NCBI GenBank assembly: GCA_043817315.1
Contig: JBDRGY010000001.1
Location: 9,732-73,731 of the forward strand
DNA from: Patescibacteria group bacterium
Lineage (GTDB): Bacteria > Patescibacteriota > Patescibacteriia > JBDRGY01
Reading direction: 5' to 3'
DNA length: 64,000 nucleotides
Shown: positions 1-64,000 of the stretch, in pieces
Layout: each line of letters starts with the position of its first letter
How positions within the stretch are numbered: position 1 is the first letter of the stretch
Made by a program: the position numbers and the translations under genes
Notes under the pieces: generated by a model
Database searches by the model: none
What the model saw: only the letters and a program-made list of their open reading frames with translations
What the model was told of the DNA's origin: nothing

Positions 1-2
1 CC

Positions 3-209
3 ATTGCCAAAGCGGAAGAACACCACGAAGAAAGATACAAGAAACTGCTGAAAATTGTAGAAAATGGTACTGCCTTCAAGAAAGCTAAAGAAGTTTGGTG
101 GGTCTGTCGGGAATGCGGCTATGTTCATTTCGGAAACGAAGCTCCAAAGGTCTGTCCTTCCTGTGATCACGAGCAAGCTTTCTACATGCTTAAGTGCGAA
201 GAGTATTAG
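3..209 (+). CDS. rubrerythrin, C-terminal part (5' partial); ends with rubredoxin-like CxxC..CxxC domain
   Basis: Frame-3 translation gives ...EEHHEERYKKLLK...WVCRECGYVHFGNEAPKVCPSCDHEQAFY*. This is ferritin-like ExxH followed by a C-terminal rubredoxin fold, typical of rubrerythrin. Confidence 0.6.
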   Translation: MAKAEEHHEERYKKLLKIVENGTAFKKAKEVWWVCRECGYVHFGNEAPKVCPSCDHEQAFYMLKCEEY

Positions 210-263
210 TCTGAAGTTAGGAAGCCGATAAGTTATCAAGTTTAATATTAAATACCCAATTAC

Positions 264-782
264 ATGGTTAAATTATATCGCTGTGAAATCTGCGGTGATT
301 CTTATATTGGAGAAGAGCCACCCAGCCGCTGTCCTTTTTGCGGAGCTCATCAGAAGTATATTAAAGAGGTCAATGAGGCGAGAGTTAATTTTGAGGTGAA
401 TTTATCCGAAAAAGATAAGGCTAACGTTGAACACGCTTTACAGGTAGAAATCTCTAACGCCGCTTTTTACGATTGTGCTTCGAGTAAGACTGATGATGAC
501 GAGGGAAAATTACTGTTTAAAGCCTTAAAGAAAGTTGAGCTAGAACACGCTACTGTCTGGAAAAAGATTTTGAAACTTGATGCAATGCCAACTGGCAATG
601 ATCAGTGTCATGTTGCTAACAAAGAGAATCTGGAAGACTCACATACCAGAGAAACTAAAGCCATCGAATTTTACACTAAGGCGGCTGGCGAAGCTGATGA
701 TCAAAGGGTCAAACAGATTTTCCAAGCTTTCGTGGAAGTGGAAACTGATCATCTATATCTTTCTGAAGTTAGATTAAAATAA
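264..782 (+). CDS. reverse rubrerythrin-like protein (N-terminal rubredoxin-like CxxC..CxxC plus ferritin-like ELEH/ETDH motifs)
   Basis: ORF protein starts MVKLYRCEICGD...RCPFCGA and contains VELEHA and EVETDHL diiron-type motifs. Confidence 0.55.
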   Translation: MVKLYRCEICGDSYIGEEPPSRCPFCGAHQKYIKEVNEARVNFEVNLSEKDKANVEHALQVEISNAAFYDCASSKTDDDEGKLLFKALKKVELEHATVWKKILKLDAMPTGNDQCHVANKENLEDSHTRETKAIEFYTKAAGEADDQRVKQIFQAFVEVETDHLYLSEVRLK

Positions 783-795
783 GTAACCCAATTGT

Positions 796-1170
796 ATGAC
801 TGAACTTAAACAAGTATATAAATGCAGTGTTTGCGGTAATATCGTTGAGATGCTACATACTGGGGCCGGGGGATTGGTTTGTTGCGGACAACCGATGGAA
901 TTGCAGGTGGCTAATACTGTGGACGCTGCCCAGGAAAAGCACGTGCCGGTAATCGAAAAAACTGACAACGGCGTTAAAGTTAAAATTGGCTCCGAACCGC
1001 ATCCGATGACCGAAGAGCACCACATTGAATGGATTGAAGTAATTGTTGATGGTCATTCCTGCATGCAGTTTCTAGAACCAACCGGACAACCGGAAGCAGA
1101 ATTTTGTCTAACAGGAGAAAAAATAGAAACTAGAGCTTACTGCAATCTACACGGACTTTGGAAAGCTTGA
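796..1170 (+). CDS. dfx: desulfoferrodoxin / superoxide reductase (2Fe-SOR)
   Basis: N-terminal desulforedoxin motif CSVCGNIVE...CCGQPM, and a neelaredoxin-type domain with HVPV...HPM..EHHIEWIE. Size 124 aa is typical. Confidence 0.8.
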   Translation: MTELKQVYKCSVCGNIVEMLHTGAGGLVCCGQPMELQVANTVDAAQEKHVPVIEKTDNGVKVKIGSEPHPMTEEHHIEWIEVIVDGHSCMQFLEPTGQPEAEFCLTGEKIETRAYCNLHGLWKA

Positions 1171-1173
1171 AAA

Positions 1174-1662
1174 ATGGATCAAATAGAAGAAATTCAAACC
1201 GCCTCTTTCGCCGCCGGTTGTTTTTGGGGGATTGAACAAACTTTTCGAGATATACCGGGAGTAATTGAGACCAGCGTAGGTTACGCCAGCGGACAAATAA
1301 AAAACCCGACCTATAGCTTGGTTAGTACAGGGAAAACCGGTCATGCCGAAACGGTTCAGTTAAAATTCGATCCGGATCAAGTCAGTTATCAACAGCTTTT
1401 AGATAAATTCTGGAAGATCCATAACCCGACCAGTTTAAATGGACAGGGGCCGGATGTGGGCAGTCAGTACCGCTCGATTATCTTTTATCATAACGATCAG
1501 CAAAAAGAATTGGCCGAATCGACCAAGATACAGCTGGATAAGACAGGGCACTACGATAAGCCAATCGTTACCGAGATTGTCAAAGCAGGAGATTTTTACC
1601 GTGCCGAGGAGTATCATCAACAATACTACGAGAAAAAGGGAATAAAAGGCTGTAGCATTTAG
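1174..1662 (+). CDS. msrA: peptide methionine sulfoxide reductase A
   Basis: Contains the GCFWG active-site motif (AAGCFWGIEQTF) and is 162 aa. Confidence 0.85.
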   Translation: MDQIEEIQTASFAAGCFWGIEQTFRDIPGVIETSVGYASGQIKNPTYSLVSTGKTGHAETVQLKFDPDQVSYQQLLDKFWKIHNPTSLNGQGPDVGSQYRSIIFYHNDQQKELAESTKIQLDKTGHYDKPIVTEIVKAGDFYRAEEYHQQYYEKKGIKGCSI

Positions 1663-1674
1663 AAGAAATAAAAA

Positions 1675-1708
1675 AACTCCCAGTATATATACTCGGAGTT
1701 TTTTTATT
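1675..1708 (+). terminator. intrinsic terminator after msrA
   Basis: Hairpin actcc-cagtatatatactc-ggagt followed by a run of seven T. Confidence 0.6.
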
Positions 1709-1953
1709 GTTTATTTTACCTTTTTGCTTTGATTGCGAATGCAAGAAGTGCAAACCATGATTGATTTACCGTCTTTCTTAATTTTTTGTAAATTCAAATA
1801 TTGGCGCCGTTTAGTCGCTATGTTAGAATGACTCCTTTTATTTCCCTTGAGAGCTCCTCTTTGGCAGAGGGCACATACTTTAGCCATAAACGATAATGTG
1901 TTAAAATTACGAGGTACAAGTATTATAGCAAAAGAGATAAATTTGACAAGGGT

Positions 1954-2595
1954 ATGATAATAGAATTACTCTGGGAAAATCCACCATTATTTCTGGTCTG
2001 GGTGCTGGCCGTGGTATTTGCTATCACTATTCATGAATTCAGCCATGCCCTTTTTGGCTACCTTTTAGGTGATAAAACAGCCAAGGATATGGGCCGGTTG
2101 ACTCTCAATCCGTTAGCCCACTTGGATTTTTTTGGTTTCTTCTTACTGATGATTGCGGGATTTGGCTGGGGCAAACCAGTCCCTTTCAATCCTAATAACC
2201 TGAAGAATAAAAAATGGGGACCAGGAATAATTGCCTTTGCCGGTCCCTTGTCCAATTTGATATCAATTATTGTTTTTGGAATTGCCCTTAAATTGGTGGC
2301 CTCTTACTCTGGCTTGGCCATGGATAACTTATTGGTATTATTTCTGATTTACCTGATTCAGATTAATATGATATTGATGTTATTCAATCTTTTACCCATA
2401 CCTCCCCTGGATGGCTCTAAGGTGATGTTTTCCTTCTTGCCGCGAAGCGCCATCAACTTTAAGATTTTTCTGGAAAGATTCGGCCCCACCATTATTTTGA
2501 TGCTGATTTTGTTTGACAGGATGATTTTGGGATATGGCTTTTTTGGGACGGTATTTAGCGAAGTCTACTCCTTCATTTTAGACGTCATTTTTTAG
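1954..2595 (+). CDS. M50-family (site-2 protease-like) zinc metalloprotease, integral membrane
   Basis: HEFSH (HExxH) in the first TM region, and multiple hydrophobic segments. Confidence 0.6.
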   Translation: MIIELLWENPPLFLVWVLAVVFAITIHEFSHALFGYLLGDKTAKDMGRLTLNPLAHLDFFGFFLLMIAGFGWGKPVPFNPNNLKNKKWGPGIIAFAGPLSNLISIIVFGIALKLVASYSGLAMDNLLVLFLIYLIQINMILMLFNLLPIPPLDGSKVMFSFLPRSAINFKIFLERFGPTIILMLILFDRMILGYGFFGTVFSEVYSFILDVIF

Positions 2596-2708
2596 AATAA
2601 AGCCTCCTTTGGTCTGTCGGATCCGCAATCCGATTTTTTGATTGACACAATTATTAAATAGCAGTAAAGTGGGGGTGGATCTTTGAATATTCCTACAAGG
2701 AGGGGGTT

Positions 2709-2978
2709 ATGAAAAGCCAAGAACTTGAGGATCTGCATCGCCGGCTGCAGGAGCGGAAGAAGCAACTACAAGCTCCCGGTGCCAACCGTCAGCTGGTTGA
2801 ACAAGCGGAAAGAGTGGAAAGACTTTATGGTCAGCCCACGGTCCGCAGTCGTGGCTACCGCACCGAAGCCAGACAGGCCCGAATCCGGAGAGAAGCGCAA
2901 GTCGAGCTAATCAACGAAGCGCTGCGTGATCTGAGAAAAGGGGACCCCAGCAAGGCCCTGTCCATTTTGGGAGAATAA
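2709..2978 (+). CDS. small highly charged (R/E/Q-rich, likely coiled-coil) hypothetical protein; GC-rich relative to flanks
   Basis: Strong RBS aggagggggtt before the ATG. Own promoter TTGACA-16-TAAAGT at about 2643-2670. Followed by a terminator hairpin at 3005-3040. Codon composition is much more GC-rich than neighbouring genes. Confidence 0.5.
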   Translation: MKSQELEDLHRRLQERKKQLQAPGANRQLVEQAERVERLYGQPTVRSRGYRTEARQARIRREAQVELINEALRDLRKGDPSKALSILGE

Positions 2979-3004
2979 CGTTCCTTAATATGATCCAGCT
3001 ACGG

Positions 3005-3040
3005 GCGCCTCTTCCTGGCATTGAGGCGCTTTTCTTATTT
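3005..3040 (+). terminator. intrinsic terminator
   Basis: Hairpin ggcgcctcttcctggcattgaggcgc followed by ttttcttattt. Confidence 0.5.
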
Positions 3041-3043
3041 GCT

Positions 3044-3071
3044 TGACACCATATTTGCCCCGTGTTATGAT
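3044..3071 (+). promoter_or_regulatory. sigma70-like promoter of str operon (TTGACA-16-TATGAT)
   Basis: cttgacaccatatttgccccgtgttatgat, about 70 nt upstream of rpsL. Confidence 0.5.
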
Positions 3072-3141
3072 TTTGCTTGAAAAGATGAATCGCTTATCGT
3101 CTGCCAATAATCATCTTTTTTTGTTATAATAAATATCAACT

Positions 3142-3621
3142 ATGCCTACAATCAACCAATTAGTCAGAAAAGGGCGTAAAAAGATAAAGAAGAAGTCCAA
3201 AACTCCAGCCCTGGAGACAACCTTAAATGTGCTCAAAAGAAAGAAGACTAAGCTGAAAAAGGGCTGTGCTTTCAAGCGAGGGGTTTGTGTCAAGGTAACC
3301 ACGGTTACCCCCAAAAAGCCCAATTCAGCCCTGCGCAAGATTGCCAGAGTCCGGCTTTCTAATGGCATGGAAGTAACTGCTTACATTCCCGGTATCGGTC
3401 ATAATTTACAAGAACACTCCATAGTTTTGATACGAGGTGGCAGAGTTAAAGACCTGCCCGGCGTACGTTATCACGTGATTAGGGGTCGTTATGACACCCA
3501 GGGCGTAGATAACCGCAAGCAGAGCCGAAGTCTTTATGGAGTCAAAAAAGAAAAGGGGACTACCAAAGCTCCAACAGCTGCCAAGGCTCCCACTAAAGAA
3601 CCAACCAAAGAGGAGAAATAA
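3142..3621 (+). CDS. rpsL: 30S ribosomal protein S12, with internal insertion and ~35 aa K/T/P-rich C-terminal extension
   Basis: [14 protein letters not shown]...[22 protein letters not shown]...VRYHVIRG. Confidence 0.9.
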
Positions 3622-4086
3622 ATGAGAGGCAAAAAATCACCCAAAAGAAAGATTCAAGAAGATTATAAATTTGGAAGCCCGCTAGTGGCAAAATTTATCA
3701 ATCAACTAATGAAGGGGGGCAAAAAATCCGTGGCCCAAAAAGTTCTGTATTCTGCCATGGAACAAATCAGTGCCAAGACCAAACAAGATCCGTTAGACGT
3801 ATTAGATAAGGCTCTCAAAAATATTTCTCCCCAACTGGAGGTCAAATCCAGAAGGATCGGAGGTGCCCATTATCAGATTCCGATTGAAGTAAGGGGTGAG
3901 AGACGGACTACTCTGGCTATGCGTTGGCTGATTGGCGCTGCCAAGAGTCGCCAGGGTAAGCCGATGGGAGAAAAACTAGCCTTAGAATTAATTGACGCTT
4001 CCAATAAACTAGGAGAGGCCCACAAGAAGATGGAAGACGTACAGAGGATGGCTGAAGCCAATAGAGCTTTTGCTCATTTTGCTTAA
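3622..4086 (+). CDS. rpsG: 30S ribosomal protein S7
   Basis: Position after rpsL, and S7-like sequence (...LEVKSRRIGGAHYQIPIEV...). Confidence 0.9.
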   Translation: MRGKKSPKRKIQEDYKFGSPLVAKFINQLMKGGKKSVAQKVLYSAMEQISAKTKQDPLDVLDKALKNISPQLEVKSRRIGGAHYQIPIEVRGERRTTLAMRWLIGAAKSRQGKPMGEKLALELIDASNKLGEAHKKMEDVQRMAEANRAFAHFA

Positions 4087-4097
4087 ATTGAAAGACT

Positions 4098-6179
4098 ATG
4101 TCCAGAGAGTATCCTTTAGATAAAATTAGAAACATCGGGATTATCGCTCACATTGACGCTGGTAAGACCACAGTCACCGAGCGTATTTTATATTACACCG
4201 GAAAAAAACATAAAGTAGGGGAAGTTCATGAAGGCGAGGCGGAAATGGACTGGATGGAGCAGGAGAAAGAAAGAGGTATTACCATTACTTCAGCTGCCAC
4301 CACAGCTTTTTGGCCGTCTACCGGTGATACCCATCGCATCAATATTATAGACACCCCGGGACATATCGATTTCACGGTAGAAGTACAAAGGTCCCTGAGA
4401 GTTTTGGACGGCGGCGTGGTTGTTTTTGACGGTGTAGCCGGCGTGGAACCTCAATCAGAGACGGTTTGGCACCAGGCTGAAAAATTCGACGTTCCCTTAA
4501 TGGGTTTTATCAATAAGATGGACAGAACCGGAGCCGATTTTTACGCTGACCTCGATGACATCAGAGATAGATTGAACCCCAATGCTCACCCCATTCAGTT
4601 GCCAATCGGTGCAGAAGCAAATTTTCTGGGGATTATCGACTTACTTCGCCAAAAAGCTATTTTATACAAAGACGAAATGGGCAAGGAAATTGAAGAAACA
4701 GATATACCCGATGACATGAAGGAGAAGGTAGAGAAATTTCGCCACGATTTAATAGAGGCTGTAGCAGAACAAGACGATGATCTATTGCATAAATATTTAG
4801 AGGGCGAAGAGATAAAAATCGAGGAAATCCAACGGGTTCTCAGAAAAGCCACAATCGATAATAAGATTATCCCAATTCTCTGCGGTTCGGCATTGAAAAA
4901 CAAGGGTATCCAGTCCCTGCTGGATGCGATCAACCAATATTTACCCTCTCCTCTTGATATCCCTCCAGTTACAGGAAATGATCCCAAAACCGATGAAGAA
5001 AAAACACGTAAAGCTGATGATTCAGAACCTTTTTCCGCTTTGGCCTTTAAGATTGCTAGTGATCCTTTCGTAGGAAAACTGGCCTTTTTCCGAGTGTATT
5101 CTGGTGTTCTGGAGTCAGGTACTTATGTATTAAATTCAGTAAGTGGCAAGAAAGAAAGAATTTCTCGAATTGTCCGCCTACATGCCAACCATCGTGAAGA
5201 AGTCAAAGAAGTTTACGCCGGGGAGATAGCGGCTGCTGTTGGCCTTAAAGAAACAACTACCGGAGATACCTTATGTGACGAGGATAATCCTATTATTCTG
5301 GAGAAGATTACTTTCCCAGAACCAGTAATTTCTGTGGCTATCGAACCCAAGACTAAGGCAGACCAGGAAAAGCTGGGTATTGCTTTAAATAAACTGGCCG
5401 AGGAAGATCCCACTTTTAGAGTAAGGGGTGACGAAGAGACTGGTCAGACAATTATTTCTGGTATGGGAGAGCTGCATCTAGAAGTACTGGTAGAGAGAAT
5501 GAAACGGGAATTTAATGTAGAAGCCAATATCGGCAATCCGCAAGTCGCCTACAAAGAAACTATTAAGCAATTGGGGGAAGCCGAAGGAAAATATATCAAG
5601 CAATCCGGAGGCCGTGGCCAATACGGGCATTGCTGGGTACGTGTCGAGCCCAAAGAAAGAGGGGAAGGTTTTGAATTTGTTGACTCTATCAGGGGCGGAG
5701 TGATCCCCCAAGAATATATAACCCCGATTGGAAAGGGAATCAAAGAAGCTATGGACAACGGAGTAATGGCAGGCTACCCGGTGATCGATCTGAAAGCGAC
5801 AGTTTATGACGGTTCCTATCATGATGTTGATTCATCGGAAGTGGCCTTCAAGATTGCCGGCTCAATGGCTCTGCGGGCTGCTGTCAAAAAAGCCGACCCT
5901 GCCATTTTAGAACCAATCATGAAAATTGAAACAGTTACCCCGGAAGAATTTATGGGTGATGTCATAGGAGACCTCAATTCCAAGAGAGCCACCATTAAAG
6001 AAATGCGCGATCGAGGCAATGTAAAATTAATTGATGCCGATGTACCTTTATCAGAAATGTTTGGCTACGCCACTACCTTGAGGTCAATTACCCAAGGGCG
6101 GGGATCATATAACATGGAATTTGGCAGTTATCAAGAAGTGCCCAAGAATATCGCTGAGAAACTAATGGGAGAAGAATAG
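4098..6179 (+). CDS. fusA: elongation factor G
   Basis: AHIDAGKTT and DTPGHIDF GTPase motifs, 693 aa, in the str operon. Confidence 0.95.
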
Positions 6180-6752
6180 ATGAACGAAAAGAGTAGGTCA
6201 TCTTTACCATCAATAATTTTGATCCTGGTCTTGGCACTTGGCTTGGGTTATGTGATCTATACTAGCTCGCAAGCGTTACAAGATGAATTACCGGCCATGG
6301 CTAATCAACCGGCCCAGTTAGCTGTTGGAGGAGAAATTATAGACTTGGACAAAGAAGGGCTAGCCGATATATTAAATACCAACCAGGAGGTTACAGAAGA
6401 CTCGGAATATGTCGCCGACCAGTTCAGCGTTGTCTACCCGGGTGATTGGAAGCTGGCCCAAAGTAGTTCAGATGATTTTGAGATTTACGTTTTTAGCTCG
6501 GGCGATCAGGAAGTGACCCTAACCATAATGGACGCGGAAATGGAAGGAATTGTAGCTGACTCTGTGTCTGTTGATGAAGAGTCCACTGTCACTATTTCAG
6601 GTGTTGCCGCCCGCCAATTAAAAGGCGGTGATCTAAAAGACGGTTCGCAAATTTATTCAATACTGCTGATTAATGACGGTACTCTTTACAATTTTACAGC
6701 CCGAGACCTGACAGTTTTGAATCAAATAATCGATAATTTTACCTTAATGTAG
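6180..6752 (+). CDS. hypothetical membrane-anchored protein (N-terminal TM, acidic extracytoplasmic domain) inserted between fusA and tuf
   Basis: ATG overlaps the fusA stop (gaatagATG). Hydrophobic N-terminus SLPSIILILVLALGLGYVIY. Confidence 0.45.
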   Translation: MNEKSRSSLPSIILILVLALGLGYVIYTSSQALQDELPAMANQPAQLAVGGEIIDLDKEGLADILNTNQEVTEDSEYVADQFSVVYPGDWKLAQSSSDDFEIYVFSSGDQEVTLTIMDAEMEGIVADSVSVDEESTVTISGVAARQLKGGDLKDGSQIYSILLINDGTLYNFTARDLTVLNQIIDNFTLM

Positions 6753-6821
6753 CCAAAATATCCACAGATATGTTGAAAATCGAGTAATCATTAGGAATAG
6801 CTGGTTACTGAAAAAATCAAT

Positions 6822-6843
6822 ATTTGGCTAATATTAGCCAAAT
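6822..6843. promoter_or_regulatory. perfect 22-bp palindrome atttggctaat|attagccaaat upstream of tuf promoter
   Basis: Direct inspection. Lies about 30 nt upstream of TTGCCA-17-TATAAT (6873-6901). Confidence 0.5.
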
Positions 6844-6872
6844 ACATTAAAAGCTCTTAACAACTAAACCAC

Positions 6873-6901
6873 TTGCCAAGCCCAGAAACACCTGATATAA
6901 T
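6873..6901 (+). promoter_or_regulatory. tuf promoter TTGCCA-17-TATAAT
   Basis: acttgccaagcccagaaacacctgatataat. Confidence 0.5.
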
Positions 6902-6985
6902 CAGAATCACAATAGGTAACTGTGCTTTAAAATTCAATAGTATATAAATTTTTTTGGTTATTAAAATTCATAAGGGAGAATCATT

Positions 6986-8170
6986 ATGGCAGACAAATTT
7001 GAAAGAACAAAGCCCCATGTTAATGTGGGCACCATTGGTCACGTCGATCACGGAAAAACAACTTTGACAGCGGCCATTTTAAAGGTGCTTAAAAGCAAAG
7101 GCATGGTAGCTCAGGATAAATCTGTTGATGATATTGATAATGCACCTGAAGAAAAAGAAAGAGGCATTACAATCGCCACCGCCCACGTTGAGTATGAATC
7201 TGAAAAAAGACACTATGCTCACATTGACTGTCCCGGACATGCCGACTATATCAAAAACATGATTACCGGTGCCGCCCAAATGGACGGAGCCATACTTGTG
7301 GTTTCAGCTGCTGACGGTCCCATGCCCCAAACCAGGGAGCATATTCTGTTAGCCCGCCAGGTTGGGGTACCCGCTATTGTCGTTTATCTTAATAAAATCG
7401 ACCAGGTTGATGATAAAGAATTAATTGATTTGGTTGAAGTAGAAGTTAGAGATCTTCTGAAAAAGTATGAATTTCCCGGAGACGAAATTACAATCATCAA
7501 AGGTTCAGCTCTAAAGGCTCTAGAGGGTGATGAAGAAGAAGAAAAGAAAATTTTAGAGTTGATAAAGGCTTTAGACGAGAATATCCCGGAACCAAAACGC
7601 GATGTTGATTTGCCTTTTTTGATGCCGGTTGAAGATATCTTTACCATCGAGGGTAGAGGTACTGTAGTTACCGGTAGGATCGAAAGAGGTATCGTCAAGC
7701 TAAACGATGAAATTGAAATTGTCGGCATTAATGACACCCAGAAAACTATTGTTACCGGAATTGAAATGTTTAACAAGCAACTTGATGAAGGAAGGGCTGG
7801 TGATAATGCAGGTATCCTGTTACGTGGTACCAAGAAAGATGAAGTAGAAAGAGGACAGGTTTTAGCTAAACCCGGTTCAATCACTCCTCATTCTGAGTTC
7901 GATGCAGAAATCCTCATCTTGACCAAGGAAGAGGGTGGAAGACATACTCCATTTTTCAAAGGGTATAAACCACAATTCTACATAAGGACCACGGACGTAA
8001 CCGGTGGAGTTACTTTACCAGAAGGAACTGAAATGGTGATGCCTGGTGATACAGTTTCTCTGAAAGTAAAATTGATTGCACCGGTCGCCCTGGAAGAAAA
8101 ACAGAAATTCGCTATTAGAGAAGGCGGACACACTGTGGGAGCTGGCGTTGTAACTAAAATTATCCAATAA
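6986..8170 (+). CDS. tuf: elongation factor Tu
   Basis: [10 protein letters not shown] and DCPGHADY motifs, 394 aa. Confidence 0.95.
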
Positions 8171-8177
8171 CCGAAAA

Positions 8178-8210
8178 GGCCCTAAGTAATTAGGGCCAAT
8201 TTGGTAAAAT
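8178..8210 (+). terminator. probable terminator after tuf
   Basis: Hairpin ggccctaagtaattagggcc followed by an A/T-rich tail. Confidence 0.45.
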
Positions 8211-8247
8211 AAGTAGTTTAAAAATTCAAACATAAGATTGATCTTTT

Positions 8248-8610
8248 ATGCCCAACCAGGAAAAGAAAGCAGATCCGAAAAAAGCTGAACAAGGCGAAGA
8301 GGAAATTAAGCCGCGTATTCGAATTAAGATTCGAGCCTATGATCATAAGATTATTGATCAGTCGTGCCAGACAATCATCGATACTGCCGAGCGAACTGGA
8401 GCGGAGATATCAGGCCCTGTTCCTTTGCCAACCGAAAAAAGTAAATATACTTTGATTCGTTCTCCTTTTGTGCATAAAGATTCTCGCGAGCAGTACGAAA
8501 TGAGGATTCACAAGCGCCTGATTGATATCGTGGAACCTTCCGCTAAAACCGTGGATGAATTGAGCAATCTGAATTTACCGGCCGGCGTCGACATAGAAAT
8601 AAAAATGTAG
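8248..8610 (+). CDS. rpsJ: 30S ribosomal protein S10 (N-terminal ~18 aa extension)
   Basis: [16 protein letters not shown]...[15 protein letters not shown]. Confidence 0.9.
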
Positions 8611-8697
8611 ATTGAAAAACTTAAATAGCGAATTAGTTCAGGAGATGATAATACCAAAAACGCAGTGTTAATCTCCCGATAACGATTTGCCAAAGAA

Positions 8698-8738
8698 CCG
8701 AGATTTTTGGTATTTTTGCAGATCGTCTCGGTTTTTAT
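8698..8738 (+). promoter_or_regulatory. hairpin + T5 (terminator/attenuator-like) in rpsJ-rplC spacer
   Basis: ccgagatttttggtatttttgcagatcgtctcgg followed by ttttt, inside a 142-nt intergenic region. Confidence 0.4.
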
Positions 8739-8752
8739 TATATATGTACAGT

Positions 8753-9433
8753 ATGGATTTCATCTTAGGAAAAAAATTGAATATGTCTACTTCTTTCACC
8801 GAGGATGGTGAAGCATTGCCAGTTACTCTGGTTGAGGCTGGTCCCTGCATGGTAACTCAAATAAAGAGTCAGGATAAAGAAGGGTATCAAGCTGTGCAAA
8901 TTGGTTATGGTACCAAAAAGAAGCTGAACAAACCTCTAAAGGGGCATCTAAAGGACTTGGGCGACTGGCGCTTTTTAAGGGAGTTTCGAGTAGACAAGAC
9001 AGAGGACTTTAAAAAAGGACAAAAGATTGAAATAGGTCAATTTAAACCCGGAGACTTGCTGCGAATTACCGGAATTGCCAAAGGAAAAGGTTTTCAGGGA
9101 GTAGTTAAAAGATACGGCTTTAAGGGATCACCGGCTACCCACGGACACAAAGATCAATTACGAATGCCGGGCTCCATAGGGGCCACTGGTCCCCAAAAAG
9201 TTTTTAAAGGAACCAGGCTGCCGGGACGGATGGGAGGACATCAGGCCACTATTAAAAATTTAGAAGTATTGGAAGTTGATCCGGAAAAAAGCATAATGAC
9301 TATTAAAGGAGCCATTCCTGGATCCCGAAACGGCTTGTTGCTAATGCTAAAGACCGGAGCCAGGCCCCAAAAAGCTAAACCAGAAAAAGAGGAAGTTAAA
9401 AAAGAAAAGAAAGATAAAGAAGTGAAAAAATAA
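8753..9433 (+). CDS. rplC: 50S ribosomal protein L3 (K/E-rich C-terminal tail)
   Basis: The start is taken at MDFILGKKLNMSTSFTEDGEALPVT, an internal Met of the longer track ORF, because the upstream part lacks similarity. Confidence 0.8.
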   Translation: MDFILGKKLNMSTSFTEDGEALPVTLVEAGPCMVTQIKSQDKEGYQAVQIGYGTKKKLNKPLKGHLKDLGDWRFLREFRVDKTEDFKKGQKIEIGQFKPGDLLRITGIAKGKGFQGVVKRYGFKGSPATHGHKDQLRMPGSIGATGPQKVFKGTRLPGRMGGHQATIKNLEVLEVDPEKSIMTIKGAIPGSRNGLLLMLKTGARPQKAKPEKEEVKKEKKDKEVKK

Positions 9434-9434
9434 G

Positions 9435-10076
9435 ATGCCTAAAGATTTATCAGTTAAAATATATTCAGCGGATGGCAAGTCAACCGAGACCGTAAAACTT
9501 GACCCCAAAATCTTTAAGGTTGCTATCAAAGAACCCTTGGTTCACCAAGTAGCCGTAGCTCAATTGGCTAACGCTCGTCATCCCTTGGCCCATGCCAAAA
9601 TAAGATCCGAAGTTCGTGGTGGAGGAAGAAAGCCTTGGCGCCAGAAGGGTACAGGCCGAGCCAGACACGGTTCTATTAGGTCACCAATTTGGCGTGGCGG
9701 TGGCGTCACTTTCGGACCGACAAAAAATCGTAATTTTTCTAAAAGAGTAAATAAAGCTGCCAGACAGAAAGCAATTCGCATGGTTTTGACCGACAGACTG
9801 TCCAGCAAGGCAATAATAGTCTTGGATAACCTCAAGTTGGCTGATTACAAAACAAAAGATTTACTAAAGATACTCAACAAATTGCCGTCAAAGCAGAAAA
9901 GCAACTTAATAATCCTGCCAAAAAGCGACCAGAAAGTATATCGCTCGGCCAGTAATTTAAAAAAGGTGGAAACAATCTTGGCTGACAGTCTCAATGTAGT
10001 CAGCTTGCTCAAATACGACTATTTGATAATTATCAAAGACAGTTTAAAAAAGATATCTCAAACTTTTGCCAAATAA
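9435..10076 (+). CDS. rplD: 50S ribosomal protein L4
   Basis: Position and sequence ([25 protein letters not shown]). Confidence 0.9.
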
Positions 10077-10078
10077 AT

Positions 10079-10609
10079 ATGAGTTTACTAGATAAATTCA
10101 AAAAAAAACCGGCAGGAAAGAAAAAAGCTGATTTGGCGTACAAGAAAAAAGAATCCGACAAGAGACGCAAAGAAAAAGAAAAGCAGGAGAAGAAAAAACA
10201 GTTTCAAGCCGTACCGGCTGCCGGAAAAGTTGCTCCCAAGAAAGAAAAAACAGTTACTGATGTATCTGGCAAGAAAGAAAAGGTAACAGCTGCAAAGAAA
10301 GTGACCAAAGAAGACACTGGAGACGCCTACAAAATCCTTATCAGACCGATTATTACCGAAAAAATCACAGGTTTGTCAGTTTACAATCAGTACGGCTTTG
10401 TAGTGCCGACCTCTACCAATAAAATTGAAGTTAAAAAGGCAATCGAACAAGTTTATGGAGTTAAGCCGACTAAAGTTCGCATGATCAGTGTCAAGGGCAA
10501 GTCAGTAAGAACGGGAAAAGTGACCGGGCGAACCAACAATTGGAAAAAAGCAATTATTACGTTAAAACAAGGTGATAAAATCGAAGTTTACGAGACAGTA
10601 AAGAGTTAA
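10079..10609 (+). CDS. rplW: 50S ribosomal protein L23 with ~80 aa lysine-rich N-terminal extension
   Basis: C-terminal 95 aa match L23 ([12 protein letters not shown]...). N-terminus is K/E-rich. Confidence 0.85.
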
Positions 10610-10613
10610 AAAT

Positions 10614-11459
10614 ATGGCAGTTAAGATTTACAAACCAACAACTCCAGCTCGCCGCAAGACATCAGTGGTTGATTATTCACATTTGGATAAAACGAAGCCT
10701 CTAAAAAAACTGACTGTCCGCCTAAAACGAAATGCGGGACGCAACGTTCAGGGTAAGATAACCATAAGACATCGAGGCGGCGGAGCTAAAAAAATATATC
10801 GCCAGGTTGATTTTAAAAGGGAAAAATATGATCAACCAGCCAAAGTTTTGACCTTAGAATATGATCCCAACAGAACGGCTTTTATTTCTCTGGTGGAGTA
10901 CAAAGATGGAGAAAGAAGATACGTAATTGCCCCGGACGGTTTGAAAAAAGGAGACGTTATTATTTCATCAAAAAACAAAACTGAGATTAAAATGGGTAAT
11001 CGAATGCCCCTAAAGCATGTACCGCCAGGATTAAACGTTTACAATATAGAGCTGACACCAGGCCGGGGGGGTGCCATAGTTCGTTCAGCGGGAACGGCTG
11101 CCATACTTCAAAGTTTTGATGAAAATTTAGCCTTACTGAAGCTACCCTCGACTGAAATCAGAAAAGTTTCCCAAGAATCGGCTGCTACCCTTGGTCAAGT
11201 ATCCAATATTGACAAGAAGAACGTCCGTATCGGAAAAGCCGGTCGAATGCGCCATATGGGAGTGAGACCGACAGTACGTGGTAAGGCGATGAATCCGGTT
11301 GATCACCCTCATGGTGGTGGAGAGGGGTCACAGCCCATTGGCCTGAAGCACCCCAAAACACCCTGGGGTAAACCGGCCCTTGGCCGAAGGACCAGAAGGA
11401 AAGGAAAGATGTCATCTAAACTAATTGTCAAAAGAAGAGCTAAAAGAAGAAGAAAGTAA
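10614..11459 (+). CDS. rplB: 50S ribosomal protein L2
   Basis: GRNxxG...[25 protein letters not shown]. Confidence 0.95.
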
Positions 11460-11480
11460 GATTACTAATAATAAAATAGT

Positions 11481-11831
11481 ATGTCTAGAAGTTTAAAAAA
11501 AGGACCATTTGTTGACCCGAAACTGTTGCTGAAGATTTCCAAGCTGCGGGCTGGTGATAACACCGTGATTAAAACCTGGTCAAGAGCTTCTACCATTACC
11601 CCCGAAATGGTCGGTTTTACCTTTGGTGTTCACAATGGCAAGGATCACATCCCGGTTTCTGTGGTTGAGAATATGGTTGGCCACAAACTGGGAGAATTTG
11701 CAGCGACGCGCAAATTTGTTACCCATGGTGGACGCATGGCTAAAGAAGAGGCTCAGGCAGAAGCTGATGCCAAAAAGCAAGAATTGGCCAAGGCCAAAGA
11801 AGAGATAGATGGAAAGGCTAAGGAAGAATAA
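11481..11831 (+). CDS. rpsS: 30S ribosomal protein S19 (C-terminal K/E/A-rich extension)
   Basis: [12 protein letters not shown]...[17 protein letters not shown]. Confidence 0.9.
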
Positions 11832-11838
11832 ATAAACT

Positions 11839-12366
11839 ATGGAATTTACGGCAAAACTTAGACATTTGAGAGTTTCCCCTAAAAAGATCAGGTTGGTGAT
11901 TGATCCAATTCGAGGTCTTGATGTTATTGCCGCCCGCAATAAACTCAATTTCTTCGAGAAAAGAGCAGCCCAACCGGTCTTAAAACTTCTGGAGTCAGCT
12001 ATTGCCAATGCCAAAAATAATTTTCCGCACCTAGGGATCAAAGTGGAGGAAAATAATCTATATATCAAAGAAGTTGTGGCTAATGAAGGACCTACCCTAA
12101 AAAGATGGAGACCACGTGCCTTTGGTCGTGCCACTCCTATCCTAAAAAGATCAACACACATCAATTTGATATTGGCCGAAAGAAAACCCAGTCAAATCAA
12201 GAAAACTAAGGCCAAGAAACCGGAACTGGAGCCGATAAAAACCGTGGACGAGATAAAAGAGGGGCAGGATTTGACAAAGAAGGTGAAGCCTGTGAAGGAC
12301 CAAGAAAAGCCCAGAACTCGCTTCAGTAAATTAACCAATTTTATTAGAAAGACGGGATCCAAATAA
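11839..12366 (+). CDS. rplV: 50S ribosomal protein L22 (C-terminal extension)
   Basis: Position and sequence (LRHLRVSPKKIRLVIDPIRG). Confidence 0.9.
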   Translation: MEFTAKLRHLRVSPKKIRLVIDPIRGLDVIAARNKLNFFEKRAAQPVLKLLESAIANAKNNFPHLGIKVEENNLYIKEVVANEGPTLKRWRPRAFGRATPILKRSTHINLILAERKPSQIKKTKAKKPELEPIKTVDEIKEGQDLTKKVKPVKDQEKPRTRFSKLTNFIRKTGSK

Positions 12367-12367
12367 T

Positions 12368-13042
12368 ATGGGACGTAAAGTAAATCCAAGAATTTTCCGA
12401 ATCGATGGAACCTACCAGTGTCACTCTCGTTGGTTTTCCCAAAAGCAATACAGTCAATTTTTGGAAGAAGATGTCACAATTCGTAAGCATATTCAAAAAA
12501 AACTGAGAAATGGCGGAGTAGCCAGAGTGGATATTGAAAGAGGCAGGGAGAGTATCAAGATAATGATTCACACCAGCAAACCGGGCGTTATCATCGGTCG
12601 AGGCGGCGGCGGCATTGAAGAGCTGAAGACTACGATTAAGAAAATCTTTTTTGCCAACCGCAAAATCTCCATCAATATTGTCATCCAGGAAGTATCGAAA
12701 CCGGAATTATCGGCTGAGCTGGTAAAACAGAATATCATTGACCAATTAGAAAAAAGAATTCCTTTTCGTCGGGCCATAAAAAGGACTATGGCCACGGTAA
12801 CTTCCTCAGGGGCCAAGGGGGTCAAAGTTGTAGTTTCTGGTCGTTTGAATGGAGCATCCATTGCCCGGTCCGAGCTTTTCGTTGAAGGATCGATTCCCCT
12901 GCAGACCCTCCGAGCTGATATTGATTATTCACGTGGAGCGGCCAATACTACCTACGGTTCTGTGGGCGTCAAAGTCTGGATTTATAAAGGAGAAGTATTT
13001 AAAAAGGATAAAAAAGACAGTAACCAGAAGGATAAAATATAA
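12368..13042 (+). CDS. rpsC: 30S ribosomal protein S3
   Basis: KH-domain motif [11 protein letters not shown], 224 aa. Confidence 0.9.
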
Positions 13043-13044
13043 TT

Positions 13045-13458
13045 ATGTTAATGCCGCGAAAAGTAAAGTATAGGAAGTCATTCAGGGCCAAGGTAAAAGG
13101 AAAAGCCACTTCTGGTAATTATTTAAGTTTCGGCTCCTTTGGATTGAAAGCTGTGAACGGCGGTTGGGTAACCGCCAGGCAGATCGAAGCAGCCAGAAGA
13201 GCCATGACCAGGTTTATCAAAAGAGGCGGTAAATCTTGGATCCGTATCTTCCCTGATCGGGCTGTTAGCTCTAAGGGGGGAGAAGCCCGTATGGGCGGCG
13301 GCAAAGGAGCAGTGGATCACTATGTAGCCGTGGTTAAACCAGGTGCCATTATTTTTGAGATGGAAGGTGTAGAATTTGACCAGGCCAAGGAAGCATTTAA
13401 ATTAGCCTCTCACAAGTTACCAATCAAGGCCAGATTTATTAGCCGGGGAGAAGAATAA
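13045..13458 (+). CDS. rplP: 50S ribosomal protein L16
   Basis: [14 protein letters not shown].... Confidence 0.9.
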
Positions 13459-13459
13459 T

Positions 13460-13669
13460 ATGAAGATGAAAGAAATCAGAGAAAAAAATGACCCCGAATT
13501 GAAAAGGTTGTTACAGAGCCAAAAAGAAAAATTACGTTCCCTGCGCTTTAAGGTTTCCCAAAAACAATTGAAAGACGTCAGACAGCTAAGGGAAGTTAAA
13601 AGAGATATGGCTAGATTGAATACGGAAACCAAGAGGCGGCAGCAACAACCAAAGAAGAAACCTAAATAA
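13460..13669 (+). CDS. rpmC: 50S ribosomal protein L29
   Basis: Position between L16 and S17, 69 aa, and IRE...ELKRL.... Confidence 0.8.
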   Translation: MKMKEIREKNDPELKRLLQSQKEKLRSLRFKVSQKQLKDVRQLREVKRDMARLNTETKRRQQQPKKKPK

Positions 13670-13680
13670 TCAATATAATT

Positions 13681-13929
13681 ATGGAAAAACAAATCAAGCA
13701 GAGAAAATTAAAAGGGATAGTAGTTTCTGATAAACCAGATAAAACTATTGTAGTTAAAGTCGATCGAGCAGTCATCCATCCTAAATACCGTAAGCGTTAC
13801 ACCGTTAGCAAAAAATATAAAGCGCACGATGCCAAAAATGAGGCCCAAGAGGGACAATTGGTGGAATTGACTGAATGTCGTCCCATGTCAAAAGATAAGC
13901 GATGGAAATTAACCACTATTATTAAGTAA
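13681..13929 (+). CDS. rpsQ: 30S ribosomal protein S17
   Basis: [19 protein letters not shown]...HPKYRK. Confidence 0.85.
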
Positions 13930-13931
13930 TT

Positions 13932-14303
13932 ATGATTCAGGTCGGTACCAGTTTAAAAGTAGCAGACAATACAGGAGCCAAACGCATCCAATGTATCAAA
14001 GTTCTTGGTGGCCACAAAAAACGCTATGCCACAATCGGAGATATTATTACCATTTCAGTAAAAGAAGCGGTACCGCGAGCCATGGTAAAAAAAGGTGAAG
14101 TTTTGCAGGCAGTCATTGTTAGAACCAGAAAGGAAGTAGGACGTCCTGACGGTACCTATGTCCGTTTTGATGAAAACGCCGGAGTAATAGTCGATCCCAA
14201 GAACAAAGAACCGAAGGGAACCAGAATTTTTGGACCGATCGCACGTGAAATAAAAATTAAGGGATTCAATAAAATCGCCTCGCTGGCGCCTGAGGTTTTA
14301 TAG
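13932..14303 (+). CDS. rplN: 50S ribosomal protein L14
   Basis: [17 protein letters not shown].... Confidence 0.95.
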
Positions 14304-14314
14304 GGAATAAATGT

Positions 14315-14623
14315 ATGAAGATAAAAAAAGGAGATACAGTAAAAATCGTTCTGGGTAAGGACAGAGGAAAGAAGGGAAAAGTGCTTCAGGTTCTTCCCAA
14401 GAGCAATAAATTGAGCATTGAAGGATTGAATCTGCAGATTAGGCACACTCGTCCCAAGAAAGAAGGGGAGAAAGGGCAGCGTATTCAAGTAGCTTCCCCC
14501 ACTGATATTTCCAATGTAATGCTGGTTTGCCCCAAATGCAATAAACCAACCAGGGTAGGATATAAAATCCTGGCCAATAAGAAGAAACTGCGACTTTGTC
14601 GCAAATGTAAACAAGAATTTTAA
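14315..14623 (+). CDS. rplX: 50S ribosomal protein L24
   Basis: MKIKKGDTVKIVLGKDRGKKGKVL, KOW motif. Confidence 0.85.
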   Translation: MKIKKGDTVKIVLGKDRGKKGKVLQVLPKSNKLSIEGLNLQIRHTRPKKEGEKGQRIQVASPTDISNVMLVCPKCNKPTRVGYKILANKKKLRLCRKCKQEF

Positions 14624-14626
14624 ACT

Positions 14627-15175
14627 ATGTCAGATCTAGCCAAAAAATATAAAGATAAGGTAGTGCCAAAAATCATGGAAGATTTTGAATTAAAAAATAT
14701 TCATACTGTACCCAGGCTGGACAAAGTAGTTGTTAACGTGGGCATGGGACAAGCACTAACTGACTCTAAGTTTTTAGACGTAGTCAAGGGCACCCTAAGT
14801 AGCATTACTGGCCAAAAGCCGATTTTTACCAAGGCCAAGAAATCAATATCAAATTTTAAAATTCGTAGTGGGATGGTAGTAGGAGCCAAAGTAACCTTGA
14901 GAGGCAAGAGGATGTATGACTTTGTCGATAAACTGGTAAATATTTCCTTGCCCAGGGTAAGAGATTTTAGAGGACTGTCCATATCCGGTTTTGACGGTAA
15001 GGGTAATTACACCCTTGGTATCAAAGAACATATGGTATTTCCTGAAATGAATCCTCATGAAGTGGATAAACTTCACGGCCTGGATATTTCTATAGTGACT
15101 ACCGCCACCAATGACAAATTGGGTGAAGCCCTGTTGCGATACCTCGGTTTCCCTCTGGAAGTAAAAAATAAATAA
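14627..15175 (+). CDS. rplE: 50S ribosomal protein L5
   Basis: Position and sequence. Confidence 0.9.
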   Translation: MSDLAKKYKDKVVPKIMEDFELKNIHTVPRLDKVVVNVGMGQALTDSKFLDVVKGTLSSITGQKPIFTKAKKSISNFKIRSGMVVGAKVTLRGKRMYDFVDKLVNISLPRVRDFRGLSISGFDGKGNYTLGIKEHMVFPEMNPHEVDKLHGLDISIVTTATNDKLGEALLRYLGFPLEVKNK

Positions 15176-15184
15176 TTTTCTATC

Positions 15185-15370
15185 ATGCCAAAAAAATCAC
15201 AGATTGCCAGAGCCAAGAAAAAGCCAAAATACTCGACTAGAGTGGTGCGACGTTGTTGGCGCTGCGGGCGTCGCCGAAGTTATATACGCCAATTCAACCT
15301 TTGCCGAATTTGTTTTAGAGAATTGGCCAACAAAGGTGAAATGCCAGGCATAAATAAATCAAGCTGGTAA
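15185..15370 (+). CDS. rpsZ: 30S ribosomal protein S14, zinc-binding type Z
   Basis: 61 aa with [22 protein letters not shown]. Confidence 0.85.
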
Positions 15371-15400
15371 ATTACTAATCACTAATTACTATTTAGAAAA

Positions 15401-15811
15401 ATGACAGATCCGATAGCTGACATGTTAACAAGGATAAGAAACGCTTCTGCCGTCAATAAAGAAGAGGTGGTTATTCCCTTTTCCAAAATGAAATGGGAGA
15501 TTGCCCAAATATTGGAGAGAGAAGGATTTATTAAAGGGGCAGAAAAAACTAAGGAGGTTAACAGTTTTGGGAGTGAGTTTGACAACATCACGGTTGGTCT
15601 CCGTTATTCAGAAATTGACGGGCAGCCATTGGTAAGAAAAATAAAGCGAGTTTCTACTCCGGGTCGTAGAGTCTATAAAAAATACCAAGCGATGCCCCAT
15701 GTCTTGGGAGGACTGGGGATTGCCATAATCTCAACTTCTGCCGGTATCATGACTAATAAGGAAGCTAAGAAGAAAAAAGTTGGAGGAGAAATAATTTGCG
15801 AGGTGTATTAA
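15401..15811 (+). CDS. rpsH: 30S ribosomal protein S8
   Basis: MTDPIADMLTRIRNA.... Confidence 0.9.
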   Translation: MTDPIADMLTRIRNASAVNKEEVVIPFSKMKWEIAQILEREGFIKGAEKTKEVNSFGSEFDNITVGLRYSEIDGQPLVRKIKRVSTPGRRVYKKYQAMPHVLGGLGIAIISTSAGIMTNKEAKKKKVGGEIICEVY

Positions 15812-15823
15812 ATCTATATTATT

Positions 15824-16378
15824 ATGTCCAGGATTGGTAAACAACCTATAACTATCACAGAGGGGGTAACCGTAAAAATCGCCGAAGACAAAATGTCGGT
15901 CAAAGGCCCCAAGGGAGAGCTATCCTTGGATTTGCATCCCTTGGTGAAAATTGAGGCCAAAGACAAGCAGATAATTCTTTCCGTTAAAAAGCCTCAAGAT
16001 AAACAGAGCCGGTCTCTATGGGGGACCTACCGAGCGCTTATCGCTAACCAGATAGTGGGTGTCACTGAGGGATTTACCAAGAAGCTGGAAATAAACGGAG
16101 TTGGCTACCGGGTAGCTCTGGCCGGAAAAAAGATGACACTGGAAGTTGGCTTTTCTCATTCGGTAGAATACAAATTGCCAGAAGGGATAGAGGGTAAGGT
16201 AGAGAAAAATACCATTAGTATCTCTGGCATCGATAAGGCCTTGGTGGGCCAGGTGGCAGCCGAGATAAGAGCTATTAAAAAACCGGAACCCTATAAAGGT
16301 AAAGGGATAAAATACGATGATGAGGTAATAAGGAGAAAGGCCGGTAAAGTAGTTAAAACAGGGGCCGACGCAAAATAA
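15824..16378 (+). CDS. rplF: 50S ribosomal protein L6
   Basis: MSRIGKQPITI.... Confidence 0.9.
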   Translation: MSRIGKQPITITEGVTVKIAEDKMSVKGPKGELSLDLHPLVKIEAKDKQIILSVKKPQDKQSRSLWGTYRALIANQIVGVTEGFTKKLEINGVGYRVALAGKKMTLEVGFSHSVEYKLPEGIEGKVEKNTISISGIDKALVGQVAAEIRAIKKPEPYKGKGIKYDDEVIRRKAGKVVKTGADAK

Positions 16379-16414
16379 AACTTATTACTAATTTCCAATT
16401 ACTAAATACAAGAT

Positions 16415-16771
16415 ATGAAAAATAAGCAGAAAATAAAACAGGCCAAACTCCAGACCAGAAAGAAAAGAGTCAGGGCCAGGGTTATGGGCAGTGGTGATCG
16501 TCCACGCCTTAATGTTTATCGTTCCACCAAGCACCTTTTTGTTCAACTGATTAACGATGATAAAGGATTGACCGTAGTTTCTGCCCACGATCGTGAATTA
16601 AAAAAAGGCTTAGCCCAAATGGATAAAGCTAAGGAAATCGGTAAACTGATAGCTAAAAAGGCCTTAGTCAAAAGGATTGACCAAGTAGTATTCGACAGAG
16701 GTGGTCGACCTTTCCACGGTCGGATCAAAGCAGTAGCCGAAGGAGCCAGAGAAGGCGGTTTAAAATTTTAG
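16415..16771 (+). CDS. rplR: 50S ribosomal protein L18
   Basis: PRLNVYRSTKHLFVQLINDD.... Confidence 0.9.
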   Translation: MKNKQKIKQAKLQTRKKRVRARVMGSGDRPRLNVYRSTKHLFVQLINDDKGLTVVSAHDRELKKGLAQMDKAKEIGKLIAKKALVKRIDQVVFDRGGRPFHGRIKAVAEGAREGGLKF

Positions 16772-16784
16772 TAATAAATAGAAT

Positions 16785-17270
16785 ATGCGTAGAAAATTAC
16801 CAGAAGTAAAAGACCAAGAATTTGAGCAAAAAATTGTCGATTTAGCCCGGGTCACCAGAGTGATGGCCGGCGGCAAACGGATGCGTTTTCGAGCCTGTGT
16901 TGTCATCGGGAACGGTAAGGGTAAGGTAGCCTACGGTGTGGCCAAAGGTGCCGATGTTTCTATTTCCATCAATAAAGCCGTTACTCAGGCCAAAAAAGAC
17001 ATCAAGAAGGTTATGATAGTAGATGACACCATTCCTCACGAGGTCAATATAAAATTTAAGGCGGCTCGGCTGATGTTAAGACCAGCCCCGGCCGGTACCG
17101 GTGTAATTGCCGGGGGCGCGGTCCGGACCGTGATGGAATTGGCCGGAGTCAAGAATATCGTGACCAAGATGATTGGTTCCAAAAACAAGATCAACAACGT
17201 AAAGGCCACTTTCCTCGCTCTAGCCAGCCTGATTGGCAAGGAAAGACTTGAGGAAAGAAAGAAAAAATAG
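16785..17270 (+). CDS. rpsE: 30S ribosomal protein S5
   Basis: VTRVMAGGKRMRFRACVVIGNGKGKV.... Confidence 0.9.
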   Translation: MRRKLPEVKDQEFEQKIVDLARVTRVMAGGKRMRFRACVVIGNGKGKVAYGVAKGADVSISINKAVTQAKKDIKKVMIVDDTIPHEVNIKFKAARLMLRPAPAGTGVIAGGAVRTVMELAGVKNIVTKMIGSKNKINNVKATFLALASLIGKERLEERKKK

Positions 17271-17272
17271 TC

Positions 17273-17737
17273 ATGCCATTAAAACTACACAATTTAAAAA
17301 CCAACCGACACAAGACCCGCCAAAGACGAGGTCGTGGCAATGCTACAGGTTCCGGAAATTATTCAGGTCGGGGAATGAAAGGTCAGAAATCGCGTTCCGG
17401 CGGAAGGCACAAGGGTCGTCATGCAGGTAAGAAATTTCCCGCCTTCATCGCTCAAATTCCTAAAAAAAGAGGATTTAGAAGCATCCATCCCCAAAAGATT
17501 GTGGTAAATATTGAAGACATCAATAAAGAGTTTAAATCGGGTGAAACCGTAGACGTTAAAAAGTTGAAAGAAGCGGGATTGATTACCCAAACTCATCCTG
17601 GAGTTAAGATATTGGGCCGGGGCAAGATGTCCAAAAAACTTACGGTAACAGCTGATAGTTTTTCAAAATCAGCGTTTGATGCTATAAAGAAAGCAGGTGG
17701 AGAGCCGATAATAATTAAGAAGCCAAAGAAAAAATAA
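17273..17737 (+). CDS. rplO: 50S ribosomal protein L15 (directly follows S5; no L30 gene between)
   Basis: MPLKLHNLKTNRHKTRQRRGRG.... Confidence 0.85.
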   Translation: MPLKLHNLKTNRHKTRQRRGRGNATGSGNYSGRGMKGQKSRSGGRHKGRHAGKKFPAFIAQIPKKRGFRSIHPQKIVVNIEDINKEFKSGETVDVKKLKEAGLITQTHPGVKILGRGKMSKKLTVTADSFSKSAFDAIKKAGGEPIIIKKPKKK

Positions 17738-19017
17738 TGGGTTTAATGCAAAAAGTGTCACAGGTCTGGCGCGTCAAAGATATTCGAAAGCGTATACTTT
17801 TTGTATTGGGACTGTTGATAGTTTTTAGAATAGCTGCTCATATCCCGGTGCCCGGAGTTGATGTAGAAGCCTTGAAACAATTTTTTGACAGTAACCAGGT
17901 TTTAGGTTTATTGAATCTGTTTTCTGGTGGGGCCATGGCCAACTTTTCCATAGTGATGCTTGGTGTCGCTCCCTACATTACCGCTTCCATTATTTTCCAA
18001 CTGCTGACCATGATTATCCCCAAACTGGAAGAAATCCAAAGGGATGGAGAGGCAGGCCGAGCCAAGATCAATCAATGGCAGCGTTATCTGACTATTCCTT
18101 TAGCTGCTCTGCAGGCCTACAGCATGATAATCATTCTGTCCAAGCAGGGCCAGGGGATTATCAATATTGTTTCTCCGATACAGTGGTTGAGCACTATCAT
18201 TACAATTACCGCCGGTACTGTATTTCTGATGTGGTTAGGTGAGCTGATTACCGAAAAAAATATCGGCAACGGAATTTCCTTAATTATTTTCGCCGGTATC
18301 GTAGCCAGATATCCCACTCAGCTGCAACAGACCATGGCTACTTTTGACGCTACTCAGGTAATTACCTTAATAATCTTTGCCACCATTGCCATTCTGACTA
18401 TTGCCGGGGTGGTATTGGTTACCCAGGGACAGCGCAATATTCCCGTATCTTATGCCAAGAGAATTAGGGGCAATAGGATGTATGGCGGGGTCTCTACCCA
18501 TTTACCATTGAAAGTTAACCAAGCCGGCGTCATCCCAATTATTTTTGCCATTTCTATTATTTTGATTCCACCCATGGTGGCGCAATGGCTGGTAAATTCC
18601 AATATCACTTGGCTGGCATCTCTGGCCAACACGACAGTCAATCTTTTCAACAACCAAATATTCTATTCGGCTATCTATTTTACTTTTGTTGTCGCTTTTA
18701 CTTATTTTTACACTGCGGTTGTTTTCCACCCGGATCAGATCTCGGAGAATTTACAGAAACAAGGTGGTTTTGTACCCGGAATCAGACCAGGGCGCAATAC
18801 AGCCGAGTTTCTCAGCTACACCTCCTCACGCATTCTGCTTACCGGTGCCTTATTCTTGGGCATCATAGCTGTTCTGCCGTATATCATGCAGGCTACGACT
18901 AATATCACCACTTTTGCTATTGGCGGTACCAGTTTATTGATTGTAGTTTCCGTGGTTATCGAGACAGTCAAACAGGTAGAATCTCAACTGATCATGCGGG
19001 ATTACGAAGGATTTTAG
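17737..19017 (+). CDS. secY: preprotein translocase subunit SecY
   Basis: 426 aa multi-TM protein with typical SecY N-terminus (RILFVLGLLIVFRIAAHIPVPG). Confidence 0.95.
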   Translation: MGLMQKVSQVWRVKDIRKRILFVLGLLIVFRIAAHIPVPGVDVEALKQFFDSNQVLGLLNLFSGGAMANFSIVMLGVAPYITASIIFQLLTMIIPKLEEIQRDGEAGRAKINQWQRYLTIPLAALQAYSMIIILSKQGQGIINIVSPIQWLSTIITITAGTVFLMWLGELITEKNIGNGISLIIFAGIVARYPTQLQQTMATFDATQVITLIIFATIAILTIAGVVLVTQGQRNIPVSYAKRIRGNRMYGGVSTHLPLKVNQAGVIPIIFAISIILIPPMVAQWLVNSNITWLASLANTTVNLFNNQIFYSAIYFTFVVAFTYFYTAVVFHPDQISENLQKQGGFVPGIRPGRNTAEFLSYTSSRILLTGALFLGIIAVLPYIMQATTNITTFAIGGTSLLIVVSVVIETVKQVESQLIMRDYEGF

Positions 19018-19054
19018 TTTAGGAAGTAGGGATTAAAATAACAAATATTAAAAA

Positions 19055-19085
19055 ATGACCGGGGTGTTCCGGTCATTTTAAATTC
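19055..19085 (+). terminator. terminator after secY
   Basis: Hairpin aatgaccggggtgttccggtcatt followed by ttta. Confidence 0.5.
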
Positions 19086-19103
19086 TGCTGTGTTGTGGAA
19101 TTA

Positions 19104-19242
19104 AAGCCTCAGCTTGGTGCGCCAGAGACTAAAGTCTCTAATCCACATAGTTTTTACTAACACCAGAAACTGAAGTCTCCATTCCGCGGAGGTTGTGGGA
19201 TAGAAGCTTCAGCTTCTTTGCACCAGAGGCTAAAGTGTCTAC
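19104..19242. repeat. REP-like palindromic repeat cluster upstream of RAYT
   Basis: Two copies of a ~37-bp unit, each with the hairpin core cCAGAGRCTAAAGTSTCTA (19122-19140 and 19223-19242). Also one copy of the 27-bp repeat atccacatagtttttactaacaccaga (19141-19167). Confidence 0.6.
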
Positions 19243-19260
19243 CCCCGTAATATATTAAAA

Positions 19261-19758
19261 ATGAAAAATCCTTATCATAATCCACCTCATATATATTTAG
19301 ATGATACTGTATATTTTATTACAGCTAAAACAATTGGGAAAAATAATCATTTTAGTTCTAATAAGAAAAAAGAAATACTGAAAAATAGATTATCGCAAAC
19401 AGTGAAAGAATTGAAAATAATAATATATGCCTGGGTTATTCTTGATAACCACTATCACTTACTAATTAAAATAAAGAAAAAAAGCGACCTATCAAAGTTG
19501 ATGCAGCTATTCCATGGAAGAACGTCTTATATATTAAATAAAGTTGATGACAAAAAAGGCAGGCAAGTCTGGTTTAATTATTGGGACCATTGTATTAGAA
19601 ATGAAAAAGATTTTAATAATCATCTAAATTACATACATTTTAATCCGGTTAAACACGGCTTAGTTAGTAAACCAGGAGATTATAAATATTCGAGTTACGG
19701 CCAATATTTGAAGAAGGGTTATTATGAGCGGAAGAGACTAAAGCTCCAATCCACATAG
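19261..19758 (+). mobile_element. IS200/IS605-like HUH tyrosine transposase of the REP-associated (RAYT) type
   Basis: HuH motif NHYHLLIK and a catalytic-Tyr region YIHFNPVKHGLV...YKYSSY. The 3' end of the ORF is built from repeat sequence. Palindromic REP-like repeats flank it on both sides. Confidence 0.6.
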
Positions 19759-19840
19759 TTTTTACTAACACCAGAGGCTAAAATCTCTATTCCTGGGGCA
19801 AACGAGAGACTAAAGTCTCTATCCCGCAGGGGTTTTTGTG
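19731..19840. repeat. REP-like repeat cluster downstream of RAYT
   Basis: A degenerate core gaagagactaaagctccaat (19731-19750). A second copy of the 27-bp repeat (19748-19774). Cores ccagaggctaaaatctctat (19771-19790) and cgagagactaaagtctctat (19803-19822). Then cccgcaggggttttt. Confidence 0.6.
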
Positions 19841-19911
19841 CTATAATAATGGAGGCTTGACAGTATACTAATATTAAGATAAAGTATTAGACTAAATATT
19901 AAAGAAAAATC

Positions 19912-22900
19912 ATGACTAAAAAGGTAATCATTTTAGCGGTGGTTGGCGTTTTTTGCTTATTTTATAGCGCTGATTCAGCTCGGGCTCCTTATAAACAGGA
20001 TAGCCCTCAATTATGTACCCAAAGCTCTGAAGTGCTCGGTATTGATCAATCTGATCCTACGCCCAAGATCGGTTCTGCTAACCCGGCCGCTGTTTATTGT
20101 ACCGAACTTGGCTATAAGCATGATATCATCACCGAAGCTGATTCTAGTCAGCACGCCGATTGCGTTTTCCCTGATAATAGCCGGTGTGATGAATGGTCAT
20201 TTTACTATGGACAATGCGGGCAGACCCATTCTTATTGCGCCCAAAACGGTTACGATATTATTACCAAACAAGCAAATGATAATCCTTATTCTCAAAAGTA
20301 CACGGTTTGTACCGAGAATGGCCGAGAGATCGGGGCGGTGGCTGACTTGATGAATCTGGAGGATAAAATTGTAGGAGCCAGTTATAAACCAACGGCTGAA
20401 GAGATTTTAGCCTCGAAAGACAGTGGATCCGGAAGTAACAGAGTCCTGCCGGATAGTTTTAACTGGCAAGACTTTTTAGGCCAGAATTTTATGACTCCGG
20501 TTAAAGATCAACAGACTTGCCCTCTTTGTTGGGCTTTTTCTGCTATCGGCACTACAGAAGGAATGTATGATATCAGAAATGGTGCTGATTACAATCTGGA
20601 CATGTCCGAACAACAAATAGCTTCATCCGGCGGAGTCGGCTATTGTGCCGGTTACGGCTGTGTCCCCGGTGGTTCAACTAATGCCTTGAATTATATCAGA
20701 GATTATGGTTTGGTCAGTGAAACTTGTTTCCCTTACACCAATAGTGGTTCAACACCCTGCAATCTGTGCAGTGGCTGGGAATCAGAATTGAAGTATATCA
20801 CTGATAAGAATATTGATATTCCTTCGGATACTGAATCAATAAAGGAGTATATTTTTAATCACGGACCGGTCTCGGTTAATATGGCTTTTGATTTTGGAAC
20901 TATTCAGTGGGGAGATTATGATGGCAATAATATTTACCGTTGTGATGAAGGAGACCCCGGTTATGACATCAACCACGCGGTGGTCATCTCCGGCTATAAT
21001 GAGATAGAAGATTATTGGGTAGTCAAGAACAGCTATGGAACATACTGGGGTCAGGGAAACGGAGATGGATACTTCAATGTCGGCTATGGCGAGTGCAACA
21101 TACAGGGCAGTCCTACCGGGGTAGAGCTGGACCATGAATGCGGAGGTTTTGTCTACACCCAAGCTGATGCCACTTTGAATAAAGATTTAATTGGCTGTTC
21201 AAATGGATTGAGCATCATGGCAGATGATATCGCGTTTGATTGCCAAGGCCACAAAATTTCCGGAACCGGATCTGGTGTTGGTATTAATCTTAATGGCAGA
21301 ACCAATGTGACGATTAATAATTGTGTGATAGAAGGCTTTGACACAGGAATAAATCTGGTCAATTCCGAGAATAATCAGTTCTTTGGCAATATTTTCATGA
21401 ACAATAATTTCAATGCTTCTGAAGATGCCAGCTCCAATAATAATAACTGGAATGATGTTGATACTGGAAATTATTGGGATGATTATGAAATCAATCCTGG
21501 ATTGCCATGGGGTTATGAGATTACCGGACCAGGAGATGGCATGGATTACAAATTTTATCTGACAGAAGACAATGTGACAACCTTCAACAACGGTCTACCT
21601 TCAGAGCAATTGACTTTTACCGGAGAAGATATTACAAGATATATTGAACTGCCCAAAGATAATCTAGCAATTGGTGGCGATTTTGAGGTGACAGGCATAG
21701 TCTCTTACACTGCTAATGATGATGAGTTCCAGGATGATTGGGATAGTGCAGGTGAGTTCTATCTGCCGGCTACTTACGGTCCGGAAAAAGCGGTAGACGG
21801 TGATTACGGTACCAAGTCAATTTGTGTTTATGACACTTATTGTGACATATTTGAATATTATGATAGAGATCCCAGTATTACTTCAGCTACCTGGACTTTC
21901 AAATATCAGCTTTATTCCGGAGCCGGCGGAGCTAAAGTAGAATGTTGGAATTATGACACTAGTGCTTATGAACAGTTTTATTATTCTAGTCAAACTAATA
22001 TCCAAACTAAGAGTGCAGCGGTTCCGGCAGCTTGCTTAAGCGGCCCGCAATTGAAAGTGAGAACACCAATGAACGGTTTAGGCGGCGGCGGTTTCCGCTT
22101 ATTTGAAAGTAAAGTAACCTGGGATGAACCGATGTATCCGACCAATCCGGAGATAGAAGTAGGGACCGATGACAATAATCCAGAATGGTCATACAGTGGA
22201 GTATTTGACCAAAGCAATGTAGCCATTGGCGACTTTTCTTATGCTTTGTATCAAGCGCTGAATCACGGGGCTTGTGATTGCACCGGCTGTACTTTAAACG
22301 ACGATACTTGTTCCATCCCGGTCAAATTCCATTCAGCCACCGGCGGAATCCTGGAGTATTCCAATATTGGAGTAAGTCATGCTTCCCCATTTTTAGACAC
22401 TGATAGCGATGGAGTGGCTGATGTGAATGATAATTGTCAGGCAACTTATAACCCGGGACAGGAAGACTTTGACGAAGACGGAATCGGTGATGTCTGTGAC
22501 AACTGCCAAAACGACTACAACCCCGGGCAAGAGGACGGTGATGGTGATCTGATCGGCAACGTCTGCGATAATTGTCCGATTAACTATAACCCCGGCCAAG
22601 AAGACGGTGATGGAGATCTTGTTGGTGATGTCTGTGATAATTGTGAGTTTATTAATAACCCCGGCCAAGAAGATGATGACTCGGATGGGATTGGTAACGT
22701 TTGTGACAACTGTGTGGAAGATTATAACCCAACCCAGTTAAACTCTGATGCCGATGTCTGGGGTGACGCTTGTGACAATTGCCATTTGGTATACAACCCT
22801 GCCCAAGGAGACATTGATACAGACACTGTCGGCGATGCCTGTGATTACGAAGATTATGAATATATTAGGCATTTCTCGGCTGAATATTTGGATACCGGCA

Positions 22901-23364
22901 ATGTCAGTTATGACAATGTAATGGGTGGCGGGCCCTGTAACCAGCCTGGTGGTTGTGAATACACAGACCAAACAACTTCAGTAGCCTTCTGCAATGGACC
23001 GAGTTATCCCAACTATTGTAGCTACCAAGGAACCTGCTACGAGGGAAATGGTTCAGTAATCTTAGATATTGACGGCGATGATCGACACGAAGCCATCTGT
23101 GTCGGTAAGGGCTGGTGGGACTTAGATTCCGGAACTGAGTTAGGTTATGGTTATACGCCGTTACCGGGCATAGAAGTGTGTGAAATGGGTGGTTATCAGT
23201 GGCTACCAGGCGAAACAACCGCTGTGGGTGAATACCTGTGGAGTTACAATAACTTCGGTTGTTGCGGAGATGATGAGGGTGAGTATATTGATGGAATAAC
23301 CTGCAAGAGTTCGATTAGAAAATCAATTCCGGTCAAACAGCCAATTATCGGCTTATTTCGATAA
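19912..23364 (+). CDS. large secreted multidomain protein: signal peptide, papain-like (C1) cysteine peptidase domain, beta-helix-like region, six thrombospondin type-3-like Ca-binding repeats, Cys-rich C-terminus
   Basis: N-terminal hydrophobic leader. QQTCPLCWAFSAIG (catalytic Cys) with NHAVVISGYNE...YWVVKNSYGTYWG (His/Asn/Trp). Six DxDxDGxGDxCDNCxxxYNPxQED repeats at 22393-22850. Own promoter TTGACA-17-TAAAGT at about 19857-19890. Confidence 0.7.
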   Translation: MTKKVIILAVVGVFCLFYSADSARAPYKQDSPQLCTQSSEVLGIDQSDPTPKIGSANPAAVYCTELGYKHDIITEADSSQHADCVFPDNSRCDEWSFYYGQCGQTHSYCAQNGYDIITKQANDNPYSQKYTVCTENGREIGAVADLMNLEDKIVGASYKPTAEEILASKDSGSGSNRVLPDSFNWQDFLGQNFMTPVKDQQTCPLCWAFSAIGTTEGMYDIRNGADYNLDMSEQQIASSGGVGYCAGYGCVPGGSTNALNYIRDYGLVSETCFPYTNSGSTPCNLCSGWESELKYITDKNIDIPSDTESIKEYIFNHGPVSVNMAFDFGTIQWGDYDGNNIYRCDEGDPGYDINHAVVISGYNEIEDYWVVKNSYGTYWGQGNGDGYFNVGYGECNIQGSPTGVELDHECGGFVYTQADATLNKDLIGCSNGLSIMADDIAFDCQGHKISGTGSGVGINLNGRTNVTINNCVIEGFDTGINLVNSENNQFFGNIFMNNNFNASEDASSNNNNWNDVDTGNYWDDYEINPGLPWGYEITGPGDGMDYKFYLTEDNVTTFNNGLPSEQLTFTGEDITRYIELPKDNLAIGGDFEVTGIVSYTANDDEFQDDWDSAGEFYLPATYGPEKAVDGDYGTKSICVYDTYCDIFEYYDRDPSITSATWTFKYQLYSGAGGAKVECWNYDTSAYEQFYYSSQTNIQTKSAAVPAACLSGPQLKVRTPMNGLGGGGFRLFESKVTWDEPMYPTNPEIEVGTDDNNPEWSYSGVFDQSNVAIGDFSYALYQALNHGACDCTGCTLNDDTCSIPVKFHSATGGILEYSNIGVSHASPFLDTDSDGVADVNDNCQATYNPGQEDFDEDGIGDVCDNCQNDYNPGQEDGDGDLIGNVCDNCPINYNPGQEDGDGDLVGDVCDNCEFINNPGQEDDDSDGIGNVCDNCVEDYNPTQLNSDADVWGDACDNCHLVYNPAQGDIDTDTVGDACDYEDYEYIRHFSAEYLDTGNVSYDNVMGGGPCNQPGGCEYTDQTTSVAFCNGPSYPNYCSYQGTCYEGNGSVILDIDGDDRHEAICVGKGWWDLDSGTELGYGYTPLPGIEVCEMGGYQWLPGETTAVGEYLWSYNNFGCCGDDEGEYIDGITCKSSIRKSIPVKQPIIGLFR

Positions 23365-23650
23365 ATACAGCTTTAAAATTACCCGTTGGTTATGATATAG
23401 CCGGCGGGTAGTTTTTGTTATGTTTTACGACAATTACCGAACCGCCCCCTTGGCCACTTTGTTGGGTAATAACCCAAAGCCGTTTCCCCCTCCTTATCAA
23501 GGAGGGGAGAATGAGTTGGTTCTTTTTGCTGAGTAAGTGTTAGAGGGGAGGTCCGGTATCCTAGAACATATTACAAAGTAATCTAGTTAAACTCGGTCAT
23601 TTTATTATTTTATGCTATAATAAACGGGTAATTTTTATTGAATAATATAA

Positions 23651-24340
23651 ATGAACACTTTAGGCAATCCTAAACATTTGGTTTTCTTAGGGCCGCCGGG
23701 TTCCGGCAAGGGAACTCAGGCCAAGCTTTTGATGGAGCAATGGAAGATGAATTATCTTTCCACCGGTGATATGGTCCGGGATTTTTTGGCCAAAGCCAAA
23801 GATGGAGATAATGTTGGTAGCGAGATGAAAGTAAGATATGACAAAGGTATTCCCCAGCCCGATGATTTGATAATTAAGGGTGTAAGGGAAGTGATCAAAA
23901 ACTGGGATTTGAGAAAGGGTGTCATTTTTGACTCTTTTCCCCTATCCGAGCAGCAGGCCTGGGGATTAGATCTGATTGTTAAGGATTTTATCATGGAAAT
24001 CCCCATCGTCCTCTACATTGCCATTTCAGAGGAAGAGGCAGTCAACCGACTCTCCAAAAGGAAATATTGTCCTAACTGCAAATCTGTTTTTTACCCCCTA
24101 TCGCCCAATTATGAAAGTGGTTCTTGTGATAAGTGCAGTACAGTATTAATTTCTCGCTCTGATGATAAACCGGAAGTGGTTAAGAAGCGATATCTGGAAT
24201 ATGTAGGACGCATGGAGGCCTTGAAAAAATTCTATGAACCCAGACTTCGCTGGGTTAATATTGACGGGGAACAGTCTGTCGAGGAAGTACAACAAGAGAT
24301 AATAAAAAAATTGACCGAGTTTCGAGCCAAAAGAGCATGA
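23651..24340 (+). CDS. adk: adenylate kinase (zinc-finger LID)
   Basis: GPPGSGKGTQ P-loop and CPNC...CDKC lid motifs. Confidence 0.9.
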   Translation: MNTLGNPKHLVFLGPPGSGKGTQAKLLMEQWKMNYLSTGDMVRDFLAKAKDGDNVGSEMKVRYDKGIPQPDDLIIKGVREVIKNWDLRKGVIFDSFPLSEQQAWGLDLIVKDFIMEIPIVLYIAISEEEAVNRLSKRKYCPNCKSVFYPLSPNYESGSCDKCSTVLISRSDDKPEVVKKRYLEYVGRMEALKKFYEPRLRWVNIDGEQSVEEVQQEIIKKLTEFRAKRA

Positions 24341-25081
24341 TCGATATAAAGACCGATAAAGAAATTGCCTTGATGAAAAAGGGAGGGCAAATATTGTCCC
24401 TGGTTCTTCATCAAGTAGCCAAAAGTGTCAAACCCGGAATCTCCACCTACGACCTGGATAAAATGGCTTATCAAATGATAAAACAAAGGAAGGCCAAGCC
24501 TTCTTTTTTGGGTCATGAAGGTTATCCCGCCTCTCTCTGTGTTTCTATCAATGAAGAATTGGTGCATGGCTTGCCTCATAAAGACCGAATAATAAAGTCA
24601 GGAGATATTGTCAGTGTTGATCTGGGGGTTAAATATAAGGGACTTTATACTGATATGGCTCTGACAGTTGCGGTGGGCCAAATAAGTCCGGAAGCTTAAA
24701 AAACTGATCAGAGTTACGGCTAAATCATTGGATAAAGCCATTAAGGTATTGCGACCCGGTGTTCATCTGGGTGATGTATCGGCAGCCATTCAGAATTATG
24801 TGGAGCAGCAAGGTTTTTCCGTGGTACGCCAGCTGGTGGGTCACGGAGTAGGCAAAAAAGTCCACGAAGATCCCCGGGTGCCCAATTTCGGAAAGAAAGG
24901 GGAGGGAGTAATCCTCAAAGAAGGCATGTGCTTGGCTATAGAGCCGATGGTTAATATGGGCGGTGCGGACGTTGCCCTAAAAGGTGATGACTGGACCTAT
25001 CAATCGGCTGATTCTAGCTTATCAGCCCATTTTGAAAAGAGCATAGCCATTGTCAAAAACGGCTACCTAATTCTGACTTAA
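24337..25081 (+). pseudogene. map: methionine aminopeptidase type I split by a +1 frameshift in an A6 run (24698-24703)
   Basis: ORF 24337..24699 is the MAP N-terminal half ending ...VAVGQISPEA*. The next frame continues KLKKLIRVTAKSLDKAIKVLRPG..., which is the contiguous MAP sequence through to 25081. Confidence 0.75.
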
Positions 25082-25086
25082 GGAAT

Positions 25087-25485
25087 ATGGGAAAATATTT
25101 AGGAATCGACTACGGTAATAAACATGTCGGTATAGCAATCAGCAACGAAGAAAAAAATTTCGTTTTACCACGAGAAGGAGTGGCTACCAAAGAAATTTTC
25201 GATTACCTAAAAAATATTGTGGAAGATGAAGCCATTGAAAAAATCATCGTCGGCCTCCCCATAGGATTAAACGGCCAAGAGACGGCCCAAACCAAGAAGA
25301 CCAGAGAATTTATAGAGCAGCTTAATTGCCGACTGTCTGTTGAAATTGTAACCGAAGATGAAAGGCTAACCACCGGTGCAGCTAATCGTTTACTGGTGGG
25401 GTTAGACAAAAAATCGAAAAAGAAGAAAATTGACCAAAGTGCTGCCGCTTTGATATTACAAGATTATTTGACCAAAAATGCTTAA
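25087..25485 (+). CDS. ruvX: RuvX/YqgF Holliday-junction-resolvase-like pre-16S rRNA nuclease
   Basis: GIDYGNKHVGIAISN N-terminus, 132 aa. Confidence 0.8.
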   Translation: MGKYLGIDYGNKHVGIAISNEEKNFVLPREGVATKEIFDYLKNIVEDEAIEKIIVGLPIGLNGQETAQTKKTREFIEQLNCRLSVEIVTEDERLTTGAANRLLVGLDKKSKKKKIDQSAAALILQDYLTKNA

Positions 25486-26593
25486 TTATAGTTCCTACAT
25501 TTTACCTTTTGGCCTGGGAGTAGTTTTTGCAGTTATCTTTACCCTGGTAATCAAGAAAGTTGCTAATCAATGGCAAATTGTCGATCGGCCAGAAACTGAC
25601 CCAGCCAGAAAGATTCAGGATAAACCAACTCCTCTTTTGGGCGGCCTGGCTATCTATCTAGCCTTTTTAGTTGTGATCTTAATCTACGCCCTGGGCACTG
25701 ATCGCTTGTTCGGAGGATACTTCTTGCCTAAACATCTGGCGGGTCTTCTCCTGGCCGGTTTCTTTATAATGATTGGTGGCTTTTTGGATGATCGGTTTGA
25801 CCTTAAGCCCAAAAAGCAAATTATCTGGCCCCTATTGGCTGCTCTATCCATCATTGCGGCCGGCATCGGCATTAGTTACGTTACCAACCCCCTAGGCGGC
25901 ACCCTATATTTGGATCAGATAAAAATCAAACTTTTTAGTTTGGGAGATACTCCCTACAATTTTATCCTCTGGGCGGATATTTTTGCCCTGTTGTGGTTAC
26001 TGGGCATGATGTATACCACCAAGTTTTTAGACGGACTGGACGGATTGGTGGCCGGAATCAGCACCATTGGCGCTTTCATAATTTTTCTGCTCAGCCTAAA
26101 TCAAGAAGTGGCCCAGCCGGAAACCGCCTTGATCAGTATCATATTTGCGGGGGCGGCCCTGGGCTTCTTATTTTTTAATTGGCATAGGGCCAAGATATTT
26201 TTAGGCGAAGGAGGGTCACTATTTTGCGGTTTTATGCTGGGAATCCTGGCCATTATTTCCGGGGCCAAGATTGCAACAGCCTTACTGATTGTAGGAATCC
26301 CCATTTTAGACGTTATCTGGGTGGTTATCAGGAGACTATTTTTAGAAAGAAAATCACCTTTCTTTGGAGATAGTAAACATTTACATTTTCGTTTATTGGA
26401 TGCAGGACTAAGCCATCGTGGCGCTGTTTTGCTGCTTTATCTACTGACTATCATGTTCGGGATTTCCGCTCTTATCCTCAAGGGCCAGTGGAAACTATAT
26501 TCCCTGCTTATCCTGGCTGGGGTGATGATTATTATGGCCATTGTTCTGGTTTTGGCTTATCGGCGCAAGAAAGTTGACCCCGAAACAAATTAA
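25478..26593 (+). CDS. polyprenyl-phosphate N-acetylhexosamine-1-phosphate transferase (MraY/WecA family)
   Basis: About 10 TM segments and the DDRFDLKPKKQI loop, 371 aa. Whether it is the WecA or MraY subfamily cannot be decided. Confidence 0.6.
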   Translation: MLNYSSYILPFGLGVVFAVIFTLVIKKVANQWQIVDRPETDPARKIQDKPTPLLGGLAIYLAFLVVILIYALGTDRLFGGYFLPKHLAGLLLAGFFIMIGGFLDDRFDLKPKKQIIWPLLAALSIIAAGIGISYVTNPLGGTLYLDQIKIKLFSLGDTPYNFILWADIFALLWLLGMMYTTKFLDGLDGLVAGISTIGAFIIFLLSLNQEVAQPETALISIIFAGAALGFLFFNWHRAKIFLGEGGSLFCGFMLGILAIISGAKIATALLIVGIPILDVIWVVIRRLFLERKSPFFGDSKHLHFRLLDAGLSHRGAVLLLYLLTIMFGISALILKGQWKLYSLLILAGVMIIMAIVLVLAYRRKKVDPETN

Positions 26594-26606
26594 AACCTAG
26601 AAGCAT

Positions 26607-26876
26607 ATGTACTACACCTATGTATTGCTGAGCTTTAAAGACAAGAAATTCTATATTGGATATACAAATGATATTGTTAAAAGGGTCAGGAACCATAATA
26701 AGGGAAAAGTAACGTCGACGAAATACCGTCAGCCTTTAAAGCTAATATATTATGAGGCGTGTTTAAATAAAGATGATGCCATTACCAGAGAAAAATACCT
26801 GAAATCCGGAGTGGGAAAACGCTATATAAAGAATAGGCTAAAGAAGTTTCTCGACAAAAATTTGTTTCGGGGTTGA
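26607..26876 (+). CDS. small GIY-YIG nuclease-superfamily protein (YhbQ/UPF0213-like), copy 1
   Basis: YTYVLLSFKDKKFYIGYTNDIVKRVRNHNKG, 89 aa. Confidence 0.7.
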   Translation: MYYTYVLLSFKDKKFYIGYTNDIVKRVRNHNKGKVTSTKYRQPLKLIYYEACLNKDDAITREKYLKSGVGKRYIKNRLKKFLDKNLFRG

Positions 26877-26930
26877 CACATCAGGATAATTAAGATAAAA
26901 TATTGATTACCTAATAATTTAAGGATAAAT

Positions 26931-27242
26931 ATGGCAGAAGCAGTAATAAAGACAGGCGGCAAGCAATACCTGGTCAAGAAAGGTGATGTTATTAAGATTG
27001 AGAAAATCAACAAAAAAGAGGGAGCTGAAGTAAGCTTTAAAGATGTTTTATTGTTCAGTGACTCCAAAGGAGTGAAGGTCGGAAAACCTAAGGTAGCCGG
27101 AGCTAAAGTAACCGGTGAAGTATTGAACCAGGCCAAGGATAAAAAGGTTACAATAATCAAATACAAACGAAAAACCCGTTACAGAAGAAAACAGGGACAC
27201 CGCCAGTTTTTTACCCAAGTGAAAATCACGGCGGTTAGCTAA
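26931..27242 (+). CDS. rplU: 50S ribosomal protein L21 (no rpmA follows)
   Basis: MAEAVIKTGGKQYLVKKGDVIKIEKI.... Confidence 0.85.
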   Translation: MAEAVIKTGGKQYLVKKGDVIKIEKINKKEGAEVSFKDVLLFSDSKGVKVGKPKVAGAKVTGEVLNQAKDKKVTIIKYKRKTRYRRKQGHRQFFTQVKITAVS

Positions 27243-27250
27243 AATAAACT

Positions 27251-27286
27251 AAAAAAGACTCCAGTTTATGTGGGTCTTTTTTGGAT
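27251..27286. terminator. bidirectional terminator between rplU (+) and recR (-)
   Basis: aaaaaagac-tccagtttatgtgg-gtctttttt, an A-run, stem-loop and T-run. Confidence 0.55.
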
Positions 27287-27291
27287 TTTGT

Positions 27292-27891
27292 TTAAACTGG
27301 CAAACGCCCCTTTAAGGCATTAGTCAGCGTTATCTCGTCGGCGTATTCAATGGACGAGCCGGTGGGCAATCCTTGGGCCAGCCGGGTTACTTTTACTTCA
27401 TATTTACCTAATAACTTTATCAGGTACAAAACTGTGGACTCTCCTTCTATGGTAGGATCTAAGGCGATTATAATCTCTTTTATCCCATCTTTGTCTAGGC
27501 GATCGGTTAACTGCTTGATTTTTAGGTCTTTGGGACCAATACCTTCCACTGCGTTAATCACTCCGCCCAGGATATGATAGACACCGGTGTATTCCCCGGT
27601 TTTTTCAATGGCCAGCACATCAGGACTTTCAGCAACAACACAGATGGTCTGGTGGTCTCTTGATCGGGTGTTGCAGATGGGACAAGGATCAGATTCAGAG
27701 TAATTTTGGCAGGAGGAACAGATCTGTATTTTATCTTTGAGATGTTCAACAGCCTGTCCCAGTTTCTCCAGCTCGGCTTTGGGTTGGGATAGTAAATAAA
27801 AAACAAACTTCTCAGCCGTTTTCGGACCAATGCCGGGAAGCTTGTTGAATTCATCTATCAATCTTTCGATAGAGGGGGAGTGAGTTGACAT
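27292..27891 (-). CDS. recR: recombination protein RecR
   Basis: HhH motif LPGIGPKTAEK, C4 zinc finger CSSCQNYSE..CPIC, and Toprim, 199 aa. Confidence 0.9.
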   Translation of the reverse strand: MSTHSPSIERLIDEFNKLPGIGPKTAEKFVFYLLSQPKAELEKLGQAVEHLKDKIQICSSCQNYSESDPCPICNTRSRDHQTICVVAESPDVLAIEKTGEYTGVYHILGGVINAVEGIGPKDLKIKQLTDRLDKDGIKEIIIALDPTIEGESTVLYLIKLLGKYEVKVTRLAQGLPTGSSIEYADEITLTNALKGRLPV

Positions 27892-28038
27892 AAAATACGA
27901 AATTATAATATCGAAATTCGAAACAAATTTAAAATCCTAATATTCAAATTCCAAACACTTATTAATACCAGGTTTAGAATTTAGAATTTTGAACATTGAG
28001 ATTTATTTAGTATTTAGTATTTCGGATTTCGAATTTAC

Positions 28039-28335
28039 TCAAGTCGTTCCTGGAATATTCATCCCAGAGGAGTATAATTTCTGGGCCATTAGTTGTTTGA
28101 TTTTCTGCATGCAATCAATATGGGCCTCTTTTAAAGCTTCTTCCAGCTCCGGCTTCTTGTCAGGACTGAGCAGTTCCGGCTCAATGTTAATACTCTGAAT
28201 GTTCTGATTACCGTTCATTTCAATACTGACCTTATTGGCCGCAGCTACACCGGTAACTGTTTCTTGGGCCAAGGTCGCTTCCAGTTGCTTGGCCTGATCT
28301 CGCAGATCTTTTAGTTGTTTAAGTTTATCTAACAT
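28039..28335 (-). CDS. ybaB: YbaB/EbfC nucleoid-associated protein
   Basis: The start is taken at the internal MLDKLKQLKDLRDQAKQLE.... YbaB-like sequence (GNQNIQSINI...). The longer track ORF (to 28386) probably over-extends. Confidence 0.75.
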   Translation of the reverse strand: MLDKLKQLKDLRDQAKQLEATLAQETVTGVAAANKVSIEMNGNQNIQSINIEPELLSPDKKPELEEALKEAHIDCMQKIKQLMAQKLYSSGMNIPGTT

Positions 28336-28400
28336 ACGTATATTGTAGAGCAAATCGATAAAAAAATAAAGAGGATCACTCTTCATTTTTAAGCTTAATA

Positions 28401-29783
28401 TTAGAAATTCGGGGATTCCGGAACATCTTCAAGGGATTTTTCCAGATTTCTAAAGGAAACTCTTTTCTCGTCAAAGAATAAATCAACAATACCAGTGGGG
28501 CCATTACGGTGTTTGGCGATATGGATTTGGGCGATACTTTGCTTTTCCGGGGGTAAATCCTTCTTATACATGGCTTCACGGTAGATAAACATGACTACAT
28601 CAGCGTCTTGTTCAATAGAACCGGATTCACGCAAATCAGCTAATTTGGGGATATTGGAAGGTCTTTGTTCTACGGCCCGAGACAGCTGAGACAAAGCCAA
28701 AACAGGTACTTTCAATTCCCGGGCGATCCCCTTAAGAGCTCTGGTAATCTCGGAAACTTCCTGGACACGATTATCGGATCCAGCCCGGCCTTCCATCAGC
28801 TGCAAGTAATCGATGATGATCAAGCCCAAATTATGTTCGGCCTGAAGCCGCCTGGCCTTAGTGCGCAATTCCATTATATTAGAGGTGGCTGAATCATCGA
28901 TATAAATGGGGGCTTCTGAAAGCACTCCCATGGCATGCCCGATTTTGGGGAAATCGTCGTCTTCCGGGCGATCGGAAAGACGACCGGTTCTCATTTTCCA
29001 CAATTCGACATTAGCTTCTGAGCAGAGTAAACGGTCAACTAATTGTTCTTTGGACATTTCCAGGCTGAATATGCCAACCGGGACTTTTTGTTTGGTAGCT
29101 ACGTGCCGGGCCATGTCCAGAGCCAGGGTGGTTTTTCCCATTGAGGGGCGGGAAGCTAAAATCACCAGGTCGGAAGCCTGCAAACCAGCCAGTTTATTAT
29201 CCAGGTCTGAAAAGCCGGTGGGAATCCCTCTGAGCTTGCCGGATTCGCGGTGCAGTTCATCGATCCGATCAAAGGCTTCGGTTAAAACATTTTTGATAGG
29301 AATAAAATTTTGTTTGAGGTATTTCTGGGATACTTGAAACAGGGACTGCTCAGCCTTATCCAGCAAAACATCGACTTCGTCAGTTTCCTGATAACCGAAA
29401 CCTAGAATTTCTGAAGCGGTATGTATTAATCGCCTCAGGGTAGATTTTTTCTGGACCGTATTGGCGTAACTGGCTACATGACTGGCTGTGGGCACTGAAT
29501 TAGCCAGAGTAGCAAGATAAGTTTTTCCACCGATCTCTTTTAGCTTGCCTTTTTCCTCTAAACGGTTGGAGAGGCTAAGGATATCAATCGGCTCGTGTTT
29601 TTCATACAGTTCCACCATGGACTCAAAGATAGCGTTGTGAGTGTCCTTGTAGAAATCACCGGGAAGTATTATATCGGCGATTTTAGTAATGGCGTCTTTA
29701 TCAATCAATAAAGACCCCAATACCGCCTGTTCGGCTTCAATATTTTGGGGTGGTAGCTTTTCCGTCTGCTCATTTTTGGCCAT
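28401..29783 (-). CDS. dnaB: replicative DNA helicase DnaB
   Basis: 460 aa, Walker A GSRPSMGKTTLAL, and DnaB N-terminal domain. Confidence 0.9.
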   Translation of the reverse strand: MAKNEQTEKLPPQNIEAEQAVLGSLLIDKDAITKIADIILPGDFYKDTHNAIFESMVELYEKHEPIDILSLSNRLEEKGKLKEIGGKTYLATLANSVPTASHVASYANTVQKKSTLRRLIHTASEILGFGYQETDEVDVLLDKAEQSLFQVSQKYLKQNFIPIKNVLTEAFDRIDELHRESGKLRGIPTGFSDLDNKLAGLQASDLVILASRPSMGKTTLALDMARHVATKQKVPVGIFSLEMSKEQLVDRLLCSEANVELWKMRTGRLSDRPEDDDFPKIGHAMGVLSEAPIYIDDSATSNIMELRTKARRLQAEHNLGLIIIDYLQLMEGRAGSDNRVQEVSEITRALKGIARELKVPVLALSQLSRAVEQRPSNIPKLADLRESGSIEQDADVVMFIYREAMYKKDLPPEKQSIAQIHIAKHRNGPTGIVDLFFDEKRVSFRNLEKSLEDVPESPNF

Positions 29784-29923
29784 AGTATTGTTTATGTTAA
29801 CAGAAAAGCAGATTATAGCAATAGCGTTATCAATAGCTTACCCACAGTGATTTTCCACAAAAAAGTGGATACTTGATTTTCTTGAAAATCCCTGTAAAAT
29901 ACTATATACTTTATAAATACTAT

Positions 29924-30023
29924 GGGTCGTTAGCTCAGTTGGTCCCTCGTTCTTGGTCTCTGACGCACCCTGCGAACTACGGGATCCCGTCCCCGCTTTT
30001 AGTGGGAGAGGGATAGAGCGCCA
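29924..30023 (+). other. disrupted duplicate of tRNA-Lys 5' part: nt 1-20 (29924-29943) + 70-nt insertion (29944-30013) + nt 21-30 tagagcgcca (30014-30023)
   Basis: The first 20 nt and the 10-nt D-stem/anticodon-stem segment are identical to the intact tRNA-Lys at 30269. They are separated by a structured 70-nt insert, ccctcg...gagggat. Confidence 0.55.
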
Positions 30024-30029
30024 TTGATA

Positions 30030-30278
30030 ATGCCCTACGTTTACATATTAAAGAGCCAAAAAGATAGAAACTTATATGTCGGGGCTACTTCTGATGTTAG
30101 AAAACGTTTCGATGAACATAATAGGGGGAGAGTGAAATCAACTAGAAATCGAAGGCCACTTGTACTAGTATATAAAGAGGAATATCGAACATTATCAGAA
30201 GCCAGAAAGAGGGAGTGGTATTTAAAACATCATCCCACGGGACAGCAATTGAAAAAGAAATTAATCATGGGTCGTTAG
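30030..30278 (+). CDS. small GIY-YIG nuclease-superfamily protein, copy 2; stop codon lies inside the tRNA-Lys 5' end
   Basis: MPYVYILKSQKDRNLYVGATSDVRKRFDEHNRG. Ends ...IMGR* with TAG at 30276-30278. Confidence 0.7.
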   Translation: MPYVYILKSQKDRNLYVGATSDVRKRFDEHNRGRVKSTRNRRPLVLVYKEEYRTLSEARKREWYLKHHPTGQQLKKKLIMGR

Positions 30279-30341
30279 CTCAGTTGGTAGAGCGCCAGCC
30301 TTTTAAGCTGGGCGTCACAGGTTCGAATCCTGTACGACCCA
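30269..30341 (+). tRNA. tRNA-Lys (anticodon TTT)
   Basis: Hand-folded cloverleaf. Acceptor gggtcgt/acgaccc, D-stem gctc/gagc, anticodon stem ccagc/gctgg with loop cTTTtaa, T-arm acagg-ttcgaat-cctgt. Confidence 0.9.
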
Positions 30342-30353
30342 CGGTCCATCTCA

Positions 30354-30443
30354 TACTGCGGCTTCCGCGTGAAAAAACAAGTTTCTCCCGCTGCAGCCTC
30401 CGCATGAGTGTACCTTTCCGAAAAATTGCACGCAATTTTTCGG
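30354..30443. promoter_or_regulatory. imperfect direct repeat (ctgcggcttccgcgtga / ctgcagcctccgcatga) followed by perfect 26-bp palindrome ccgaaaaattgc-ac-gcaatttttcgg
   Basis: Direct inspection. Lies between the tRNA-Lys and the promoter of the OMPdc-like gene. Confidence 0.45.
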
Positions 30444-30491
30444 ACAGAAGACAGACCCGAACAGGGTTTGTTTTTATTTGGGGTCCAGGGC

Positions 30492-30519
30492 TTGACAAAT
30501 TGGACCTATAGGGTAAGAT
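30492..30519 (+). promoter_or_regulatory. promoter TTGACA-16-TAAGAT for GC-rich OMPdc-like gene
   Basis: cttgacaaattggacctatagggtaagat, about 75 nt before the RBS ggaggtagcATG. Confidence 0.5.
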
Positions 30520-30595
30520 AGCTCAATTGGCTCTTTTTAGTGTTAGTTGTTGGCTGGGTCAAACGTGACCCGAAACGTGTGGCAAAGGAGGTAGC

Positions 30596-31393
30596 ATGAA
30601 GCCCGCAGACAGAGTGATGGCCAATGTTCAGGTCAGTGAGATGGGGGAGTTGATCGCCGCAGTGGATGCTCTGGGTCCCTACATCCAGACCTTCCGCATC
30701 GACACTTCGGAATCGGCGGCACTGGGGATTCCTCATGCCTTCAACGAGATCCACGAGCGGGGTCGGCAGGTCTTCTTTGACTGCCGCCTGCACGAGGATC
30801 CGGGAACCATGGCGGACACTGCCATCGAGCTGGCTCAGGCCAAGATCGCTTTCTTCAGCATCCACGCCTCAGCTGGCATGGCTGCCATGAGGGCGGCCGT
30901 GATCAACAAGGGTGACTGCAAGGTCCTGGCAGTGACTGTACCCCCGCACTTCAGCGGGACTGACTGTGAGAGGATCTACGGTGTCTCTCTGAAGACCAAG
31001 ACTATCCAGCTGGCTCATGAAGCCGAGACAGCAGGAGTGGACGGGCTGGTCTGTTCGGCGGCTCAGATGAAGATCCTTCGAGACAGCGGAGAGTTCGACG
31101 ATACCTTCATCGTGGTTACTGACATTCTGCCCAGCCCTTCGAGCGAGGAGAAGCGCAGAGGGCTGCTCAGTGCCTACGACGCCATAAGCGGCGGGGCTGA
31201 TGCCATCGTGGTTAGTCAGCTGACTGCTGATCTCTACGCGGTCGGTGCCGAGGTGACCGAAGCTGGGAGATCGGCCCTGTCCCATCTGATGGGTGCTGTG
31301 CAGCTGGGCCTCGGCGAGGTCAGCAAACGAGTCGGGCAGGCGGCTACCGGAGTTGGTAAGGCCAAGGCCAAGGTCGGCCCGGGCGAGGAGTAG
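30596..31393 (+). CDS. divergent orotidine-5'-phosphate decarboxylase-family protein (catalytic DxKxxD replaced by DCRLHE), with ~60 aa Gly/Ala/Lys-rich C-terminal tail; GC-rich
   Basis: Similarity to the PyrF motif regions: VFFDCRLHEDPGTMADT..FFSIHASAG and AETAGVDGLVCSAAQMKIL. GC content is far above the flanks. Confidence 0.55.
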   Translation: MKPADRVMANVQVSEMGELIAAVDALGPYIQTFRIDTSESAALGIPHAFNEIHERGRQVFFDCRLHEDPGTMADTAIELAQAKIAFFSIHASAGMAAMRAAVINKGDCKVLAVTVPPHFSGTDCERIYGVSLKTKTIQLAHEAETAGVDGLVCSAAQMKILRDSGEFDDTFIVVTDILPSPSSEEKRRGLLSAYDAISGGADAIVVSQLTADLYAVGAEVTEAGRSALSHLMGAVQLGLGEVSKRVGQAATGVGKAKAKVGPGEE

Positions 31394-31401
31394 CACGACA
31401 A

Positions 31402-31445
31402 GCGGTTTTTGGTAGATATTACCAGAAACCGCTATTTTATTTGTG
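31402..31445 (+). terminator. intrinsic terminator
   Basis: gcggtttttggta-gatat-taccagaaaccgc followed by tattttattt. Confidence 0.55.
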
Positions 31446-31493
31446 AAGATCATTTTTTTCTGTTAAAATTAAGATAAATAAACCCATTTTTTT

Positions 31494-34172
31494 ATGCCCA
31501 AAACCATTTGGCACAGTTCAACGATAGAAGAAGTCTTGGGAGACGTTAAGTCGGCAAAAACTGGCCTAACTATTAGCGAAGTAAAAAAAAGATTACATCA
31601 TTTTGGCTATAACGAGCTACCCAAAGAAAAAGGCTTAACTAAACTGACGATTCTACTGGAGCAGTTCAAAAGCTCCTTAATTTATGTTTTGCTGTCAGCT
31701 GTTTTTATTACACTTTTGATGAGTCACTTTATTGATGCTGGGGTAATTTTTGCATCCGTTGTTTTAAATGTGATAGTAGGATTTTTTCAGGAGAACAGGG
31801 CCTATAACGCCTTGGAGAAATTACGCCAGGTAGTTTCTTATCGAGCTGAGGTGAAACGAGAAGATCACGAGATGGAAATCGCGGTTGAGGAAATAGTACC
31901 GGGTGACATTTTAGTACTACGACCAGGGGAGAAAGTACCTGCCGATGCCCGATTAATATCAGCTAAAGATCTGCAAATCAATGAAGCCAGCCTAACTGGT
32001 GAATCATATCCAGAAAGTAAGCAAAATAAGAAACTGGTGGGAAAAGTAGATTTAGGTGATCGGAAGAATATGGCATATATGGGAACGGCTGTTACCCGAG
32101 GAGTAGGGGAAGCAGTAGTGGTGGCAACCGGTGCCCACACTGAAATTGGCAAAATAGCTTCTTTGATCAAAGAAACCAAAGAAGAACTGACTCCTTTGCA
32201 AAAACGTTTACAGAAATTTTCCAAATGGTTGGCCAAGGCAGTTTTATCAATCTCTGCTCTTTTATTTATTATAGGGGTAGTTTCGGGAAGAAATATTGAA
32301 GAGATGTTTACTACTTCGGTGGCAGTGGCCGTTTCAGCCATTCCCGAGGGATTGATCGTGGCGGTTACGGTTATCTTAACTATCGGCATGCGCCGCATTT
32401 TAAAAGAAAAAGGATTAGTAAAAAAACTGGTAGCTGCTGAAGCCTTGGGGTCAACAACAGTTATTTGTACTGATAAGACCGGAACATTAACTGAAGGCAT
32501 AATGCACGTTTCAGAGATAATTACTAACAATTATAATTTAGATACTACCAAGAAGAAGTCACCTGATATTTTTAAAAAGGGTCAATCAACATTGATGGCT
32601 TTGCATATCGGCATGTTGTGTAATAACGCCTTCGTGGAAAACGAAGAGGAAGATTTAATACAGTGGAAAGTGATTGGGAATCCCACGGAAAGGGCCTTGT
32701 TGGTAGCCGGAAATAAACTTGGTTTGCGCAAAAGCGAACTGGAAAAACACTATCCCCGACTCGATGAAATTCCTTTTGATTCGGCCAAGAAATACATGGT
32801 AACTCTAAACAAAAAAGACTCTCAGAAGAATTATGTCTTTATGAAGGGAGCTCCGGAGAAAGTGCTGGCCATGTGCAGCCGGATTGACGATGACGGAAAA
32901 GTAATTAAATTAACCGAGGAAAAACGTCAACAATTCCTCAAGCGCTTTGAGCAATTAAGCAGCCAGGGGCTGCGCTTGCTGTCTTTTGCCTACAAGGAAG
33001 TGTCTGCCGGCATTCACCAATTTGTAGACTTCCAGGAATGGGGAGAGAAATTAATTTTTGTTGGTTTTGTCTCCATCAAGGATCCTTTGCGCCCGGAAAC
33101 CAAGCAGGCGATTAAAATCTGCCGCAAGGCTGGCCTAAAGCCGATTATGATCACCGGTGACCATAAATTAACCGCTAAGGCCATTGCCTCTGAATTAGGT
33201 ATTCCAGCTGGCATTCACAATATTATGACCGGCGAAGAGATTATGGAAATCAGCGATAAAGATTTGGTCGCGAGAGTTAAAGATATTACCGTTTATGCCC
33301 GGGTTTCCCCGGAAGATAAGTTGCGGATTATTGACGCCTGGCAAGCGCGTGGCGAAGTAGTAGCCATGACTGGCGATGGAATCAATGATGCTCCGGCTCT
33401 AAAAGCGGCTGATATCGGAGTAGCTTTGGGTTCGGGTACCGATGTCACCAAAGAAACGGCTGAACTGATTATTTTGGATGACAACTTTAGTACAATTGTT
33501 AAAGCGATTGAACAAGGTAGGGTTATTTACGATAATATTAAAAAGGTAATACTATATCTTCTTTCTGATAGCTTTACCGAAATTATTATTATCGTTGGCG
33601 GTATTATCCTGGGTTTTCCCTTGCCTTTACTGGCGGCCCAGATTCTTTGGGTTAATATTGTTGATGACGGGCTGCCCAATTTAGCTTTGACAGCCGAACC
33701 CGAGGAGCCGGAAATCATGATCGAATCTCCTCAGAGGGTTGAGAAAGGCTTTTTGGACAAAGAAATGAAGGTGCTGATTGGTTTGATAAGCTTTATTACT
33801 GGAATTATTATCCTGGGGATTTTTTATTATTTTTGGCAGAAGACAGGCGATATAGTTTTGGCCCGGACAGCCGCTTTTACTGCCCTGGGTATCGATTCCC
33901 TACTTTATGTTTTTAGTACCCGGTCAGTCAGACACCCGATCTGGCACAAGAATCCGTTTTCCAATAAGTTGTTGGTTGGGGCGGTATTTATTGGGATTTT
34001 CTTACAACTCGCAGCAATTTACACTCCCTTCTTACAAAAGGTATTAAGAACGACCTCATTAAGCTGGCAGCAGTGGCAAATAATTATTCCCCTCACTCTT
34101 GTAGTAATATTTTTTATTGAGTTAACCAAGTACATCTTTATTCATAAACGGATTAAAGTTAAGCAAGAATAA
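31494..34172 (+). CDS. cation-transporting P-type ATPase (type II, Ca2+/Mg2+-ATPase-like)
   Basis: DKTGTLT phosphorylation site, TGDGINDAPAL hinge, 892 aa with N-terminal cation-ATPase domain and about 10 TM segments. Confidence 0.85.
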   Translation: MPKTIWHSSTIEEVLGDVKSAKTGLTISEVKKRLHHFGYNELPKEKGLTKLTILLEQFKSSLIYVLLSAVFITLLMSHFIDAGVIFASVVLNVIVGFFQENRAYNALEKLRQVVSYRAEVKREDHEMEIAVEEIVPGDILVLRPGEKVPADARLISAKDLQINEASLTGESYPESKQNKKLVGKVDLGDRKNMAYMGTAVTRGVGEAVVVATGAHTEIGKIASLIKETKEELTPLQKRLQKFSKWLAKAVLSISALLFIIGVVSGRNIEEMFTTSVAVAVSAIPEGLIVAVTVILTIGMRRILKEKGLVKKLVAAEALGSTTVICTDKTGTLTEGIMHVSEIITNNYNLDTTKKKSPDIFKKGQSTLMALHIGMLCNNAFVENEEEDLIQWKVIGNPTERALLVAGNKLGLRKSELEKHYPRLDEIPFDSAKKYMVTLNKKDSQKNYVFMKGAPEKVLAMCSRIDDDGKVIKLTEEKRQQFLKRFEQLSSQGLRLLSFAYKEVSAGIHQFVDFQEWGEKLIFVGFVSIKDPLRPETKQAIKICRKAGLKPIMITGDHKLTAKAIASELGIPAGIHNIMTGEEIMEISDKDLVARVKDITVYARVSPEDKLRIIDAWQARGEVVAMTGDGINDAPALKAADIGVALGSGTDVTKETAELIILDDNFSTIVKAIEQGRVIYDNIKKVILYLLSDSFTEIIIIVGGIILGFPLPLLAAQILWVNIVDDGLPNLALTAEPEEPEIMIESPQRVEKGFLDKEMKVLIGLISFITGIIILGIFYYFWQKTGDIVLARTAAFTALGIDSLLYVFSTRSVRHPIWHKNPFSNKLLVGAVFIGIFLQLAAIYTPFLQKVLRTTSLSWQQWQIIIPLTLVVIFFIELTKYIFIHKRIKVKQE

Positions 34173-34176
34173 TAGC

Positions 34177-34809
34177 ATGAACAGCAGTTTAAATAAAAGG
34201 ATAATCTGGCTTGCCATTGGTTCTTTATTTGTTTTATTGGGCTTGGAGTTTTTCTTGAATTATGACACTACGGATCGCCAGATTGCTTTGGCCATTACCA
34301 ATTTAGTGACTTTGGCAATTTATCTGTCGATTCATTTATACTGGCAGAAGAAATTTAAAATCGAACTCCCCTGGATTGTTATTTGGTCAGTAGCTATTGG
34401 GGTCTGGTTGGATGCCGTCGGCAACTTTGCCCACTATTATGTTGACCTGGCCTGGTATGATGATTTCACCCATGTGGTTGGTACTATGACTGTGGCTGTT
34501 GCCCTGTTTGTCATCTTGCGCAGCCTAAACAGAATTGGCCAAATCAAGGTAAGCCGTTTTGTTTTGTCACTGTTTACAGTTTCTTTAAGCGTCATGTTAA
34601 GTTCTTTTTATGAAATTACCGAATACTGGGGAGATATGATGTTCAACACCTACCGCATTGGTGACCGTTTTGATACGGCCTCAGATTTGATGTGGAATTT
34701 GCTGGGAGCGGTGGTAGTAGTCCTAGTTGCCAATTTGATTAGCAAAAAACAGTCCATTAGAGAAGTTTCTAACAATTATTCTTCGAGCGATATCGAGCGA
34801 ACGAAGTGA
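34177..34809 (+). CDS. hypothetical integral membrane protein immediately downstream of the P-type ATPase
   Basis: Five to six hydrophobic segments, with a 4-nt gap after the ATPase stop. Confidence 0.45.
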   Translation: MNSSLNKRIIWLAIGSLFVLLGLEFFLNYDTTDRQIALAITNLVTLAIYLSIHLYWQKKFKIELPWIVIWSVAIGVWLDAVGNFAHYYVDLAWYDDFTHVVGTMTVAVALFVILRSLNRIGQIKVSRFVLSLFTVSLSVMLSSFYEITEYWGDMMFNTYRIGDRFDTASDLMWNLLGAVVVVLVANLISKKQSIREVSNNYSSSDIERTK

Positions 34810-34976
34810 GTCGAGATAGAGTCGAAAAGTTTACATTAAATTTAAAGAAAAGTTCTCGATGCGTCCCGACGATCTCGCGACTTACTCGAACAATGAAGAG
34901 AGGTTTACTAACCTTGCTTTTTTATCACAAAAAGCCGGAGGGTTGAGACTTCGGCTTAGTTAGAATAAGTAATATT

Positions 34977-35774
34977 TTAATCAACAATATCAAAATCCAG
35001 GATCAGGGGCAGATGATCGGAAATATCGGTTTCCCTAACTTGAAAATCATTTACCTTTATTTGATCATTGATGAAAATGTAATCTAAGACTCCTTTCTTG
35101 GTAGTCTCGGTACCGTGATCAAATTTTGGAATAGTTGAAGTAATCTTATATTCTTTGATCAGGTTGCTAAATTCTTTTTCCATCAAGGCAATGCTCTTGG
35201 TGTCCGGCAATAAATTGAAATCGCCGGCGATTATGGTTGGATTTTTTTTTCTTTTAGCAGCCTCAATAATGTATTTACTTTGTTTAATGGTGCGGGGAAT
35301 ATCCTTTTTATCTCTGGTATATAAACCGTGTAAAGTCAGAATCTGTAATGGTTGGCCTGCAACGTCTAATTCAACAATGGCAACTGATCTGGCATGATCA
35401 TCAGTATGAAAGTTGGTTCTATCAGAACTATCTTCGTATGATTTATGATAATGTTCGTTGGCCGCTCTTTTGATAGGGAACCTGGATATGACTTCATTTC
35501 CTTGTTCGATTTTTCCGCCAAAATCACGGCAGACTTTGTTATTTTTGATATCGGCATAAGCAAACCACTGGGGGCCGAAGAAGGAATAGGGTAAACCTGG
35601 CCCAATGATTTTCTCTATTTTAGATTTTGATTGGTACATATCAAAAACAGAATCATCAAAATGTCTGATAATTTCCTGGAAAGCCACAATGTCGGGCTGC
35701 TCTGATTGAATAAATTCAGCAACTTTTTGGGAGTTATCGATTTTGATAGCGACGTTTAGACTGATAAATTTCAT
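34977..35774 (-). CDS. endonuclease/exonuclease/phosphatase (EEP) family protein
   Basis: IVAFQEI and C-terminal SDHLPL motifs, 265 aa. Confidence 0.7.
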   Translation of the reverse strand: MKFISLNVAIKIDNSQKVAEFIQSEQPDIVAFQEIIRHFDDSVFDMYQSKSKIEKIIGPGLPYSFFGPQWFAYADIKNNKVCRDFGGKIEQGNEVISRFPIKRAANEHYHKSYEDSSDRTNFHTDDHARSVAIVELDVAGQPLQILTLHGLYTRDKKDIPRTIKQSKYIIEAAKRKKNPTIIAGDFNLLPDTKSIALMEKEFSNLIKEYKITSTIPKFDHGTETTKKGVLDYIFINDQIKVNDFQVRETDISDHLPLILDFDIVD

Positions 35775-35919
35775 TTATAGCTAACTTAGCCAATAAATTA
35801 TGCATTTGTTTCAGCTTTATTATACGAGAAAAAGTGAGAATTAGCCAAAATTTGCATAATCTTAGGGTCGGACTATTCTTTTGACGAAACCCAATTATTT
35901 TGTTATAATTTGATAAACT

Positions 35920-37197
35920 ATGCCGTATATTTTACTCAAAGACGTTAGCCAGAACACAGAAAAGGAGGTAATTATCAGAGGTTGGGCAAATAATGTCCGT
36001 TCTTCCGGCAAAATTTTGTTTATCCAGCTCCGCGATGGAACCGGGGAAGTACAAGCCATAATTAATCAAGCTGATGTTAAATCATCAGCTTTTGATTTGG
36101 CCAAGACGATCACTATTGAATCCTCACTGGAATTAACAGGTAAAATTAAGGAAGAACCACGTTCACCCTCTGGCTACGAAATGCTAGTTAGCGATTTAAA
36201 AATAATACAAGTGGCCGCAAAATACCCCATAGGCAAGAAAGAGCACGGTCCGGAATTTTTGATGGATAATCGTCATCTGTGGCTGCGTTCTCCCAAACAA
36301 GCGGCAATTTTAAAAATTCGTGATGAAGCAATTTTTGCCATGCGGGAGTTTTTTAGAAAAGAAGGGTTTACTTTGACCGATTCGCCGATCTTGACCGCTT
36401 CAGCCTGTGAGGGTGGTACTACCTTATTTAAGACGGATTATTTCGGTGAAGATGCCTTCCTGTCGCAATCAGGCCAGTTGTATTTGGAAGCCACGATATA
36501 TTCTCTGGGACGGGTTTATGATTTTGGCCCGACCTTCCGAGCCGAGAAATCAAAAACCAGAAGGCACCTGATTGAATTTTGGATGTTGGATGCCGAGGCG
36601 GCATTCGTAGAGTTTGAAGAAAATTTGGAAATCCAGGAACAGCTGGTTAGTTACGTTGTTAGACAGATATTGATTAACAGGGAAATGGAATTAGAAATTT
36701 TGGAACGGGATACCAAGTTACTTCAAAAAGTAAAGCCGCCTTTTCCACGCCTCAAGTACGACGATGCTGTGAAAAATTTAAAAATAAAATGGGGCGAAGA
36801 TCTGGGAGGAGATGAAGAAACAGAAATTTCTAAGCAGTATGATAAACCAGTTTTTATAACCCACTACCCTGCCAAAGCCAAAGCTTTTTATATGCAGCCT
36901 GATCCTGATGACGAAAAATACGTTTTGAATTCAGATTTAATTGCCCCCGAGGGTTACGGCGAAATTAGTGGCGGCTCTGAAAGGATTCATGATTACGACT
37001 TGCTCGTCAAGAAATTGAAAGAGTTCAAGTTATCAGCCAAAGAATATCAGTGGTATCTGGATTTGAGGAAGTACGGCTCCGTGCCTCATGCCGGCTTTGG
37101 TATCGGCCTGGAACGGACCGTAGCCTGGATTTGCGGCTTACATCACGTCAGAGAAACCATACCATTTGCCAGATTATTAAATAGACTGAGACCATGA
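35920..37197 (+). CDS. asnS: asparagine--tRNA ligase (class IIb)
   Basis: [21 protein letters not shown] (motif 2) and C-terminal [24 protein letters not shown], 425 aa. Promoter TTGACG-17-TATAAT upstream. Confidence 0.7.
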
Positions 37198-37670
37198 GAT
37201 CGAAAAAATCGGCTAAAACGTGGGATAATCATAAAGGTTTAGCTTCTGCCCTCTCTATCATAGTGCTGGTTGTCTTGTCCGGGGGCATGGGAGCTGGTAT
37301 TTGGGCCTTTTCCAGGGCTGAAATTGTCAACTTTGGAGAAGGAATAGAAATACAAATAGACGAGTATCAAAGTGTTTTGGTCACTGAGCTGGCCAAATCA
37401 GCCAAAAACTACGCCGGTCAGAAAATAGAGGTCGTGGGACTGGTTAAAAGCGGTCAAAACAATACTTGTTTGATTGAGGAATCAGGCCGACAGTTTGAGG
37501 TTGAATGTTGGGCTCCAATTAATGAACCACCCCCAGTAAATACCAATGTCCCCTTGGCGCCAACCCGGACCATGAGCTATTACTTTGATAAGAAATGGGT
37601 ATTAAATGGAGAAGTTGTCCCCAAAGGCAGCGGTTACTATCTTACTGTGGAATCTTATAACGCTTTATAG
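37194..37670 (+). CDS. hypothetical membrane-anchored protein
   Basis: N-terminal TM segment ([24 protein letters not shown]). No recognisable motifs. Confidence 0.4.
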
Positions 37671-37672
37671 CT

Positions 37673-38737
37673 ATGCCCCAAAAGAAAAAAAAGATTATCA
37701 AGAAACAGATTAAGCCAAGAACAGTTAAGAAGACTGTTAAGAAAAGAACCACCAGGAAAGCGGCGGCCAAGAAAAATTTATTATTGAAAGATTTAATCGG
37801 TGGAGCAGTTATAATGGGAATAGGGCTTTTTGTTTTGAATTTGTCGGTCACTCTTTTGGGGAGTACCGGCCCGATTCCCCTGGAAACAAAACAGCCAGTC
37901 GTTTTAGGAGACAATCATGTTATGCCTTCGGCGCCATTGATAACCGAGACTGCTACTCCTCCACAATTAGATGAAGTGGCAGAGACAGTGACACCATGTT
38001 GCGGGGCCCAGATGCCTCCCGTTGAGGAGGAAAACTTAGTTGAAGAGGCTGATCCTGTTGAATCAGCTATCCAACCAGAGACCCCCGAAGAGCCGGAAGC
38101 TGTCGCAGAAAAAATTGCCACCCCAATTCTGGATGCCATGTTTTGTTCTAACTACAGTTTTCATCAATTAGACCTATCCAGCCAAGACCCTTCTCATTCC
38201 TCAATTATTCTTAGGGAGAAGGAAAAGAATTCCGCCGTTACTTTAATTGAGGACGTAAGCGTTTTTAAGCAACGGGACGGTTACCATCTGCACCTGTTGA
38301 CTCAATTGGCTGATAATGGTGATTGTCGCCTGCTATTTTTTACAGAAGTTGATAACCAGCCGAAATCTCCCAAAGAAGGTTTATTCTCCTACGATATCCA
38401 GACCGGCGAGTTTAAGGAACTTAATACCTCAGATCGATTTAAAGGATTCAGCAACTTTCAATTTAACGAGGACTTTTCGCACCTAATTGTAGTGCATGAC
38501 AATCAAGAGCTAGATGATACTGGCAAGACACTAGAAGTAATAAATTTACCTGAAGATACTACCCGAATTATGGTAAAATTAGAGGGAAATGAGACCTTTA
38601 ACGCTGGTGGTGGATTTGGTGGTTTTTCGGGAAATTTTGGTTGGCAAGACGACCAAAAAACCATCTTTTATTACGTATATGAGGATACTGATGGGCAAGT
38701 AGGGTTTATGGAACAAAGAACAGTAGCTTTGGAATAA
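37673..38737 (+). CDS. hypothetical secreted/membrane-anchored protein with K-rich N-terminus, TM segment and P/E-rich acidic linker
   Basis: MPQKKKKIIKKQIK...TM...PPQLDEVAETVTP...EEPEAVAEK. Confidence 0.4.
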   Translation: MPQKKKKIIKKQIKPRTVKKTVKKRTTRKAAAKKNLLLKDLIGGAVIMGIGLFVLNLSVTLLGSTGPIPLETKQPVVLGDNHVMPSAPLITETATPPQLDEVAETVTPCCGAQMPPVEEENLVEEADPVESAIQPETPEEPEAVAEKIATPILDAMFCSNYSFHQLDLSSQDPSHSSIILREKEKNSAVTLIEDVSVFKQRDGYHLHLLTQLADNGDCRLLFFTEVDNQPKSPKEGLFSYDIQTGEFKELNTSDRFKGFSNFQFNEDFSHLIVVHDNQELDDTGKTLEVINLPEDTTRIMVKLEGNETFNAGGGFGGFSGNFGWQDDQKTIFYYVYEDTDGQVGFMEQRTVALE

Positions 38738-39111
38738 TGGTAGAAGGAGAAGAAAAAAAAAGCAGATTTAACATGTCCGCTGTCTGGTGGGGCCTGGTGG
38801 CCATAGTGATAGTGGGGGGATTGGGTACTTATGTTTGGCTCAATTCACTTCGCTACGAGGCCGAAGAAAGAGCTAATGCCAATATTAACATTACGGTCAA
38901 TATTAATAGTGAACTGGTATCAGATACTGACGGAGATGGTCTGATAGACGTTCGGGAAGAATTTTGGGGGACTGATCCCAGAAACCCGGATAGTGATGGC
39001 GACACTTATTCTGACGGTTTTGAGATCGCCAACGGCTATAACCCCAAGGGAGAAGGTAAATTAGAAATCTATAACATCAATAACATCAATGGAACGAACA
39101 CCAATAATTGA
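38737..39111 (+). CDS. hypothetical membrane-anchored protein with Asp-rich Ca-binding-like repeats (DTDGDGLIDV...DSDGDTYSDG)
   Basis: TM segment followed by DxDxDG motifs. Overlaps the aspS start by 23 nt. Confidence 0.4.
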   Translation: MVEGEEKKSRFNMSAVWWGLVAIVIVGGLGTYVWLNSLRYEAEERANANINITVNINSELVSDTDGDGLIDVREEFWGTDPRNPDSDGDTYSDGFEIANGYNPKGEGKLEIYNINNINGTNTNN

Positions 39112-40465
39112 GACAAGCCAACACAAAGAGAAAATAATCAAGCTTTTTGGCTGGGTCAATAATACCCGAAGAATGGGTAAAATTATTTTTGTTGACCTTA
39201 GAGACAAAAGTGGTTTAGTACAAGTAGTCTGCGGTCCGGAAATCAAAGGGGCTGATGAGCTGCGCTCGGAATTTGTAGTTGAAATAACCGGCAAAGTAGT
39301 GTCGCGATCTGAAAAAAATATCAATACGGATCTAGCCACTGGTCGGATTGAAGTGCAAGCCTCCGGTTTAGTGGTACTGGCCCAAGCCAAGACTCCGCCG
39401 TTTGAAATTGCCAAGGAAAGAACAGTAGAAGAAGAAACCAGACTGAAGTACCGCTACCTAGATTTGCGCTTACCGCGAATGAAGAGAAATTTGATTTTGC
39501 GGCATAAGGTCAATAAATTTTTCCGAACCTTTTTAGATGACAGAGGATTTACCGAAGTGGAAACTCCCATTCTATCCAATGCCACCCCAGAGGGAGCCAG
39601 GGACTACCTGGTACCTTCCCGGATTCAGAAAGGAAATTTCTACGCTTTACCCCAAGCACCGCAACAGTTTAAGCAATTGTTAATGGTGGCGGGCTTGGAA
39701 AAATATTATCAGATTGCCCGTTGTTTTCGTGATGAAGATACCCGGGGTGATCGCCAACCGGAATTTACCCAGCTGGATATAGAGCTGAGCTTTGTTACCA
39801 TGGATGACATTATGAAGCTGACCGAGAAGATGTTTATCGAGCTGGTCAAAGAGGTCTGTCCTGACAAGAAAATCACTTTAACTCCTTTTCCCAGATTATC
39901 TTACGCCGATTCCTTAGCCCAATACCAGACCGATAAGCCTGATCTGCGTAAAAACAAGAAGAACGCCAAAGAATTGGCTTTTTGCTGGGTGATTAACCCA
40001 CCACTATTCGAGTTTTCGGAAAATGAAAAAAAATTAATATCCACTCATCATCCATTTACTGCTCCCATAGAAGACCAGGCCAAGCATTTGGATAAAAAAC
40101 CGGAAAACGTCTTATCCCAGGCTTACGACATTGTCTTAAACGGCTACGAATTAGGGACCGGCAGTATCAGAATCCACGATTATAAACTGCAGGAAAAGAT
40201 TTTCAAGATACTGGGTTTGAAGGACAAGGAGATCAAGGCCAAGTTCGGCCACCTGCTGGAAGCGTTTAGTTACGGAGTGCCCCCGCACGGCGGCATCGCC
40301 CCGGGCATTGATCGTGTTATGATGATTTTAGCTGAGGAGCCCAATATCAGAGAAGTGATCGCTTTTCCCAAAACTTCTGATGCCAGGGATTTGATGATGG
40401 GAGCTCCGGCCGAAATTGACAAAAAACAACTAGGCGAATTAGGAATTGAGATAAAGAAAAAATAA
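39089..40465 (+). CDS. aspS: aspartate--tRNA ligase, bacterial-type motifs but lacking the GAD insertion domain (458 aa)
   Basis: FRDEDTRGDRQPEFTQLDIELSF, C-terminal GGIAPGIDRVMMIL, and N-terminal OB anticodon-binding domain. Confidence 0.8.
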   Translation: MERTPIIETSQHKEKIIKLFGWVNNTRRMGKIIFVDLRDKSGLVQVVCGPEIKGADELRSEFVVEITGKVVSRSEKNINTDLATGRIEVQASGLVVLAQAKTPPFEIAKERTVEEETRLKYRYLDLRLPRMKRNLILRHKVNKFFRTFLDDRGFTEVETPILSNATPEGARDYLVPSRIQKGNFYALPQAPQQFKQLLMVAGLEKYYQIARCFRDEDTRGDRQPEFTQLDIELSFVTMDDIMKLTEKMFIELVKEVCPDKKITLTPFPRLSYADSLAQYQTDKPDLRKNKKNAKELAFCWVINPPLFEFSENEKKLISTHHPFTAPIEDQAKHLDKKPENVLSQAYDIVLNGYELGTGSIRIHDYKLQEKIFKILGLKDKEIKAKFGHLLEAFSYGVPPHGGIAPGIDRVMMILAEEPNIREVIAFPKTSDARDLMMGAPAEIDKKQLGELGIEIKKK

Positions 40466-40466
40466 T

Positions 40467-40805
40467 ATGGATAATCAAAAAGAAGAGAAAAAGGATATTG
40501 TGGGAGAAAAAAAAGAGCCGGGTTTGTTTTACCTTATTATGGTGATTATTTTTAGTGTGGTTGGATACTTTATATTGTATTTTATTCTTTTATATTATGA
40601 AGTTGGTGATGCTTGGGGGGCCACAAGTCATCTCCCTGATTCAATTTACAGCCTTAAGGAAATATTAGTCGTCTTGTTTTTGGCATTAACCAGCTATTGG
40701 GCTAGCCGAAAACTCTTGCGCCACCGGCTTAGAAATTTTCTAATTATATTTTTTACAACTCTAATACTTCTTTTTGGTCTTATGTTTTTAATGTCGAAAT
40801 GGTAA
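40467..40805 (+). CDS. hypothetical small membrane protein
   Basis: Two to three hydrophobic segments. Confidence 0.35.
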   Translation: MDNQKEEKKDIVGEKKEPGLFYLIMVIIFSVVGYFILYFILLYYEVGDAWGATSHLPDSIYSLKEILVVLFLALTSYWASRKLLRHRLRNFLIIFFTTLILLFGLMFLMSKW

Positions 40806-40809
40806 AATT

Positions 40810-41127
40810 ATGCGACTTTCAAAATTACAAAAATACATTTTAATCCAGAGCCTGGGTCGCAAGCCCGGTCGTTTTGGCCGTAATGTTTTAAATCGGTTTT
40901 ACGACAAAGAAAAGAAAAAACCGTCGAAGAAAGACATCCAGAACATCATTACCAAAAGTATAGAAAGAATGATTGATAAAGAGTTATTGATTGGTTACGG
41001 CCGGCGGACGCCTCACATGTGGTTTATTGACGAAATTCAGCTGACTGGCAAGGGGAGAAGAGAAGCTAAGAAACTTTTTGGCCAGCAGCAGGCCCTGCCT
41101 TTTAAGAAGAGAAAGAAATTAACTTAA
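40810..41127 (+). CDS. hypothetical basic protein
   Basis: ORF only. No recognisable motif. Confidence 0.3.
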   Translation: MRLSKLQKYILIQSLGRKPGRFGRNVLNRFYDKEKKKPSKKDIQNIITKSIERMIDKELLIGYGRRTPHMWFIDEIQLTGKGRREAKKLFGQQQALPFKKRKKLT

Positions 41128-41142
41128 ACTTAATATAAAACT

Positions 41143-41640
41143 ATGCCAATTCCCAAATCAGTTTTAAGCTACTTAGACCAAAATAAAATAAAATACGATA
41201 CCGTGGAACACCGCACAGTTTATACCGCCTGGGATTCGGCCCAAACCCAGCATATCAAGCCGGATCAGGTGGTTAAGACTTTAGTGTTGAAATATGATGC
41301 CGGCCACTGCTTAGCTTTACTTCAAGCCAACAAAAATATTGACTTTGCTAAATTCAAGAAAGTATTGAACGCCTGGCTGAAGCAAGAAGAACAAAAAGCA
41401 GCCAAAAAGGTCAGCCTGGACAAAGAAGCCTGGATGAAAAAGAGTATTGTGGGCAAAGTGGGTGCCACTCCGCCTTTTGGTTCTTTACTGAAAATGCCGG
41501 TTTTTATCGATGCCCCCGTTCTCAAGCAAAAAAAGATTCAAGTTAATTCCGGCGATTACGATTTTTCCCTGCAGATTACTGCCAGCGCCTTAATTAAATT
41601 AGAAAACCCCATCAAAGGAAACTTCGGAAAGAAAAAATAA
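41143..41640 (+). CDS. YbaK/ProX-family aminoacyl-tRNA deacylase-like protein
   Basis: 165 aa. N-terminal pattern VLSYLDQNKIKYDTVEHRTVYT and GATPPFG are typical of YbaK/ProX editing domains. Confidence 0.55.
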   Translation: MPIPKSVLSYLDQNKIKYDTVEHRTVYTAWDSAQTQHIKPDQVVKTLVLKYDAGHCLALLQANKNIDFAKFKKVLNAWLKQEEQKAAKKVSLDKEAWMKKSIVGKVGATPPFGSLLKMPVFIDAPVLKQKKIQVNSGDYDFSLQITASALIKLENPIKGNFGKKK

Positions 41641-41643
41641 AAA

Positions 41644-42363
41644 ATGTATAAAATAAAATTAGAACAGTTTGAAGGACCTCTTGATTTACTGCTGCAGCTG
41701 ATTGAACAGCAGGAACTGGATATTACCACCATATCTTTATCTACAGTCACTGGTCAGTATTTAGAATATTTAGCCAACACTGAAAGTCTGGCCCCTGAAG
41801 AATTAGCCGATTTTTTAGTTGTAGCCGCTAAGCTGCTGTTGATAAAATCTAAAACTCTGTTGCCCCAGCTGGATTGGGAAGATGAAGATGCCGGTTCATT
41901 GGAAACCCATCTGAAGATTTATAAGGAATTTCTGGAAGCATCTTATGTAATCCAAAAAACGATACGCCGCCATAAATGGTCCTACACCAGGGAAACTTTG
42001 AAAACTTTTAACCTGACGCCGGTTTTTAGCCCGCCCCAGCATTTGACCACTATTGATCTGCGGGACATGTTCATCAGAATCATTAAAGATATTGAGCCTA
42101 TTGTGGAACTACCGGCCAGTGTGATCAGGAAAACCATTTCCATCAAAGACCGCATTGGCTATATCCAGGGGCTGATCAATGAACGCATTTCCGTCAATTT
42201 TTTGGCGGTATTGAAGGGAGCTAAAACTAAAACTGATATCGTAGTTACCTTTTTAGCCCTGCTGGAATTAGTCAAACAAAAGACAGTCGTAGTTACCCAA
42301 CCGTCAATTTTTTCCGATATAATTATTAAAAGAAATGAACCAAAGGAAGAGCTACATGAGTAA
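41644..42363 (+). CDS. scpA: segregation and condensation protein A
   Basis: LEQFEGPLDLLLQLIEQQELDIT N-terminus. Confidence 0.8.
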   Translation: MYKIKLEQFEGPLDLLLQLIEQQELDITTISLSTVTGQYLEYLANTESLAPEELADFLVVAAKLLLIKSKTLLPQLDWEDEDAGSLETHLKIYKEFLEASYVIQKTIRRHKWSYTRETLKTFNLTPVFSPPQHLTTIDLRDMFIRIIKDIEPIVELPASVIRKTISIKDRIGYIQGLINERISVNFLAVLKGAKTKTDIVVTFLALLELVKQKTVVVTQPSIFSDIIIKRNEPKEELHE

Positions 42364-42991
42364 AGCAAAATCAAAAATAGAAAGCCTTCTTTTTATTTCG
42401 CACAAACCTCTTTCTGTCCAAAAAATTGCTGAGCTGACCAAGTCCGAGAAAGAAACGGTCAAAAACACTCTAAATGAATTGATGCAGCAGTATCAGGAAG
42501 AAGAGCGCGGTTTTCAGATTATGAAAGTTGGTCAATCTTACCAGATGGTTTCGGCTCCGGACAATGGCAAGATTATCAAAGAGTTTCTCAAAGACGAACA
42601 GACTGGTGAGATGACCAAACCTTCATTGGAAACTTTGACCATTATCGCTTATCGCGGGCCCATTACCAAGGCCGAGCTGGATATGATCCGAGGAGTTAAT
42701 TGTAGCTTGATCCTGCGCAATTTGATGATCAAAGGGCTGGTGGAGTCTAAAGAAGACAAATCCAAGATGCAGACAGTCTACGGCATTACCTTTGATTTTA
42801 TGAGACACCTGGGTATTTCTCAACTGAAGGATTTGCCGGACTACGAAAAATTAAATCAAAATGACAATCTGGACAAACTACTTCATCCGGAAGAAACCGA
42901 GGCAGCCAAACAGGAACAATTACAAAGCGAATTAAATAATCAAGAAAGTAACCAAGAACCCGAGCCAGATGATACTGAAAATCCTTCTTAA
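42356..42991 (+). CDS. scpB: segregation and condensation protein B
   Basis: IESLLFISHKPLSVQKIAELT and ITKAELDMIRGV winged-helix motifs. Start chosen at the internal Met overlapping the scpA stop. Confidence 0.75.
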   Translation: MSKAKSKIESLLFISHKPLSVQKIAELTKSEKETVKNTLNELMQQYQEEERGFQIMKVGQSYQMVSAPDNGKIIKEFLKDEQTGEMTKPSLETLTIIAYRGPITKAELDMIRGVNCSLILRNLMIKGLVESKEDKSKMQTVYGITFDFMRHLGISQLKDLPDYEKLNQNDNLDKLLHPEETEAAKQEQLQSELNNQESNQEPEPDDTENPS

Positions 42992-43904
42992 TTTATTTTT
43001 CGTTTCCTATCTTTTGGTGCCGGTAGAGTCGACCGACCAGGCTATGGTTGCTACACTTGACGACGCCAACCAAGTAAGTTACCAGGTTACCAGCCATTAT
43101 TTGCCGGAGATTGGTAATAAATACAAACTACCGGCTAAATTAGGAGACTCTTTAGGCATAAAAGTGTCAGCTGATTCCGTGATTATTATTGATGCCAATT
43201 CGGGACAGGTGCTCTGGCAAAAAAACCCAGGACGCAGTCACCCCATTGCCTCATTGACCAAATTAATGACTGCCTACACCTTTTTGGGAGAGAATTACGA
43301 CTTAGATAAAGTTGTGGAAATTTCCTTAACCCAGAAAGAAGACCCAGAAGAATCCACTTTGAACGTATCCCGAGGAGAGCAGATTACCGTTTATGATCTC
43401 TTTTACTCTGCCTTGGTCGGTTCAGCTAACAACGCTACCCGTGAGCTGGCGACTTCTTTGGGCTATACCGAGAGTCAGTTTACGGCTCTGATGAACGAAA
43501 AGGCTCAAGGTCTGGGCCTGACTGAAACTAATTTTGTAGATGTGACCGGGATTAGCAAGGGTAATGTTTCTACAGCTTCTGACTACATAAAACTGGTAAG
43601 ACTGGCCCTCAATAAGGAGCTGATCCAGGACGCTACTACCAAATTAGAGCATCGTTTTACTACAGTTTCTGGTAGCGGCCATAATATTAAAAACAGCAAT
43701 AAGCTTCTAGAAAGAGATCTAAATATCATTGCCGGAAAAACCGGGTTTATCAACGAGGCCGGTTATTGTCTGGCCTTGAAAGTAGAGGATGACGAAGGAA
43801 ACGCCATTATCATTTTAAGTTTGGGCAGCGACAGCTCCTCAGCCCGTTTTGCTGAAGTAAAAAGCCTGGCCCAGTGGACTTTCTTAAATTATCAATGGGA
43901 TTGA
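42969..43904 (+). CDS. D-alanyl-D-alanine carboxypeptidase (S11, PBP5/6-like), secreted
   Basis: SxxK (ASLTKLM), SGN-like SAN, and KTG (AGKTGF). Confidence 0.7.
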   Translation: MILKILLNLFFVSYLLVPVESTDQAMVATLDDANQVSYQVTSHYLPEIGNKYKLPAKLGDSLGIKVSADSVIIIDANSGQVLWQKNPGRSHPIASLTKLMTAYTFLGENYDLDKVVEISLTQKEDPEESTLNVSRGEQITVYDLFYSALVGSANNATRELATSLGYTESQFTALMNEKAQGLGLTETNFVDVTGISKGNVSTASDYIKLVRLALNKELIQDATTKLEHRFTTVSGSGHNIKNSNKLLERDLNIIAGKTGFINEAGYCLALKVEDDEGNAIIILSLGSDSSSARFAEVKSLAQWTFLNYQWD

Positions 43905-43924
43905 ATTTAGCCTAAAAATACGAT

Positions 43925-44419
43925 ATGTTTAGTGTAGACTACGTCGAATTATTTCGAAGTGTCCCCGAAGGACTGGCCACCTTCTTAATTGCCACCATAC
44001 CTGTTGCTGAGCTAAGGGTGTCTATCCCAGTGGCCTTGAGCTCCTTTGATATGACCTGGGTCTCGGCCTACTTCTTCTCGGTTCTGGGCAATATTTTTCC
44101 CATAATATTTTTACTATGGTGGTTGGAGCCCATTTCTAAGTTTTTGAGCAGGCACTTTAAAATAATGGCCAAATTTTTTAACTGGCTGTTCGATCGAACC
44201 AGAAAAAAACACAGCCAGAAGTTTGATAAATGGGGAGCCATTGCCCTGATCACCTTTGTGGCCATCCCCCTACCGATTACCGGAGGTTGGACCGGAGCGG
44301 CAGCTGCTTTTGTCTTCGGTATTCCTTTCAAAAAAGCTCTCCCCTGGATTTTTCTGGGAATATTAATTGCTGGAATAATCGTCACCGTAGCCAGTTTAGG
44401 ATTCATATCAATATTTTAA
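43925..44419 (+). CDS. predicted small integral membrane protein (possibly small multidrug-export-like)
   Basis: Four TM segments, 164 aa. Confidence 0.4.
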   Translation: MFSVDYVELFRSVPEGLATFLIATIPVAELRVSIPVALSSFDMTWVSAYFFSVLGNIFPIIFLLWWLEPISKFLSRHFKIMAKFFNWLFDRTRKKHSQKFDKWGAIALITFVAIPLPITGGWTGAAAAFVFGIPFKKALPWIFLGILIAGIIVTVASLGFISIF

Positions 44420-44425
44420 AATCAA

Positions 44426-45196
44426 ATGAGATCACAACACATCATCGCCAACTGGAAAATGAACAAGGATTTAAAGGAAGCAGAAGTTTTTGCATTAGAG
44501 TTGGCGGAAAAGTTAAAAGGCACAGGCAAGGTGAGGGTAATAATTGCTGCGCCCTACATTCATCTGCCCTTCTTGAAAGATAAGGCTAATAAGAAAATCG
44601 GTTTGGCGGCCCAGAATCTATATCCCGGAGAGAAAGGTGCTTTCACCGGTGAAATCTCCGGCAATATGTTAAAGCCGTATGTTAGCTATGTCATCCTGGG
44701 GCATTCGGAGCGCCGCTCTCTTTTTGGTGACAACGATCAGCTAGTTAATGAAAAAATTCAATCGGCTCTGTTCTTTAACTTGCGACCAATTATCTGCCTT
44801 GGTGAAACAACCGAACAAAAGGAAAACGGTCAAACCAAGCAAGTACTTAATGACCAGCTGTCCGTTTGTTTAAAAGGCCTAAAGGCCGACGAGGTAGCCA
44901 AATGCATTTTGGTCTATGAACCGATTTGGGCCATTAGTTCTTCACCGGGCGCAACTGGACAAGGTGATAATCCGGAAAATGCCCAAGTGATGCATAAACT
45001 CATTCGACATTTTATTGAAGAGAAATTCGGGAAAGAATTAGCTGACAAAATTCCAATAATCTATGGTGGTTCCGTCAATCCCCAAAACGCCTCAGACCTT
45101 CTGGCCATGCCCGATATTGACGGGGGGTTGGTAGGCAAAGCCAGTTTGCCAGTTAACAGTTTTTTTGAGATAATAGAGATAGCAGCCAAACAATAA
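44426..45196 (+). CDS. tpiA: triosephosphate isomerase
   Basis: ANWKMN and catalytic motifs, 256 aa. Confidence 0.9.
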   Translation: MRSQHIIANWKMNKDLKEAEVFALELAEKLKGTGKVRVIIAAPYIHLPFLKDKANKKIGLAAQNLYPGEKGAFTGEISGNMLKPYVSYVILGHSERRSLFGDNDQLVNEKIQSALFFNLRPIICLGETTEQKENGQTKQVLNDQLSVCLKGLKADEVAKCILVYEPIWAISSSPGATGQGDNPENAQVMHKLIRHFIEEKFGKELADKIPIIYGGSVNPQNASDLLAMPDIDGGLVGKASLPVNSFFEIIEIAAKQ

Positions 45197-45202
45197 TAAC
45201 TT

Positions 45203-46063
45203 ATGTTAGTTTCTACAAAAGACATCTTACAGAAAGCCTTAAAAGAAAAATATGCAGTTGGGGCTTTTGATATTTACAACATGGAAGTGGCTTTGGCGGT
45301 GGCTCGGGCTGCTGTAGAAATGAAGTCACCAGTTATCATGTTGGTTTCCGAAACCACTCTAAAATACGCCGGGATAAAATCAATCGTCCATATAGTTTCC
45401 ACTATTGCTAAAAATGACGCTTTATCCGTTCCAGTGGCTTTACATCTGGATCATGGTAAATCCTTTAAATCAGTAGTGGAATGTATCAAGGCTGGATTTA
45501 CCTCTATTCATATTGATGCTTCTGATTTACCGATTGATGAAAACGTGTTGATAACTAAACAATCAGTAGATTATGCGCACAAAAACGGAGTCTGGGCCCA
45601 AGGCGAATTGGGGACACTCAAAGGAGAACATAGAGTCGGTGGAAAATTTGAAGGAGAAATACCCAAAACTGATCCCACTCAAGTGAAGGAATTTATCAAA
45701 AAAACTGGGGTTGATATGCTGGCAGTTGCAGTTGGACCGACTCATGGTATATATTCCAACGAGCGAGTTGATTTTGAACTACTGAAAAAAGTAAAACAAA
45801 AAGCTGGACAAACTCCTTTGGTTCTCCACGGTTCATCTGGCGTACCGGAAAATGAAATAAAAGAATCAATTAAATATGGAATTGCTAAGATTAACGTGGG
45901 TACAATTATTAGAAAAACATTTACTGACAGTTTAGTGGATACAATCAAGAATAAAGACAAAGATATGATAGACGTCAGAAAGATAATGCAGCCCTCTATC
46001 GATGCTGTTCAGGCCGTAGTCAAACACAAAATTGAAATTTTTGGCAGCGCCGGCAAAGCTTAA
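45203..46063 (+). CDS. fba: class II fructose-bisphosphate aldolase
   Basis: ALHLDHGKSF, 286 aa. Confidence 0.85.
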   Translation: MLVSTKDILQKALKEKYAVGAFDIYNMEVALAVARAAVEMKSPVIMLVSETTLKYAGIKSIVHIVSTIAKNDALSVPVALHLDHGKSFKSVVECIKAGFTSIHIDASDLPIDENVLITKQSVDYAHKNGVWAQGELGTLKGEHRVGGKFEGEIPKTDPTQVKEFIKKTGVDMLAVAVGPTHGIYSNERVDFELLKKVKQKAGQTPLVLHGSSGVPENEIKESIKYGIAKINVGTIIRKTFTDSLVDTIKNKDKDMIDVRKIMQPSIDAVQAVVKHKIEIFGSAGKA

Positions 46064-46081
46064 CCATTAAATAAATATAAT

Positions 46082-47089
46082 ATGATCAAAGTAGCCATTA
46101 ACGGATTCGGTCGCATCGGCCGTCCTGCCCTCAAAATAGCCTTAACCAAATCAGATTTGGAAGTGGTAGCCATAAACGATTTAACCGATGTGGAAACGTT
46201 GGCTCATCTGCTTAAGTACGATTCCAGTTATGGCATCTACCCCCAAGAAGTTACCACTACAGACAATTCTATCAAAATTGGCGATAAAGAAATTAAGATT
46301 GTTTCAGAGAAAGAGCCCGATAAATTACCCTGGAAGGATATGGGGGTTGATATCGTTATTGAATCAACCGGTCTTTTTACCAAGGAAGAGGATGCTTCCA
46401 AGCACCTAGAAGCTGGTGCCAAGAAGGTAATCATCTCTGCCAATGCCAAATCAGACTCGATACCTTATCTGGTGATGGGAGTCAACCAAGAAAACTATGA
46501 TCCCAAGAATAACGATATTGTCTGCAACTGTTCCTGCACCAGTAATTGTCTGGCCAATATTGCCAAAGTTTTAAACGATACTTTGGGCATTGAGAAGGGT
46601 TTAATGAGTACGGTGCATAGCATAACCAATACTCAGAGGATATTGGATCTGCCACACAAAAGCTTAAGGGAAGCCAGATCAGCCAGCCAGAATATAATTC
46701 CTACCGAAACCGGAGCGGCCAAATCAATCGGCAAACTGGTTCCGGAGTTGGATGGTATCATGCACGGCATGGCTTTCCGAGTACCCACCCCGGTGGTTTC
46801 TGTTGTGGACCTGGTAGCTTTGGTCAAAAAAGAAACCACCAAAGAGGAAGTTGATAAAATTTATATCGAAGCCGCCAGATCGGATGGCCTCAAGGGAATT
46901 TTGGGCGTCAGCTTGGAACCATTGGTTTCTATGGACTATAAAGGTAGCCCCTATTCAGCAGTTGTCGATCTGCCCCTCACTTTAGTAGTCAGCGGTAATT
47001 TGGTAAAAGTAGTGGCTTGGTACGATAACGAATGGGGTTATGCCAACCGCTTGGTGGAACTAACCGAATATATAGGAAAGAAATTATAA
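46082..47089 (+). CDS. gap: glyceraldehyde-3-phosphate dehydrogenase
   Basis: INGFGRIGR, SCTSNCLA, 335 aa. Confidence 0.9.
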   Translation: MIKVAINGFGRIGRPALKIALTKSDLEVVAINDLTDVETLAHLLKYDSSYGIYPQEVTTTDNSIKIGDKEIKIVSEKEPDKLPWKDMGVDIVIESTGLFTKEEDASKHLEAGAKKVIISANAKSDSIPYLVMGVNQENYDPKNNDIVCNCSCTSNCLANIAKVLNDTLGIEKGLMSTVHSITNTQRILDLPHKSLREARSASQNIIPTETGAAKSIGKLVPELDGIMHGMAFRVPTPVVSVVDLVALVKKETTKEEVDKIYIEAARSDGLKGILGVSLEPLVSMDYKGSPYSAVVDLPLTLVVSGNLVKVVAWYDNEWGYANRLVELTEYIGKKL

Positions 47090-47116
47090 AATAAATAATT
47101 TTGGGAGAAAAAGCGT

Positions 47117-47305
47117 ATGTTCAAGCTAAACCACAAACTGCTAGCCAATTCATTCTTTTGGTTTGCAGTCACTTGCGCCATCTTTGGCATCGCCACCCAA
47201 TATTCAGACAAGATCTGGATTGCTCCGGGCAGTTTCTATTTGGAATTAGCCATTATCTCCATGCTTGGCGGTATCTTTGTCGCCTTGAAGGAAAAGTACT
47301 TGTAA
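47117..47305 (+). CDS. hypothetical small membrane protein (62 aa)
   Basis: Two hydrophobic segments, followed by hairpin+T-run at about 47330-47375. Confidence 0.3.
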   Translation: MFKLNHKLLANSFFWFAVTCAIFGIATQYSDKIWIAPGSFYLELAIISMLGGIFVALKEKYL

Positions 47306-47497
47306 TCAAATAAAAACAAAAACAGTCAAAAACTGAAATTTTGGGTACCTGCTCAAAACTCAGTTTTTGTTTTTAAAGAGGCCCTATCGTCCCCGCCTAC
47401 GTACACTGCGGCGGGTAGGTAGTGGTTAGGACCCCACAACTATTCGCCTGCGGCTCAAGTGCGGGGCAAGCATCAGGTTCAATATAATTAGTAATAT

Positions 47498-47572
47498 GCC
47501 GCGTTCGTCTAGTGGCTAGGACGCTAGGTTCTCATCCTAGTAACACGGGTTCGATTCCCGTACGCGGTACCA
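47498..47572 (+). tRNA. tRNA-Glu (anticodon CTC), CCA encoded
   Basis: Hand-folded. Acceptor gccgcgt/acgcggt, D-arm gtct-agtggcta-ggac, anticodon stem ctagg/cctag with loop ttCTCat, T-arm acggg-ttcgatt-cccgt, 3' acca. Confidence 0.85.
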
Positions 47573-47600
47573 GAAATTCCGAAATTTAAATTGAGTATAA

Positions 47601-48248
47601 ATGAGTCGAGCTTATCCGATCAGCCGTTATTTTCTCTACTACCCGTTTCTGTGGAGAGTGAATGAAGTCAGGGGAATTGACAATCTGCCCAAGACAGGTC
47701 CTTTTATTTTGGCTGCCAACCACGTTAGCTACTGGGACCCTTTTTTTATTGTTATTCTGATCGTCAAACATCTAAATCGTAAAATCCACTTTATTGCTAA
47801 TCCCCGAATTTGGAATTGGCCGGGACGAAAGATAACCGCTGCTTATTCTGGCACTATCCATCTTGATTTATCTGACAAGGGAAAGGTGCTGGAACCTGCC
47901 TTGGCAGTTTTAAAGAAAAATGGGATTATCGGCATCTTTCCGGAAGGACATCAGCATCAGGGAACCAGTTTGGGTAAAGCGCGAACCGGATTGGCTCGCC
48001 TGGCCTTAGCCTCCCGAGTGCCTGTTATCCCGGTCGGCTGTTACGGGTTTGAGACACCATCATTATGGCTAAAAATAAAAAAATTACTACGCAAAAAAGA
48101 ACCGGTAGAAATATATTTTGGCGAACCAATCAATCTAGATCAATATTACAACCAACCAGTCGATAAAATGCTATTGGACAAGATTTCTAATCAGGTAATG
48201 CAAGCCATCGCTCAGTTGTCCAATAAATCCTACCCTTTCGTTGCCTGA
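47601..48248 (+). CDS. plsC: 1-acyl-sn-glycerol-3-phosphate acyltransferase
   Basis: NHVSYWDP (HxxxxD) and FPEG motifs. Confidence 0.75.
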   Translation: MSRAYPISRYFLYYPFLWRVNEVRGIDNLPKTGPFILAANHVSYWDPFFIVILIVKHLNRKIHFIANPRIWNWPGRKITAAYSGTIHLDLSDKGKVLEPALAVLKKNGIIGIFPEGHQHQGTSLGKARTGLARLALASRVPVIPVGCYGFETPSLWLKIKKLLRKKEPVEIYFGEPINLDQYYNQPVDKMLLDKISNQVMQAIAQLSNKSYPFVA

Positions 48249-48278
48249 TTTGGGGCAATCAGTTATCCTAAAAATGTT

Positions 48279-49412
48279 ATGCGTATAGCAATAATCACCC
48301 AATTATATTATCCAGTATTAGGCGGTATTACCGAACATGTTTATTATACCTATCAAGAGTTAACTAAGCTGGGCCACCAGGTGACCATAATCACTTCCCA
48401 TTTCATGGGGAGGAATTATGATAGGGGAGCGGACGTCATCAGGATAGGTTATGACATTCCTGTTCCCATTCCCATGAACGGTTCTTTCCCGGAGTTCAAT
48501 CTAGGCAAAGACGTTCCCAAAGAATTGAATAAGATTACCCGCCAGAAAAAATTTGACTTGATCCACATTCATAGCCCCCTAACCCCGCTGCTACCCTTTA
48601 TCGCTTTAAAAACCATAAAAGGTATTCCTAAGGTGGGCACCTTTCACACTTTCGGTCGTGACACCATGCTGTACCAGGTTTTTAAATATCCGCTGAAGAC
48701 TTTTACTAAAGAGTTGGACGGACGCATTGCCGTTTCCCCTGCAGCCAAAAAATACATATCCAAAAATTTTCCGGGGAACTATGTAATCATTTCCAACGGA
48801 GTGGATACGGTTCGCTTCAACCCCCATAATCCCGAGATCGCTGATTACGACGATGATAAATTCAATATTCTTTTCGTGGGACGGATGGACCCCAGAAAAG
48901 GATTGCGTCATTTACTGCTGGCCTTTCCCTATGTAAAAAAACAAATTAAGAATGCCAGGTTGATCATCGTGGGTGGTGGCCATCTCAAGGCCTACTATAA
49001 AAGTTTTGTGACTCAAGAACACAAAAACGATATCATCTTTGAGGGGTATGCTCCTTATGATGATTTACCTAAGTATTACCGGACAGCTGACATCTACTGC
49101 TCCCCGGCTACCGGGGGAGAGAGTTTCGGTATTGTTTTGATTGAGGCTATGGCTTCCGGTACCCCAATTGTGGCTTCTGACATTGATGGCTATCGCGACG
49201 TCTTAAGCGACGGCCAAGAGGGGCTGTTGACCAAAAATAAAGATAGTAAGGATCTGGCAGCAAAGATTATCAAATTGGCCAAGAACAAAAAGCTCAGAGA
49301 ACAGATGGGACAAAATGGGGTAAAAACCTCGCAGAAATATGGCTGGCCCAAGGTTACTAAACAAATAGAGGGTTATTATAAAGAAGTTTTAGCCAATTAT
49401 CGTAAGAAGTAG
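48279..49412 (+). CDS. GT4-family glycosyltransferase
   Basis: C-terminal GESFGIVLIEAMASGTPIVASD motif, 377 aa. Confidence 0.75.
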   Translation: MRIAIITQLYYPVLGGITEHVYYTYQELTKLGHQVTIITSHFMGRNYDRGADVIRIGYDIPVPIPMNGSFPEFNLGKDVPKELNKITRQKKFDLIHIHSPLTPLLPFIALKTIKGIPKVGTFHTFGRDTMLYQVFKYPLKTFTKELDGRIAVSPAAKKYISKNFPGNYVIISNGVDTVRFNPHNPEIADYDDDKFNILFVGRMDPRKGLRHLLLAFPYVKKQIKNARLIIVGGGHLKAYYKSFVTQEHKNDIIFEGYAPYDDLPKYYRTADIYCSPATGGESFGIVLIEAMASGTPIVASDIDGYRDVLSDGQEGLLTKNKDSKDLAAKIIKLAKNKKLREQMGQNGVKTSQKYGWPKVTKQIEGYYKEVLANYRKK

Positions 49413-49445
49413 ATAATAAACGGTACAAGGGGAGTCTTGTAGTAC

Positions 49446-49474
49446 TTGACACCCTTTTTTAGTATTGATATGAT
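49446..49474 (+). promoter_or_regulatory. promoter TTGACA-17-TATGAT of hrcA operon
   Basis: cttgacaccctttttagtattgatatgat, immediately upstream of CIRCE. Confidence 0.6.
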
Positions 49475-49478
49475 GATT

Positions 49479-49505
49479 TTAGCACTCTCTACATAAGAGT
49501 GCTAA
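49479..49505 (+). promoter_or_regulatory. CIRCE operator (HrcA binding site) TTAGCACTC-N9-GAGTGCTAA, perfect match
   Basis: ttagcactc tctacataa gagtgctaa, 16 nt upstream of the hrcA start. Confidence 0.9.
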
Positions 49506-49520
49506 TGGGAGAATCTAACT

Positions 49521-50213
49521 ATGGATGACCGAAAAAAGGCCATTTTAAGCGAAATTTTAGAGGAGTATATCAAGTCAGCCAAACCGATTGGCTCCAAAGC
49601 TATTGTGGATAAATACTACAATGATCTGAGTTCGGCTACTATTCGTAATGAAATGAAGACTTTGGAAAAAGAAGGGTTTATTACCCATCCTCATACTTCA
49701 GCCGGCCGTATTCCCACAGAAAAAGGTTACCAGTTTTATATCGACAATTTCTTGAAGGAGAAGGAAGTCGCCAAGTCAGACCGGGAATTTATCCAGGGAA
49801 CTATCAGTCACTTTAAGAATTACGAACCGGATTTAGCTAAAAACCTGGCCAAGGCAATTTCCCACCTTTCTGACGAGACGGTCTTTGTGGCTTTTTCAGA
49901 AAATGACTTTTTCTACACCGGAATTTCCAATATCTTTAAAAAGCCGGAATTTGCCGATTTGCAATTAGTTTATAATATCTCAGAAATAATTGATCACATG
50001 GACGAAGTCTTAAACGAACTGTTTACAGAAATAGATCAGGGGACGATCCTGTTAGGCCAGCAAAATCCTTTTGGCGATTTTTGTTCCTCAGTGATTACCA
50101 AATACCACAACGAATCACAAAGCGGGTTACTGGGAATCTTAGGCCCTTTGCGTATGGACTACAATCGTAATAGACAACTGGTTAATTACGCTGAAAAATT
50201 ATTAAGTTCATAA
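49521..50213 (+). CDS. hrcA: heat-inducible transcription repressor HrcA (short form)
   Basis: N-terminal winged-helix MDDRKKAILSEILEEYIKSAKPIGSKAI, 230 aa. Confidence 0.85.
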   Translation: MDDRKKAILSEILEEYIKSAKPIGSKAIVDKYYNDLSSATIRNEMKTLEKEGFITHPHTSAGRIPTEKGYQFYIDNFLKEKEVAKSDREFIQGTISHFKNYEPDLAKNLAKAISHLSDETVFVAFSENDFFYTGISNIFKKPEFADLQLVYNISEIIDHMDEVLNELFTEIDQGTILLGQQNPFGDFCSSVITKYHNESQSGLLGILGPLRMDYNRNRQLVNYAEKLLSS

Positions 50214-50214
50214 A

Positions 50215-50721
50215 ATGATAGAAACCAATAAAACTTCTCGACAAAGCTCGAAGCAAGAAGAAGAAAAACACCCGGAAGAAATCGAGATTCTAAAAACCAA
50301 GATGGCAGAATATCTGGATGGCTGGAAACGTGCCAAGGCTGATTATCTTAATCAGAAGAAAGAGACAGAAGCTCAACTCAAAGATACGGTTATGTTTGCC
50401 AACGCCAGCCTTATCTTTGAACTGTTGCCGGTGATGGACAATTTTGATCGAGCTATGTCTCATGTCGCCAAGAAGGACAAAGACACCGATTGGGTTAAAG
50501 GTGTGGTTCAGATTCAGAAACAGCTGGAAGATATTTTGAAAATTGAAGGTGTTGAAAGAATCAAGACCGTTGGAGAAAAATTTAACCCGGAAGTTCATGA
50601 AGCCATTACCATGGAAGACAAAAAAGAAGAAGAATCAGGAATAATTTCGGAAGAAATGGAAGCCGGGTATAAATTGAATGAAAAAGTGCTACGACCGGCC
50701 AAGGTCAAAGTTATTAAATAA
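50215..50721 (+). CDS. grpE: nucleotide exchange factor GrpE
   Basis: Coiled-coil N-terminus and C-terminal GrpE beta domain (GYKLNEKVLRPAKV). Confidence 0.9.
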   Translation: MIETNKTSRQSSKQEEEKHPEEIEILKTKMAEYLDGWKRAKADYLNQKKETEAQLKDTVMFANASLIFELLPVMDNFDRAMSHVAKKDKDTDWVKGVVQIQKQLEDILKIEGVERIKTVGEKFNPEVHEAITMEDKKEEESGIISEEMEAGYKLNEKVLRPAKVKVIK

Positions 50722-50740
50722 TTGATAAGGAGACGATACT

Positions 50741-51160
50741 ATGTCAATTGTCAGATGGAGACCATTAATTCAACCGGATGAATTCGGCAGTATGTTTGAG
50801 GATTTTATGCCGCAGAGAGGTAATTTTATCCCAGCCCTGGACGTTTATCAAGACAAAAACAACGTAATAGTGGAAACCCCGTTAGTGGGGATAGACCCCG
50901 ACAAAATCAATATTTCCGTGGAAAATGATGTTTTGACCATAGAGGGTAATACCGAAAAGAAAACCGAAGTTGATGATAAAAAGTATTACCGTAAGGAAAT
51001 AAGGACAGGTTCATTTCACCGAGCCGTGGCTTTGCCTACAGCAGTTAACGGAGAAAAGGCTGAAGCCTCTTATGCTGAAGGAGTGTTGAAAATAGTGATT
51101 CCCAAAGAGGAAAGAGCTAAGAAGAAAACGATCAAAGTTCAAGTAAAAGGCAAGAAATAA
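50741..51160 (+). CDS. Hsp20/alpha-crystallin small heat shock protein
   Basis: ACD motifs (LTIEGNTEKK...YYRKEIRTGSFHRAVALP...GVLKIVIPK). Confidence 0.85.
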   Translation: MSIVRWRPLIQPDEFGSMFEDFMPQRGNFIPALDVYQDKNNVIVETPLVGIDPDKINISVENDVLTIEGNTEKKTEVDDKKYYRKEIRTGSFHRAVALPTAVNGEKAEASYAEGVLKIVIPKEERAKKKTIKVQVKGKK

Positions 51161-51398
51161 GTTTTTTGAAATAAAAAAGGCCCGCGAAGCGTCGGGGCCT
51201 TGACCCAGAATACGCTGAGTCTTTTGGAGCAAAAAGGACAAAGACGATCAGGGAGATACTGAAGAGAATCATGACGATACCGGCCATCTGGGGTATGGTT
51301 ATCACATCCCAAGTGGGATTGTGCCGCCGCCACATCCAGACACCGATCAAGCCGGTGACTATAAAGATGCCGAGGAAGACTGTCTCTATAGGTTCCAT
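51132..51398 (-). CDS. GC-rich small membrane protein (88 aa); C-terminal 25 codons read through a GC hairpin+T-run that otherwise looks like its terminator
   Basis: ORF in track. Two TM segments. The hairpin aggcccgcgaagcgtcggggcct (51178-51200) with a T-run on the minus strand lies inside the 3' end. Confidence 0.4.
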   Translation of the reverse strand: MEPIETVFLGIFIVTGLIGVWMWRRHNPTWDVITIPQMAGIVMILFSISLIVFVLFAPKDSAYSGSRPRRFAGLFYFKKLISCLLLEL

Positions 51399-51403
51399 AA
51401 TTA

Positions 51404-51583
51404 CCTCACAGACTGATGGTTATGATACCGATGATAAAAGCCATGAAAATGGCGTAGAGGACAACCGCTACCAGGCCGTCTATCAGATTAGAGAAGGCTA
51501 CGGCCAGGCCACCGAAGATAACCACGCCCATGAAGGAAAGAAAGGCGCCTGTTCCCAGAGCAAGCTTTCCCAAGATGATTCCC
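51404..51583 (-). CDS. GC-rich small membrane protein (59 aa, below ORF-track cutoff): MGIILGKLALGTGAFLSFMGVVIFGGLAVAFSNLIDGLVAVVLYAIFMAFIIGIITISL
   Basis: Hand translation of the minus strand. RBS aagggggtgaaactATG. Minus-strand promoter TTGACA-17-TAAAGT at plus coords 51629-51657. Confidence 0.45.
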
Positions 51584-51698
51584 ATAGTTTCACCCCCTTG
51601 TTGAAAAGAACATTTAGGTAATTAAGTTACTTTATTAAATATTAAGTATTTTGTCAACCACGCCCAAATTTTTTAAGAAATTTAGTCGGGTAAATAAT

Positions 51699-52013
51699 AT
51701 GAACAATAAATTAAAAATTCAATCTGATTGTCCCTTTTGCGGGTCAGAATACGATATGCAGTCTTTGCACGTTCTTGAAGAAAGAGGCAGCGGATTCTTA
51801 GCTCATCTCAAATGTATGAACTGTCACGGTGCCGTGGTTACCTTAGTTTCCATGAGTCCGCTGGGCGGTCTGCTGGTAACCGGAGTAGCTACTGACTTGC
51901 AGGAGAGCGAGGTTCTGGGATTTGAAAAAGGGGAAGAGGTTAGTTATGACGACGTAATAAATATTCACGGGCTTTTAGAAAATAACGGGGAGTTGTTTAT
52001 TGATGTGAATTAA
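51699..52013 (+). CDS. hypothetical Zn-ribbon protein (CPFCG...CMNCHG)
   Basis: ORF with probable ATG start MNNKLKIQSDCPFCG. The track ORF begins at a TTG at 51651. Confidence 0.4.
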   Translation: MNNKLKIQSDCPFCGSEYDMQSLHVLEERGSGFLAHLKCMNCHGAVVTLVSMSPLGGLLVTGVATDLQESEVLGFEKGEEVSYDDVINIHGLLENNGELFIDVN

Positions 52014-52300
52014 TGAAAGAAAAAACGTACTACGTTTACATGTTATCTAATAAAAGGAAGAATGTTCTTTACACGGGAATTACTGGAAATTTGGAAGGAA
52101 GAGTTAGAGAGCACAAGAATAAGTTAGTTATGGGGTTTACCAGTAAGTATAATGTTGATCTATTGGTGTATTACGAGGAATATAATGATGTTTATGATGC
52201 GATTGCAAGGGAAAAGCAGATAAAGGGATGGTTGCGTAGCAAAAAGGATCAATTGATTAATAAACTAAATCCTAAATGGAAAGATTTGAGCGAAGGATAA
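52013..52300 (+). CDS. small GIY-YIG nuclease-superfamily protein, copy 3
   Basis: TYYVYMLSNKRKNVLYTGITGNLEGRVREHKN. The ATG overlaps the upstream stop (TAATGA). Confidence 0.7.
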   Translation: MKEKTYYVYMLSNKRKNVLYTGITGNLEGRVREHKNKLVMGFTSKYNVDLLVYYEEYNDVYDAIAREKQIKGWLRSKKDQLINKLNPKWKDLSEG

Positions 52301-52380
52301 AATATATAGTATTGTCATTCTGAATAAAGTGAAGAATCTCGATAAGTAACGAGATCCTTCGCTCCTCTCAGGATGACAGT
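52283..52380 (+). promoter_or_regulatory. complex stem-loop region with mutually exclusive pairings between GIY-YIG 3' end and dnaK
   Basis: gagcgaagga (52285-94) pairs with tccttcgctc (52357-66). Competing with this, tgtcattctga (52312-22) pairs with tcaggatgaca (52370-80), enclosing gaagaatctcg/cgagatccttc. Confidence 0.4.
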
Positions 52381-52413
52381 TGAGGAAATGATTAATAACA
52401 AATTAATTAATAA

Positions 52414-54396
<1,983 letters not shown>

Positions 54397-54407
54397 TGTT
54401 TAAATTA

Positions 54408-54431
54408 CCACCCCGCCGCAAGGCGGGGTGG
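54408..54431 (+). terminator. terminator hairpin after dnaK
   Basis: ccaccccgcc-gcaa-ggcggggtgg. The T-tract is weak (cttactta). Confidence 0.5.
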
Positions 54432-54439
54432 CTTACTTA

Positions 54440-54721
54440 ATGAACGTGGTATATAAAAATATGAATTGGAAAAGATTTTTTAAGCCAACTATTTGGACAT
54501 TATTACTTACCATTGTAATTTTCGCTGGATTTTACGAGTTAATCTTGTCTTATGGTACTGGACTACATGTTGATTGTTTTGAATGGCACGAAGGGTGTGG
54601 ATATCATCCGCCAAGGTTTGATTTGGGGATTGGCTTTAAAGGCATGCTAGTATTAGCTTACTTCTTATCCTATTTGATCTCTTGTTTGTTGTTATATTTT
54701 ATTAAGAGAGAGAAAAAGTAA
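54440..54721 (+). CDS. hypothetical membrane protein
   Basis: AT-rich ORF with three hydrophobic segments. The ATG at 54440 is preferred over the upstream GTG. Confidence 0.35.
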   Translation: MNVVYKNMNWKRFFKPTIWTLLLTIVIFAGFYELILSYGTGLHVDCFEWHEGCGYHPPRFDLGIGFKGMLVLAYFLSYLISCLLLYFIKREKK

Positions 54722-54724
54722 TAA

Positions 54725-54973
54725 ATGAAAAAGTCAGAACGTTTCTTGGCTAAAGCCAAGCAGGAGGGCTATGATATTCCTCAAAAGTACCTGACCAAGT
54801 ATAAACTGCCCAAGTATCAGGATTTCATTATTTTGGGCAAATGTTGGCGAGCGCTCAAGAAAAAGAAGTTGTCTAAGGAGGATCGGCAGCAGGTGCGCTT
54901 TATTATGACTCAACTGCTAGCCAAATGGCGGCCGCCGTTGGAGAAAGAGATAGATAGGATTTTGAGAAAATAA
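54725..54973 (+). CDS. hypothetical small basic protein
   Basis: ORF only. Confidence 0.3.
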   Translation: MKKSERFLAKAKQEGYDIPQKYLTKYKLPKYQDFIILGKCWRALKKKKLSKEDRQQVRFIMTQLLAKWRPPLEKEIDRILRK

Positions 54974-55014
54974 GAGATTCGTAATTGGATATTCGTAATT
55001 CGGGGGATTTTTTT

Positions 55015-55057
55015 GTTGGAAAAAGAAGAACCCCTGCACCACGATGTGATGCAGGGG
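55015..55057 (-). terminator. island terminator T1 (minus strand): hairpin cccctgcatcacatcgtggtgcagggg + T-rich tail
   Basis: Plus-strand cccctgcaccacgatgtgatgcagggg at 55030-55056, preceded by aaaaagaagaa on the plus strand. Near-identical to T2. Confidence 0.6.
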
Positions 55058-55088
55058 GTGCCCGAGATGGGCAAGGTGCGGATAGGAG

Positions 55089-55340
55089 TTACATGATAGG
55101 TCCGGAGATTTCTCCCATTCTATGCATCTCCTTGATCAGCTTGAAGAGCAGGAGCAGAGTATGAGAGGTAGCTTGGTCTACCTCTTCAGGGCTGGGTTCG
55201 CTGCCCTTTTCTTGGTGCAGGTTCTGGCGGACAGCATCCTCGATCCCGATGCGAGCCAGGTCAGCCCTTTCTTCTTCGCTGAGATTGAGAGTAGGATCCT
55301 TCAGAATCCTACTCATCTTGGTCATCGGTTTGCTGGCCAT
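55089..55340 (-). CDS. island gene J, hypothetical (83 aa), GC-rich
   Basis: ORF on the minus strand, last gene before T1. Confidence 0.4.
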   Translation of the reverse strand: MASKPMTKMSRILKDPTLNLSEEERADLARIGIEDAVRQNLHQEKGSEPSPEEVDQATSHTLLLLFKLIKEMHRMGEISGPIM

Positions 55341-55412
55341 TATTGACTCCTCTTTTCTCCAGCCAAAGCTGGGAAACCGTTAGTGGCTACCTCCCAACGA
55401 AAATAGGCTGAC

Positions 55413-55643
55413 TCAATCAATTACCAGAGAACCCGGCAAGAAGATGCGCGAGTTCGGGTGGCCCTCGATCGTGCCGTCGGGTGTTATCTTAACAGTATTA
55501 GTGCCGTCCACAAATTGGCACCCGCCGCTGGCAAAGGCTACAACTATTTGCGGCTTCATCAGCCTGCAGCTTGTCATTACGTCATTGCCTATTCCCGATA
55601 TGCAGATTATATCTGCCTTGCTGATCGCCTCGGCCCAGTTCAT
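55413..55643 (-). CDS. island gene I, hypothetical (76 aa) with ITPDGTIEG motif; may be fused with gene H if a frameshift is present
   Basis: ORF. It is 16 nt downstream of H in a different frame. Confidence 0.4.
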   Translation of the reverse strand: MNWAEAISKADIICISGIGNDVMTSCRLMKPQIVVAFASGGCQFVDGTNTVKITPDGTIEGHPNSRIFLPGSLVID

Positions 55644-55659
55644 CTCATCTCCTGTGTGT

Positions 55660-55989
55660 TTACCATGTTTCGAAGCAGCGGTGAAACTGCACCCGTTCTT
55701 GCAGCTCGATCCAGGCTCGTATTGGTGCCCGGTCCACCTGAACCCAGACCTGGCTTTTTATGTACCAGGTATCCTCGTTAACATCGAATCTCCCGTCCTT
55801 TTCCCGGTAAAGACGGCCTTGGTAATCCATCAGGAAACGAACTGAACCATCTTGGTCATTGACCATGGTCAGGATAGCCCCCTCTTTGACCAATTCAACG
55901 GCCTCGGGTTTTCCTTCCCAGGTCCCGCCATTCTTTAAGTCGTTGATGCGAAAGGGCTGTTCCGTATTGGCCAGACTGGCGATACTCAT
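55660..55989 (-). CDS. island gene H, hypothetical (109 aa)
   Basis: ORF with RBS agaggagag. Minus-strand promoter TTGACT-17-TATGAT at 56035-56062. Confidence 0.45.
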   Translation of the reverse strand: MSIASLANTEQPFRINDLKNGGTWEGKPEAVELVKEGAILTMVNDQDGSVRFLMDYQGRLYREKDGRFDVNEDTWYIKSQVWVQVDRAPIRAWIELQERVQFHRCFETW

Positions 55990-56034
55990 GGTGGCTCTCC
56001 TCTAAGGTGATTGAATGAAACGAACGGTTATTTA

Positions 56035-56062
56035 TCATATTAGAAACCACTAATTCAGTCAA
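56035..56062 (-). promoter_or_regulatory. island promoter P_H (TTGACT-17-TATGAT, minus strand)
   Basis: Reverse complement reads gtttgactgaattagtggtttctaatatgat. Confidence 0.5.
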
Positions 56063-56097
56063 ACAAAAAATCCCTGCACCACGTAGGTGATGCAGGG
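56063..56097 (-). terminator. island terminator T2 (minus strand)
   Basis: Plus-strand ccctgcaccacgtaggtgatgcaggg, preceded by aaacaaaaaat. On the minus strand this is a hairpin followed by atttttgttt. Confidence 0.6.
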
Positions 56098-56124
56098 CAT
56101 AGAGTTAGCAAAGAACAGTTGAAG

Positions 56125-56418
56125 TCAACTTTGAGGTTGACCTCTTCTCTGGCGAATCTGCTGGCCGCCTTTGATGTCTTCCTGGATCTCCAATTGCTGG
56201 TTTCTGTCGTGGACGTTGATGCCGTTGTCGTCAATGGTCACCGTGCCTGGCCGGGTTCCATGGATGACCACAGCCAGTCCGTCCCGGTATTCCTTGCAGT
56301 CAGCAATCTGACCTTTGAGGATGATCTTGGGTGCAGAGGTTCCCTTATCACCGGTGACTGACTGGGTCTTATCTACCAGTCGGGCAGACTGACCGAGTAA
56401 AACCTGACGATCGATCAT
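56125..56418 (-). CDS. island gene G, hypothetical (97 aa)
   Basis: ORF, 13 nt downstream of gene F. Confidence 0.4.
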   Translation of the reverse strand: MIDRQVLLGQSARLVDKTQSVTGDKGTSAPKIILKGQIADCKEYRDGLAVVIHGTRPGTVTIDDNGINVHDRNQQLEIQEDIKGGQQIRQRRGQPQS

Positions 56419-56431
56419 TAGCGTGCTCCTT

Positions 56432-57070
56432 TCAGACCTGACAGGCTCGAGCCGGGGGATAGACCCAGCTGTTACCCTGAAACTGGGTGACCAAGGGCAC
56501 TTCTATCACGAAGCCCTCGTCCTCTTCACTATCGATAACCTGAGCGAAGCAATCATGAAAAGCCCCAGCGGTCGGCTTGATCGTTCCGTCAGTTCGGATC
56601 ATCACTATGTGTTCCGGACCCTCGGAATTATCTTCATGGACGGTGACCAGGGTAATAACCACGATGTCAGGATCGCGCTCCGAAATGATCGGCCCTTCGA
56701 CTCTGCCTTGACGGATGACCTTTCCTGAACTGGCCTTGACGATCTGCAGGCCGTGGCAATCACGCAGCACGCTTTGCAGGAATTCGACGGGCAGGTGACG
56801 CCTTTCGGTAATCGGTAACCAGGTGCCATCTTCACCGATACGACGCTCGATCCGTATCTCGGGGATAGCCGAGTAGAACCCATCTGGTGTCACGGTAATT
56901 ATTCGGGGTTCGATGTCGTTGGGTCCCATCATCTTGATGTCCACTGGTCCCTTGGTATCTGACTGAGGGGTTATTTCTTCAACGGATCCCTCAAAAAGGA
57001 CTGCCCCATCCCGGTCAATCCGTGGATCTACTGCCCTGACCTGATCGTAATCAGCTAGCAAAACAGCCAT
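56432..57070 (-). CDS. island gene F, hypothetical (212 aa) with repeated (I/V)TPDG / RTDGTIKP motifs
   Basis: ORF. Promoter P_F lies upstream. Confidence 0.45.
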   Translation of the reverse strand: MAVLLADYDQVRAVDPRIDRDGAVLFEGSVEEITPQSDTKGPVDIKMMGPNDIEPRIITVTPDGFYSAIPEIRIERRIGEDGTWLPITERRHLPVEFLQSVLRDCHGLQIVKASSGKVIRQGRVEGPIISERDPDIVVITLVTVHEDNSEGPEHIVMIRTDGTIKPTAGAFHDCFAQVIDSEEDEGFVIEVPLVTQFQGNSWVYPPARACQV

Positions 57071-57135
57071 TGACCGATTCTCCTTATGGACTGCTGGGCC
57101 GATAGTAACCCACTGGAATGAGAAAAACTGGCTCT

Positions 57136-57164
57136 ATCTTATTAAAAACTAGAAGTTTAGTCAA
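57136..57164 (-). promoter_or_regulatory. island promoter P_F (TTGACT-17-TAAGAT, minus strand)
   Basis: Reverse complement reads ttgactaaacttctagtttttaataagat. Confidence 0.5.
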
Positions 57165-57165
57165 G

Positions 57166-57191
57166 AAAAAAAGCCCTGCAATTTGCAGAGC
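57166..57191 (-). terminator. island terminator T3 (minus strand)
   Basis: Plus-strand aaaaaaa + gccctgcaatttgcagagc. Confidence 0.55.
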
Positions 57192-57210
57192 TTGGGGAAT
57201 GAGTCCTAGA

Positions 57211-57771
57211 TTAGTCCTCATCTCGATCAGTGTCGATGAAGAGAACCTGTTGCCACTCCAACCAGTCATCAGAGTCTGACTTCCGAAACTGTACTACAGC
57301 ATTACCAGGTTGGTTGGCCAAGGAACCGTCCACGGTTCTGACAAGCAGACGCCTATCATTACCGCCTAGGTTGAGAAAATCTCCAGTACGGTAATGATCA
57401 AGGTAGCCGAAAGAAAGCCCATGTGGGACCTGCTGGTCGGCATTCCAGATACGGATAGACCAGCCAACTTGTACTACTTCATTGTGGTGAGCTTCCCAGG
57501 GCCCGAACCGGATCAGACTGCTAAGTTCCTGCCATCTGTCTGGTAGGTATACAACAGAGATAACCACCGAGGGATGGCTAAGACACTTACCGTCCCGTCC
57601 CACTTCGTAGGTTTGTTCTCCGATATGTTCCAAATCGACAGTGAAAGCCAAGCCGGACTCAGTCGGCCTCACTTTGGTAATTTCGGCAATCGGAGCTTCT
57701 GATCCTGGGGTCAGGGTACAAACGATTTTAACCAGCTGTTCCGGCTTGATAAAATCATGAATGATCATCAT
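57211..57771 (-). CDS. island gene E, hypothetical (~186 aa from MMIIHDF...), paralog of gene A (shared W-x-RIW-N/D-A and DDWLEWQQV motifs)
   Basis: ORF in the track runs 57211..57801. RBS gggagga precedes the ATGATG at 57771. Confidence 0.45.
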   Translation of the reverse strand: MMIIHDFIKPEQLVKIVCTLTPGSEAPIAEITKVRPTESGLAFTVDLEHIGEQTYEVGRDGKCLSHPSVVISVVYLPDRWQELSSLIRFGPWEAHHNEVVQVGWSIRIWNADQQVPHGLSFGYLDHYRTGDFLNLGGNDRRLLVRTVDGSLANQPGNAVVQFRKSDSDDWLEWQQVLFIDTDRDED

Positions 57772-57815
57772 TCCTCCCGTTTGGCGGTTTCTTCCTTTCA
57801 ATGTGCAATTAAACT

Positions 57816-57844
57816 ATCTTAGGAAATTAAGCCAAATAAGTCAA
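57816..57844 (-). promoter_or_regulatory. island promoter P_E (TTGACT-17-TAAGAT, minus strand)
   Basis: Reverse complement reads ttgacttatttggcttaatttcctaagat. Confidence 0.5.
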
Positions 57845-57871
57845 GTAACACAGCACCAGGTTCGGTGCAGG

Positions 57872-57901
57872 ATAAAAAAACCCCGTCAAAAACGACAGGG
57901 T
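57872..57901 (-). terminator. island terminator T4 (minus strand)
   Basis: Plus-strand aaaaaaa + ccccgtcaaaaacgacaggg. Confidence 0.55.
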
Positions 57902-57914
57902 CTAAGGAACGAAG

Positions 57915-58574
57915 TTAAGAGGTTAGTTGCCTGCGGCGATACAGCACAGCGGCGCGTTCGTCCACTGGGACAAAACCCAGTTCCGGCACTTCTTTCTCCA
58001 CGATGAAGTGGTCGTAGAACTGTGGGGGATCAGCACTGATTTGATGTGAGCCAGAATCACGTCCCGCTGCCAGGCGCAGGAAAAATCCCCGATTATGATC
58101 TGGAGGCATCTGCCGGATGTTGCCGGTAAAGATGATGCCCTTTTTCTGGCCTATACGGCGACGTCGCTCCTCGGTGTTGACGATGCGGACCACATCAGCT
58201 ACTTGGAAACGGCCTACTTGATGAGGATCCAGCTGACCTTGCAGCAGCAGCCAGGCCAGATCCTGATTGGCCATCAGGAAAGTGAGGAAGAACCAAGTGT
58301 CCTCGATTCTGACCAGGATTTCGATGACACCTCGCTTGGGGTAGGAGAAGTTGGGTGTAATGGTCTCAGCGACCTTACCACCCAGGTTAACCGTCAGCTT
58401 CTTCAAGGCGTGGAAGGGTCTATCCAGACGAATCTCTGCCTCCCGATCAGTAAAGGGGAGTCTGCCCAGCTCAATAAGGAGTTCAGCGAATTGGCTGGGG
58501 CGGATCCTGACACTTCTTCCTTTACAGAGAAGTAGTTTCAGTAGATCCAGAGGATACCTCTGTCTCTTGATCAT
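57915..58574 (-). CDS. island gene D, hypothetical (219 aa)
   Basis: ORF, third gene of the B-C-D unit. Confidence 0.4.
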   Translation of the reverse strand: MIKRQRYPLDLLKLLLCKGRSVRIRPSQFAELLIELGRLPFTDREAEIRLDRPFHALKKLTVNLGGKVAETITPNFSYPKRGVIEILVRIEDTWFFLTFLMANQDLAWLLLQGQLDPHQVGRFQVADVVRIVNTEERRRRIGQKKGIIFTGNIRQMPPDHNRGFFLRLAAGRDSGSHQISADPPQFYDHFIVEKEVPELGFVPVDERAAVLYRRRQLTS

Positions 58575-58589
58575 CTCTGACTCCTCGTC

Positions 58590-58871
58590 TCAATCATCAA
58601 CCCCGAACCTAACTTGCTTGAGAGTGGCACCGTCTTGGACAAAGAGCCGGAACTCATCACCAGGAACCGGCACCTGGCCATCGAAGGAGCAATTGAACAT
58701 GCATTCGCTTCGGCCAGTGACCATCTCTATCTGGACACCAACTCCCAGGTCGGTCAGTCTGGCAAACCTTCCTTTCAGATGATATTCACCGGCCAGGATG
58801 CGTTCGCTGGGAGTCTTGGGATCAGCCACTACTATAGTGTCGCCCGGGGTTAATCTTTCCACGGTTTCCAT
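58590..58871 (-). CDS. island gene C, hypothetical (93 aa)
   Basis: ORF. Confidence 0.4.
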   Translation of the reverse strand: METVERLTPGDTIVVADPKTPSERILAGEYHLKGRFARLTDLGVGVQIEMVTGRSECMFNCSFDGQVPVPGDEFRLFVQDGATLKQVRFGVDD

Positions 58872-58883
58872 TCAGCCTCTCCT

Positions 58884-59432
58884 TTATCGGGACAGCTTGT
58901 CTAGAGTGATCCATTTGCTGGCACCGGCGACCCAGTAAAACATCATCTGATCCTGCTGGCCCTTGATGTTGCCCTCGAGGTCGATGGTGGCTTGACGGTC
59001 TGTCTTGTTCTTGTCGCGATAGGTGACAATCCAGCCTTCTGGTGGATGATTGACCCTAATCAGGTCATTGATGGTGCCTTCCAGCAGGATCTCGGGATTG
59101 CCGTCTGGATCTTGAGACGGATAACCAATACCGATATAATCTCCGTCTCTTAGCGCTGCCCGCATGACCATTTCCTTTCTCGGCTCGGTAACTTGCCTCC
59201 ATTTTTCTTCAATTGGCAGCCGGTACTCGATTTTTTCTTCCGGATAGTCCACTAAGACTCCGTCAGGCTGGACTAACAGCCAGTCGTAGTTGATGCCCTT
59301 GCCTGGTCTGATCAGCCAGATACAGAAGTTATCTCCAGCTGTCTTTAAAGACATTATCAAGCCCAGATATTCCTCGGTTCCGTCAGGGTGGATACGACGG
59401 ATCCGATCTCCTTCCTGCAGGTAGAAGGCCAT
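58884..59432 (-). CDS. island gene B, hypothetical (182 aa) with HPDG/QPDG motifs
   Basis: ORF with RBS aataggag. Confidence 0.45.
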   Translation of the reverse strand: MAFYLQEGDRIRRIHPDGTEEYLGLIMSLKTAGDNFCIWLIRPGKGINYDWLLVQPDGVLVDYPEEKIEYRLPIEEKWRQVTEPRKEMVMRAALRDGDYIGIGYPSQDPDGNPEILLEGTINDLIRVNHPPEGWIVTYRDKNKTDRQATIDLEGNIKGQQDQMMFYWVAGASKWITLDKLSR

Positions 59433-59477
59433 TAGTAGCTCCTATTTGATGTCGATTTCTAAGGTGCGAATTGGGTT

Positions 59478-59506
59478 ATCTTAGCCAATATAATATATAA
59501 AGTCAA
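59478..59506 (-). promoter_or_regulatory. island promoter P_B (TTGACT-17-TAAGAT, minus strand)
   Basis: Reverse complement reads ttgactttatatattatattggctaagat. Confidence 0.5.
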
Positions 59507-59507
59507 G

Positions 59508-59541
59508 AAATAAAAACCCCGCTAAGTCTAATTTAGCGGGG
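59508..59541 (-). terminator. island terminator T5 (minus strand)
   Basis: Plus-strand aaataaaaa + ccccgctaagtctaatttagcgggg. Confidence 0.6.
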
Positions 59542-59550
59542 GACTAATGA

Positions 59551-60195
59551 TCAAGCTGCTGCCTCCACTTTGCCACCAATTGGCCATTTGGCACGGGCTT
59601 CCTCGGGCGGTGTCGGTTGTAAGCAGTATGCTTCGAAGGTAACTAGCCCCAGTTTGTTGCCGAACCAGCGGTAGATTTGGTAGGTTCGTTTACCATCCCT
59701 GACTCTGGCATCAAACCTGGCAAAAACTGGTACGTCCCTGTAAGCAGCATTCCGCACCGTGATGATGACGCCATCGGGGGTTACCCGGGTACCCTGGACT
59801 TTGCCACTGACTAGTACACCTACCCGGCCGCCGCGTTGGCGATCCTTCCTGCGCAGAGATTCGGGTACGGGAGTATCTGATATTTGAATGATGGTTTCCC
59901 TGGGCATAGTTGAAAAGGGTAGGGTGTAGCCTGGACCCAGGGCACAGACATCGTACCAGTCCAGCCATTCCTCAGATCCAGGTTCCTGGAACTGGACAAA
60001 ACGGGTGCTCCTGGAATTAACCACTGAACCGTCACAGCAATTCATGTGGATGCTATATCCCTTTTTATCAGAATTCCACAGGATGGAACCGGTTCCAGAA
60101 TGTCCTTGGTACTCCCATTCTTTCACGCACTTGTCGGCGACAGCGTCCCAGATACGTAGATGCCAGCCTTTACCGACTTGCTTTCTCTCGGGCAT
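59551..60195 (-). CDS. island gene A, hypothetical (214 aa), paralog of gene E
   Basis: ORF. Motifs WHLRIWDAVA and SEEWLDWYDV match WSIRIWNADQ and SDDWLEWQQV of gene E. Confidence 0.45.
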   Translation of the reverse strand: MPERKQVGKGWHLRIWDAVADKCVKEWEYQGHSGTGSILWNSDKKGYSIHMNCCDGSVVNSRSTRFVQFQEPGSEEWLDWYDVCALGPGYTLPFSTMPRETIIQISDTPVPESLRRKDRQRGGRVGVLVSGKVQGTRVTPDGVIITVRNAAYRDVPVFARFDARVRDGKRTYQIYRWFGNKLGLVTFEAYCLQPTPPEEARAKWPIGGKVEAAA

Positions 60196-60337
60196 CAGTT
60201 ATCCCTTTCGGCGCTGGCGCCAGCCTTCGGGTCGTTTACTGCCTCGATTCCTTCTAGAGGTGATTCCTAGTGAACTGTGGGTCAGGGTTAACCAGTTACC
60301 GTTTCGCGAAAGAAATTTCAGACATAGGTAACCAGGA

Positions 60338-60514
60338 TCACTGAAGTTGTTGTTTGGATTTATCTGATACACTATCGCGTCTTCGTATCATCATGACGGA
60401 TACTTTCTCACCTTCGATTTGATAACCGCCGTAATGTCCATGAGCTACTGGTTCTCCGACATTACTATCAAGGACACGAAGACGGGTTACGCCCTTGACC
60501 ACTTGTTTTCCCAT
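60338..60514 (-). CDS. island gene L, small hypothetical (58 aa, below track cutoff): MGKQVVKGVTRLRVLDSNVGEPVAHGHYGGYQIEGEKVSVMMIRRRDSVSDKSKQQLQ
   Basis: Hand translation. RBS ggaggg precedes the ATG at 60514. Confidence 0.4.
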   Translation of the reverse strand: MGKQVVKGVTRLRVLDSNVGEPVAHGHYGGYQIEGEKVSVMMIRRRDSVSDKSKQQLQ

Positions 60515-60560
60515 TTGGCACCCTCCAGCTTAGGTACTTAAATAAAGAACGAATTTATAT

Positions 60561-60589
60561 ATCTTATTAAATAGGTTATACTTAGTCAA
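60561..60589 (-). promoter_or_regulatory. island promoter P_L (TTGACT-17-TAAGAT, minus strand)
   Basis: Reverse complement reads ttgactaagtataacctatttaataagat. Confidence 0.5.
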
Positions 60590-60596
60590 GTGGCAC

Positions 60597-60633
60597 AATA
60601 AAAATAGGCCCTGCCAGTTTAGCCTGACAGGGC
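60597..60633 (-). terminator. island terminator T6 (minus strand)
   Basis: Plus-strand aataaaaatag + gccctgccagtttagcctgacagggc. Confidence 0.6.
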
Positions 60634-60652
60634 AAAGAACAGATGGAGGTCC

Positions 60653-60937
60653 TTAGTCGATACAGCCGAGGGCGATGAGGGTCTGACGACTCAGGCGAAT
60701 ACAGCCGAGGTCAGGATCTTCACAGTGCATCTCCCTGGCACCGTTGGCCCAGAGAGTGGCATCATGCATCACTTCGATGGACTGTACGCGGCCATTCTCA
60801 GTGATTTTAAAGAAGGTGCGGCCGTCACGGGCCGATATGTCCGATAAAGTCATGGGAAAGGCCCGTGGTACAAATTCCTCGCGGGCAGTGTCGTAGAGCC
60901 GGAGCCTGGAGCCCGGTTTCAACCTGCCTGTGCACAT
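60653..60937 (-). CDS. island gene K, hypothetical (94 aa)
   Basis: ORF with an upstream divergent intergenic region. Confidence 0.4.
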   Translation of the reverse strand: MCTGRLKPGSRLRLYDTAREEFVPRAFPMTLSDISARDGRTFFKITENGRVQSIEVMHDATLWANGAREMHCEDPDLGCIRLSRQTLIALGCID

Positions 60938-61085
60938 GAGTTACCTCCGTGGGCGTTTTCAAGGAATTCCCCGAAAACAAGCCAAAAGTGCCCTTATTTA
61001 TCCACAACAATTATTAATGATATCAGAAATTGCTAATGTTAGCAATTATCATATCAAGTATGACAATTAGGAAAGGAAAAACTTT

Positions 61086-61388
61086 ATGAACGGACAAAAT
61101 CCCCAGCAGCAACAGCAAATCCAGATCAAAATCCCCGATGAGGTATTAAAGGGTTTTCACGCTAATATGATGGCTGTGGCCCACTCCAAAGAAGAATTTG
61201 TGTTGGATTATATCAACGTTTATCCGTGGCAGAAATCCGGTATTGTGGGCGCGCGAATAATTTTGACGCCGGGACATCTGAAACGAATCATCTCCGCCTT
61301 AGCCGAAAATCTGAAAAAGTACGAAAAACAATTTGGCAAGATTGAAGAAGCTAAAGCACCCTCTGAAGAGATTGGCTTCAAAACCTAG
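61086..61388 (+). CDS. hypothetical protein (100 aa, Gln-rich N-terminus)
   Basis: AT-rich ORF. Palindrome attgctaa-tg-ttagcaat in its upstream region (61039-61056). Confidence 0.4.
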   Translation: MNGQNPQQQQQIQIKIPDEVLKGFHANMMAVAHSKEEFVLDYINVYPWQKSGIVGARIILTPGHLKRIISALAENLKKYEKQFGKIEEAKAPSEEIGFKT

Positions 61389-61424
61389 ATTGAAAAAAAC
61401 CCCAATTTCCGCTAAAATTAGTAT

Positions 61425-62462
61425 ATGACTAATAAAACATTGATCAAAGAGATTTCTTTAGGATTGATGACTTTAATAATAGCCATCTTTTTTTGGCTGG
61501 CGGTTTTTGCCGCTTTTCAGATGGAGTTTGCTTTCGATACCTTGAGCTTAGTTGGTTGGAGCTCTTTGGTATATTCTTTGCTGGCCTTTTGTCTGCTGCT
61601 CACTTTTTTGGGAATTTTTGGCACCTTAGTGCGCAACAAAATGGTTGTTTATCTAACCGTTTTTTTAGTAGCCGTAGTGCCTTTCTTCTTTTTCATCAAA
61701 GGTTATTATTCACTATTCATCATAGTCAGTTGTACTATGATGTTTTGGTTTTACACTAAGTATTGTCGTGATGAAACGGATGGACGGTATAAATTCTCCA
61801 TTGTACGCAGTACTTATTTTGGTCTGCCGCTGGTGGTTATTGTATTATTAATTGCTCTGTCTCTAAGCTATTACGTAGCTATGACCCATGACGATGAAGA
61901 CGGCACCAAGCTAAAAGATAGCATTAATACCATTGTTCTCAATTCTTTAAACAAAGTAATGGAGAGCCGGATGGAAGACTATGACCCCAATATGGCTCTG
62001 GATGACTGGTTGGGTAATCTGCAGATTCAGGAAGTCTTTAGTACTTTGCCTGAGTTTCTGGGACCTGAAGTTATCTCCGAAGATTTAAAGAATGAGATCG
62101 AACAATCAGCCGAGTATCAAGAAGCATTATCCGAGGCTGAAGAACAGGCCAAGGCAGAAGTGATTGTAAGCCTGCGCAACGAATTTCTAAAACAATTTGA
62201 AATTGAAGCCGAAGGAAGTGATCCTATTTCTGAAGTTCTAACCAAATGGGTGGACCAGACCATCGGTGATTTTGTAACTCCTTATACCAAATTTATTCCG
62301 CCCGTTTTGGCTATCTCCTTATTTCTCGTTCTTAGATTACTCACCCCAATATATATTGCCATTGCCCGTTTCTTCCAGTGGATAATCTTCAGCTTGCTAC
62401 TCAAATCAGGATTTATTCATATTAAGAAGGAAAAGAAAGAAGTGGAAATTGTGGGGTTATAA
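61425..62462 (+). CDS. hypothetical integral membrane protein (345 aa)
   Basis: Four to five TM segments in the N-terminal half, an acidic middle, and a TM segment at the C-terminus. Confidence 0.45.
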   Translation: MTNKTLIKEISLGLMTLIIAIFFWLAVFAAFQMEFAFDTLSLVGWSSLVYSLLAFCLLLTFLGIFGTLVRNKMVVYLTVFLVAVVPFFFFIKGYYSLFIIVSCTMMFWFYTKYCRDETDGRYKFSIVRSTYFGLPLVVIVLLIALSLSYYVAMTHDDEDGTKLKDSINTIVLNSLNKVMESRMEDYDPNMALDDWLGNLQIQEVFSTLPEFLGPEVISEDLKNEIEQSAEYQEALSEAEEQAKAEVIVSLRNEFLKQFEIEAEGSDPISEVLTKWVDQTIGDFVTPYTKFIPPVLAISLFLVLRLLTPIYIAIARFFQWIIFSLLLKSGFIHIKKEKKEVEIVGL

Positions 62463-62463
62463 C

Positions 62464-62492
62464 TTGACAGTAGATCGTTTTTTTGATAAATT
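62464..62492 (+). promoter_or_regulatory. promoter TTGACA-17-TAAATT
   Basis: cttgacagtagatcgtttttttgataaatt. Confidence 0.5.
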
Positions 62493-62499
62493 AGGTAAT

Positions 62500-62896
62500 T
62501 GTCAGCTGCGGCGAAGTTCAAAAGAAAGGAGGGATATTCGCCTAGGTGGGGACTTAACAACATGAACCCTGCTTCCTATAGGGAGGTTGCGGATGCCAAG
62601 AAGGAGCCGTTTCAGCAGGTCTACCTCTGTGGCCACTCTGGATCCTTGCCAGCACTGCAAGGGAACTCGGGCCACATTCAAGATGGGCGGTAACGCGGAG
62701 CACAGAGCAACGATTCTTGATCCGGATAGCGGACAGGTATCACTGGTTAGGGCAGGCCAGAAACCAGCCAAGGCAGTTCTGGGAAGGGTGAGCCGCAAAG
62801 GCCCCCTAACCGCTACCTTGGCGAATGGAATGCCCTGGAGATCCACTACCCAAGTGAAACAAATCCTACTAGAAGTACCCAAGTAGGGCTGACATA
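62500..62896 (+). ncRNA. candidate structured RNA, ~400 nt, GC-rich, possibly RNase P RNA-like (unverified); alternatively encodes an atypical 99-aa Arg-rich ORF (62587..62886)
   Basis: Bounded by a promoter and a strong terminator. The 5' tgtcagc (62500-06) can pair with the 3' gctgaca (62888-94), P1-like. The transcript contains the P3-like hairpin ggcgaa...ttcgcc, UAUAGGGAGG, GGGCGGUAACGCGGAGCACAGAGCAACG and GGGAAGGGUGAG, which resemble conserved RNase P RNA segments. Confidence 0.35.
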
Positions 62897-62905
62897 GCAG
62901 TAATC

Positions 62906-62948
62906 GAGGTGGGACCGAGCCAGGCTCGACCCACCTCAAATTTTTTTA
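62906..62948 (+). terminator. intrinsic terminator
   Basis: gaggtgggaccgagcc-agg-ctcgacccacctc followed by aaattttttt. Confidence 0.6.
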
Positions 62949-62963
62949 AAACATTTCTTCAAT

Positions 62964-64000
62964 ATGGCCAAGGATTACTACAATTTATTAGGCATAAACA
63001 AATCAGCTTCCGTGGCGGAAGTTAAAAAGGCTTTTCGCAAACTGGCCCATAAATACCACCCTGATAAAGGAGGAGGGGACGAGGCTAAGTTTAAAGAGAT
63101 TAACGAGGCCTATCAGGTTTTAAGTAATAAAGAGAAGCGGGCCCAATACGATCAATTCGGTACTACCTTTGAGGATGCAGCCAAAGGGGGGGCTGGTGGT
63201 TTTAATTGGCAGGATTTTACAGGAGGACAAACTGGGGGGTTTTCTGGCTTTGGAGGGGCGGGGGGACAGTATGGCGGGCAAGGAGCTAATTTCGATTTTG
63301 AAGACTTGGGCGACCTGTTTGGTGACATGTTTGGTTTCGGAGGAGGACGTCGCCGCAAGAGAGGGGGAGGTGCTTCCGATATTGCAGCAGAGCTTACTGT
63401 TGATTTTAATGATGCGGCTTTTGGGGCTGATAAAGTTTTGGATTTATACAAGGATATTATTTGTCCCAAGTGCAAAGGTAACAAAGCAGAACCTGGTTCT
63501 AAGATAGAAGATTGCAAAACTTGTGAAGGTTCCGGTCAAGTGCAGCAGGTGCAGCAAACTTTCCTGGGTGCTTTCCGTACTGTGGCCGCTTGCCCAGAAT
63601 GTCGGGGTGAAGGAAAATCCTATTCCCAAAAATGCAAGAAGTGCCAGGGTATCGGAGTGATAAAAGACAATAAAAGGATTAAGGTTAAAATACCTGCCGG
63701 CATAGACAACGGCCAGACAATTAGACTGGCTGGTGAAGGAGAAGCCAGTTCCACCGGGCAATCCGGAGATTTATTTTTAAGAGTTAACGTTAAACCACAC
63801 CCATCGTTGAAGCGGGTCGGTTACAACATTCATACGGAAAAAGAGATTACTATCTCCCAGGCCGTTTTGGGCGCCAAGGTGCCCATTGAGACTGTAGACG
63901 GTGAAGTAACACTAAAAATCCCTGCAGCCACCCCGGCTGGCAAAGTATTCAAACTGTCCGGAAAAGGAGTTACCAAATTAGGGGGCAGAGGTAAAGGGGA
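62964..64000 (+). CDS. dnaJ: molecular chaperone DnaJ (3' partial, runs off window)
   Basis: J domain MAKDYYNLLGINKSAS...KYHPDKG, a Gly/Phe-rich region, and four CxxCxGxG zinc-finger repeats. Confidence 0.9.
   Translation, partial: MAKDYYNLLGINKSASVAEVKKAFRKLAHKYHPDKGGGDEAKFKEINEAYQVLSNKEKRAQYDQFGTTFEDAAKGGAGGFNWQDFTGGQTGGFSGFGGAGGQYGGQGANFDFEDLGDLFGDMFGFGGGRRRKRGGGASDIAAELTVDFNDAAFGADKVLDLYKDIICPKCKGNKAEPGSKIEDCKTCEGSGQVQQVQQTFLGAFRTVAACPECRGEGKSYSQKCKKCQGIGVIKDNKRIKVKIPAGIDNGQTIRLAGEGEASSTGQSGDLFLRVNVKPHPSLKRVGYNIHTEKEITISQAVLGAKVPIETVDGEVTLKIPAATPAGKVFKLSGKGVTKLGGRGKG

What the first reader, a model, noticed from the sequence alone, without database searches (positions are those of the whole stretch)
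19100..19845. REPtron-like element: IS200/IS605-type RAYT transposase flanked by clusters of REP-like palindromes, inserted after secY
The 165-aa ORF has the HUH motif (NHYHLLIK) and a catalytic-Tyr region (NPVKHGLV...YKYSSY) typical of REP-associated tyrosine transposases. Two hairpin-core repeats cCAGAGRCTAAAGTSTCTA lie upstream and three downstream. A 27-bp direct repeat (atccacatagtttttactaacaccaga) occurs on both sides (19141-67 and 19748-74). The last ~9 codons of the ORF are themselves made of repeat sequence. The insertion sits between secY and adk, which are adjacent in most bacteria. RAYT/REP systems are not commonly discussed in AT-rich small-genome lineages such as this one appears to be.
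Basis: partly seen in the sequence, partly recalled or inferred. Interest (0 to 1): 0.65.

Follow-up and report, generated by a model that had tools for sequence, protein, structure and literature searches.

The report
REP-associated transposase with flanking hairpin repeats
A small gene for a domesticated-type single-strand DNA transposase (RAYT), surrounded by copies of the short hairpin repeat it presumably acts on, sits just after secY in a Patescibacteria genome; this is a well-known kind of element found here in a little-studied phylum.

Summary
ORF 19261-19758 (165 aa) is a REP-associated tyrosine transposase (RAYT). It scores 131.7 bits on NCBIfam REP_Tyr_transpos (cutoff 80) and only 28.4 on the IS200 model (cutoff 55). 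Its AlphaFold model matches E. coli TnpA_REP (4er8, TM 0.74) best. The HUH motif (H64/H66), catalytic Y124 and metal ligands N128/H132 are intact.

The gene is flanked by seven or eight copies of a 6-bp-stem hairpin repeat (AGAGAC-TAAA-GTCTCT-AYYCC). None occurs elsewhere in the 64-kb window.

The same repeat family flanks RAYT homologues down to 49% identity in other Patescibacteria-like contigs. There it often forms inverted doublets with a canonical GTAG tag, and its stem shows compensatory changes.

The whole ~750-bp unit lies between the secY terminator and the promoter of a 1150-aa peptidase gene; adk follows that gene. One sibling lineage has a clean empty site. Two others carry the unit at the same place.

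The gene is under purifying selection (dN/dS 0.09), but its C-terminal tail has been replaced by repeat-encoded residues.

Whether the repeats are dispersed in this genome could not be tested. Verdict: a new member of a known kind, of moderate to low interest.

The parts
19052..19079 (+). secY intrinsic terminator hairpin. This is context: it marks the left boundary of the inserted unit.
   Evidence: 11-12 bp stem, -11.5 kcal/mol, z -5.7, followed by TTTTAAATT. Conserved in L001, L051, L047 and L053.
19084..19835 (+). The whole RAYT-REP unit (REPtron), about 750 bp. It is absent as a block from the same site in the sibling lineage L051.
   Evidence: Alignment of both junctions with the empty site of L051.
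19092..19115 (-). Degenerate inverted REP copy (GTTGTGGAATTAAAGCCTCAGCTT).
   Evidence: 83% identical to the inverted copy at 19192-19215 (family D4). Only a weak 4-bp hairpin.
19122..19146 (+). REP copy 1, perfect hairpin AGAGAC-TAAA-GTCTCT. Read on the minus strand, the tag is TTAG.
   Evidence: nhmmer 26.5 bits. ssDNA fold -3.6 kcal/mol, z -3.0.
19141..19167 (+). 27-nt spacer, copy 1 (ATCCACATAGTTTTTACTAACACCAGA).
   Evidence: Exact, two copies in 64 kb, 0 expected.
19163..19219 (+). REPIN-like inverted doublet: REP copy 2 (19163-89, AGAAAC-TGAA-GTCTCC) facing an inverted REP (19195-19217, minus strand, AGAAGC-TGAA-GCTTCT-ATCCC).
   Evidence: nhmmer hits on both strands. Folds as one long imperfect hairpin at -7.8 kcal/mol, but z is only -0.9.
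19223..19247 (+). REP copy 3, next to the RAYT start, with an imperfect stem. On the minus strand it carries the canonical GTAG tag (GGGGTAGACAC...).
   Evidence: nhmmer 21.7 bits. This copy and the following TAATATATTAA(A/G)AATG are conserved in L001.
19261..19758 (+). RAYT gene (165 aa): HUH at H64/H66, catalytic Y124, metal ligands N128/H132. The tail 156-165 is encoded by repeat DNA.
   Evidence: dN/dS 0.09 against L001.
19733..19754 (+). Degenerate REP copy inside the 3' end of the RAYT ORF. A 1-nt deletion has destroyed the hairpin.
   Evidence: nhmmer 11.2 bits. No fold. The equivalent copy in L001 is intact.
19749..19775 (+). 27-nt spacer, copy 2. It contains the RAYT stop codon (TAG at 19756-58).
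19771..19797 (+). REP copy 4 (AGAGGC-TAAA-ATCTCT-ATTCC), imperfect stem.
   Evidence: nhmmer 25.1 bits.
19803..19833 (+). REP copy 5, perfect hairpin. Its tail ATCCCGCAGGGG plus a T-run forms a small terminator-like hairpin.
   Evidence: nhmmer 27.5 bits. Fold -5.4 kcal/mol, z -2.4. Terminator-like site at 19821-33. Conserved in L001.
19857..19885 (+). Promoter-like site of the downstream peptidase gene (TTGACA-17-TAAAGT). This is context: it marks the right boundary.
   Evidence: Conserved in L001, L051 and L047.

Best explanation
This is a REPtron: one gene for a REP-associated tyrosine transposase (RAYT, the TnpA_REP branch of the Y1 HUH single-strand DNA transposases), embedded in a cluster of its cognate REP hairpins.

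The proposed mechanism is taken from E. coli TnpA_REP. The protein binds the folded hairpin on single-stranded DNA and reads the short 5' tag next to the stem. That tag is GTAG in the relatives L005 and L042, and GTAG, ATAG, TTAG or ATGG in this window. The protein then cuts nearby with Y124, using a metal ion held by H64, H66, N128 and H132. Cutting and rejoining at these hairpins copies, deletes and reshuffles REP units and inverted doublets (REPINs). This happens mostly next to the gene and occasionally elsewhere in the genome.

The unit has sat between the secY terminator and the promoter of the next gene in at least three related lineages. In other relatives it is absent from the site as a block.

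Shown here: family membership, intact catalytic residues, purifying selection, repeat structure with compensatory stem changes, turnover of the flanks between relatives, and the empty site.

Inferred: that this protein acts on these hairpins, and that it spreads them.
For: Protein:
- NCBIfam NF047646 131.7 bits (cutoff 80), against IS200 28.4 bits (cutoff 55). All 23 aligned homologues match the same model.
- 4er8 is hit by sequence at E 3e-14, with HUH and Y115/N119/H123 aligned. The fold search gives TM 0.74, against 0.55 for IS608.
- Invariant catalytic columns are retained.
- dN/dS is 0.09 over 155 codons against the 82%-identical orthologue.

Repeats:
- They occur only around the gene in 64 kb and far exceed chance.
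- The same core flanks RAYTs of 82%, 73%, 56% and 49% identity (L001, L053, L042, L005).
- More distant Kerfeldbacteria homologues carry a different flanking palindrome, as expected if protein and repeat co-evolve.
- Stem covariation: 92.6% of cells paired, 4 of 6 pairs with compensatory changes, 0/500 shuffles reach the observed score.

Activity and turnover:
- Unit number differs: 7-8 in the window, about 13 recognised in L001 and at least 6 in L053.
- Within each genome the modules left and right of the gene are near-identical, but they differ between genomes. The window has the 27-nt spacer; L001 has ATCCACGGTG.

Dispersal in relatives:
- A doublet lies 3 kb from the RAYT in L005.
- A doublet lies between the peptidase gene and adk in L037. 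That contig comes from the same sample as L047, whose secY junction lacks the RAYT.
- Doublets without a RAYT nearby occur in L004 and L020.
Against: - No REP copy lies outside the RAYT flanks in 64 kb.
- In the metagenome sample that holds the closest relative, only the RAYT contig matched the 21-mer. A dispersed population, which is the usual hallmark of REP systems, is therefore not shown for this lineage.
- Only two of the copies fold into a perfect hairpin, the stems are short (6 bp), and the doublet is not more stable than shuffles.
- The canonical GTAG tag is present on only one copy here.
- The conserved C-terminal tail seen in homologues is missing. In E. coli that tail supplies the metal ligand E161 and contacts GTAG. 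The replacement tail is predicted disordered.
- No biochemical evidence exists for this protein.
Confidence: 0.8

Rival explanations
1. An autonomous IS200-like insertion sequence. The gene and its hairpin-bearing ends move together as one unit, and arrived at the secY site by transposition or horizontal transfer.
For: - The unit is present or absent as a block, with a clean empty site in L051.
- RAYT-positive lineages are not monophyletic on a SecY tree.
- The ORF has 28.7% GC against 43% for its surroundings.
- The RAYT-peptidase block is less diverged from L001 (78% nt) than the adk block (67%).
- Both ends share a 50-nt direct module.
Against: - The IS200 equivalog model is failed, at 28.4 bits against a cutoff of 55, while the RAYT model is passed.
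- There is no second copy in 64 kb.
- The same site is occupied in lineages whose RAYTs have diverged to 73-82% identity under dN/dS 0.09. That points to long residence rather than a recent hop.
- The GC deficit is shared by all six homologous loci whatever the host GC, so it does not mark a recent transfer.
- There are several hairpins per flank rather than one left-end and one right-end hairpin.
- No relatives were found on viral contigs.
Confidence: 0.12
2. A decaying relic. The transposase is crippled by loss of its C-terminal tail, and the hairpins no longer move. They persist only as structural or terminator-like elements between the secY operon and the next gene.
For: - The tail is replaced by repeat-encoded residues of low model confidence.
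- Most hairpins are imperfect.
- No copies occur elsewhere in the window.
- The last copy doubles as a terminator-like hairpin.
Against: - Strong purifying selection acts on the core, and every invariant catalytic residue is kept.
- The left and right modules are homogenised within each genome but differ between genomes. That argues for copying after the lineages split.
- Imperfect stems are normal for REPs, and in E. coli they are required for binding.
Confidence: 0.08

Closest known systems
E. coli TnpA_REP (YafM; PDB 4er8) and its REP/BIME sequences; 'REPtron' in the sense of Ton-Hoang et al. 2012
   Same: Same fold and active-site residues: HUH, Tyr, and Asn/His on helix D. The size is similar (165 aa). 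The gene is flanked on both sides by its cognate hairpin repeats in both orientations. A short tag sits next to the stem, and the stems are imperfect.
   Different: - About 23% identity over the structural alignment with 4er8.
- Much shorter hairpins (6-bp stem, 4-nt loop).
- The tag is mostly ATAG or TTAG rather than GTAG.
- The C-terminal tail that holds E161 is missing.
- No dispersed repeat population has been shown.
- The host is a small-genome Patescibacteria lineage.
REPIN-RAYT systems of Pseudomonas and enterobacteria (Bertels and Rainey)
   Same: - Apparently a single RAYT.
- Purifying selection on the gene.
- The site is conserved among some relatives.
- Inverted REP doublets occur next to the gene and, in relatives, elsewhere in the genome.
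   Different: - Copy number is far lower: none outside the flanks in 64 kb, against tens to hundreds per genome in those systems.
- Presence is patchy among close relatives.
- The gene's GC content is persistently below that of the host.
IS200/IS605 family insertion sequences (IS200, IS608, ISDra2)
   Same: Y1 HUH transposase, subterminal hairpins, single-strand DNA chemistry, and block-wise presence or absence with a clean empty site.
   Different: - Fails the IS200 profile cutoff.
- The fold is closer to TnpA_REP.
- No tnpB gene.
- Multiple hairpins per side.
- No extra copies seen.
GTAG-tagged REP families and REPtrons catalogued by Di Nocera et al. 2013 (PMC3733652)
   Same: - Tagged short stem-loops.
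- Head-to-head and tail-to-tail dimers and clusters.
- Flanking repeats that overlap the 3' end of the RAYT gene.
- REPtrons missing from some strains.
   Different: That catalogue reports GTAG repeats in Proteobacteria, Cyanobacteria, Chloroflexi and the PVC group, not in Patescibacteria. This hairpin sequence is not among the families I could check.

Membership tests
RAYT (TnpA_REP clade of Y1 HUH transposases) | Y1_Tnp domain and fold | tested here: met
   Pfam PF01797 39.2 bits (cutoff 23). AlphaFold model with pLDDT 87 has 4er8 as its top PDB hit, TM 0.74 and rmsd 2.6 A.
RAYT (TnpA_REP clade of Y1 HUH transposases) | HUH motif, catalytic Tyr, and the Asn/His metal ligands on helix D | tested here: met
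   H64-Y-H66, Y124, N128 and H132 align with H59/H61, Y115, N119 and H123 of 4er8. They are invariant among 23 homologues.
RAYT (TnpA_REP clade of Y1 HUH transposases) | Scores as RAYT rather than as IS200 transposase | tested here: met
   NF047646 131.7 bits (cutoff 80). NF033573 28.4 bits (cutoff 55).
RAYT (TnpA_REP clade of Y1 HUH transposases) | C-terminal extension that completes the active site (E161 in E. coli) and contacts the tag | tested here: not met
   Homologues carry GWGYIEP... or ...YPIIDF tails. This protein ends in ERKRLKLQST, encoded by repeat DNA, with pLDDT below 50. E156 could substitute, but this was not tested.
RAYT (TnpA_REP clade of Y1 HUH transposases) | Gene flanked by REP or REPIN sequences | tested here: met
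   Three direct and up to two inverted copies upstream, three direct copies downstream.
RAYT (TnpA_REP clade of Y1 HUH transposases) | Single copy per genome | tested here: inconclusive
   One copy in 64 kb by tblastn. The remaining part of the 321.5-kb contig and the rest of the genome could not be retrieved.
RAYT (TnpA_REP clade of Y1 HUH transposases) | Flanking 16-mers over-represented across the genome (a dispersed REP population) | tested here: inconclusive
   None outside the flanks in 64 kb, and none on other contigs of the sample that holds L001. Dispersed doublets of the same family are seen in related genomes (L005, L037, L004, L020).
RAYT (TnpA_REP clade of Y1 HUH transposases) | Vertical inheritance at a stable locus | tested here: inconclusive
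   The site after secY is the same in the window, L001 and L053. The unit is absent in L051, L045 and L047, which fall among them on a SecY tree.
REP / REPIN sequences (GTAG-tagged) | Short imperfect palindrome forming a stem-loop, with the structure conserved | tested here: met
   Two perfect and several imperfect 6-bp stems. Compensatory changes in 4 of 6 pairs across 36 distinct units (units were preselected for at least 4 pairs).
REP / REPIN sequences (GTAG-tagged) | Conserved GTAG tag 5' of the stem | tested here: inconclusive
   The tag is GTAG on nearly every copy in L005 and on three of the flanking copies in L042. In the window it is GTAG on one copy and ATAG, TTAG or ATGG on the others.
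REP / REPIN sequences (GTAG-tagged) | Inverted doublets (REPIN/BIME) | tested here: met
   19163-19219 in the window. Clear doublets in L004, L005, L020, L037 and L042.
REP / REPIN sequences (GTAG-tagged) | Many extragenic copies per genome | tested here: inconclusive
   Only the cluster around the gene in the 64 kb available. The genome-wide count could not be made.
IS200/IS605 insertion sequence | Transposase matches the IS200/IS605 TnpA model | tested here: not met
   28.4 bits against a cutoff of 55.
IS200/IS605 insertion sequence | Several near-identical copies of the whole element | tested here: inconclusive
   No second copy in 64 kb. The rest of the genome was not available.

The most novel reading that the evidence does not exclude
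In streamlined Patescibacteria genomes the RAYT and its hairpin flanks may still move, or excise precisely, as one unit. That would make it an intermediate between an IS200-type insertion sequence and a fully domesticated RAYT: REP copies stay almost entirely next to the gene instead of forming a genome-wide population. The evidence consistent with this reading is the clean empty site, the patchy distribution among close relatives, the persistent low GC of the gene, and the absence of dispersed copies.
Probability: 0.2. Interest if true: 0.55.

Novelty: new member of a known kind. Interest (0 to 1): 0.33.

Why it matters
RAYT-REP systems have been studied almost only in Proteobacteria, and I found no paper describing them in Patescibacteria. 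This locus and its relatives show that the system exists in these very small, gene-dense genomes. They also show that one hairpin family has been kept across RAYTs as divergent as 49% identity. Sibling lineages provide occupied and empty versions of the same site. That gives a compact natural test case for two questions: how such a system persists where there is almost no intergenic space, and whether the unit itself still moves. The practical consequence for annotation is small: the gene should be named REP-associated tyrosine transposase rather than 'transposase'.

Tried and rejected
Retrieving the rest of the genome:
- Exact-product look-ups for the RAYT found no record.
- The source assembly is not among the species-representative genomes.

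Other readings of the locus:
- A scan of 64 kb for a second RAYT or IS200 copy found none.
- CRISPR-like or tandem array: no tandem repeats, and the units are irregularly spaced with non-unique spacers.
- Known RNA family: no Rfam match at E up to 1.
- Phage origin: no RAYT relative and no REP 21-mer on viral contigs.
- Recent foreign origin inferred from low GC: rejected as a simple explanation, because all six homologous loci show the same deficit.

Misleading hits:
- The many 21-mer hits in samples Ga0256843 and Ga0256828, and in Campylobacteraceae and Francisella MAGs, belong to a different composite repeat in low-GC organisms with no RAYT relative in the fetched DNA. They were not used as evidence.
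- Single hits in L008, L025 and L031 lie inside a long ORF and were set aside.

Full report
**1. The observation**

The 165-aa ORF at 19261-19758 on the + strand is real. The hairpin core AGAGACTAAAGTCTCT, with up to three mismatches, gives eight matches on the two strands against 0.34 expected, and no shuffle reaches that number. All but one weak intragenic hit lie between 19124 and 19820.

A profile built from ten copies recovers the following in the window:
- five clear direct copies: 19122-46, 19163-89, 19223-47, 19771-97, 19803-29;
- a degenerate copy inside the 3' end of the ORF: 19733-54;
- an inverted copy: 19195-19217.

Nothing else in the 64 kb scores convincingly. A second, weaker inverted copy lies at 19092-19115.

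The 27-nt direct repeat is exact, at 19141-67 and 19749-75, and is unique to these two places. It is the spacer of a 50-nt REP-spacer-REP module that is 88% identical on the two sides of the gene. The last eight codons and the stop codon of the ORF are repeat sequence.

Folded as single-stranded DNA, only copies 1 and 5 form a perfect 6-bp stem with a 4-nt loop (-3.6 and -5.4 kcal/mol). The others are imperfect.

**2. The protein**

- Pfam Y1_Tnp is matched at 39.2 bits (cutoff 23).
- NCBIfam's equivalog model for REP-associated tyrosine transposases is matched at 131.7 bits (cutoff 80). The IS200/IS605 model gives only 28.4 bits (cutoff 55).
- The only solved relative found by sequence is E. 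coli TnpA_REP bound to a REP hairpin (4er8, E 3e-14).

In the 4er8 alignment H64-Y-H66 falls on the HUH motif. Y124, N128 and H132 fall on Y115, N119 and H123, which the structure paper names as the catalytic tyrosine and metal ligands (PMC3479197).

An AlphaFold model built from 23 homologues has mean pLDDT 87. Its best PDB match is 4er8 (TM 0.74, rmsd 2.6 A), well ahead of the IS608, ISDra2 and IS200 transposases (TM about 0.55).

One defining feature is missing. Homologues carry a conserved C-terminal tail (GWGYIEP... in the closer ones...YPIIDF in the more distant ones). This protein ends in ERKRLKLQST, encoded by a degenerate REP copy and its spacer, and that tail is modelled with pLDDT below 50. 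In E. coli the tail supplies E161 to the metal site and contacts the GTAG tag.

**3. Context**

The window comes from an NCBI Patescibacteria MAG (protein MFH1597487.1, contig of 321,535 bp). Its closest named SecY relatives are Kerfeldbacteria.

Upstream lie the ribosomal protein genes and secY (17737-19017), which ends in a strong terminator hairpin at 19052-79. Downstream of the unit is a promoter-like site (19857-85). It is followed not by adk but by a 1150-aa DUF333/Peptidase_C1/NosD/TSP_3 protein (19912-23364). After that come adk (23651-24340), map, ruvX and a family-4 glycosyltransferase.

**4. Relatives**

| Locus | SecY identity to window | RAYT identity to window | What follows secY |
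|---|---|---|---|
| L001 | secY not on contig | 82% | REPs, RAYT, REPs, peptidase, adk, map, ruvX; about 13 recognisable REP units |
| L053 | 84% | 73% | terminator, REPs, RAYT, REPs; stem changed to GGAGAC/GTCTCC |
| L051 | 86% | no RAYT | terminator, then directly the conserved peptidase promoter; no RAYT, no REP |
| L047 | 83% | no RAYT | unrelated palindromes, then the peptidase gene |
| L045 | 86% | no RAYT | a subtilase-like gene |
| L049 | 73% | no RAYT | adk directly, followed by the gene order seen in the window beyond adk |

L051 is a clean empty site, and it bounds the unit to about 19084-19835. L037 comes from the same sample as L047 and has a REP doublet of the present family between the peptidase gene and adk.

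On a SecY neighbour-joining tree the RAYT-positive lineages are not monophyletic. Either the unit was lost more than once or it was gained more than once at this site.

More distant homologues sit in unrelated contexts:
- L042 (56% identity) is flanked by GTAG-tagged doublets of the same hairpin family.
- L005 (49% identity) is flanked in the same way, and has a further doublet 3 kb from the gene.
- L041, L043 and L044 (50-54% identity, Kerfeldbacteria) are flanked by a different palindrome.

**5. Evidence on function**

Over the 155-codon core, window against L001 gives dN/dS 0.09. The gene is therefore maintained by selection.

Across 36 distinct REP units from ten loci, 92.6% of stem cells are paired. 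Four of the six pairs show compensatory double changes (AGAGAC/GTCTCT, AGAGGC/GCCTCT, AGAAGC/GCTTCT, GGAGAC/GTCTCC, AAAAGC/GCTTTT), and no shuffle or slid register approaches this. The units had been preselected for at least four pairs, which inflates the paired percentage but not the compensatory pattern.

The flanks turn over quickly. Unit numbers differ between relatives. Within each genome the left and right modules are nearly identical, while they differ between genomes: the window has the 27-nt spacer and L001 has ATCCACGGTG, and L001 also has 81-nt and 50-nt modules shared by its two flanks. This points to copying or conversion after the lineages split.

**6. What could not be shown**

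The rest of this genome was not retrievable. In the 64 kb there is no copy away from the gene. In the metagenome sample that holds L001, the only contig with the exact 21-mer is the RAYT contig itself. Dispersal is documented only in related genomes.

**7. Comparison with what is known**

All the features seen here are described for REPtrons and GTAG-tagged REPs in PMC3479197, PMC3733652 and PMC5581495:
- a RAYT flanked by REPs in both orientations;
- repeats that overlap the 3' end of the gene;
- REPtrons missing from some strains.

NCBI annotation already names homologues in Kerfeldbacteria MAGs 'REP-associated tyrosine transposase'. I found no paper describing the system in Patescibacteria.

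The locus is therefore a new member of a known kind. Four features set it apart: very short hairpins, a mostly non-canonical tag, a truncated tail, and no demonstrated dispersed population.

**8. Unexplained**

The RAYT ORF has 28.7% GC (GC3 27%) against 43% for the window. The same 7-15 point deficit is seen in all six homologous loci, whatever the host GC.

The RAYT-peptidase block is 78% identical in nucleotides to L001, while the adjoining adk-to-glycosyltransferase block is only 67% identical.

These facts leave room for the unit, or the block, being exchanged between related lineages. That is the basis of the more novel reading, to which I give a probability of about 0.2.

Noticed in passing
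window 24337-25081: The methionine aminopeptidase gene (map) is split into two ORFs, 24337-24699 and 24728-25081. The cause is a frameshift at an A6 run near 24690-24702 (GAAGCTTAAAAAACTG). Relatives have one gene of 248-252 aa. This is either a homopolymer sequencing error or a real frameshift.
   Followed up: partly
window 19912-23364: A 1150-aa protein with a DUF333 domain, a papain-like C1 peptidase domain, a NosD-like beta-helix and thrombospondin type-3 repeats lies between secY and adk. It is present in the window, L001, L051 and L047 (65-78% identity). It is absent in L049, where secY abuts adk. In L045 a subtilase-like gene takes its place, although the SecY there is nearly identical to that of L051. 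The space after secY is a hot spot for gene gain and exchange in this clade.
   Followed up: partly
window 19261-19758; also L001, L053, L042, L005, L041, L044: The RAYT genes have 7-15 points lower GC than their surroundings in every locus examined, and the offset tracks host GC. This holds at synonymous sites too: in the window GC3 is 27%, against 38-48% in the neighbouring genes. It is unexplained.
   Followed up: partly
window 19005-23276 compared with 23610-26590, against L001: There is a step in divergence from the closest relative. Nucleotide identity is about 78% over the RAYT and peptidase genes and 67% over adk, map, ruvX and the glycosyltransferase. Synonymous sites are saturated in adk and ruvX but not in the RAYT.
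   Followed up: partly
L003, L006, and L009-L040 (mostly samples Ga0256843 and Ga0256828): The identical 21-mer AGAGACTAAAGTCTCTGTTCC occurs on some two dozen contigs of a low-GC (30-37%) organism, and in Campylobacteraceae and Francisella MAGs. On most of these contigs it follows a second hairpin of the form GTGCGACTTTTAGTCGCAC, and in L003 it forms a 59-nt tandem array. No relative of the window's RAYT (tblastn, E up to 1e-3) lies in the fetched DNA. Either distant lineages share this hairpin by convergence or the repeat has been transferred.
   Followed up: partly
L047 1950-2015 and L037 345-405; window about 23450-23482: A second small palindromic element (TTAGCCACTTTAGTGGCG...CCCGACTAAAGTCGG) occurs twice in one relative: after secY, and between the peptidase gene and adk. 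The window has what looks like a decayed remnant at the corresponding place before adk, next to a 9-bp-stem hairpin at 23487-23507.
   Followed up: no
L042 1883-1905: In the 56%-identical homologue the RAYT stop codon TAG is the TAG of the GTAG tag of the first downstream REP. Repeat copies therefore overlap the 3' end of the gene in several lineages independently.
   Followed up: no

Follow-up and report, generated by a model that had tools for sequence, protein, structure and literature searches.

Cwp84 of Clostridioides difficile is a surface-associated bacterial C1A protease with a conventional propeptide and CWB2 cell-wall-binding repeats, and without DUF333, thrombospondin type-3 (TSP3) repeats, or a beta-helix. 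Another member of the papain family, DPPI, carries an exclusion domain that forms an eight-stranded barrel. DUF333 is a domain of unknown function that is also encountered as small standalone secreted proteins or lipoproteins in many bacteria. More broadly, a 2023 survey reported that multidomain prokaryotic C1A peptidases are numerous, that extracellular ones bear signal peptides, and that horizontal transfer of C1A peptidases between bacteria and archaea is frequent (PMC10380794). Here we describe an intact gene for a large papain-type cysteine protease, predicted to be exported and to carry calcium-binding thrombospondin-like repeats, within a 64,000-nucleotide stretch of a Patescibacteria group bacterium (GCA_043817315.1 JBDRGY010000001.1:9732-73731; hereafter the window, with positions counted from its first letter). 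NCBI already lists an identical protein under the name "C1 family peptidase [Patescibacteria group bacterium]".

The protease gene is a single uninterrupted ORF on the plus strand (19912..23364; 3453 nt, 1150 aa) with no internal stop. The original prediction had placed its beginning at 19857, where a promoter-like site has its -35-like hexamer; the start codon lies at 19912. The mature protein is ~123 kDa with a pI of 4.05, 182 acidic vs 47 basic residues, and 51 Cys. The module order is a signal-peptide-like N-terminus, DUF333, C1A, a NosD-type beta-helix, a jelly roll, an ~80-aa unit, TSP3 repeats, and a C-terminal module with 10 Cys; the Pfam matches to DUF333, Peptidase_C1, NosD, and TSP_3 all exceed the gathering score. 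The AF2 model of residues 1-560 has a pLDDT of 81 and a pTM of 0.76, and every module is conserved, with 42-85% identity to homologs from other genomes and all Cys retained. The original prediction had named a signal peptide, a C1A peptidase with an intact triad, a beta-helix-like region, TSP3-like repeats, and a Cys-rich C-terminal module, and each of these is borne out by the analyses below. Its domain assignments all held, C1 and TSP_3 both scoring above Pfam gathering, but it missed DUF333 and the absence of I29, as well as the jelly roll in the middle of the protein, the nearest homolog, which is archaeal, and the protease genes occupying the slot in two other genomes. Opposite-strand ORFs of 91-108 aa within the gene were rejected as genes, a 165-aa ORF at 41143 considered as a paralog is unrelated, and an Rfam search of 18900-23800 returned no RNA family.

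The papain-family C1A domain (20446..21126, plus strand) was delimited from Pfam, PDB matches, and the homolog alignment. Peptidase_C1 (PF00112) covers residues 179-400 with 121.9 bits against a cutoff of 20.7 (E 5.5e-35), and in a PDB sequence search DPPI and cathepsins matched it at ~1e-24, with DPPI on top (E 1.8e-24) and only marginally ahead of the endopeptidase cathepsins. In the alignment, Gln200, Cys206, His355, and Asn373 (codons 20509-20511, 20527-20529, 20974-20976, and 21028-21030, plus strand) correspond to DPPI Gln228, Cys234, His381, and Asn403, and all four are invariant across 117 homologs. AF2 predicts a two-lobed papain fold, with pLDDT mostly 80-97 across the domain, which Foldseek places on cathepsins K, L, and S with TM 0.78-0.82 and an rmsd of ~3.6 A; whole DPPI superposes poorly, with an rmsd of 18 A. 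Judged by its predicted active site, the C1A domain is best read as catalytically competent.

Ahead of the catalytic domain, the signal-peptide-like N-terminus (19912..19980, plus strand) consists of MTKK, a 14-residue hydrophobic core, and SADSA. Kyte-Doolittle 19-residue windows above 1.6 start only at residues 1-6, making this the sole hydrophobic segment of the protein, and because that single segment sits N-terminally, we infer Sec-dependent export. AF2 models residues 2-19 as a helix and residues 21-43 as disordered, and the N-termini of homologs are of the same kind; the -3/-1 cleavage site is non-canonical. The DUF333 module that follows (20062..20352, plus strand) has six conserved Cys and combines DUF333 proper at residues 55-100 (PF03891 / COG3042 "putative hemolysin"; 61.7 bits vs a cutoff of 25 in Pfam) with a degenerate second DUF333-like unit at ~105-147. 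Scanning residues 48-178 alone yielded DUF333 at 71.5 bits plus a weak second stretch, the module displays a weak internal repeat, and its AF2 pLDDT is 83-97. A PDB sequence search with the DUF333 region found no relative, literature searches on DUF333, COG3042, YoaF, and PF03891 found no functional information, and the one similarly named domain in a papain-classification paper, DUF3335, has no relation to DUF333.

A linker, residues 148-178 (20353..20445, plus strand), leads from the DUF333 module to the mature-type N-terminus LPDSFNW; it is the fastest-evolving segment (29-36% identity to close homologs) and, with a pLDDT of 71-81, appears ordered and not floppy. The Inhibitor_I29 propeptide, with its ERFNIN and GNFD motifs, matches neither the protease nor any of the 120 homologs listed, and the N-terminal position that I29 holds in cathepsin-L-like zymogens is taken by DUF333. 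We propose the linker as a putative part of the pro-region. A further idea, which we hold only tentatively, is that DUF333 may be an unrecognised pro-region or inhibitor for papain-family peptidases that replaces I29 in this prokaryotic clade, with the linker lying in the active-site cleft until activation. If this is true, the standalone DUF333 proteins would become candidate cysteine-protease inhibitors.

Downstream of the catalytic domain, residues 406-545 (21127..21546, plus strand) are assigned to a right-handed parallel beta-helix of the NosD/PbH1 type (PF05048, 35.9 bits vs a cutoff of 23.6 in Pfam), for which AF2 gives periodic short strands at residues 426-523 with pLDDT >90 and which is also present in 23 of the 120 listed homologs. 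The middle region that follows, residues 546-828 (21547..22395, plus strand), has no Pfam family and an AF2 pLDDT of ~90, and divides into a confidently modelled, galactose-binding-like jelly roll at ~551-740 and a Cys-containing unit of ~80 aa at ~741-828. Foldseek returned weak matches of the middle region to CBM32, F-lectin, MAM, and Eph ligand-binding domains (E ~1e-4, TM ~0.6, small targets), and an exhaustive search of representatives gave 297 homologs, mostly of the ~80-aa unit.

The TSP3-like repeats, residues 829-981 (22396..22854, plus strand; 22393-22850 in the original prediction), comprise six full 23-residue units and one partial one. Support comes from TSP_3 (PF02412, 53.3 bits vs a cutoff of 25 in Pfam), from a PDB sequence search in which the type-3 repeats of COMP and thrombospondin-2 match at E 7e-27, and from a period-69 array detected by TRF. 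Its 12 Cys make an even number and its charged residues are all acidic (44, vs 0 basic), a composition compatible with Ca2+ binding and inter-repeat disulfides. The structure prediction that had been suggested for the repeats returned low confidence and no secondary structure, as expected of a calcium-wrapped "wire". Residues 982-1132 (22855..23307, plus strand) form a rare Cys-rich C-terminal module with GGGPCNQ and GCCGDDE motifs and 10 Cys that are invariant in the 4-5 relatives carrying it; it has no Pfam family and low AF2 confidence, and Patescibacteria and "archaeon" MAGs supply just 10 additional proteins or fragments that carry it. No sorting signal (archaeosortase/exosortase CTERM, LPXTG) was detected by NCBIfam in the window protein or, even at E up to 10, in the homologs P0002, P0003, and P0004, a scan that covered hydrophobic tails of archaeal type; nor does the window protein carry a hydrophobic stretch at its C-terminus, a TM segment, or a lipobox. 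As no anchor was found, surface retention is speculative.

The head of the protein is widely shared. DUF333 and C1 occur together in 119 of the 120 listed matches, a list skewed toward such proteins because the query held both domains, and the DUF333+C1 head with variable tails is present in >100 bacterial and archaeal proteins, at least 15 of which also carry TSP_3. Taken singly, the components are therefore ordinary; what is rare is to find them all combined, as in two to three relatives. In light of this, of the bacterial TSP3 families in NCBIfam, and of the C1A survey cited above (PMC10380794), the original description of the architecture as unusual for a bacterial protein was overstated. 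Proteins from Zixibacteria (P0018), Methanosarcinales (P0060), and Patescibacteria (P0006) have the first ~400 residues in common with the window protein at 30-44% identity (signal, DUF333 plus second unit, linker, and C1), and the annotation of such proteins goes no further than "C1 family peptidase" or "DUF333 domain-containing protein". The tail (beta-helix, jelly roll, 80-aa unit, seven TSP3 units, and 10-Cys module) is found in full only in P0002, in part in P0003, and in the fragment P0121. The window protein is a member of a protease family that is widespread among prokaryotes yet unstudied. Its best full-length homolog (62% identity) sits on an archaeal contig that also encodes aCPSF1 and archaeal versions of a proteasome beta subunit and a CCA enzyme, and a 54%-identical homolog lies in an unrelated bacterial context. 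A scan of a viral collection found no relatives, leaving a phage-borne origin without support, and a metagenome scan only re-found the archaeal contig. The best reading is that the gene was acquired horizontally and that its relatives are common to Patescibacteria and archaea.

The protease gene lies between secY and adk, genes that are adjacent in most relatives: the gap is 4633 bp here vs 2-539 bp in 73 of 80 relatives, and the 4.6-kb insert consists of a REP-flanked RAYT and the protease gene. The claim that the protease and the RAYT split the spc-alpha cluster was correct in that secY and adk are parted, but no alpha operon follows here, and the cluster is better described as secY followed by adk-map-ruvX. 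The neighbouring map gene is frameshifted. After the secY stop codon (19017), a terminator-like hairpin (19052..19079, unstranded; -16.4 kcal/mol, z -5.1 vs shuffles) is predicted to insulate the spc genes from the insert. The REP/RAYT element (19124..19836, plus strand) contains a RAYT gene at 19261-19758 (NF047646 REP-associated tyrosine transposase, 131.7 bits vs a cutoff of 80 in NCBIfam), which is flanked by five REP-like palindromic units (AGAGACTAAAGTCTCT; 19124, 19165, 19225, 19773, and 19805; the pattern has 8 matches vs 0.34 expected) and by a 50-nt direct repeat (19136-19185 and 19744-19793). The window contains no second RAYT and no second protease.

The original prediction had also given the gene its own promoter, and promoter-like consensus matches, though nothing beyond them, are present at 19839..19885 on the plus strand: an extended -10 TGCTATAAT (19839-19847) and TTGACA-17-TAAAGT (19857-19885), the region's best sigma-70-like match at 10/12. 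The TGCTATAAT motif occurs 4 times in the window vs 0.54 expected, and in three of these cases it lies 29-65 nt upstream of a gene start (the protease, adk, and the gene ending at 29783). A strong terminator-like hairpin with a T-run directly follows the protease stop (23375..23415, plus strand; -24.9 kcal/mol, z -5.5), and with the TGCTATAAT copy at 23613..23621 (plus strand), which precedes the adk start at 23651 by 30 nt, adk would have a promoter of its own past the insert. In none of the 80 surveyed relatives does the protease gene occupy this slot or lie within 7 kb of secY on either side. Among other genomes, one (L087) carries a protease homolog immediately before adk-map-ruvX, L003, which is the closest relative, has a subtilase (S8) after secY, and a third (L086) retains a remnant-like non-protease half without a signal peptide. 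With C1 proteases in the window and L087 and an S8 protease in L003, the secY-adk junction of this Patescibacteria lineage may be a hotspot for interchangeable secreted-protease genes.

On balance, we think it fairly probable that the window encodes a horizontally acquired, exported, Ca2+-stabilised, surface-targeted C1A cysteine endopeptidase with DUF333 instead of I29 ahead of its catalytic domain. Lying next to the REP/RAYT element at the secY-adk junction, the gene would form an insulated transcription unit, and its product would be exported by the Sec pathway and would fold extracellularly with ~25 disulfides, a number suggested by the even Cys count of each module. DUF333 and the ordered linker would most likely serve as a pro-region or active-site regulator, and Gln200, Cys206, His355, and Asn373, which are present and invariant, would carry out peptide-bond hydrolysis. 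By homology to thrombospondin and COMP, the seven DxDxDG-type units may bind Ca2+ to form a rigid, disulfide-stapled acidic spacer, and by fold resemblance the enzyme may attach to a glycan-rich or proteinaceous surface through its beta-helix, its CBM32-like jelly roll, and its Cys-rich tail. For a small-genome Patescibacterium, the likely role would be extracellular proteolysis on the surface of a host or neighbour cell, for nutrients or attachment, and the originally suggested role as a surface or host-interaction factor is plausible.

A different role for an active enzyme would be that of a self-directed envelope or S-layer maturation protease that, like Cwp84, processes the organism's own secreted surface proteins and not foreign substrates. 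The position directly after secY, the L087 homolog in the same slot, the other secreted protease there in the closest relative, the precedent of Cwp84, and non-catalytic modules that could bind the organism's own envelope are all consistent with such a role. Nevertheless, the terminators insulate the gene from secY, and the gene is missing near secY in all 80 relatives, occurs in unrelated contexts elsewhere, and has one truncated copy; this patchy pattern fits an accessory gene and not a core maturation enzyme, and we consider the maturation role unlikely. We are more doubtful still that the enzyme is a DPPI-like exopeptidase in which DUF333 stays attached as an "exclusion-domain"-like block of the cleft and is not a removable pro-region. 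DPPI is indeed the best PDB sequence match, AF2 gives an ordered N-terminal module and linker, and the overall pTM implies a fixed domain packing, but the match is barely better than those to endopeptidase cathepsins, whole DPPI superposes poorly, and AF2 models DUF333 as a small disulfide-rich alpha/beta unit and not as the barrel of the DPPI exclusion domain.

The remaining two readings take activity away altogether. That the gene is a functionless, horizontally acquired passenger heading for decay might be suggested by its patchy distribution with a truncated copy in one relative, by the adjoining mobile-element-like RAYT, and by the frameshift in map. However, an ORF of this length without an internal stop, conservation of all modules and all Cys with respect to other genomes, and its own promoter-like and terminator signals make this very improbable. 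We give even less credence to a non-enzymatic adhesin, in which a pseudo-protease scaffold would support Ca2+-dependent adhesion through the TSP3 repeats, beta-helix, and jelly roll. Over half of the protein does consist of binding-type non-catalytic modules, NCBIfam describes TSP3 proteins such as MtsC as mediators of cell-cell cohesion, and L086 retains only the non-protease half, yet the whole family keeps the four catalytic residues and the motifs around them intact and without variation, and the L086 copy, having no signal peptide, resembles a remnant and not a designed adhesin.

None of these findings overturns current understanding. Patescibacteria, with their tiny genomes, rely on other cells, and large secreted enzymes rank with the few clues to how they feed on partners or attach to them; as a predicted surface-targeted cysteine protease, the window gene is a well-resolved example from this group. 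It also indicates that such protease genes move between Patescibacteria and archaea and can lodge in one of the most conserved clusters of bacteria without destroying it. Three modules without an assigned function can be studied from this protein: DUF333, the ~80-aa unit with its ~300 relatives, and the 10-Cys tail. DUF333 is the most useful of these because its consistent place before C1A gives a directly testable hypothesis, and whether it replaces the I29 propeptide is the most interesting point.

Among known systems, MtsC (Myxococcus cell-cell cohesion) and the Omp28-related selenoprotein have TSP3 stretches in common with the window protein (NCBIfam). Membership in either family was rejected: MtsC (NF047638) scores 109.1 vs a cutoff of 350, with only the TSP3 stretches matching and MYXO-CTERM absent from the window protein, and the Omp28-related selenoprotein (NF045500) scores 95.1 vs a cutoff of 200, with the Omp28 domain absent. 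The similarity to thrombospondin and COMP type-3 repeats (PDB 3fby, 1yo8, and 2rhp) is that the 23-residue DxDxDGxGDxCDNCxxxxNPxQxD unit aligns residue-for-residue with the C-type T3 motif and has the same paired Cys per unit. Unlike those proteins, the window protein has a uniform array without the alternating N-type/C-type pattern, lacks the C-terminal lectin-like domain and EGF repeats, and is bacterial, with its repeats fused to a protease. With papain-family peptidases (cathepsins L, K, and S, and the DPPI catalytic domain), it shares the fold, the Gln/Cys/His/Asn set, and the flanking motifs, with Tyr375 in place of papain Trp177. It differs from them in having DUF333 and the linker before the mature-type N-terminus without an I29 propeptide, in its ~750 extra C-terminal residues with five further modules, and in its prokaryotic host. 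Cwp84 and the window protein are alike in being secreted bacterial C1A proteases, export being predicted for the latter, that combine the catalytic domain with non-catalytic surface-binding modules.

The open reading frame of the protease runs uninterrupted from 19912 to 23364 on the plus strand and encodes a protein of 1150 aa. Position 19857, given as its start in the original prediction, falls at the leading hexamer of a sigma-70-like site and not at a start codon. Counting only Pfam matches above the gathering threshold, four families are found in the protein: DUF333 (PF03891; residues 55-100, 61.7 bits), Peptidase_C1 (residues 179-400, 121.9 bits), a NosD-type beta-helix (35.9 bits), and TSP_3, the thrombospondin type-3 repeat family (53.3 bits). 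Searched by sequence against the PDB, the protein matched the type-3 repeats of COMP and thrombospondin-2 at E about 1e-26 and dipeptidyl peptidase I (DPPI) and cathepsins at E about 1e-24. Together with the profile match of the neighboring gene for a REP-associated tyrosine transposase, or RAYT (19261-19758; NCBIfam, 131.7 bits vs a cutoff of 80), these matches place the described features where they had been described, far above chance. The proposed papain-like protease with TSP3-like repeats is thus confirmed, with both domain assignments upheld by Pfam and the PDB; the earlier description was accurate except that it overlooked the DUF333 module and overstated how unusual the protein is. 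The mature protein would have a mass of about 123 kDa, a pI of 4.05, and 50 Cys residues.

The N-terminus consists of MTKK, a 14-residue hydrophobic core, and SADSA, and contains the sole hydrophobic segment of the protein. It looks like a Sec signal peptide, with non-canonical -3/-1 positions; the AlphaFold model has it helical and followed by a disordered stretch, and the N-termini of homologs are of a similar kind. In residues 51-147, a clear DUF333 domain is accompanied by a second, degenerate unit, with six Cys kept across the family; a sequence search gave no relative of solved structure for DUF333. A 30-residue linker follows (AlphaFold pLDDT 71-81) and runs into LPDSFNW, a sequence typical of the N-terminus of mature papain-like enzymes. 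The papain-type catalytic apparatus and fold are intact, as had been proposed for the C1A domain: Gln200, Cys206, His355, and Asn373 align with Gln228, Cys234, His381, and Asn403 of human DPPI and are invariant in 117 aligned homologs, and the AlphaFold model of residues 1-560 (pLDDT 81, pTM 0.76) superposes on cathepsins K, L, and S in Foldseek with a TM of about 0.8.

The beta-helix-like region corresponds to a parallel beta-helix at residues 406-545, supported by the NosD-type Pfam match and the AlphaFold model. Residues 546-828 match no Pfam family and are modeled confidently (pLDDT about 90). Their first ~190 residues form a beta-sandwich, a jelly-roll module, in the model, for which Foldseek gave weak matches to CBM32, F-lectin, MAM, and Eph ligand-binding domains (E about 1e-4) and a TM of about 0.6 against small CBM32 targets, and their last ~80 form a Cys-containing unit that an exhaustive search found in most of 297 relatives. 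The six tandem TSP3-like repeats of the original prediction are six full 23-residue units plus one partial unit (residues 829-981), a stretch with 12 Cys, 44 acidic, and no basic residues whose DNA is a period-69 array of 72-76% identity. The Cys-rich C-terminal module is likewise present, at residues 982-1132, with 10 invariant Cys; it is rare, and its 10 other carriers, in Patescibacteria and unclassified archaeal MAGs, are mostly fragmentary proteins.

The most likely role of the protease in a small-genome Patescibacterium would be extracellular proteolysis at the surface of a partner or neighboring cell. The protein would be exported via Sec, its disulfides would form extracellularly, and Ca2+ would load the repeats into a "wire". 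Such a Ca2+-loaded repeat wire is seen in thrombospondin and COMP structures, and the idea is consistent with there being no predicted secondary structure in the repeats of the protease. The non-catalytic modules may dock the enzyme on a glycan-rich or protein surface, and the DUF333 module and ordered linker may control the active site, replacing the missing I29 propeptide, the classical propeptide of cathepsin-L-like enzymes. Other accounts of the same architecture are less well supported. One is a protease that matures the organism's own envelope; in another, the alignment with DPPI is read as a DPPI-like exopeptidase design. The two accounts that dispense with catalysis or function, a non-enzymatic adhesin built on the docking modules and a decaying passenger gene, have to be set beside the intact catalytic residues and the uninterrupted reading frame.

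We compared 80 loci encoding SecY relatives, from Moranbacteria-like Patescibacteria (60-69% identity) and then Chloroflexota and Actinomycetota. In 73 of these, adk lies within 2-539 bp after secY, vs a gap of 4633 bp in the window, and neither RAYT nor a protease homolog was found within 7 kb in any of the 80, so that RAYT and the protease do split secY from adk and the protease is absent from this position in those related genomes. (In one further arrangement, at L019, adk is missing and map directly follows secY.) The gap opens with a terminator-like hairpin after secY (-16.4 kcal/mol, z -5.1), followed by RAYT with its REPs, the short palindromic units around the gene; an extended -10 motif, TGCTATAAT, and a TTGACA-17-TAAAGT site, both motif matches; the protease gene; and a strong hairpin with a T-run (-24.9 kcal/mol, z -5.5). 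In the RAYT/REP element (19124-19836), palindromic AGAGACTAAAGTCTCT units occur on both sides of RAYT, three upstream and two downstream and only there in the 64-kb window, the REP pattern gives 8 matches vs 0.34 expected, and a 50-nt direct repeat lies on either side of the gene. A 3-mismatch REP match at 20400, within the protease gene, is probably due to chance.

The TGCTATAAT motif occurs four times in the window (vs 0.54 expected), at 1922-1930(-), 19839-19847(+), 23613-23621(+), and 29812-29820(-). It is likely a promoter signature of this genome, because three of the four copies lie 29-65 nt upstream of gene starts in the correct orientation, one of them preceding adk; on the strand of the fourth copy, at 1922, no gene is obvious downstream. 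By motif matches only, the protease gene, with promoter-like motifs and hairpins on its flanks, would thus be an insulated transcription unit, and the claim that it has its own promoter is in keeping with the sigma-70-like site and TGCTATAAT upstream of it.

The spacer between the protease gene and adk (23365-23650) has no Rfam match. It contains a second stable hairpin at 23481-23513, CCCCTCCTT...AAGGAGGGG (-20.1 kcal/mol, z -4.3), and a 19-nt inverted repeat (23375-23393 / 23617-23635) joins the terminator to the adk promoter region. Most Moranbacteria-like relatives, with SecY at 60-69% identity, have an Adk only ~27-35% identical to that of the window (23651-24340), which is 52% and 64% identical to those of loci L005 and L087; in this sub-lineage, adk is thus either unusually divergent or a replacement. 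At an A6 run (24698-24703), a frameshift breaks the methionine aminopeptidase gene map (24337-25081) into two ORFs. Either map is a pseudogene here or the homopolymer was misassembled; its ortholog in L087 is a single ORF.

Locus L087 (JGI Ga0180430_10039982, 2-3309) begins inside a protease homolog, of which it encodes the C-terminal 280 residues including the Cys-rich module (62.5% identity over residues 881-1150). Directly downstream of the homolog lie adk (64% identity), an undisrupted map, and ruvX, in the order of the window, and the arrangement is thus common to a second, moderately diverged genome. Between the homolog and adk-map-ruvX, L087 has a 123-aa minus-strand ORF, and its spacer is filled by GC-rich hairpins unlike the window REPs. 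The closest relative, L003 (JAIWBS010000021.1; SecY 86% identical in aa, 70.7% nt identity over 8.3 kb), has a different secreted protease right after secY (8369-9611), with a signal peptide and a Peptidase_S8 subtilase domain (E 8.9e-11), and the contig breaks off within this gene. That genes for secreted proteases recur in this lineage where secY and adk would meet is of moderate interest. The label of the L003 record, "Pirellulales", is apparently due to a binning error, and records L013, L017, L029-L031, and L037, labelled Bathyarchaeia, Bdellovibrionales, or Gammaproteobacteria, carry Patescibacteria-type SecY and ribosomal-protein clusters and are probably mis-binned contigs.

Further homologs lie elsewhere. 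A 54% homolog at L001 is in an unrelated bacterial context, syntenic with that of a 5'-truncated copy at L086 (GCA_043815805.1, JBDRIN010000008.1, 7941-11607). Homology in the L086 copy starts only at residue ~526, and it appears to be a remnant because stop codons lie upstream and the signal peptide is absent. The next gene at L086 encodes a signal peptide, TSP_3 repeats, and a HETGHNIFGLADEY motif, with a weak Peptidase_M64 match (E 9e-4); secreted proteases with TSP3 repeats, belonging to several catalytic classes, thus seem to be a recurrent feature of these genomes. The best full-length homolog (L002/L085, JGI Ga0272442_10014673; 62% identity) is on a contig that also encodes aCPSF1 (882 bits), an archaeal proteasome beta subunit, and an archaeal CCA-adding enzyme. 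Identity to it is uneven (middle modules 82-85%, catalytic domain 62%, DUF333 45%, linker 31%), and this archaeal-contig homolog points to cross-domain transfer, possibly module by module. The archaeal-type homologs P0003 and P0004, from L002 and L083, have after the Cys-rich module a hydrophobic tail and then Lys residues (FFSLAFFLTLFKKLGS and FNLGFLFPFFKKKPL), a tail that the two bacterial proteins (the window protease and P0002) lack. It matches no NCBIfam model or known sorting signal and may be an uncharacterized archaeal membrane anchor or sorting signal. No relatives of the protease were found on viral contigs. A protease gene common to Patescibacteria and archaea is itself of moderate interest.

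The architecture had been called unusual for a bacterial protein, which proved overstated. NCBI already lists an identical protein under the title "MAG: C1 family peptidase [Patescibacteria group bacterium]", and more than 100 proteins have the same first ~400 residues followed by many differing tails, in Zixibacteria, Eisenbacteria, Dehalococcoidia, Anaerolineae, Peribacteraceae, Methanosarcinales, Nitrososphaerota, Aenigmarchaeota, and other groups. Among the matches listed, at least 15 also have TSP_3 repeats, 23 have a beta-helix, and none has an I29 propeptide; DUF333 and C1 occur together in 119 of 120, in a list biased by a query that held both modules. With head, TSP3, and beta-helix so widespread, the parts of the protein are ordinary. 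What is rare is the complete seven-module combination, found only in P0002 (54% identity, full length), P0003 (62% identity, one TSP3 unit), and the fragment P0121. NCBIfam includes bacterial TSP3 families, and membership in these was ruled out because the protease falls far short of the cutoffs. Also of moderate interest are two or three modules without a name and the regular DUF333-C1 fusion, which gives a domain without an assigned function a testable role. The protease, which automatic annotation already lists as a C1 peptidase, belongs to the DUF333-C1 group of multidomain prokaryotic C1A peptidases. According to a 2023 survey (PMC10380794), multidomain prokaryotic C1A peptidases, left unanalyzed there, are numerous, and C1A genes are commonly transferred between Bacteria and Archaea.

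What the first reader, a model, noticed from the sequence alone, without database searches (positions are those of the whole stretch)
29924..30341. tRNA-Lys locus remodelled by a GIY-YIG gene: disrupted duplicate of the tRNA 5' 30 nt upstream, gene stop codon inside the intact tRNA
The intact tRNA-Lys (30269-30341) is preceded by a GIY-YIG ORF whose last codons (atg ggt cgt TAG) are the first 10 nt of the tRNA. Upstream of that ORF lies a second copy of tRNA nt 1-20 (29924-43), then a structured 70-nt insert, then tRNA nt 21-30 (tagagcgcca, 30014-23). A duplicated 5' tRNA segment flanking an inserted gene is the footprint expected from site-specific insertion into a tRNA gene with regeneration of the target. 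The extra 70-nt insert in the D-loop of the remnant copy is unexplained.
Basis: seen in the sequence. Interest (0 to 1): 0.7.

Follow-up and report, generated by a model that had tools for sequence, protein, structure and literature searches.

The report
Nuclease gene nested in tRNA-Lys gene
A tiny nuclease gene sits between a broken copy and an intact copy of a tRNA-Lys gene, and the same layout recurs next to many different tRNA genes across bacterial phyla, which points to a widespread family of very small selfish DNA cassettes that I could not find described in the literature available to me.

Summary
AT plus tRNA-Lys(UUU) nt 1-19 (29922-29942) and nt 20-29 (30014-30023) are exact copies of the 5' part of the intact tRNA (30269-30341). 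A 71-nt GC-rich insert separates them. An 82-aa GIY-YIG ORF (30030-30278) follows and stops at the tRNA's U8-A9-G10.

The locus is one member of a stereotyped class. Of 80 homologous loci from many phyla, 58 have a tRNA within 300 nt, always on the same strand. Most carry an ORF-distal partial copy of that tRNA, interrupted by GC-rich palindromic hairpins. The unexplained 70-nt insert is two tandem copies of this clade's hairpin module.

Orthologous loci show the element intact except for a frameshift (L128), decayed (L129-131) or absent (L133, an empty site). The partial copy lies where the tRNA lies in the empty-site relative, behind the only promoter-like site. The ORF is under purifying selection (dN/dS 0.17). 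Its model resembles UPF0213 proteins and Slx1 more than I-TevI.

Best reading: a selfish cassette that nests in a tRNA gene without destroying it. How it moves is inferred, not shown. Seven literature searches found no description.

The parts
29882..29910 (+). Promoter-like site TTGAAA-17-TATACT. This is the native tRNA promoter and now the only promoter-like site upstream of the whole cassette and the intact tRNA.
   Evidence: 10/12 match; no other + strand site before 30492. It is 83% identical in L128. By eye, the empty-site relative L133 has TTGACA-16-TACTAT 13 nt before its intact tRNA-Lys.
29922..29942 (+). Relic or duplicate of the tRNA 5' end: AT plus tRNA-Lys nt 1-19.
   Evidence: It is part of the exact 22-nt repeat. 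It is 19/19 identical in L128, while the adjacent leader is 54% and the insert 68% identical.
29943..29984 (-). Hairpin module 1 of the 71-nt insert. On the minus strand it reads TCCCGT...CGAGGGA, so it is the module in inverted orientation.
   Evidence: Its junction with module 2 forms the palindrome ACGGGA|TCCCGT. CGGGATCCCG occurs once, beside or within ~25 nt of the GIY-YIG ORF, in 12 related loci.
29985..30013 (+). Hairpin module 2 (TCCCGT-CCCCGC-TTTTA-GTGGG-AGAGGGA). It is homologous to the L128 and L082 modules.
   Evidence: L128 has CCCCGCcaaaaGCGGGG and L082 has GGTCGCttatGGCGACC between the same TCCCGT...GAGGGA termini, so the inner stem differs but stays complementary.
30014..30023 (+). 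Continuation of the relic copy: tRNA-Lys nt 20-29 (TAGAGCGCCA).
   Evidence: Exact 10-nt repeat of 30288-30297. TAGAGC is retained in L128.
30030..30278 (+). GIY-YIG nuclease ORF of 82 aa (an in-frame TTG at 30024 would give 84 aa). It is a stand-alone UPF0213/Slx1-like catalytic domain. Its last 10 nt, including the stop codon TAG, are tRNA nt 1-10.
   Evidence: Pfam E=1.3e-16. PDB sequence matches 1YWL and 1ZG2. AF2 pLDDT 93.7. Foldseek hits UPF0213, then Slx1 at TM 0.66-0.72, against I-TevI at 0.47. dN/dS against L128 is 0.17.
30269..30341 (+). Intact tRNA-Lys(UUU), the functional copy.
   Evidence: ARAGORN. Rfam 75.3 bits. 73/73 identical in L128 and conserved in L129-131.

Best explanation
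The locus holds a resident copy of a small selfish cassette, about 350 bp, that nests inside tRNA genes without inactivating them.

Layout. The native promoter and the first 29 nt of the original tRNA-Lys gene remain upstream as a relic. Two GC-rich palindromic hairpin modules interrupt the relic at the D-loop. An 82-aa stand-alone GIY-YIG nuclease gene follows. A complete tRNA-Lys comes next, and its first 10 nt supply the last codons and the stop codon of the nuclease gene.

Shown:
- The architecture, and its recurrence at many tRNAs in many phyla.
- Its absence at the orthologous site of a relative, and its decay in others.
- Purifying selection on the ORF.
- Co-inheritance of hairpin type with nuclease clade.
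- The hairpins are Watson-Crick palindromes with no strand bias.

Inferred:
- The ORF and the tRNA are co-transcribed from the tRNA promoter. RNase P cleavage at tRNA +1 would then remove the stop codon from the mRNA and keep nuclease expression low.
- The cassette spreads by recombination between the tRNA sequences that flank the ORF (its homology arms) and an intact tRNA gene. This would explain why related nucleases stay with the same tRNA type.
- The Slx1-like, probably structure-specific, nuclease promotes this by cutting hairpin or branched DNA. Candidates are the palindromic modules themselves or the hairpin-forming tRNA gene.
- The hairpin modules interrupt the direct repeat. That would hinder loss of the cassette by repeat recombination, and/or it would mark the nuclease's site of action.
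For: Window anatomy.

Generality:
- 58/80 genome loci with a homologue have a tRNA within 300 nt, and 58/58 are on the same strand. Background tRNA density is 0.044 per kb.
- 31/48 loci with the tRNA downstream have an exact copy of >=12 nt of that tRNA's 5' part in the 200-nt leader, against 1/83 control regions.
- 10/20 loci with the tRNA upstream have >=15-nt copies of the tRNA 3' part after the ORF, against 1/34 controls.
- The ORF stop lies inside the tRNA in 27/51 loci, and at U8A9G10 in 13.
- The relic copies are interrupted precisely, without duplication, by GC-rich palindromes. An example is CCTGCCTGCCGGCAGGCAGG in about 10 loci from different phyla.

Orthologous sites:
- L128 has the same cassette.
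- L129-131 retain only the last ~70 nt of the ORF.
- L133 is empty.
- L032 lacks the ORF-less units that its close relative L036 carries.

Selection: dN/dS is 0.17. pS is 0.44, against 0.60-0.84 for five neighbouring genes. The relic is 19/19 conserved while the insert is 68% identical.

Unit character: flanks share GC-rich non-tRNA 9-mers in 3% of protein pairs below 30% identity, rising to 51% of pairs at 60-80% identity.

Target fidelity: the nearest-neighbour protein sits at the same tRNA amino-acid type in 36/72 cases, against 5.0+-2.6 expected. This holds across 5'-side and 3'-side arrangements, for example L031/L073 and L048/L054.

Displaced copies that look foreign or older:
- L002 and L075 relics have different acceptor strands from the resident tRNA.
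- In L084-86 the displaced C-terminal copy of a protein gene visibly differs from the intact one.

Nuclease type.

DNA-level palindromes: the sense strand folds better in 10 inserts, the antisense in 19, and they are equal in 18. G-U pairs number 16 against 22.
Against: - No cleavage or mobility has been shown.
- An 82-aa catalytic domain has no DNA-binding module. How it finds tRNA genes is unknown.
- The intact tRNA copy still contains any target that lies within the duplicated segment, so self-cleavage is unexplained.
- In about 10 loci the duplication includes 2-5 species-specific nucleotides upstream of tRNA +1. This points to duplication made in place rather than arms imported from a foreign donor, and it fits simple homing poorly.
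- About 10 nt of tRNA sequence regularly lie between the last hairpin and the ORF. The model does not explain this.
- At this locus the element has been inherited vertically for a long time and kept under purifying selection. That also fits a host-beneficial role.
- The low pS rests on only 48 synonymous sites.
Confidence: 0.6

Rival explanations
1. Hairpin-targeting mini-transposon. The true mobile unit is a palindrome-bounded module (TCCC...GGGA, CCTGCC...GGCAGG or CCCCGTTAG...CTAACGGGG). It occurs with the GIY-YIG ORF in its loop (autonomous, about 300 bp) or without it (MITE-like, 15-70 bp). The nuclease acts like a transposase on folded or cruciform DNA and inserts modules into the loops of other hairpins, including the D, anticodon and T loops of tRNA genes. 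The tRNA duplications are secondary rescue events.
For: - More than 20 loci have the ORF snugly enclosed by 12-24 nt inverted repeats whose right arm encodes the ORF end. The window's own second copy, 26579-26874, is one of them.
- ORF-less modules share the termini of ORF-bearing modules in the same clade, for example L092 and L083 against the window insert.
- Modules nest inside each other's loops (L010, L036) and occur in tandem (window, L082).
- Insert positions lie in tRNA loops and share no sequence consensus.
- The fold is closest to the structure-specific nuclease Slx1.
- The palindromes show no strand bias.
Against: - In the window-type arrangement the ORF is not enclosed by inverted repeats.
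- A systematic test for target-site duplications was negative or inconclusive. Only a few 4-nt cases appeared: TTGA in the window copy, CAGG in L043 and TGAA in L067.
- GIY-YIG enzymes hydrolyse DNA and are not known to perform strand transfer.
- The stereotyped duplication, running from about -4 to about 10 nt past the last hairpin, looks deterministic rather than a random rescue.
- The module is not dispersed elsewhere in the 64-kb window.
Confidence: 0.2
2. RNA-level function. The leader transcript, made of a tRNA 5' fragment, hairpins and a further tRNA fragment, is a functional RNA. It could be a guide or scaffold that directs the nuclease to intact tRNA genes by base pairing, by analogy with IscB/TnpB omega-RNAs whose guides derive from flanking DNA. 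It could instead be a regulatory tRNA-mimic leader.
For: - The relic always lies on the ORF strand and in the same transcription unit. It is 5' of the ORF in the window type and 3' of it in the mirrored type.
- It is 19/19 conserved between the window and L128 although its flanks diverged.
- The hairpin inner stems differ between relatives but keep their complementarity.
- The relic is degraded in the lineage that lost the ORF.
Against: - The hairpins show no sense-strand bias and few G-U pairs, which is unlike typical functional RNA helices.
- No Rfam family matches.
- The window's own insert is partly degenerate, with z=-0.9.
- In protein-gene cases the displaced copy visibly differs from the resident gene, so it could not guide cleavage of that gene.
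- Gene conversion from the adjacent tRNA could equally keep the relic identical.
Confidence: 0.07
3. Host-beneficial (domesticated) gene. The small GIY-YIG protein serves the cell, for example in repair or maintenance of highly transcribed, hairpin-prone tRNA genes, or in defence. It is simply co-expressed with tRNAs, and the duplications are by-products.
For: - dN/dS is 0.17, and the element has persisted vertically at this site across relatives with 88% DnaB identity.
- The family is very large: 6,931 clusters at E<=1e-3.
- There are three paralogues within 64 kb of a reduced Patescibacteria genome.
Against: - Presence is patchy at orthologous sites, with frameshift and deletion in close relatives.
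- Targets include unrelated protein genes with displaced termini.
- There are ORF-less tandem derivatives.
- Only weak partial hits to defence models were found.
- The ORF lacks its own stop codon and a well-placed ribosome-binding site.
Confidence: 0.08
4. A conventional explanation. Either this is the remnant of an integrase-mediated genomic island inserted at a tRNA gene, or it is a tRNA gene interrupted by a self-splicing intron that carries a homing endonuclease.
For: tRNA genes are classic integration sites, and direct repeats of tRNA sequence flank islands. Group I introns in bacterial tRNA genes can carry GIY-YIG ORFs (established knowledge).
Against: - Only 345 bp lie between the repeats, and there is no integrase.
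- The repeat is of the 5' end, not the 3' end.
- There is no group I or group II intron signal at E<=10.
- ARAGORN intron modes find nothing extra.
- The downstream tRNA is complete and needs no splicing.
Confidence: 0.02

Closest known systems
Free-standing GIY-YIG homing endonuclease genes of phages, e.g. T4 SegB in the tRNA gene cluster (PMC2330249)
   Same: A GIY-YIG nuclease gene sits among or next to tRNA genes. It is inherited preferentially by break-induced gene conversion together with flanking DNA. Its presence is patchy among relatives.
   Different: SegB-type enzymes are over 200 aa and have DNA-binding modules, and they are phage-borne. Here the protein is a bare 82-aa catalytic domain closer to UPF0213 and Slx1. 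It lies in cellular chromosomes, with only 2 relatives in 2.9 million viral contigs. It is flanked by a duplicated target segment and hairpin modules.
Mobile endonuclease ORFs of fungal mitochondria that bring a replacement copy of a gene end and displace the native end (Allomyces atp6 case, own knowledge), together with mobile GC-rich double-hairpin elements (Paquin et al. 2000, cited in PMC3787672)
   Same: The ORF lies between an intact gene and a displaced partial copy of that gene's terminus. The two copies can differ in sequence (L084-86, L033/L051). GC-rich hairpin elements accompany the ORFs.
   Different: Those cases are in organelles and involve protein-coding targets, usually 3' ends. 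Here the setting is bacterial chromosomes, the targets are mostly tRNA genes, the duplication is mostly of the 5' end, the ORF reads into the tRNA, and the hairpins sit precisely inside the displaced copy.
REP/RAYT (REPIN) systems
   Same: A single small nuclease-type gene is associated with short GC-rich palindromic modules. The modules also occur without the gene, in tandem or inverted pairs, and co-evolve with it.
   Different: RAYTs are HUH/Y1 transposase relatives, and REPs are dispersed in hundreds of intergenic copies. Here the enzyme is GIY-YIG. The modules were seen only beside the ORFs and inside tRNA relics. Genome-wide dispersal was not tested.
Integrative elements that target tRNA genes and regenerate them (tyrosine-integrase islands and prophages)
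   Same: The insertion leaves the tRNA functional because the element supplies a copy of the displaced tRNA segment. The element is flanked by a direct repeat of tRNA sequence.
   Different: Those elements are kilobases long, encode an integrase and duplicate the 3' part. This one is about 350 bp, has no recombinase, duplicates the 5' part and separates the tRNA from its promoter.
IS200/IS605-family elements with TnpB/IscB and flank-derived guide RNAs
   Same: They are compact elements with subterminal hairpins. Target-derived sequence lies next to a structured segment and a nuclease gene in one transcript. The nuclease is proposed to favour retention or homing rather than to catalyse transposition.
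   Different: There is no TnpA, TnpB or IscB here. The hairpins show no RNA-strand bias. No evidence for RNA guidance was found.
UPF0213 (YhbQ/COG2827-type) stand-alone GIY-YIG proteins and the Slx1 nuclease domain
   Same: These are the best sequence and fold matches: 1YWL and 1ZG2 at E 2e-7 and 2e-6, and Slx1 at TM 0.66-0.72. The catalytic Tyr/Tyr/Arg/His/Glu positions are conserved.
   Different: UPF0213 proteins have no established function, and I found no description of a tRNA-linked, duplicated-target context. Slx1 works with Slx4 and a RING domain, which are absent here.

Membership tests
GIY-YIG nuclease superfamily (Pfam PF01541) | Sequence match to the GIY-YIG catalytic domain above the curated cut-off | tested here: met
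   61.1 bits against a cut-off of 22.6, E=1.3e-16.
GIY-YIG nuclease superfamily (Pfam PF01541) | Beta-beta-alpha-beta-alpha core fold with conserved Tyr, Tyr, Arg, His/Tyr and Glu | tested here: met
   The AF2 model has pLDDT 93.7 with E3-9, E15-20, H23-31, E44-51 and H55-67. Y5, Y16, G18, R26, H30 and E62 are invariant in alignment A1. Foldseek hits GIY-YIG structures only.
UPF0213 / YhbQ-type stand-alone GIY-YIG proteins | A single-domain protein of about 80-110 aa with significant similarity to UPF0213 members | tested here: met
   1YWL at E=2.2e-7 and 1ZG2 at E=2e-6. 1ZG2 is the top Foldseek hit. Homologues are mostly 80-130 aa.
Homing endonuclease genes (I-TevI / Seg type) | A nuclease domain joined to a sequence-specific DNA-binding domain that recognises a long target | tested here: not met
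   The protein is 82 aa and consists of the GIY-YIG domain alone. The NCBIfam group I intron endonuclease model scores 21 bits against a cut-off of 56. The I-TevI fold match is weaker than the Slx1 match.
Homing endonuclease genes (I-TevI / Seg type) | Presence/absence polymorphism at the same conserved site, with signs of the invasion, decay and loss cycle | tested here: met
   L133 is empty, L128 is frameshifted and L129-131 are deleted. L032 and L036 differ in the same way. L128 lacks the window's second copy.
Homing endonuclease genes (I-TevI / Seg type) | Cleavage of the empty allele and gene conversion into it | not testable with these tools
   This requires biochemistry or genetics.
Integrase-mediated tRNA-targeting island | A tyrosine or serine recombinase gene within the element, and a direct repeat of the tRNA 3' segment | tested here: not met
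   The 345 bp between the repeats hold only the GIY-YIG ORF. The repeat is of tRNA nt 1-29.
Group I (or II) intron in a tRNA gene | A ribozyme core detectable by covariance model, and a tRNA that is intact only after splicing | tested here: not met
   No intron family matched at E<=10. The downstream tRNA is complete as encoded. ARAGORN intron modes add nothing.
REP/RAYT-like palindrome-plus-nuclease systems | A HUH/Y1 (TnpA_REP) enzyme, with palindromes dispersed genome-wide | tested here: not met
   The enzyme is GIY-YIG. The module was not found elsewhere in the 64-kb window. Whole-genome dispersal was not testable.
Known anti-phage defence systems (PADLOC) | Full-length match to a defence protein model | tested here: not met
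   Only partial hits of 13-18 bits to much longer models.

The most novel reading that the evidence does not exclude
Stand-alone UPF0213-type GIY-YIG genes and their clade-specific GC-rich palindromic modules form a previously unrecognised class of minimal autonomous mobile elements of about 300-350 bp, smaller than any known insertion sequence. In this reading they colonise hairpin-forming DNA, such as tRNA genes, terminators and other palindromes, in many bacterial phyla. A structure-specific, Slx1-like nuclease would drive them. Target choice would be set by flanking homology arms or hairpin loops rather than by a DNA-binding domain, and the tRNA gene would be kept alive by a built-in duplication. 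A still bolder variant is that the tRNA-fragment/hairpin leader acts as a guide RNA.
Probability: 0.35. Interest if true: 0.85.

Novelty: new variant of a known kind. Interest (0 to 1): 0.75.

Why it matters
- It would give a biological role to a very large family of function-unknown proteins, the UPF0213 stand-alone GIY-YIG proteins (6,931 clusters at 50% identity).
- It would show that bacterial chromosomal tRNA genes are colonised by nuclease cassettes far smaller than any known insertion sequence.
- It would explain a recurrent annotation oddity: partial tRNA copies, GC-rich palindromes and small ORFs that overlap tRNA genes.
- The design is unusual. The cassette takes over the tRNA promoter, borrows the tRNA's invariant U8-A9-G10 as its stop codon, and keeps the target functional by duplicating its 5' end.
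- If the nuclease is structure-specific and homology arms determine the target, the system is a natural, minimal, programmable gene-insertion device.

Tried and rejected
- Rfam. At gathering thresholds on the window and on 20 related loci, and at E<=10 on the locus, only tRNAs matched. No family covers the leader or the insert.
- Intron reading. ARAGORN with intron options found no extra tRNA.
- Folding. The 100-nt relic plus insert folds no better than shuffles. The insert alone gives z=-0.9.
- Insert copies. No other copy of the 70-nt insert exists in the window. Its terminal motif occurs no more often than chance outside the locus.
- Target-site duplications. A systematic search around inverted-repeat-bounded ORFs was inconclusive, with only a few 4-nt cases.
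- Gapped alignment of leaders to tRNAs. Cheap gaps over-fitted the data. I replaced it with an exact-match test with controls.
- Strand bias of hairpins as a test for RNA function. None favoured the sense strand.
- Phage carriage. There are 2 relatives in 2.9 million viral contigs.
- Defence-system membership. Only weak partial hits.
- Synteny search. L132 (75% DnaB identity) has lost the arrangement.
- Literature. Seven full-text searches, including the palindrome sequence itself, found no description of tRNA-nested UPF0213/GIY-YIG cassettes. Subscription-only literature was not covered.
- A tRNA-like fragment at 30510-30531. I judged it to be chance.
Full report
**1. The observation**

The sequence and the repeat finder confirm two exact repeats.
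- A 22-nt direct repeat, ATGGGTCGTTAGCTCAGTTGGT, lies at 29922-29943 and 30267-30288.
- A 10-nt repeat, TAGAGCGCCA, lies at 30014-30023 and 30288-30297.

Together they equal AT plus nt 1-29 of the intact tRNA-Lys(UUU) at 30269-30341. ARAGORN calls that tRNA, and Rfam scores it 75 bits. One T is shared between the two repeats in the intact tRNA. The upstream insert is therefore 70 or 71 nt. I place it at 29943-30013 because that gives the closing stem TCCCTC/GAGGGA.

The ORF from 30030 to 30278 encodes 82 aa and matches Pfam GIY-YIG at E=1.3e-16. Its last four codons, ATG GGT CGT TAG, are AT plus tRNA nt 1-10. Neither ARAGORN, with or without intron modes, nor Rfam at E<=10 sees a tRNA or an intron in the upstream copy.

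The window comes from a Patescibacteria MAG. The protein is 100% identical to an NCBI entry on a 321-kb contig.

**2. The locus is one instance of a general architecture**

The closest homologue (P0002, 67% identity) ends 7 nt before a tRNA-Ala.

A scan of one genome per species returned the best 80 of at least 435 loci that encode relatives. They come from Patescibacteria, Bacteroidota, Planctomycetota, Nitrospirota, Gammaproteobacteria, Ignavibacteria and others.
- 58 of the 80 loci have a tRNA gene within 300 nt, and all 58 are on the ORF strand.
- tRNA density elsewhere in the same loci is 0.044 per kb, so about 3 loci would be expected by chance.
- Many tRNA species are involved.

Loci with the tRNA downstream of the ORF:
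- In 31 of 48 unique loci, the 200 nt upstream of the ORF contain an exact copy of >=12 nt of that tRNA's 5' part. The control figure is 1 of 83 regions.
- Several of the remaining loci have shorter pieces because more inserts split the copy.
- The ORF stop lies inside the tRNA in 27 of 51 loci, and at the invariant U8-A9-G10 in 13.

Mirror-image loci, with the order tRNA, ORF, then partial 3' copy of the tRNA:
- 10 of 20 have copies of >=15 nt, against 1 of 34 controls.

Loci with other layouts:
- The ORF lies between an intact protein gene and a displaced copy of that gene's 5' end (L033, L051) or 3' end (L084-86).
- The ORF sits in the loop of a 12-24 nt inverted repeat. The window's own second copy, at 26579-26874, is of this kind.

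**3. The 'unexplained' insert**

In nearly all loci the displaced tRNA copy is interrupted by one or more GC-rich palindromic hairpins. The interruption is precise, with no loss or duplication of tRNA nucleotides. The hairpins lie in the D-loop (most often), after nt 9, in the anticodon loop or in the T-loop.

- The commonest hairpin is the perfect palindrome CCTGCCTGCCGGCAGGCAGG. It occurs in about ten loci from different phyla.
- Other protein clades have other hairpin types.
- Hairpin type follows protein clade. Flanks share GC-rich non-tRNA 9-mers in 3% of protein pairs below 30% identity, rising to 51% of pairs at 60-80% identity. The hairpins therefore belong to the element.

The window's insert consists of two tandem modules of its clade's type (TCCC...GGGA).
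- One module (29943-29984) is inverted, and the other (29985-30013) is direct.
- Their junction makes the palindrome ACGGGA|TCCCGT. CGGGATCCCG occurs once, beside or within ~25 nt of the ORF, in 12 related loci.
- Module 2 has the same TCCCGT...GAGGGA termini as modules in L128 and L082. The inner stems differ but remain complementary.
- The window's copy is partly degenerate (z=-0.9), whereas the L128 orthologue folds well (z=-2.9).

Across 47 curated inserts there is no sense-strand advantage. The sense strand folds better in 10, the antisense in 19, and they are equal in 18. G-U pairs number 16 against 22. The inserts behave as DNA palindromes rather than as RNA-only helices.

**4. History at this site**

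DnaB homologues led to the orthologous loci.

| Relative | DnaB identity | State of the site |
|---|---|---|
| L128 | 88% | Same cassette. The ORF is open except for a one-base change in an A-run. |
| L129-131 | 86% | A few nt of the relic, a different hairpin, only the last ~70 nt of the ORF, and the intact tRNA. |
| L133 | 74% | Same divergent dnaB/tRNA-Lys arrangement. A promoter precedes an intact tRNA. No ORF and no relic. |
| L132 | 75% | The arrangement is lost. |

In the window the relic lies 13 nt after the only promoter-like site, TTGAAA-17-TATACT. This is the same distance as in L133. The relic therefore occupies the native position, and the intact tRNA must be transcribed through the cassette.

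Identity between the window and L128, by segment:

| Segment | Identity |
|---|---|
| Relic (tRNA nt 1-19) | 19/19 |
| Leader | 54% |
| Insert | 68% |
| ORF (nucleotides) | 83% |
| tRNA | 73/73 |

The ORF has dN/dS 0.17. Its pS is 0.44, against 0.60-0.84 for five neighbouring genes. This shows purifying selection. Weakly, because only 48 synonymous sites are involved, it also suggests a younger age than the split between the two hosts.

Presence/absence between close relatives is also seen in two other places.
- ORF-less tandem units are present in L036 and absent in L032.
- The window's second copy is absent in L128.

**5. The protein**

- Its closest sequences with solved structures are the function-unknown UPF0213 proteins 1YWL and 1ZG2.
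- The AF2 model (pLDDT 93.7) matches UPF0213 and the Slx1 nuclease domain (TM 0.66-0.72, rmsd 1.6-3.9 A). Both matches are better than the match to I-TevI (TM 0.47).
- There is no DNA-binding domain.
- The family has 6,931 clusters at 50% identity with E<=1e-3. Nearly all members are 80-130 aa.
- The family is almost absent from viral contigs, and it matches no defence model.

**6. Target fidelity**

The nearest-neighbour protein sits at a tRNA of the same amino-acid type in 36 of 72 cases, against 5.0+-2.6 expected. This holds across phyla and across 5'-side and 3'-side arrangements.

Exceptions are clades whose hairpins lie in sequences shared by many tRNAs.
- The T-loop in L087-L101.
- The GCTCAGTTGGTAGAGC-type D-arm for the window (Lys), L001 (Ala) and L082 (Ile).

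The protein has no recognition domain. This fidelity is therefore most simply explained by the tRNA copies that flank the ORF acting as homology arms. That is an inference.

**7. Mechanism**

I commit to a selfish cassette that nests in the tRNA gene, keeps it functional by duplicating its 5' part, and is expressed from the tRNA promoter. I give this 0.6 for the full statement. The core part, that the locus belongs to a tRNA-nesting cassette family created by insertion with duplication, I rate about 0.85.

Inferred steps:
- RNase P processing would strip the stop codon from the mRNA.
- The cassette spreads by recombination through its arms.
- The nuclease stimulates this by cutting hairpin or branched DNA.
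- The hairpins break up the direct repeat, and/or they mark the site of action.

Unresolved points:
- The intact copy should still be a target.
- The duplication includes 2-5 species-specific nucleotides upstream of +1 in about ten loci, which suggests duplication in place.
- About 10 nt of tRNA sequence regularly separate the last hairpin from the ORF.

Rival explanations and my probabilities:

| Rival | Probability |
|---|---|
| Hairpin-targeting mini-transposon | 0.2 |
| RNA guide or regulatory leader | 0.07 |
| Domesticated host function | 0.08 |
| Integrase island or intron | 0.02 |

**8. Comparison and novelty**

The logic resembles several known systems.
- Free-standing homing endonuclease genes such as T4 SegB (PMC2330249).
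- Fungal mitochondrial mobile ORFs that displace gene termini and travel with GC-rich double-hairpin elements (own knowledge; Paquin 2000 as cited in PMC3787672).
- REP/RAYT systems, for the pairing of a palindrome with a nuclease-type gene.

The locus fails the defining tests for I-TevI-type enzymes (no DNA-binding domain), integrase islands, introns and RAYTs.

Seven full-text searches found no description of this arrangement. I rate it a new variant of a known kind, with a substantial chance that it represents a new class of minimal mobile element.

Noticed in passing
window 26579-26874: A second small GIY-YIG ORF (26607-26876, 89 aa, 42% identical) lies between an mraY-like gene and rplU. 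It is enclosed by 14-16 nt inverted repeats (CCCCGAAACAAATT / AATTTGTTTCGGGG). The left arm supplies the last codons and stop of the mraY-like gene. The ORF's TGA lies in the TTGACA -35 box of the rplU promoter. TTGA is repeated on both sides. The relative L128 has the two genes adjacent, 38 nt apart, without the ORF.
   Followed up: partly
window 52013-52378: A third small GIY-YIG ORF (52013-52300, 95 aa) lies upstream of dnaK. Its ATG overlaps the stop of the preceding ORF (TAATG). A long imperfect hairpin follows at about 52312-52378 (tgtcattctga...tcaggatgaca).
   Followed up: no
window 30343-30415: A hairpin of about 70 nt lies directly 3' of tRNA-Lys. It is conserved in L128 and L129, with 7 of 25 pairs showing compensatory changes. 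No Rfam match and no known function. A second hairpin (30414-30447) and a terminator-like stem with a T-run follow it.
   Followed up: partly
window 30510-30531: GGGTAAGATAGCTCAATTGGC resembles tRNA nt 1-20 (68% to the repeat). It overlaps the promoter-like TTGACA-16-TAAGAT of the OMP-decarboxylase-like gene and is not conserved in L129. It is probably a chance resemblance.
   Followed up: partly
L036 1935-2400 versus L032 2380-2480: Upstream of an intact tRNA-Arg(CCT), L036 carries at least three tandem ORF-less units. Each consists of tRNA nt -2..22, a CCTGCC...GGCAGG hairpin, nt 23..37 and a 37-nt spacer. The close relative L032 (97% identical GIY-YIG downstream of the tRNA) has none.
   Followed up: partly
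L082 1446-2030: In what looks like an rRNA-operon spacer (tRNA-Ile GAT followed by tRNA-Ala TGC), the GIY-YIG ORF and an intact tRNA-Ile are flanked on both sides by hairpin-interrupted tRNA-Ile fragments. These are nt 1-12 upstream, and nt 13-74 plus a further 3' fragment downstream.
   Followed up: partly
L042 1-140 and downstream of its ORF: There are tRNA-Asp-like sequences in which the palindrome TCCCGAGTACTCGGGA replaces parts of the anticodon and T arms. ARAGORN does not call them tRNAs.
   Followed up: no
L084-L086 (about 1440-1860 in L084): The GIY-YIG ORF start overlaps the stop of a YjbQ-like host gene (ATGA). A displaced copy of that gene's last ~25 codons, visibly different in sequence, follows the ORF and its hairpins.
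   Followed up: partly
window 30596-31393: The OMP-decarboxylase-like gene downstream is missing from the called genes of the closest relative L128. There the P-type ATPase follows the tRNA region directly.
   Followed up: no
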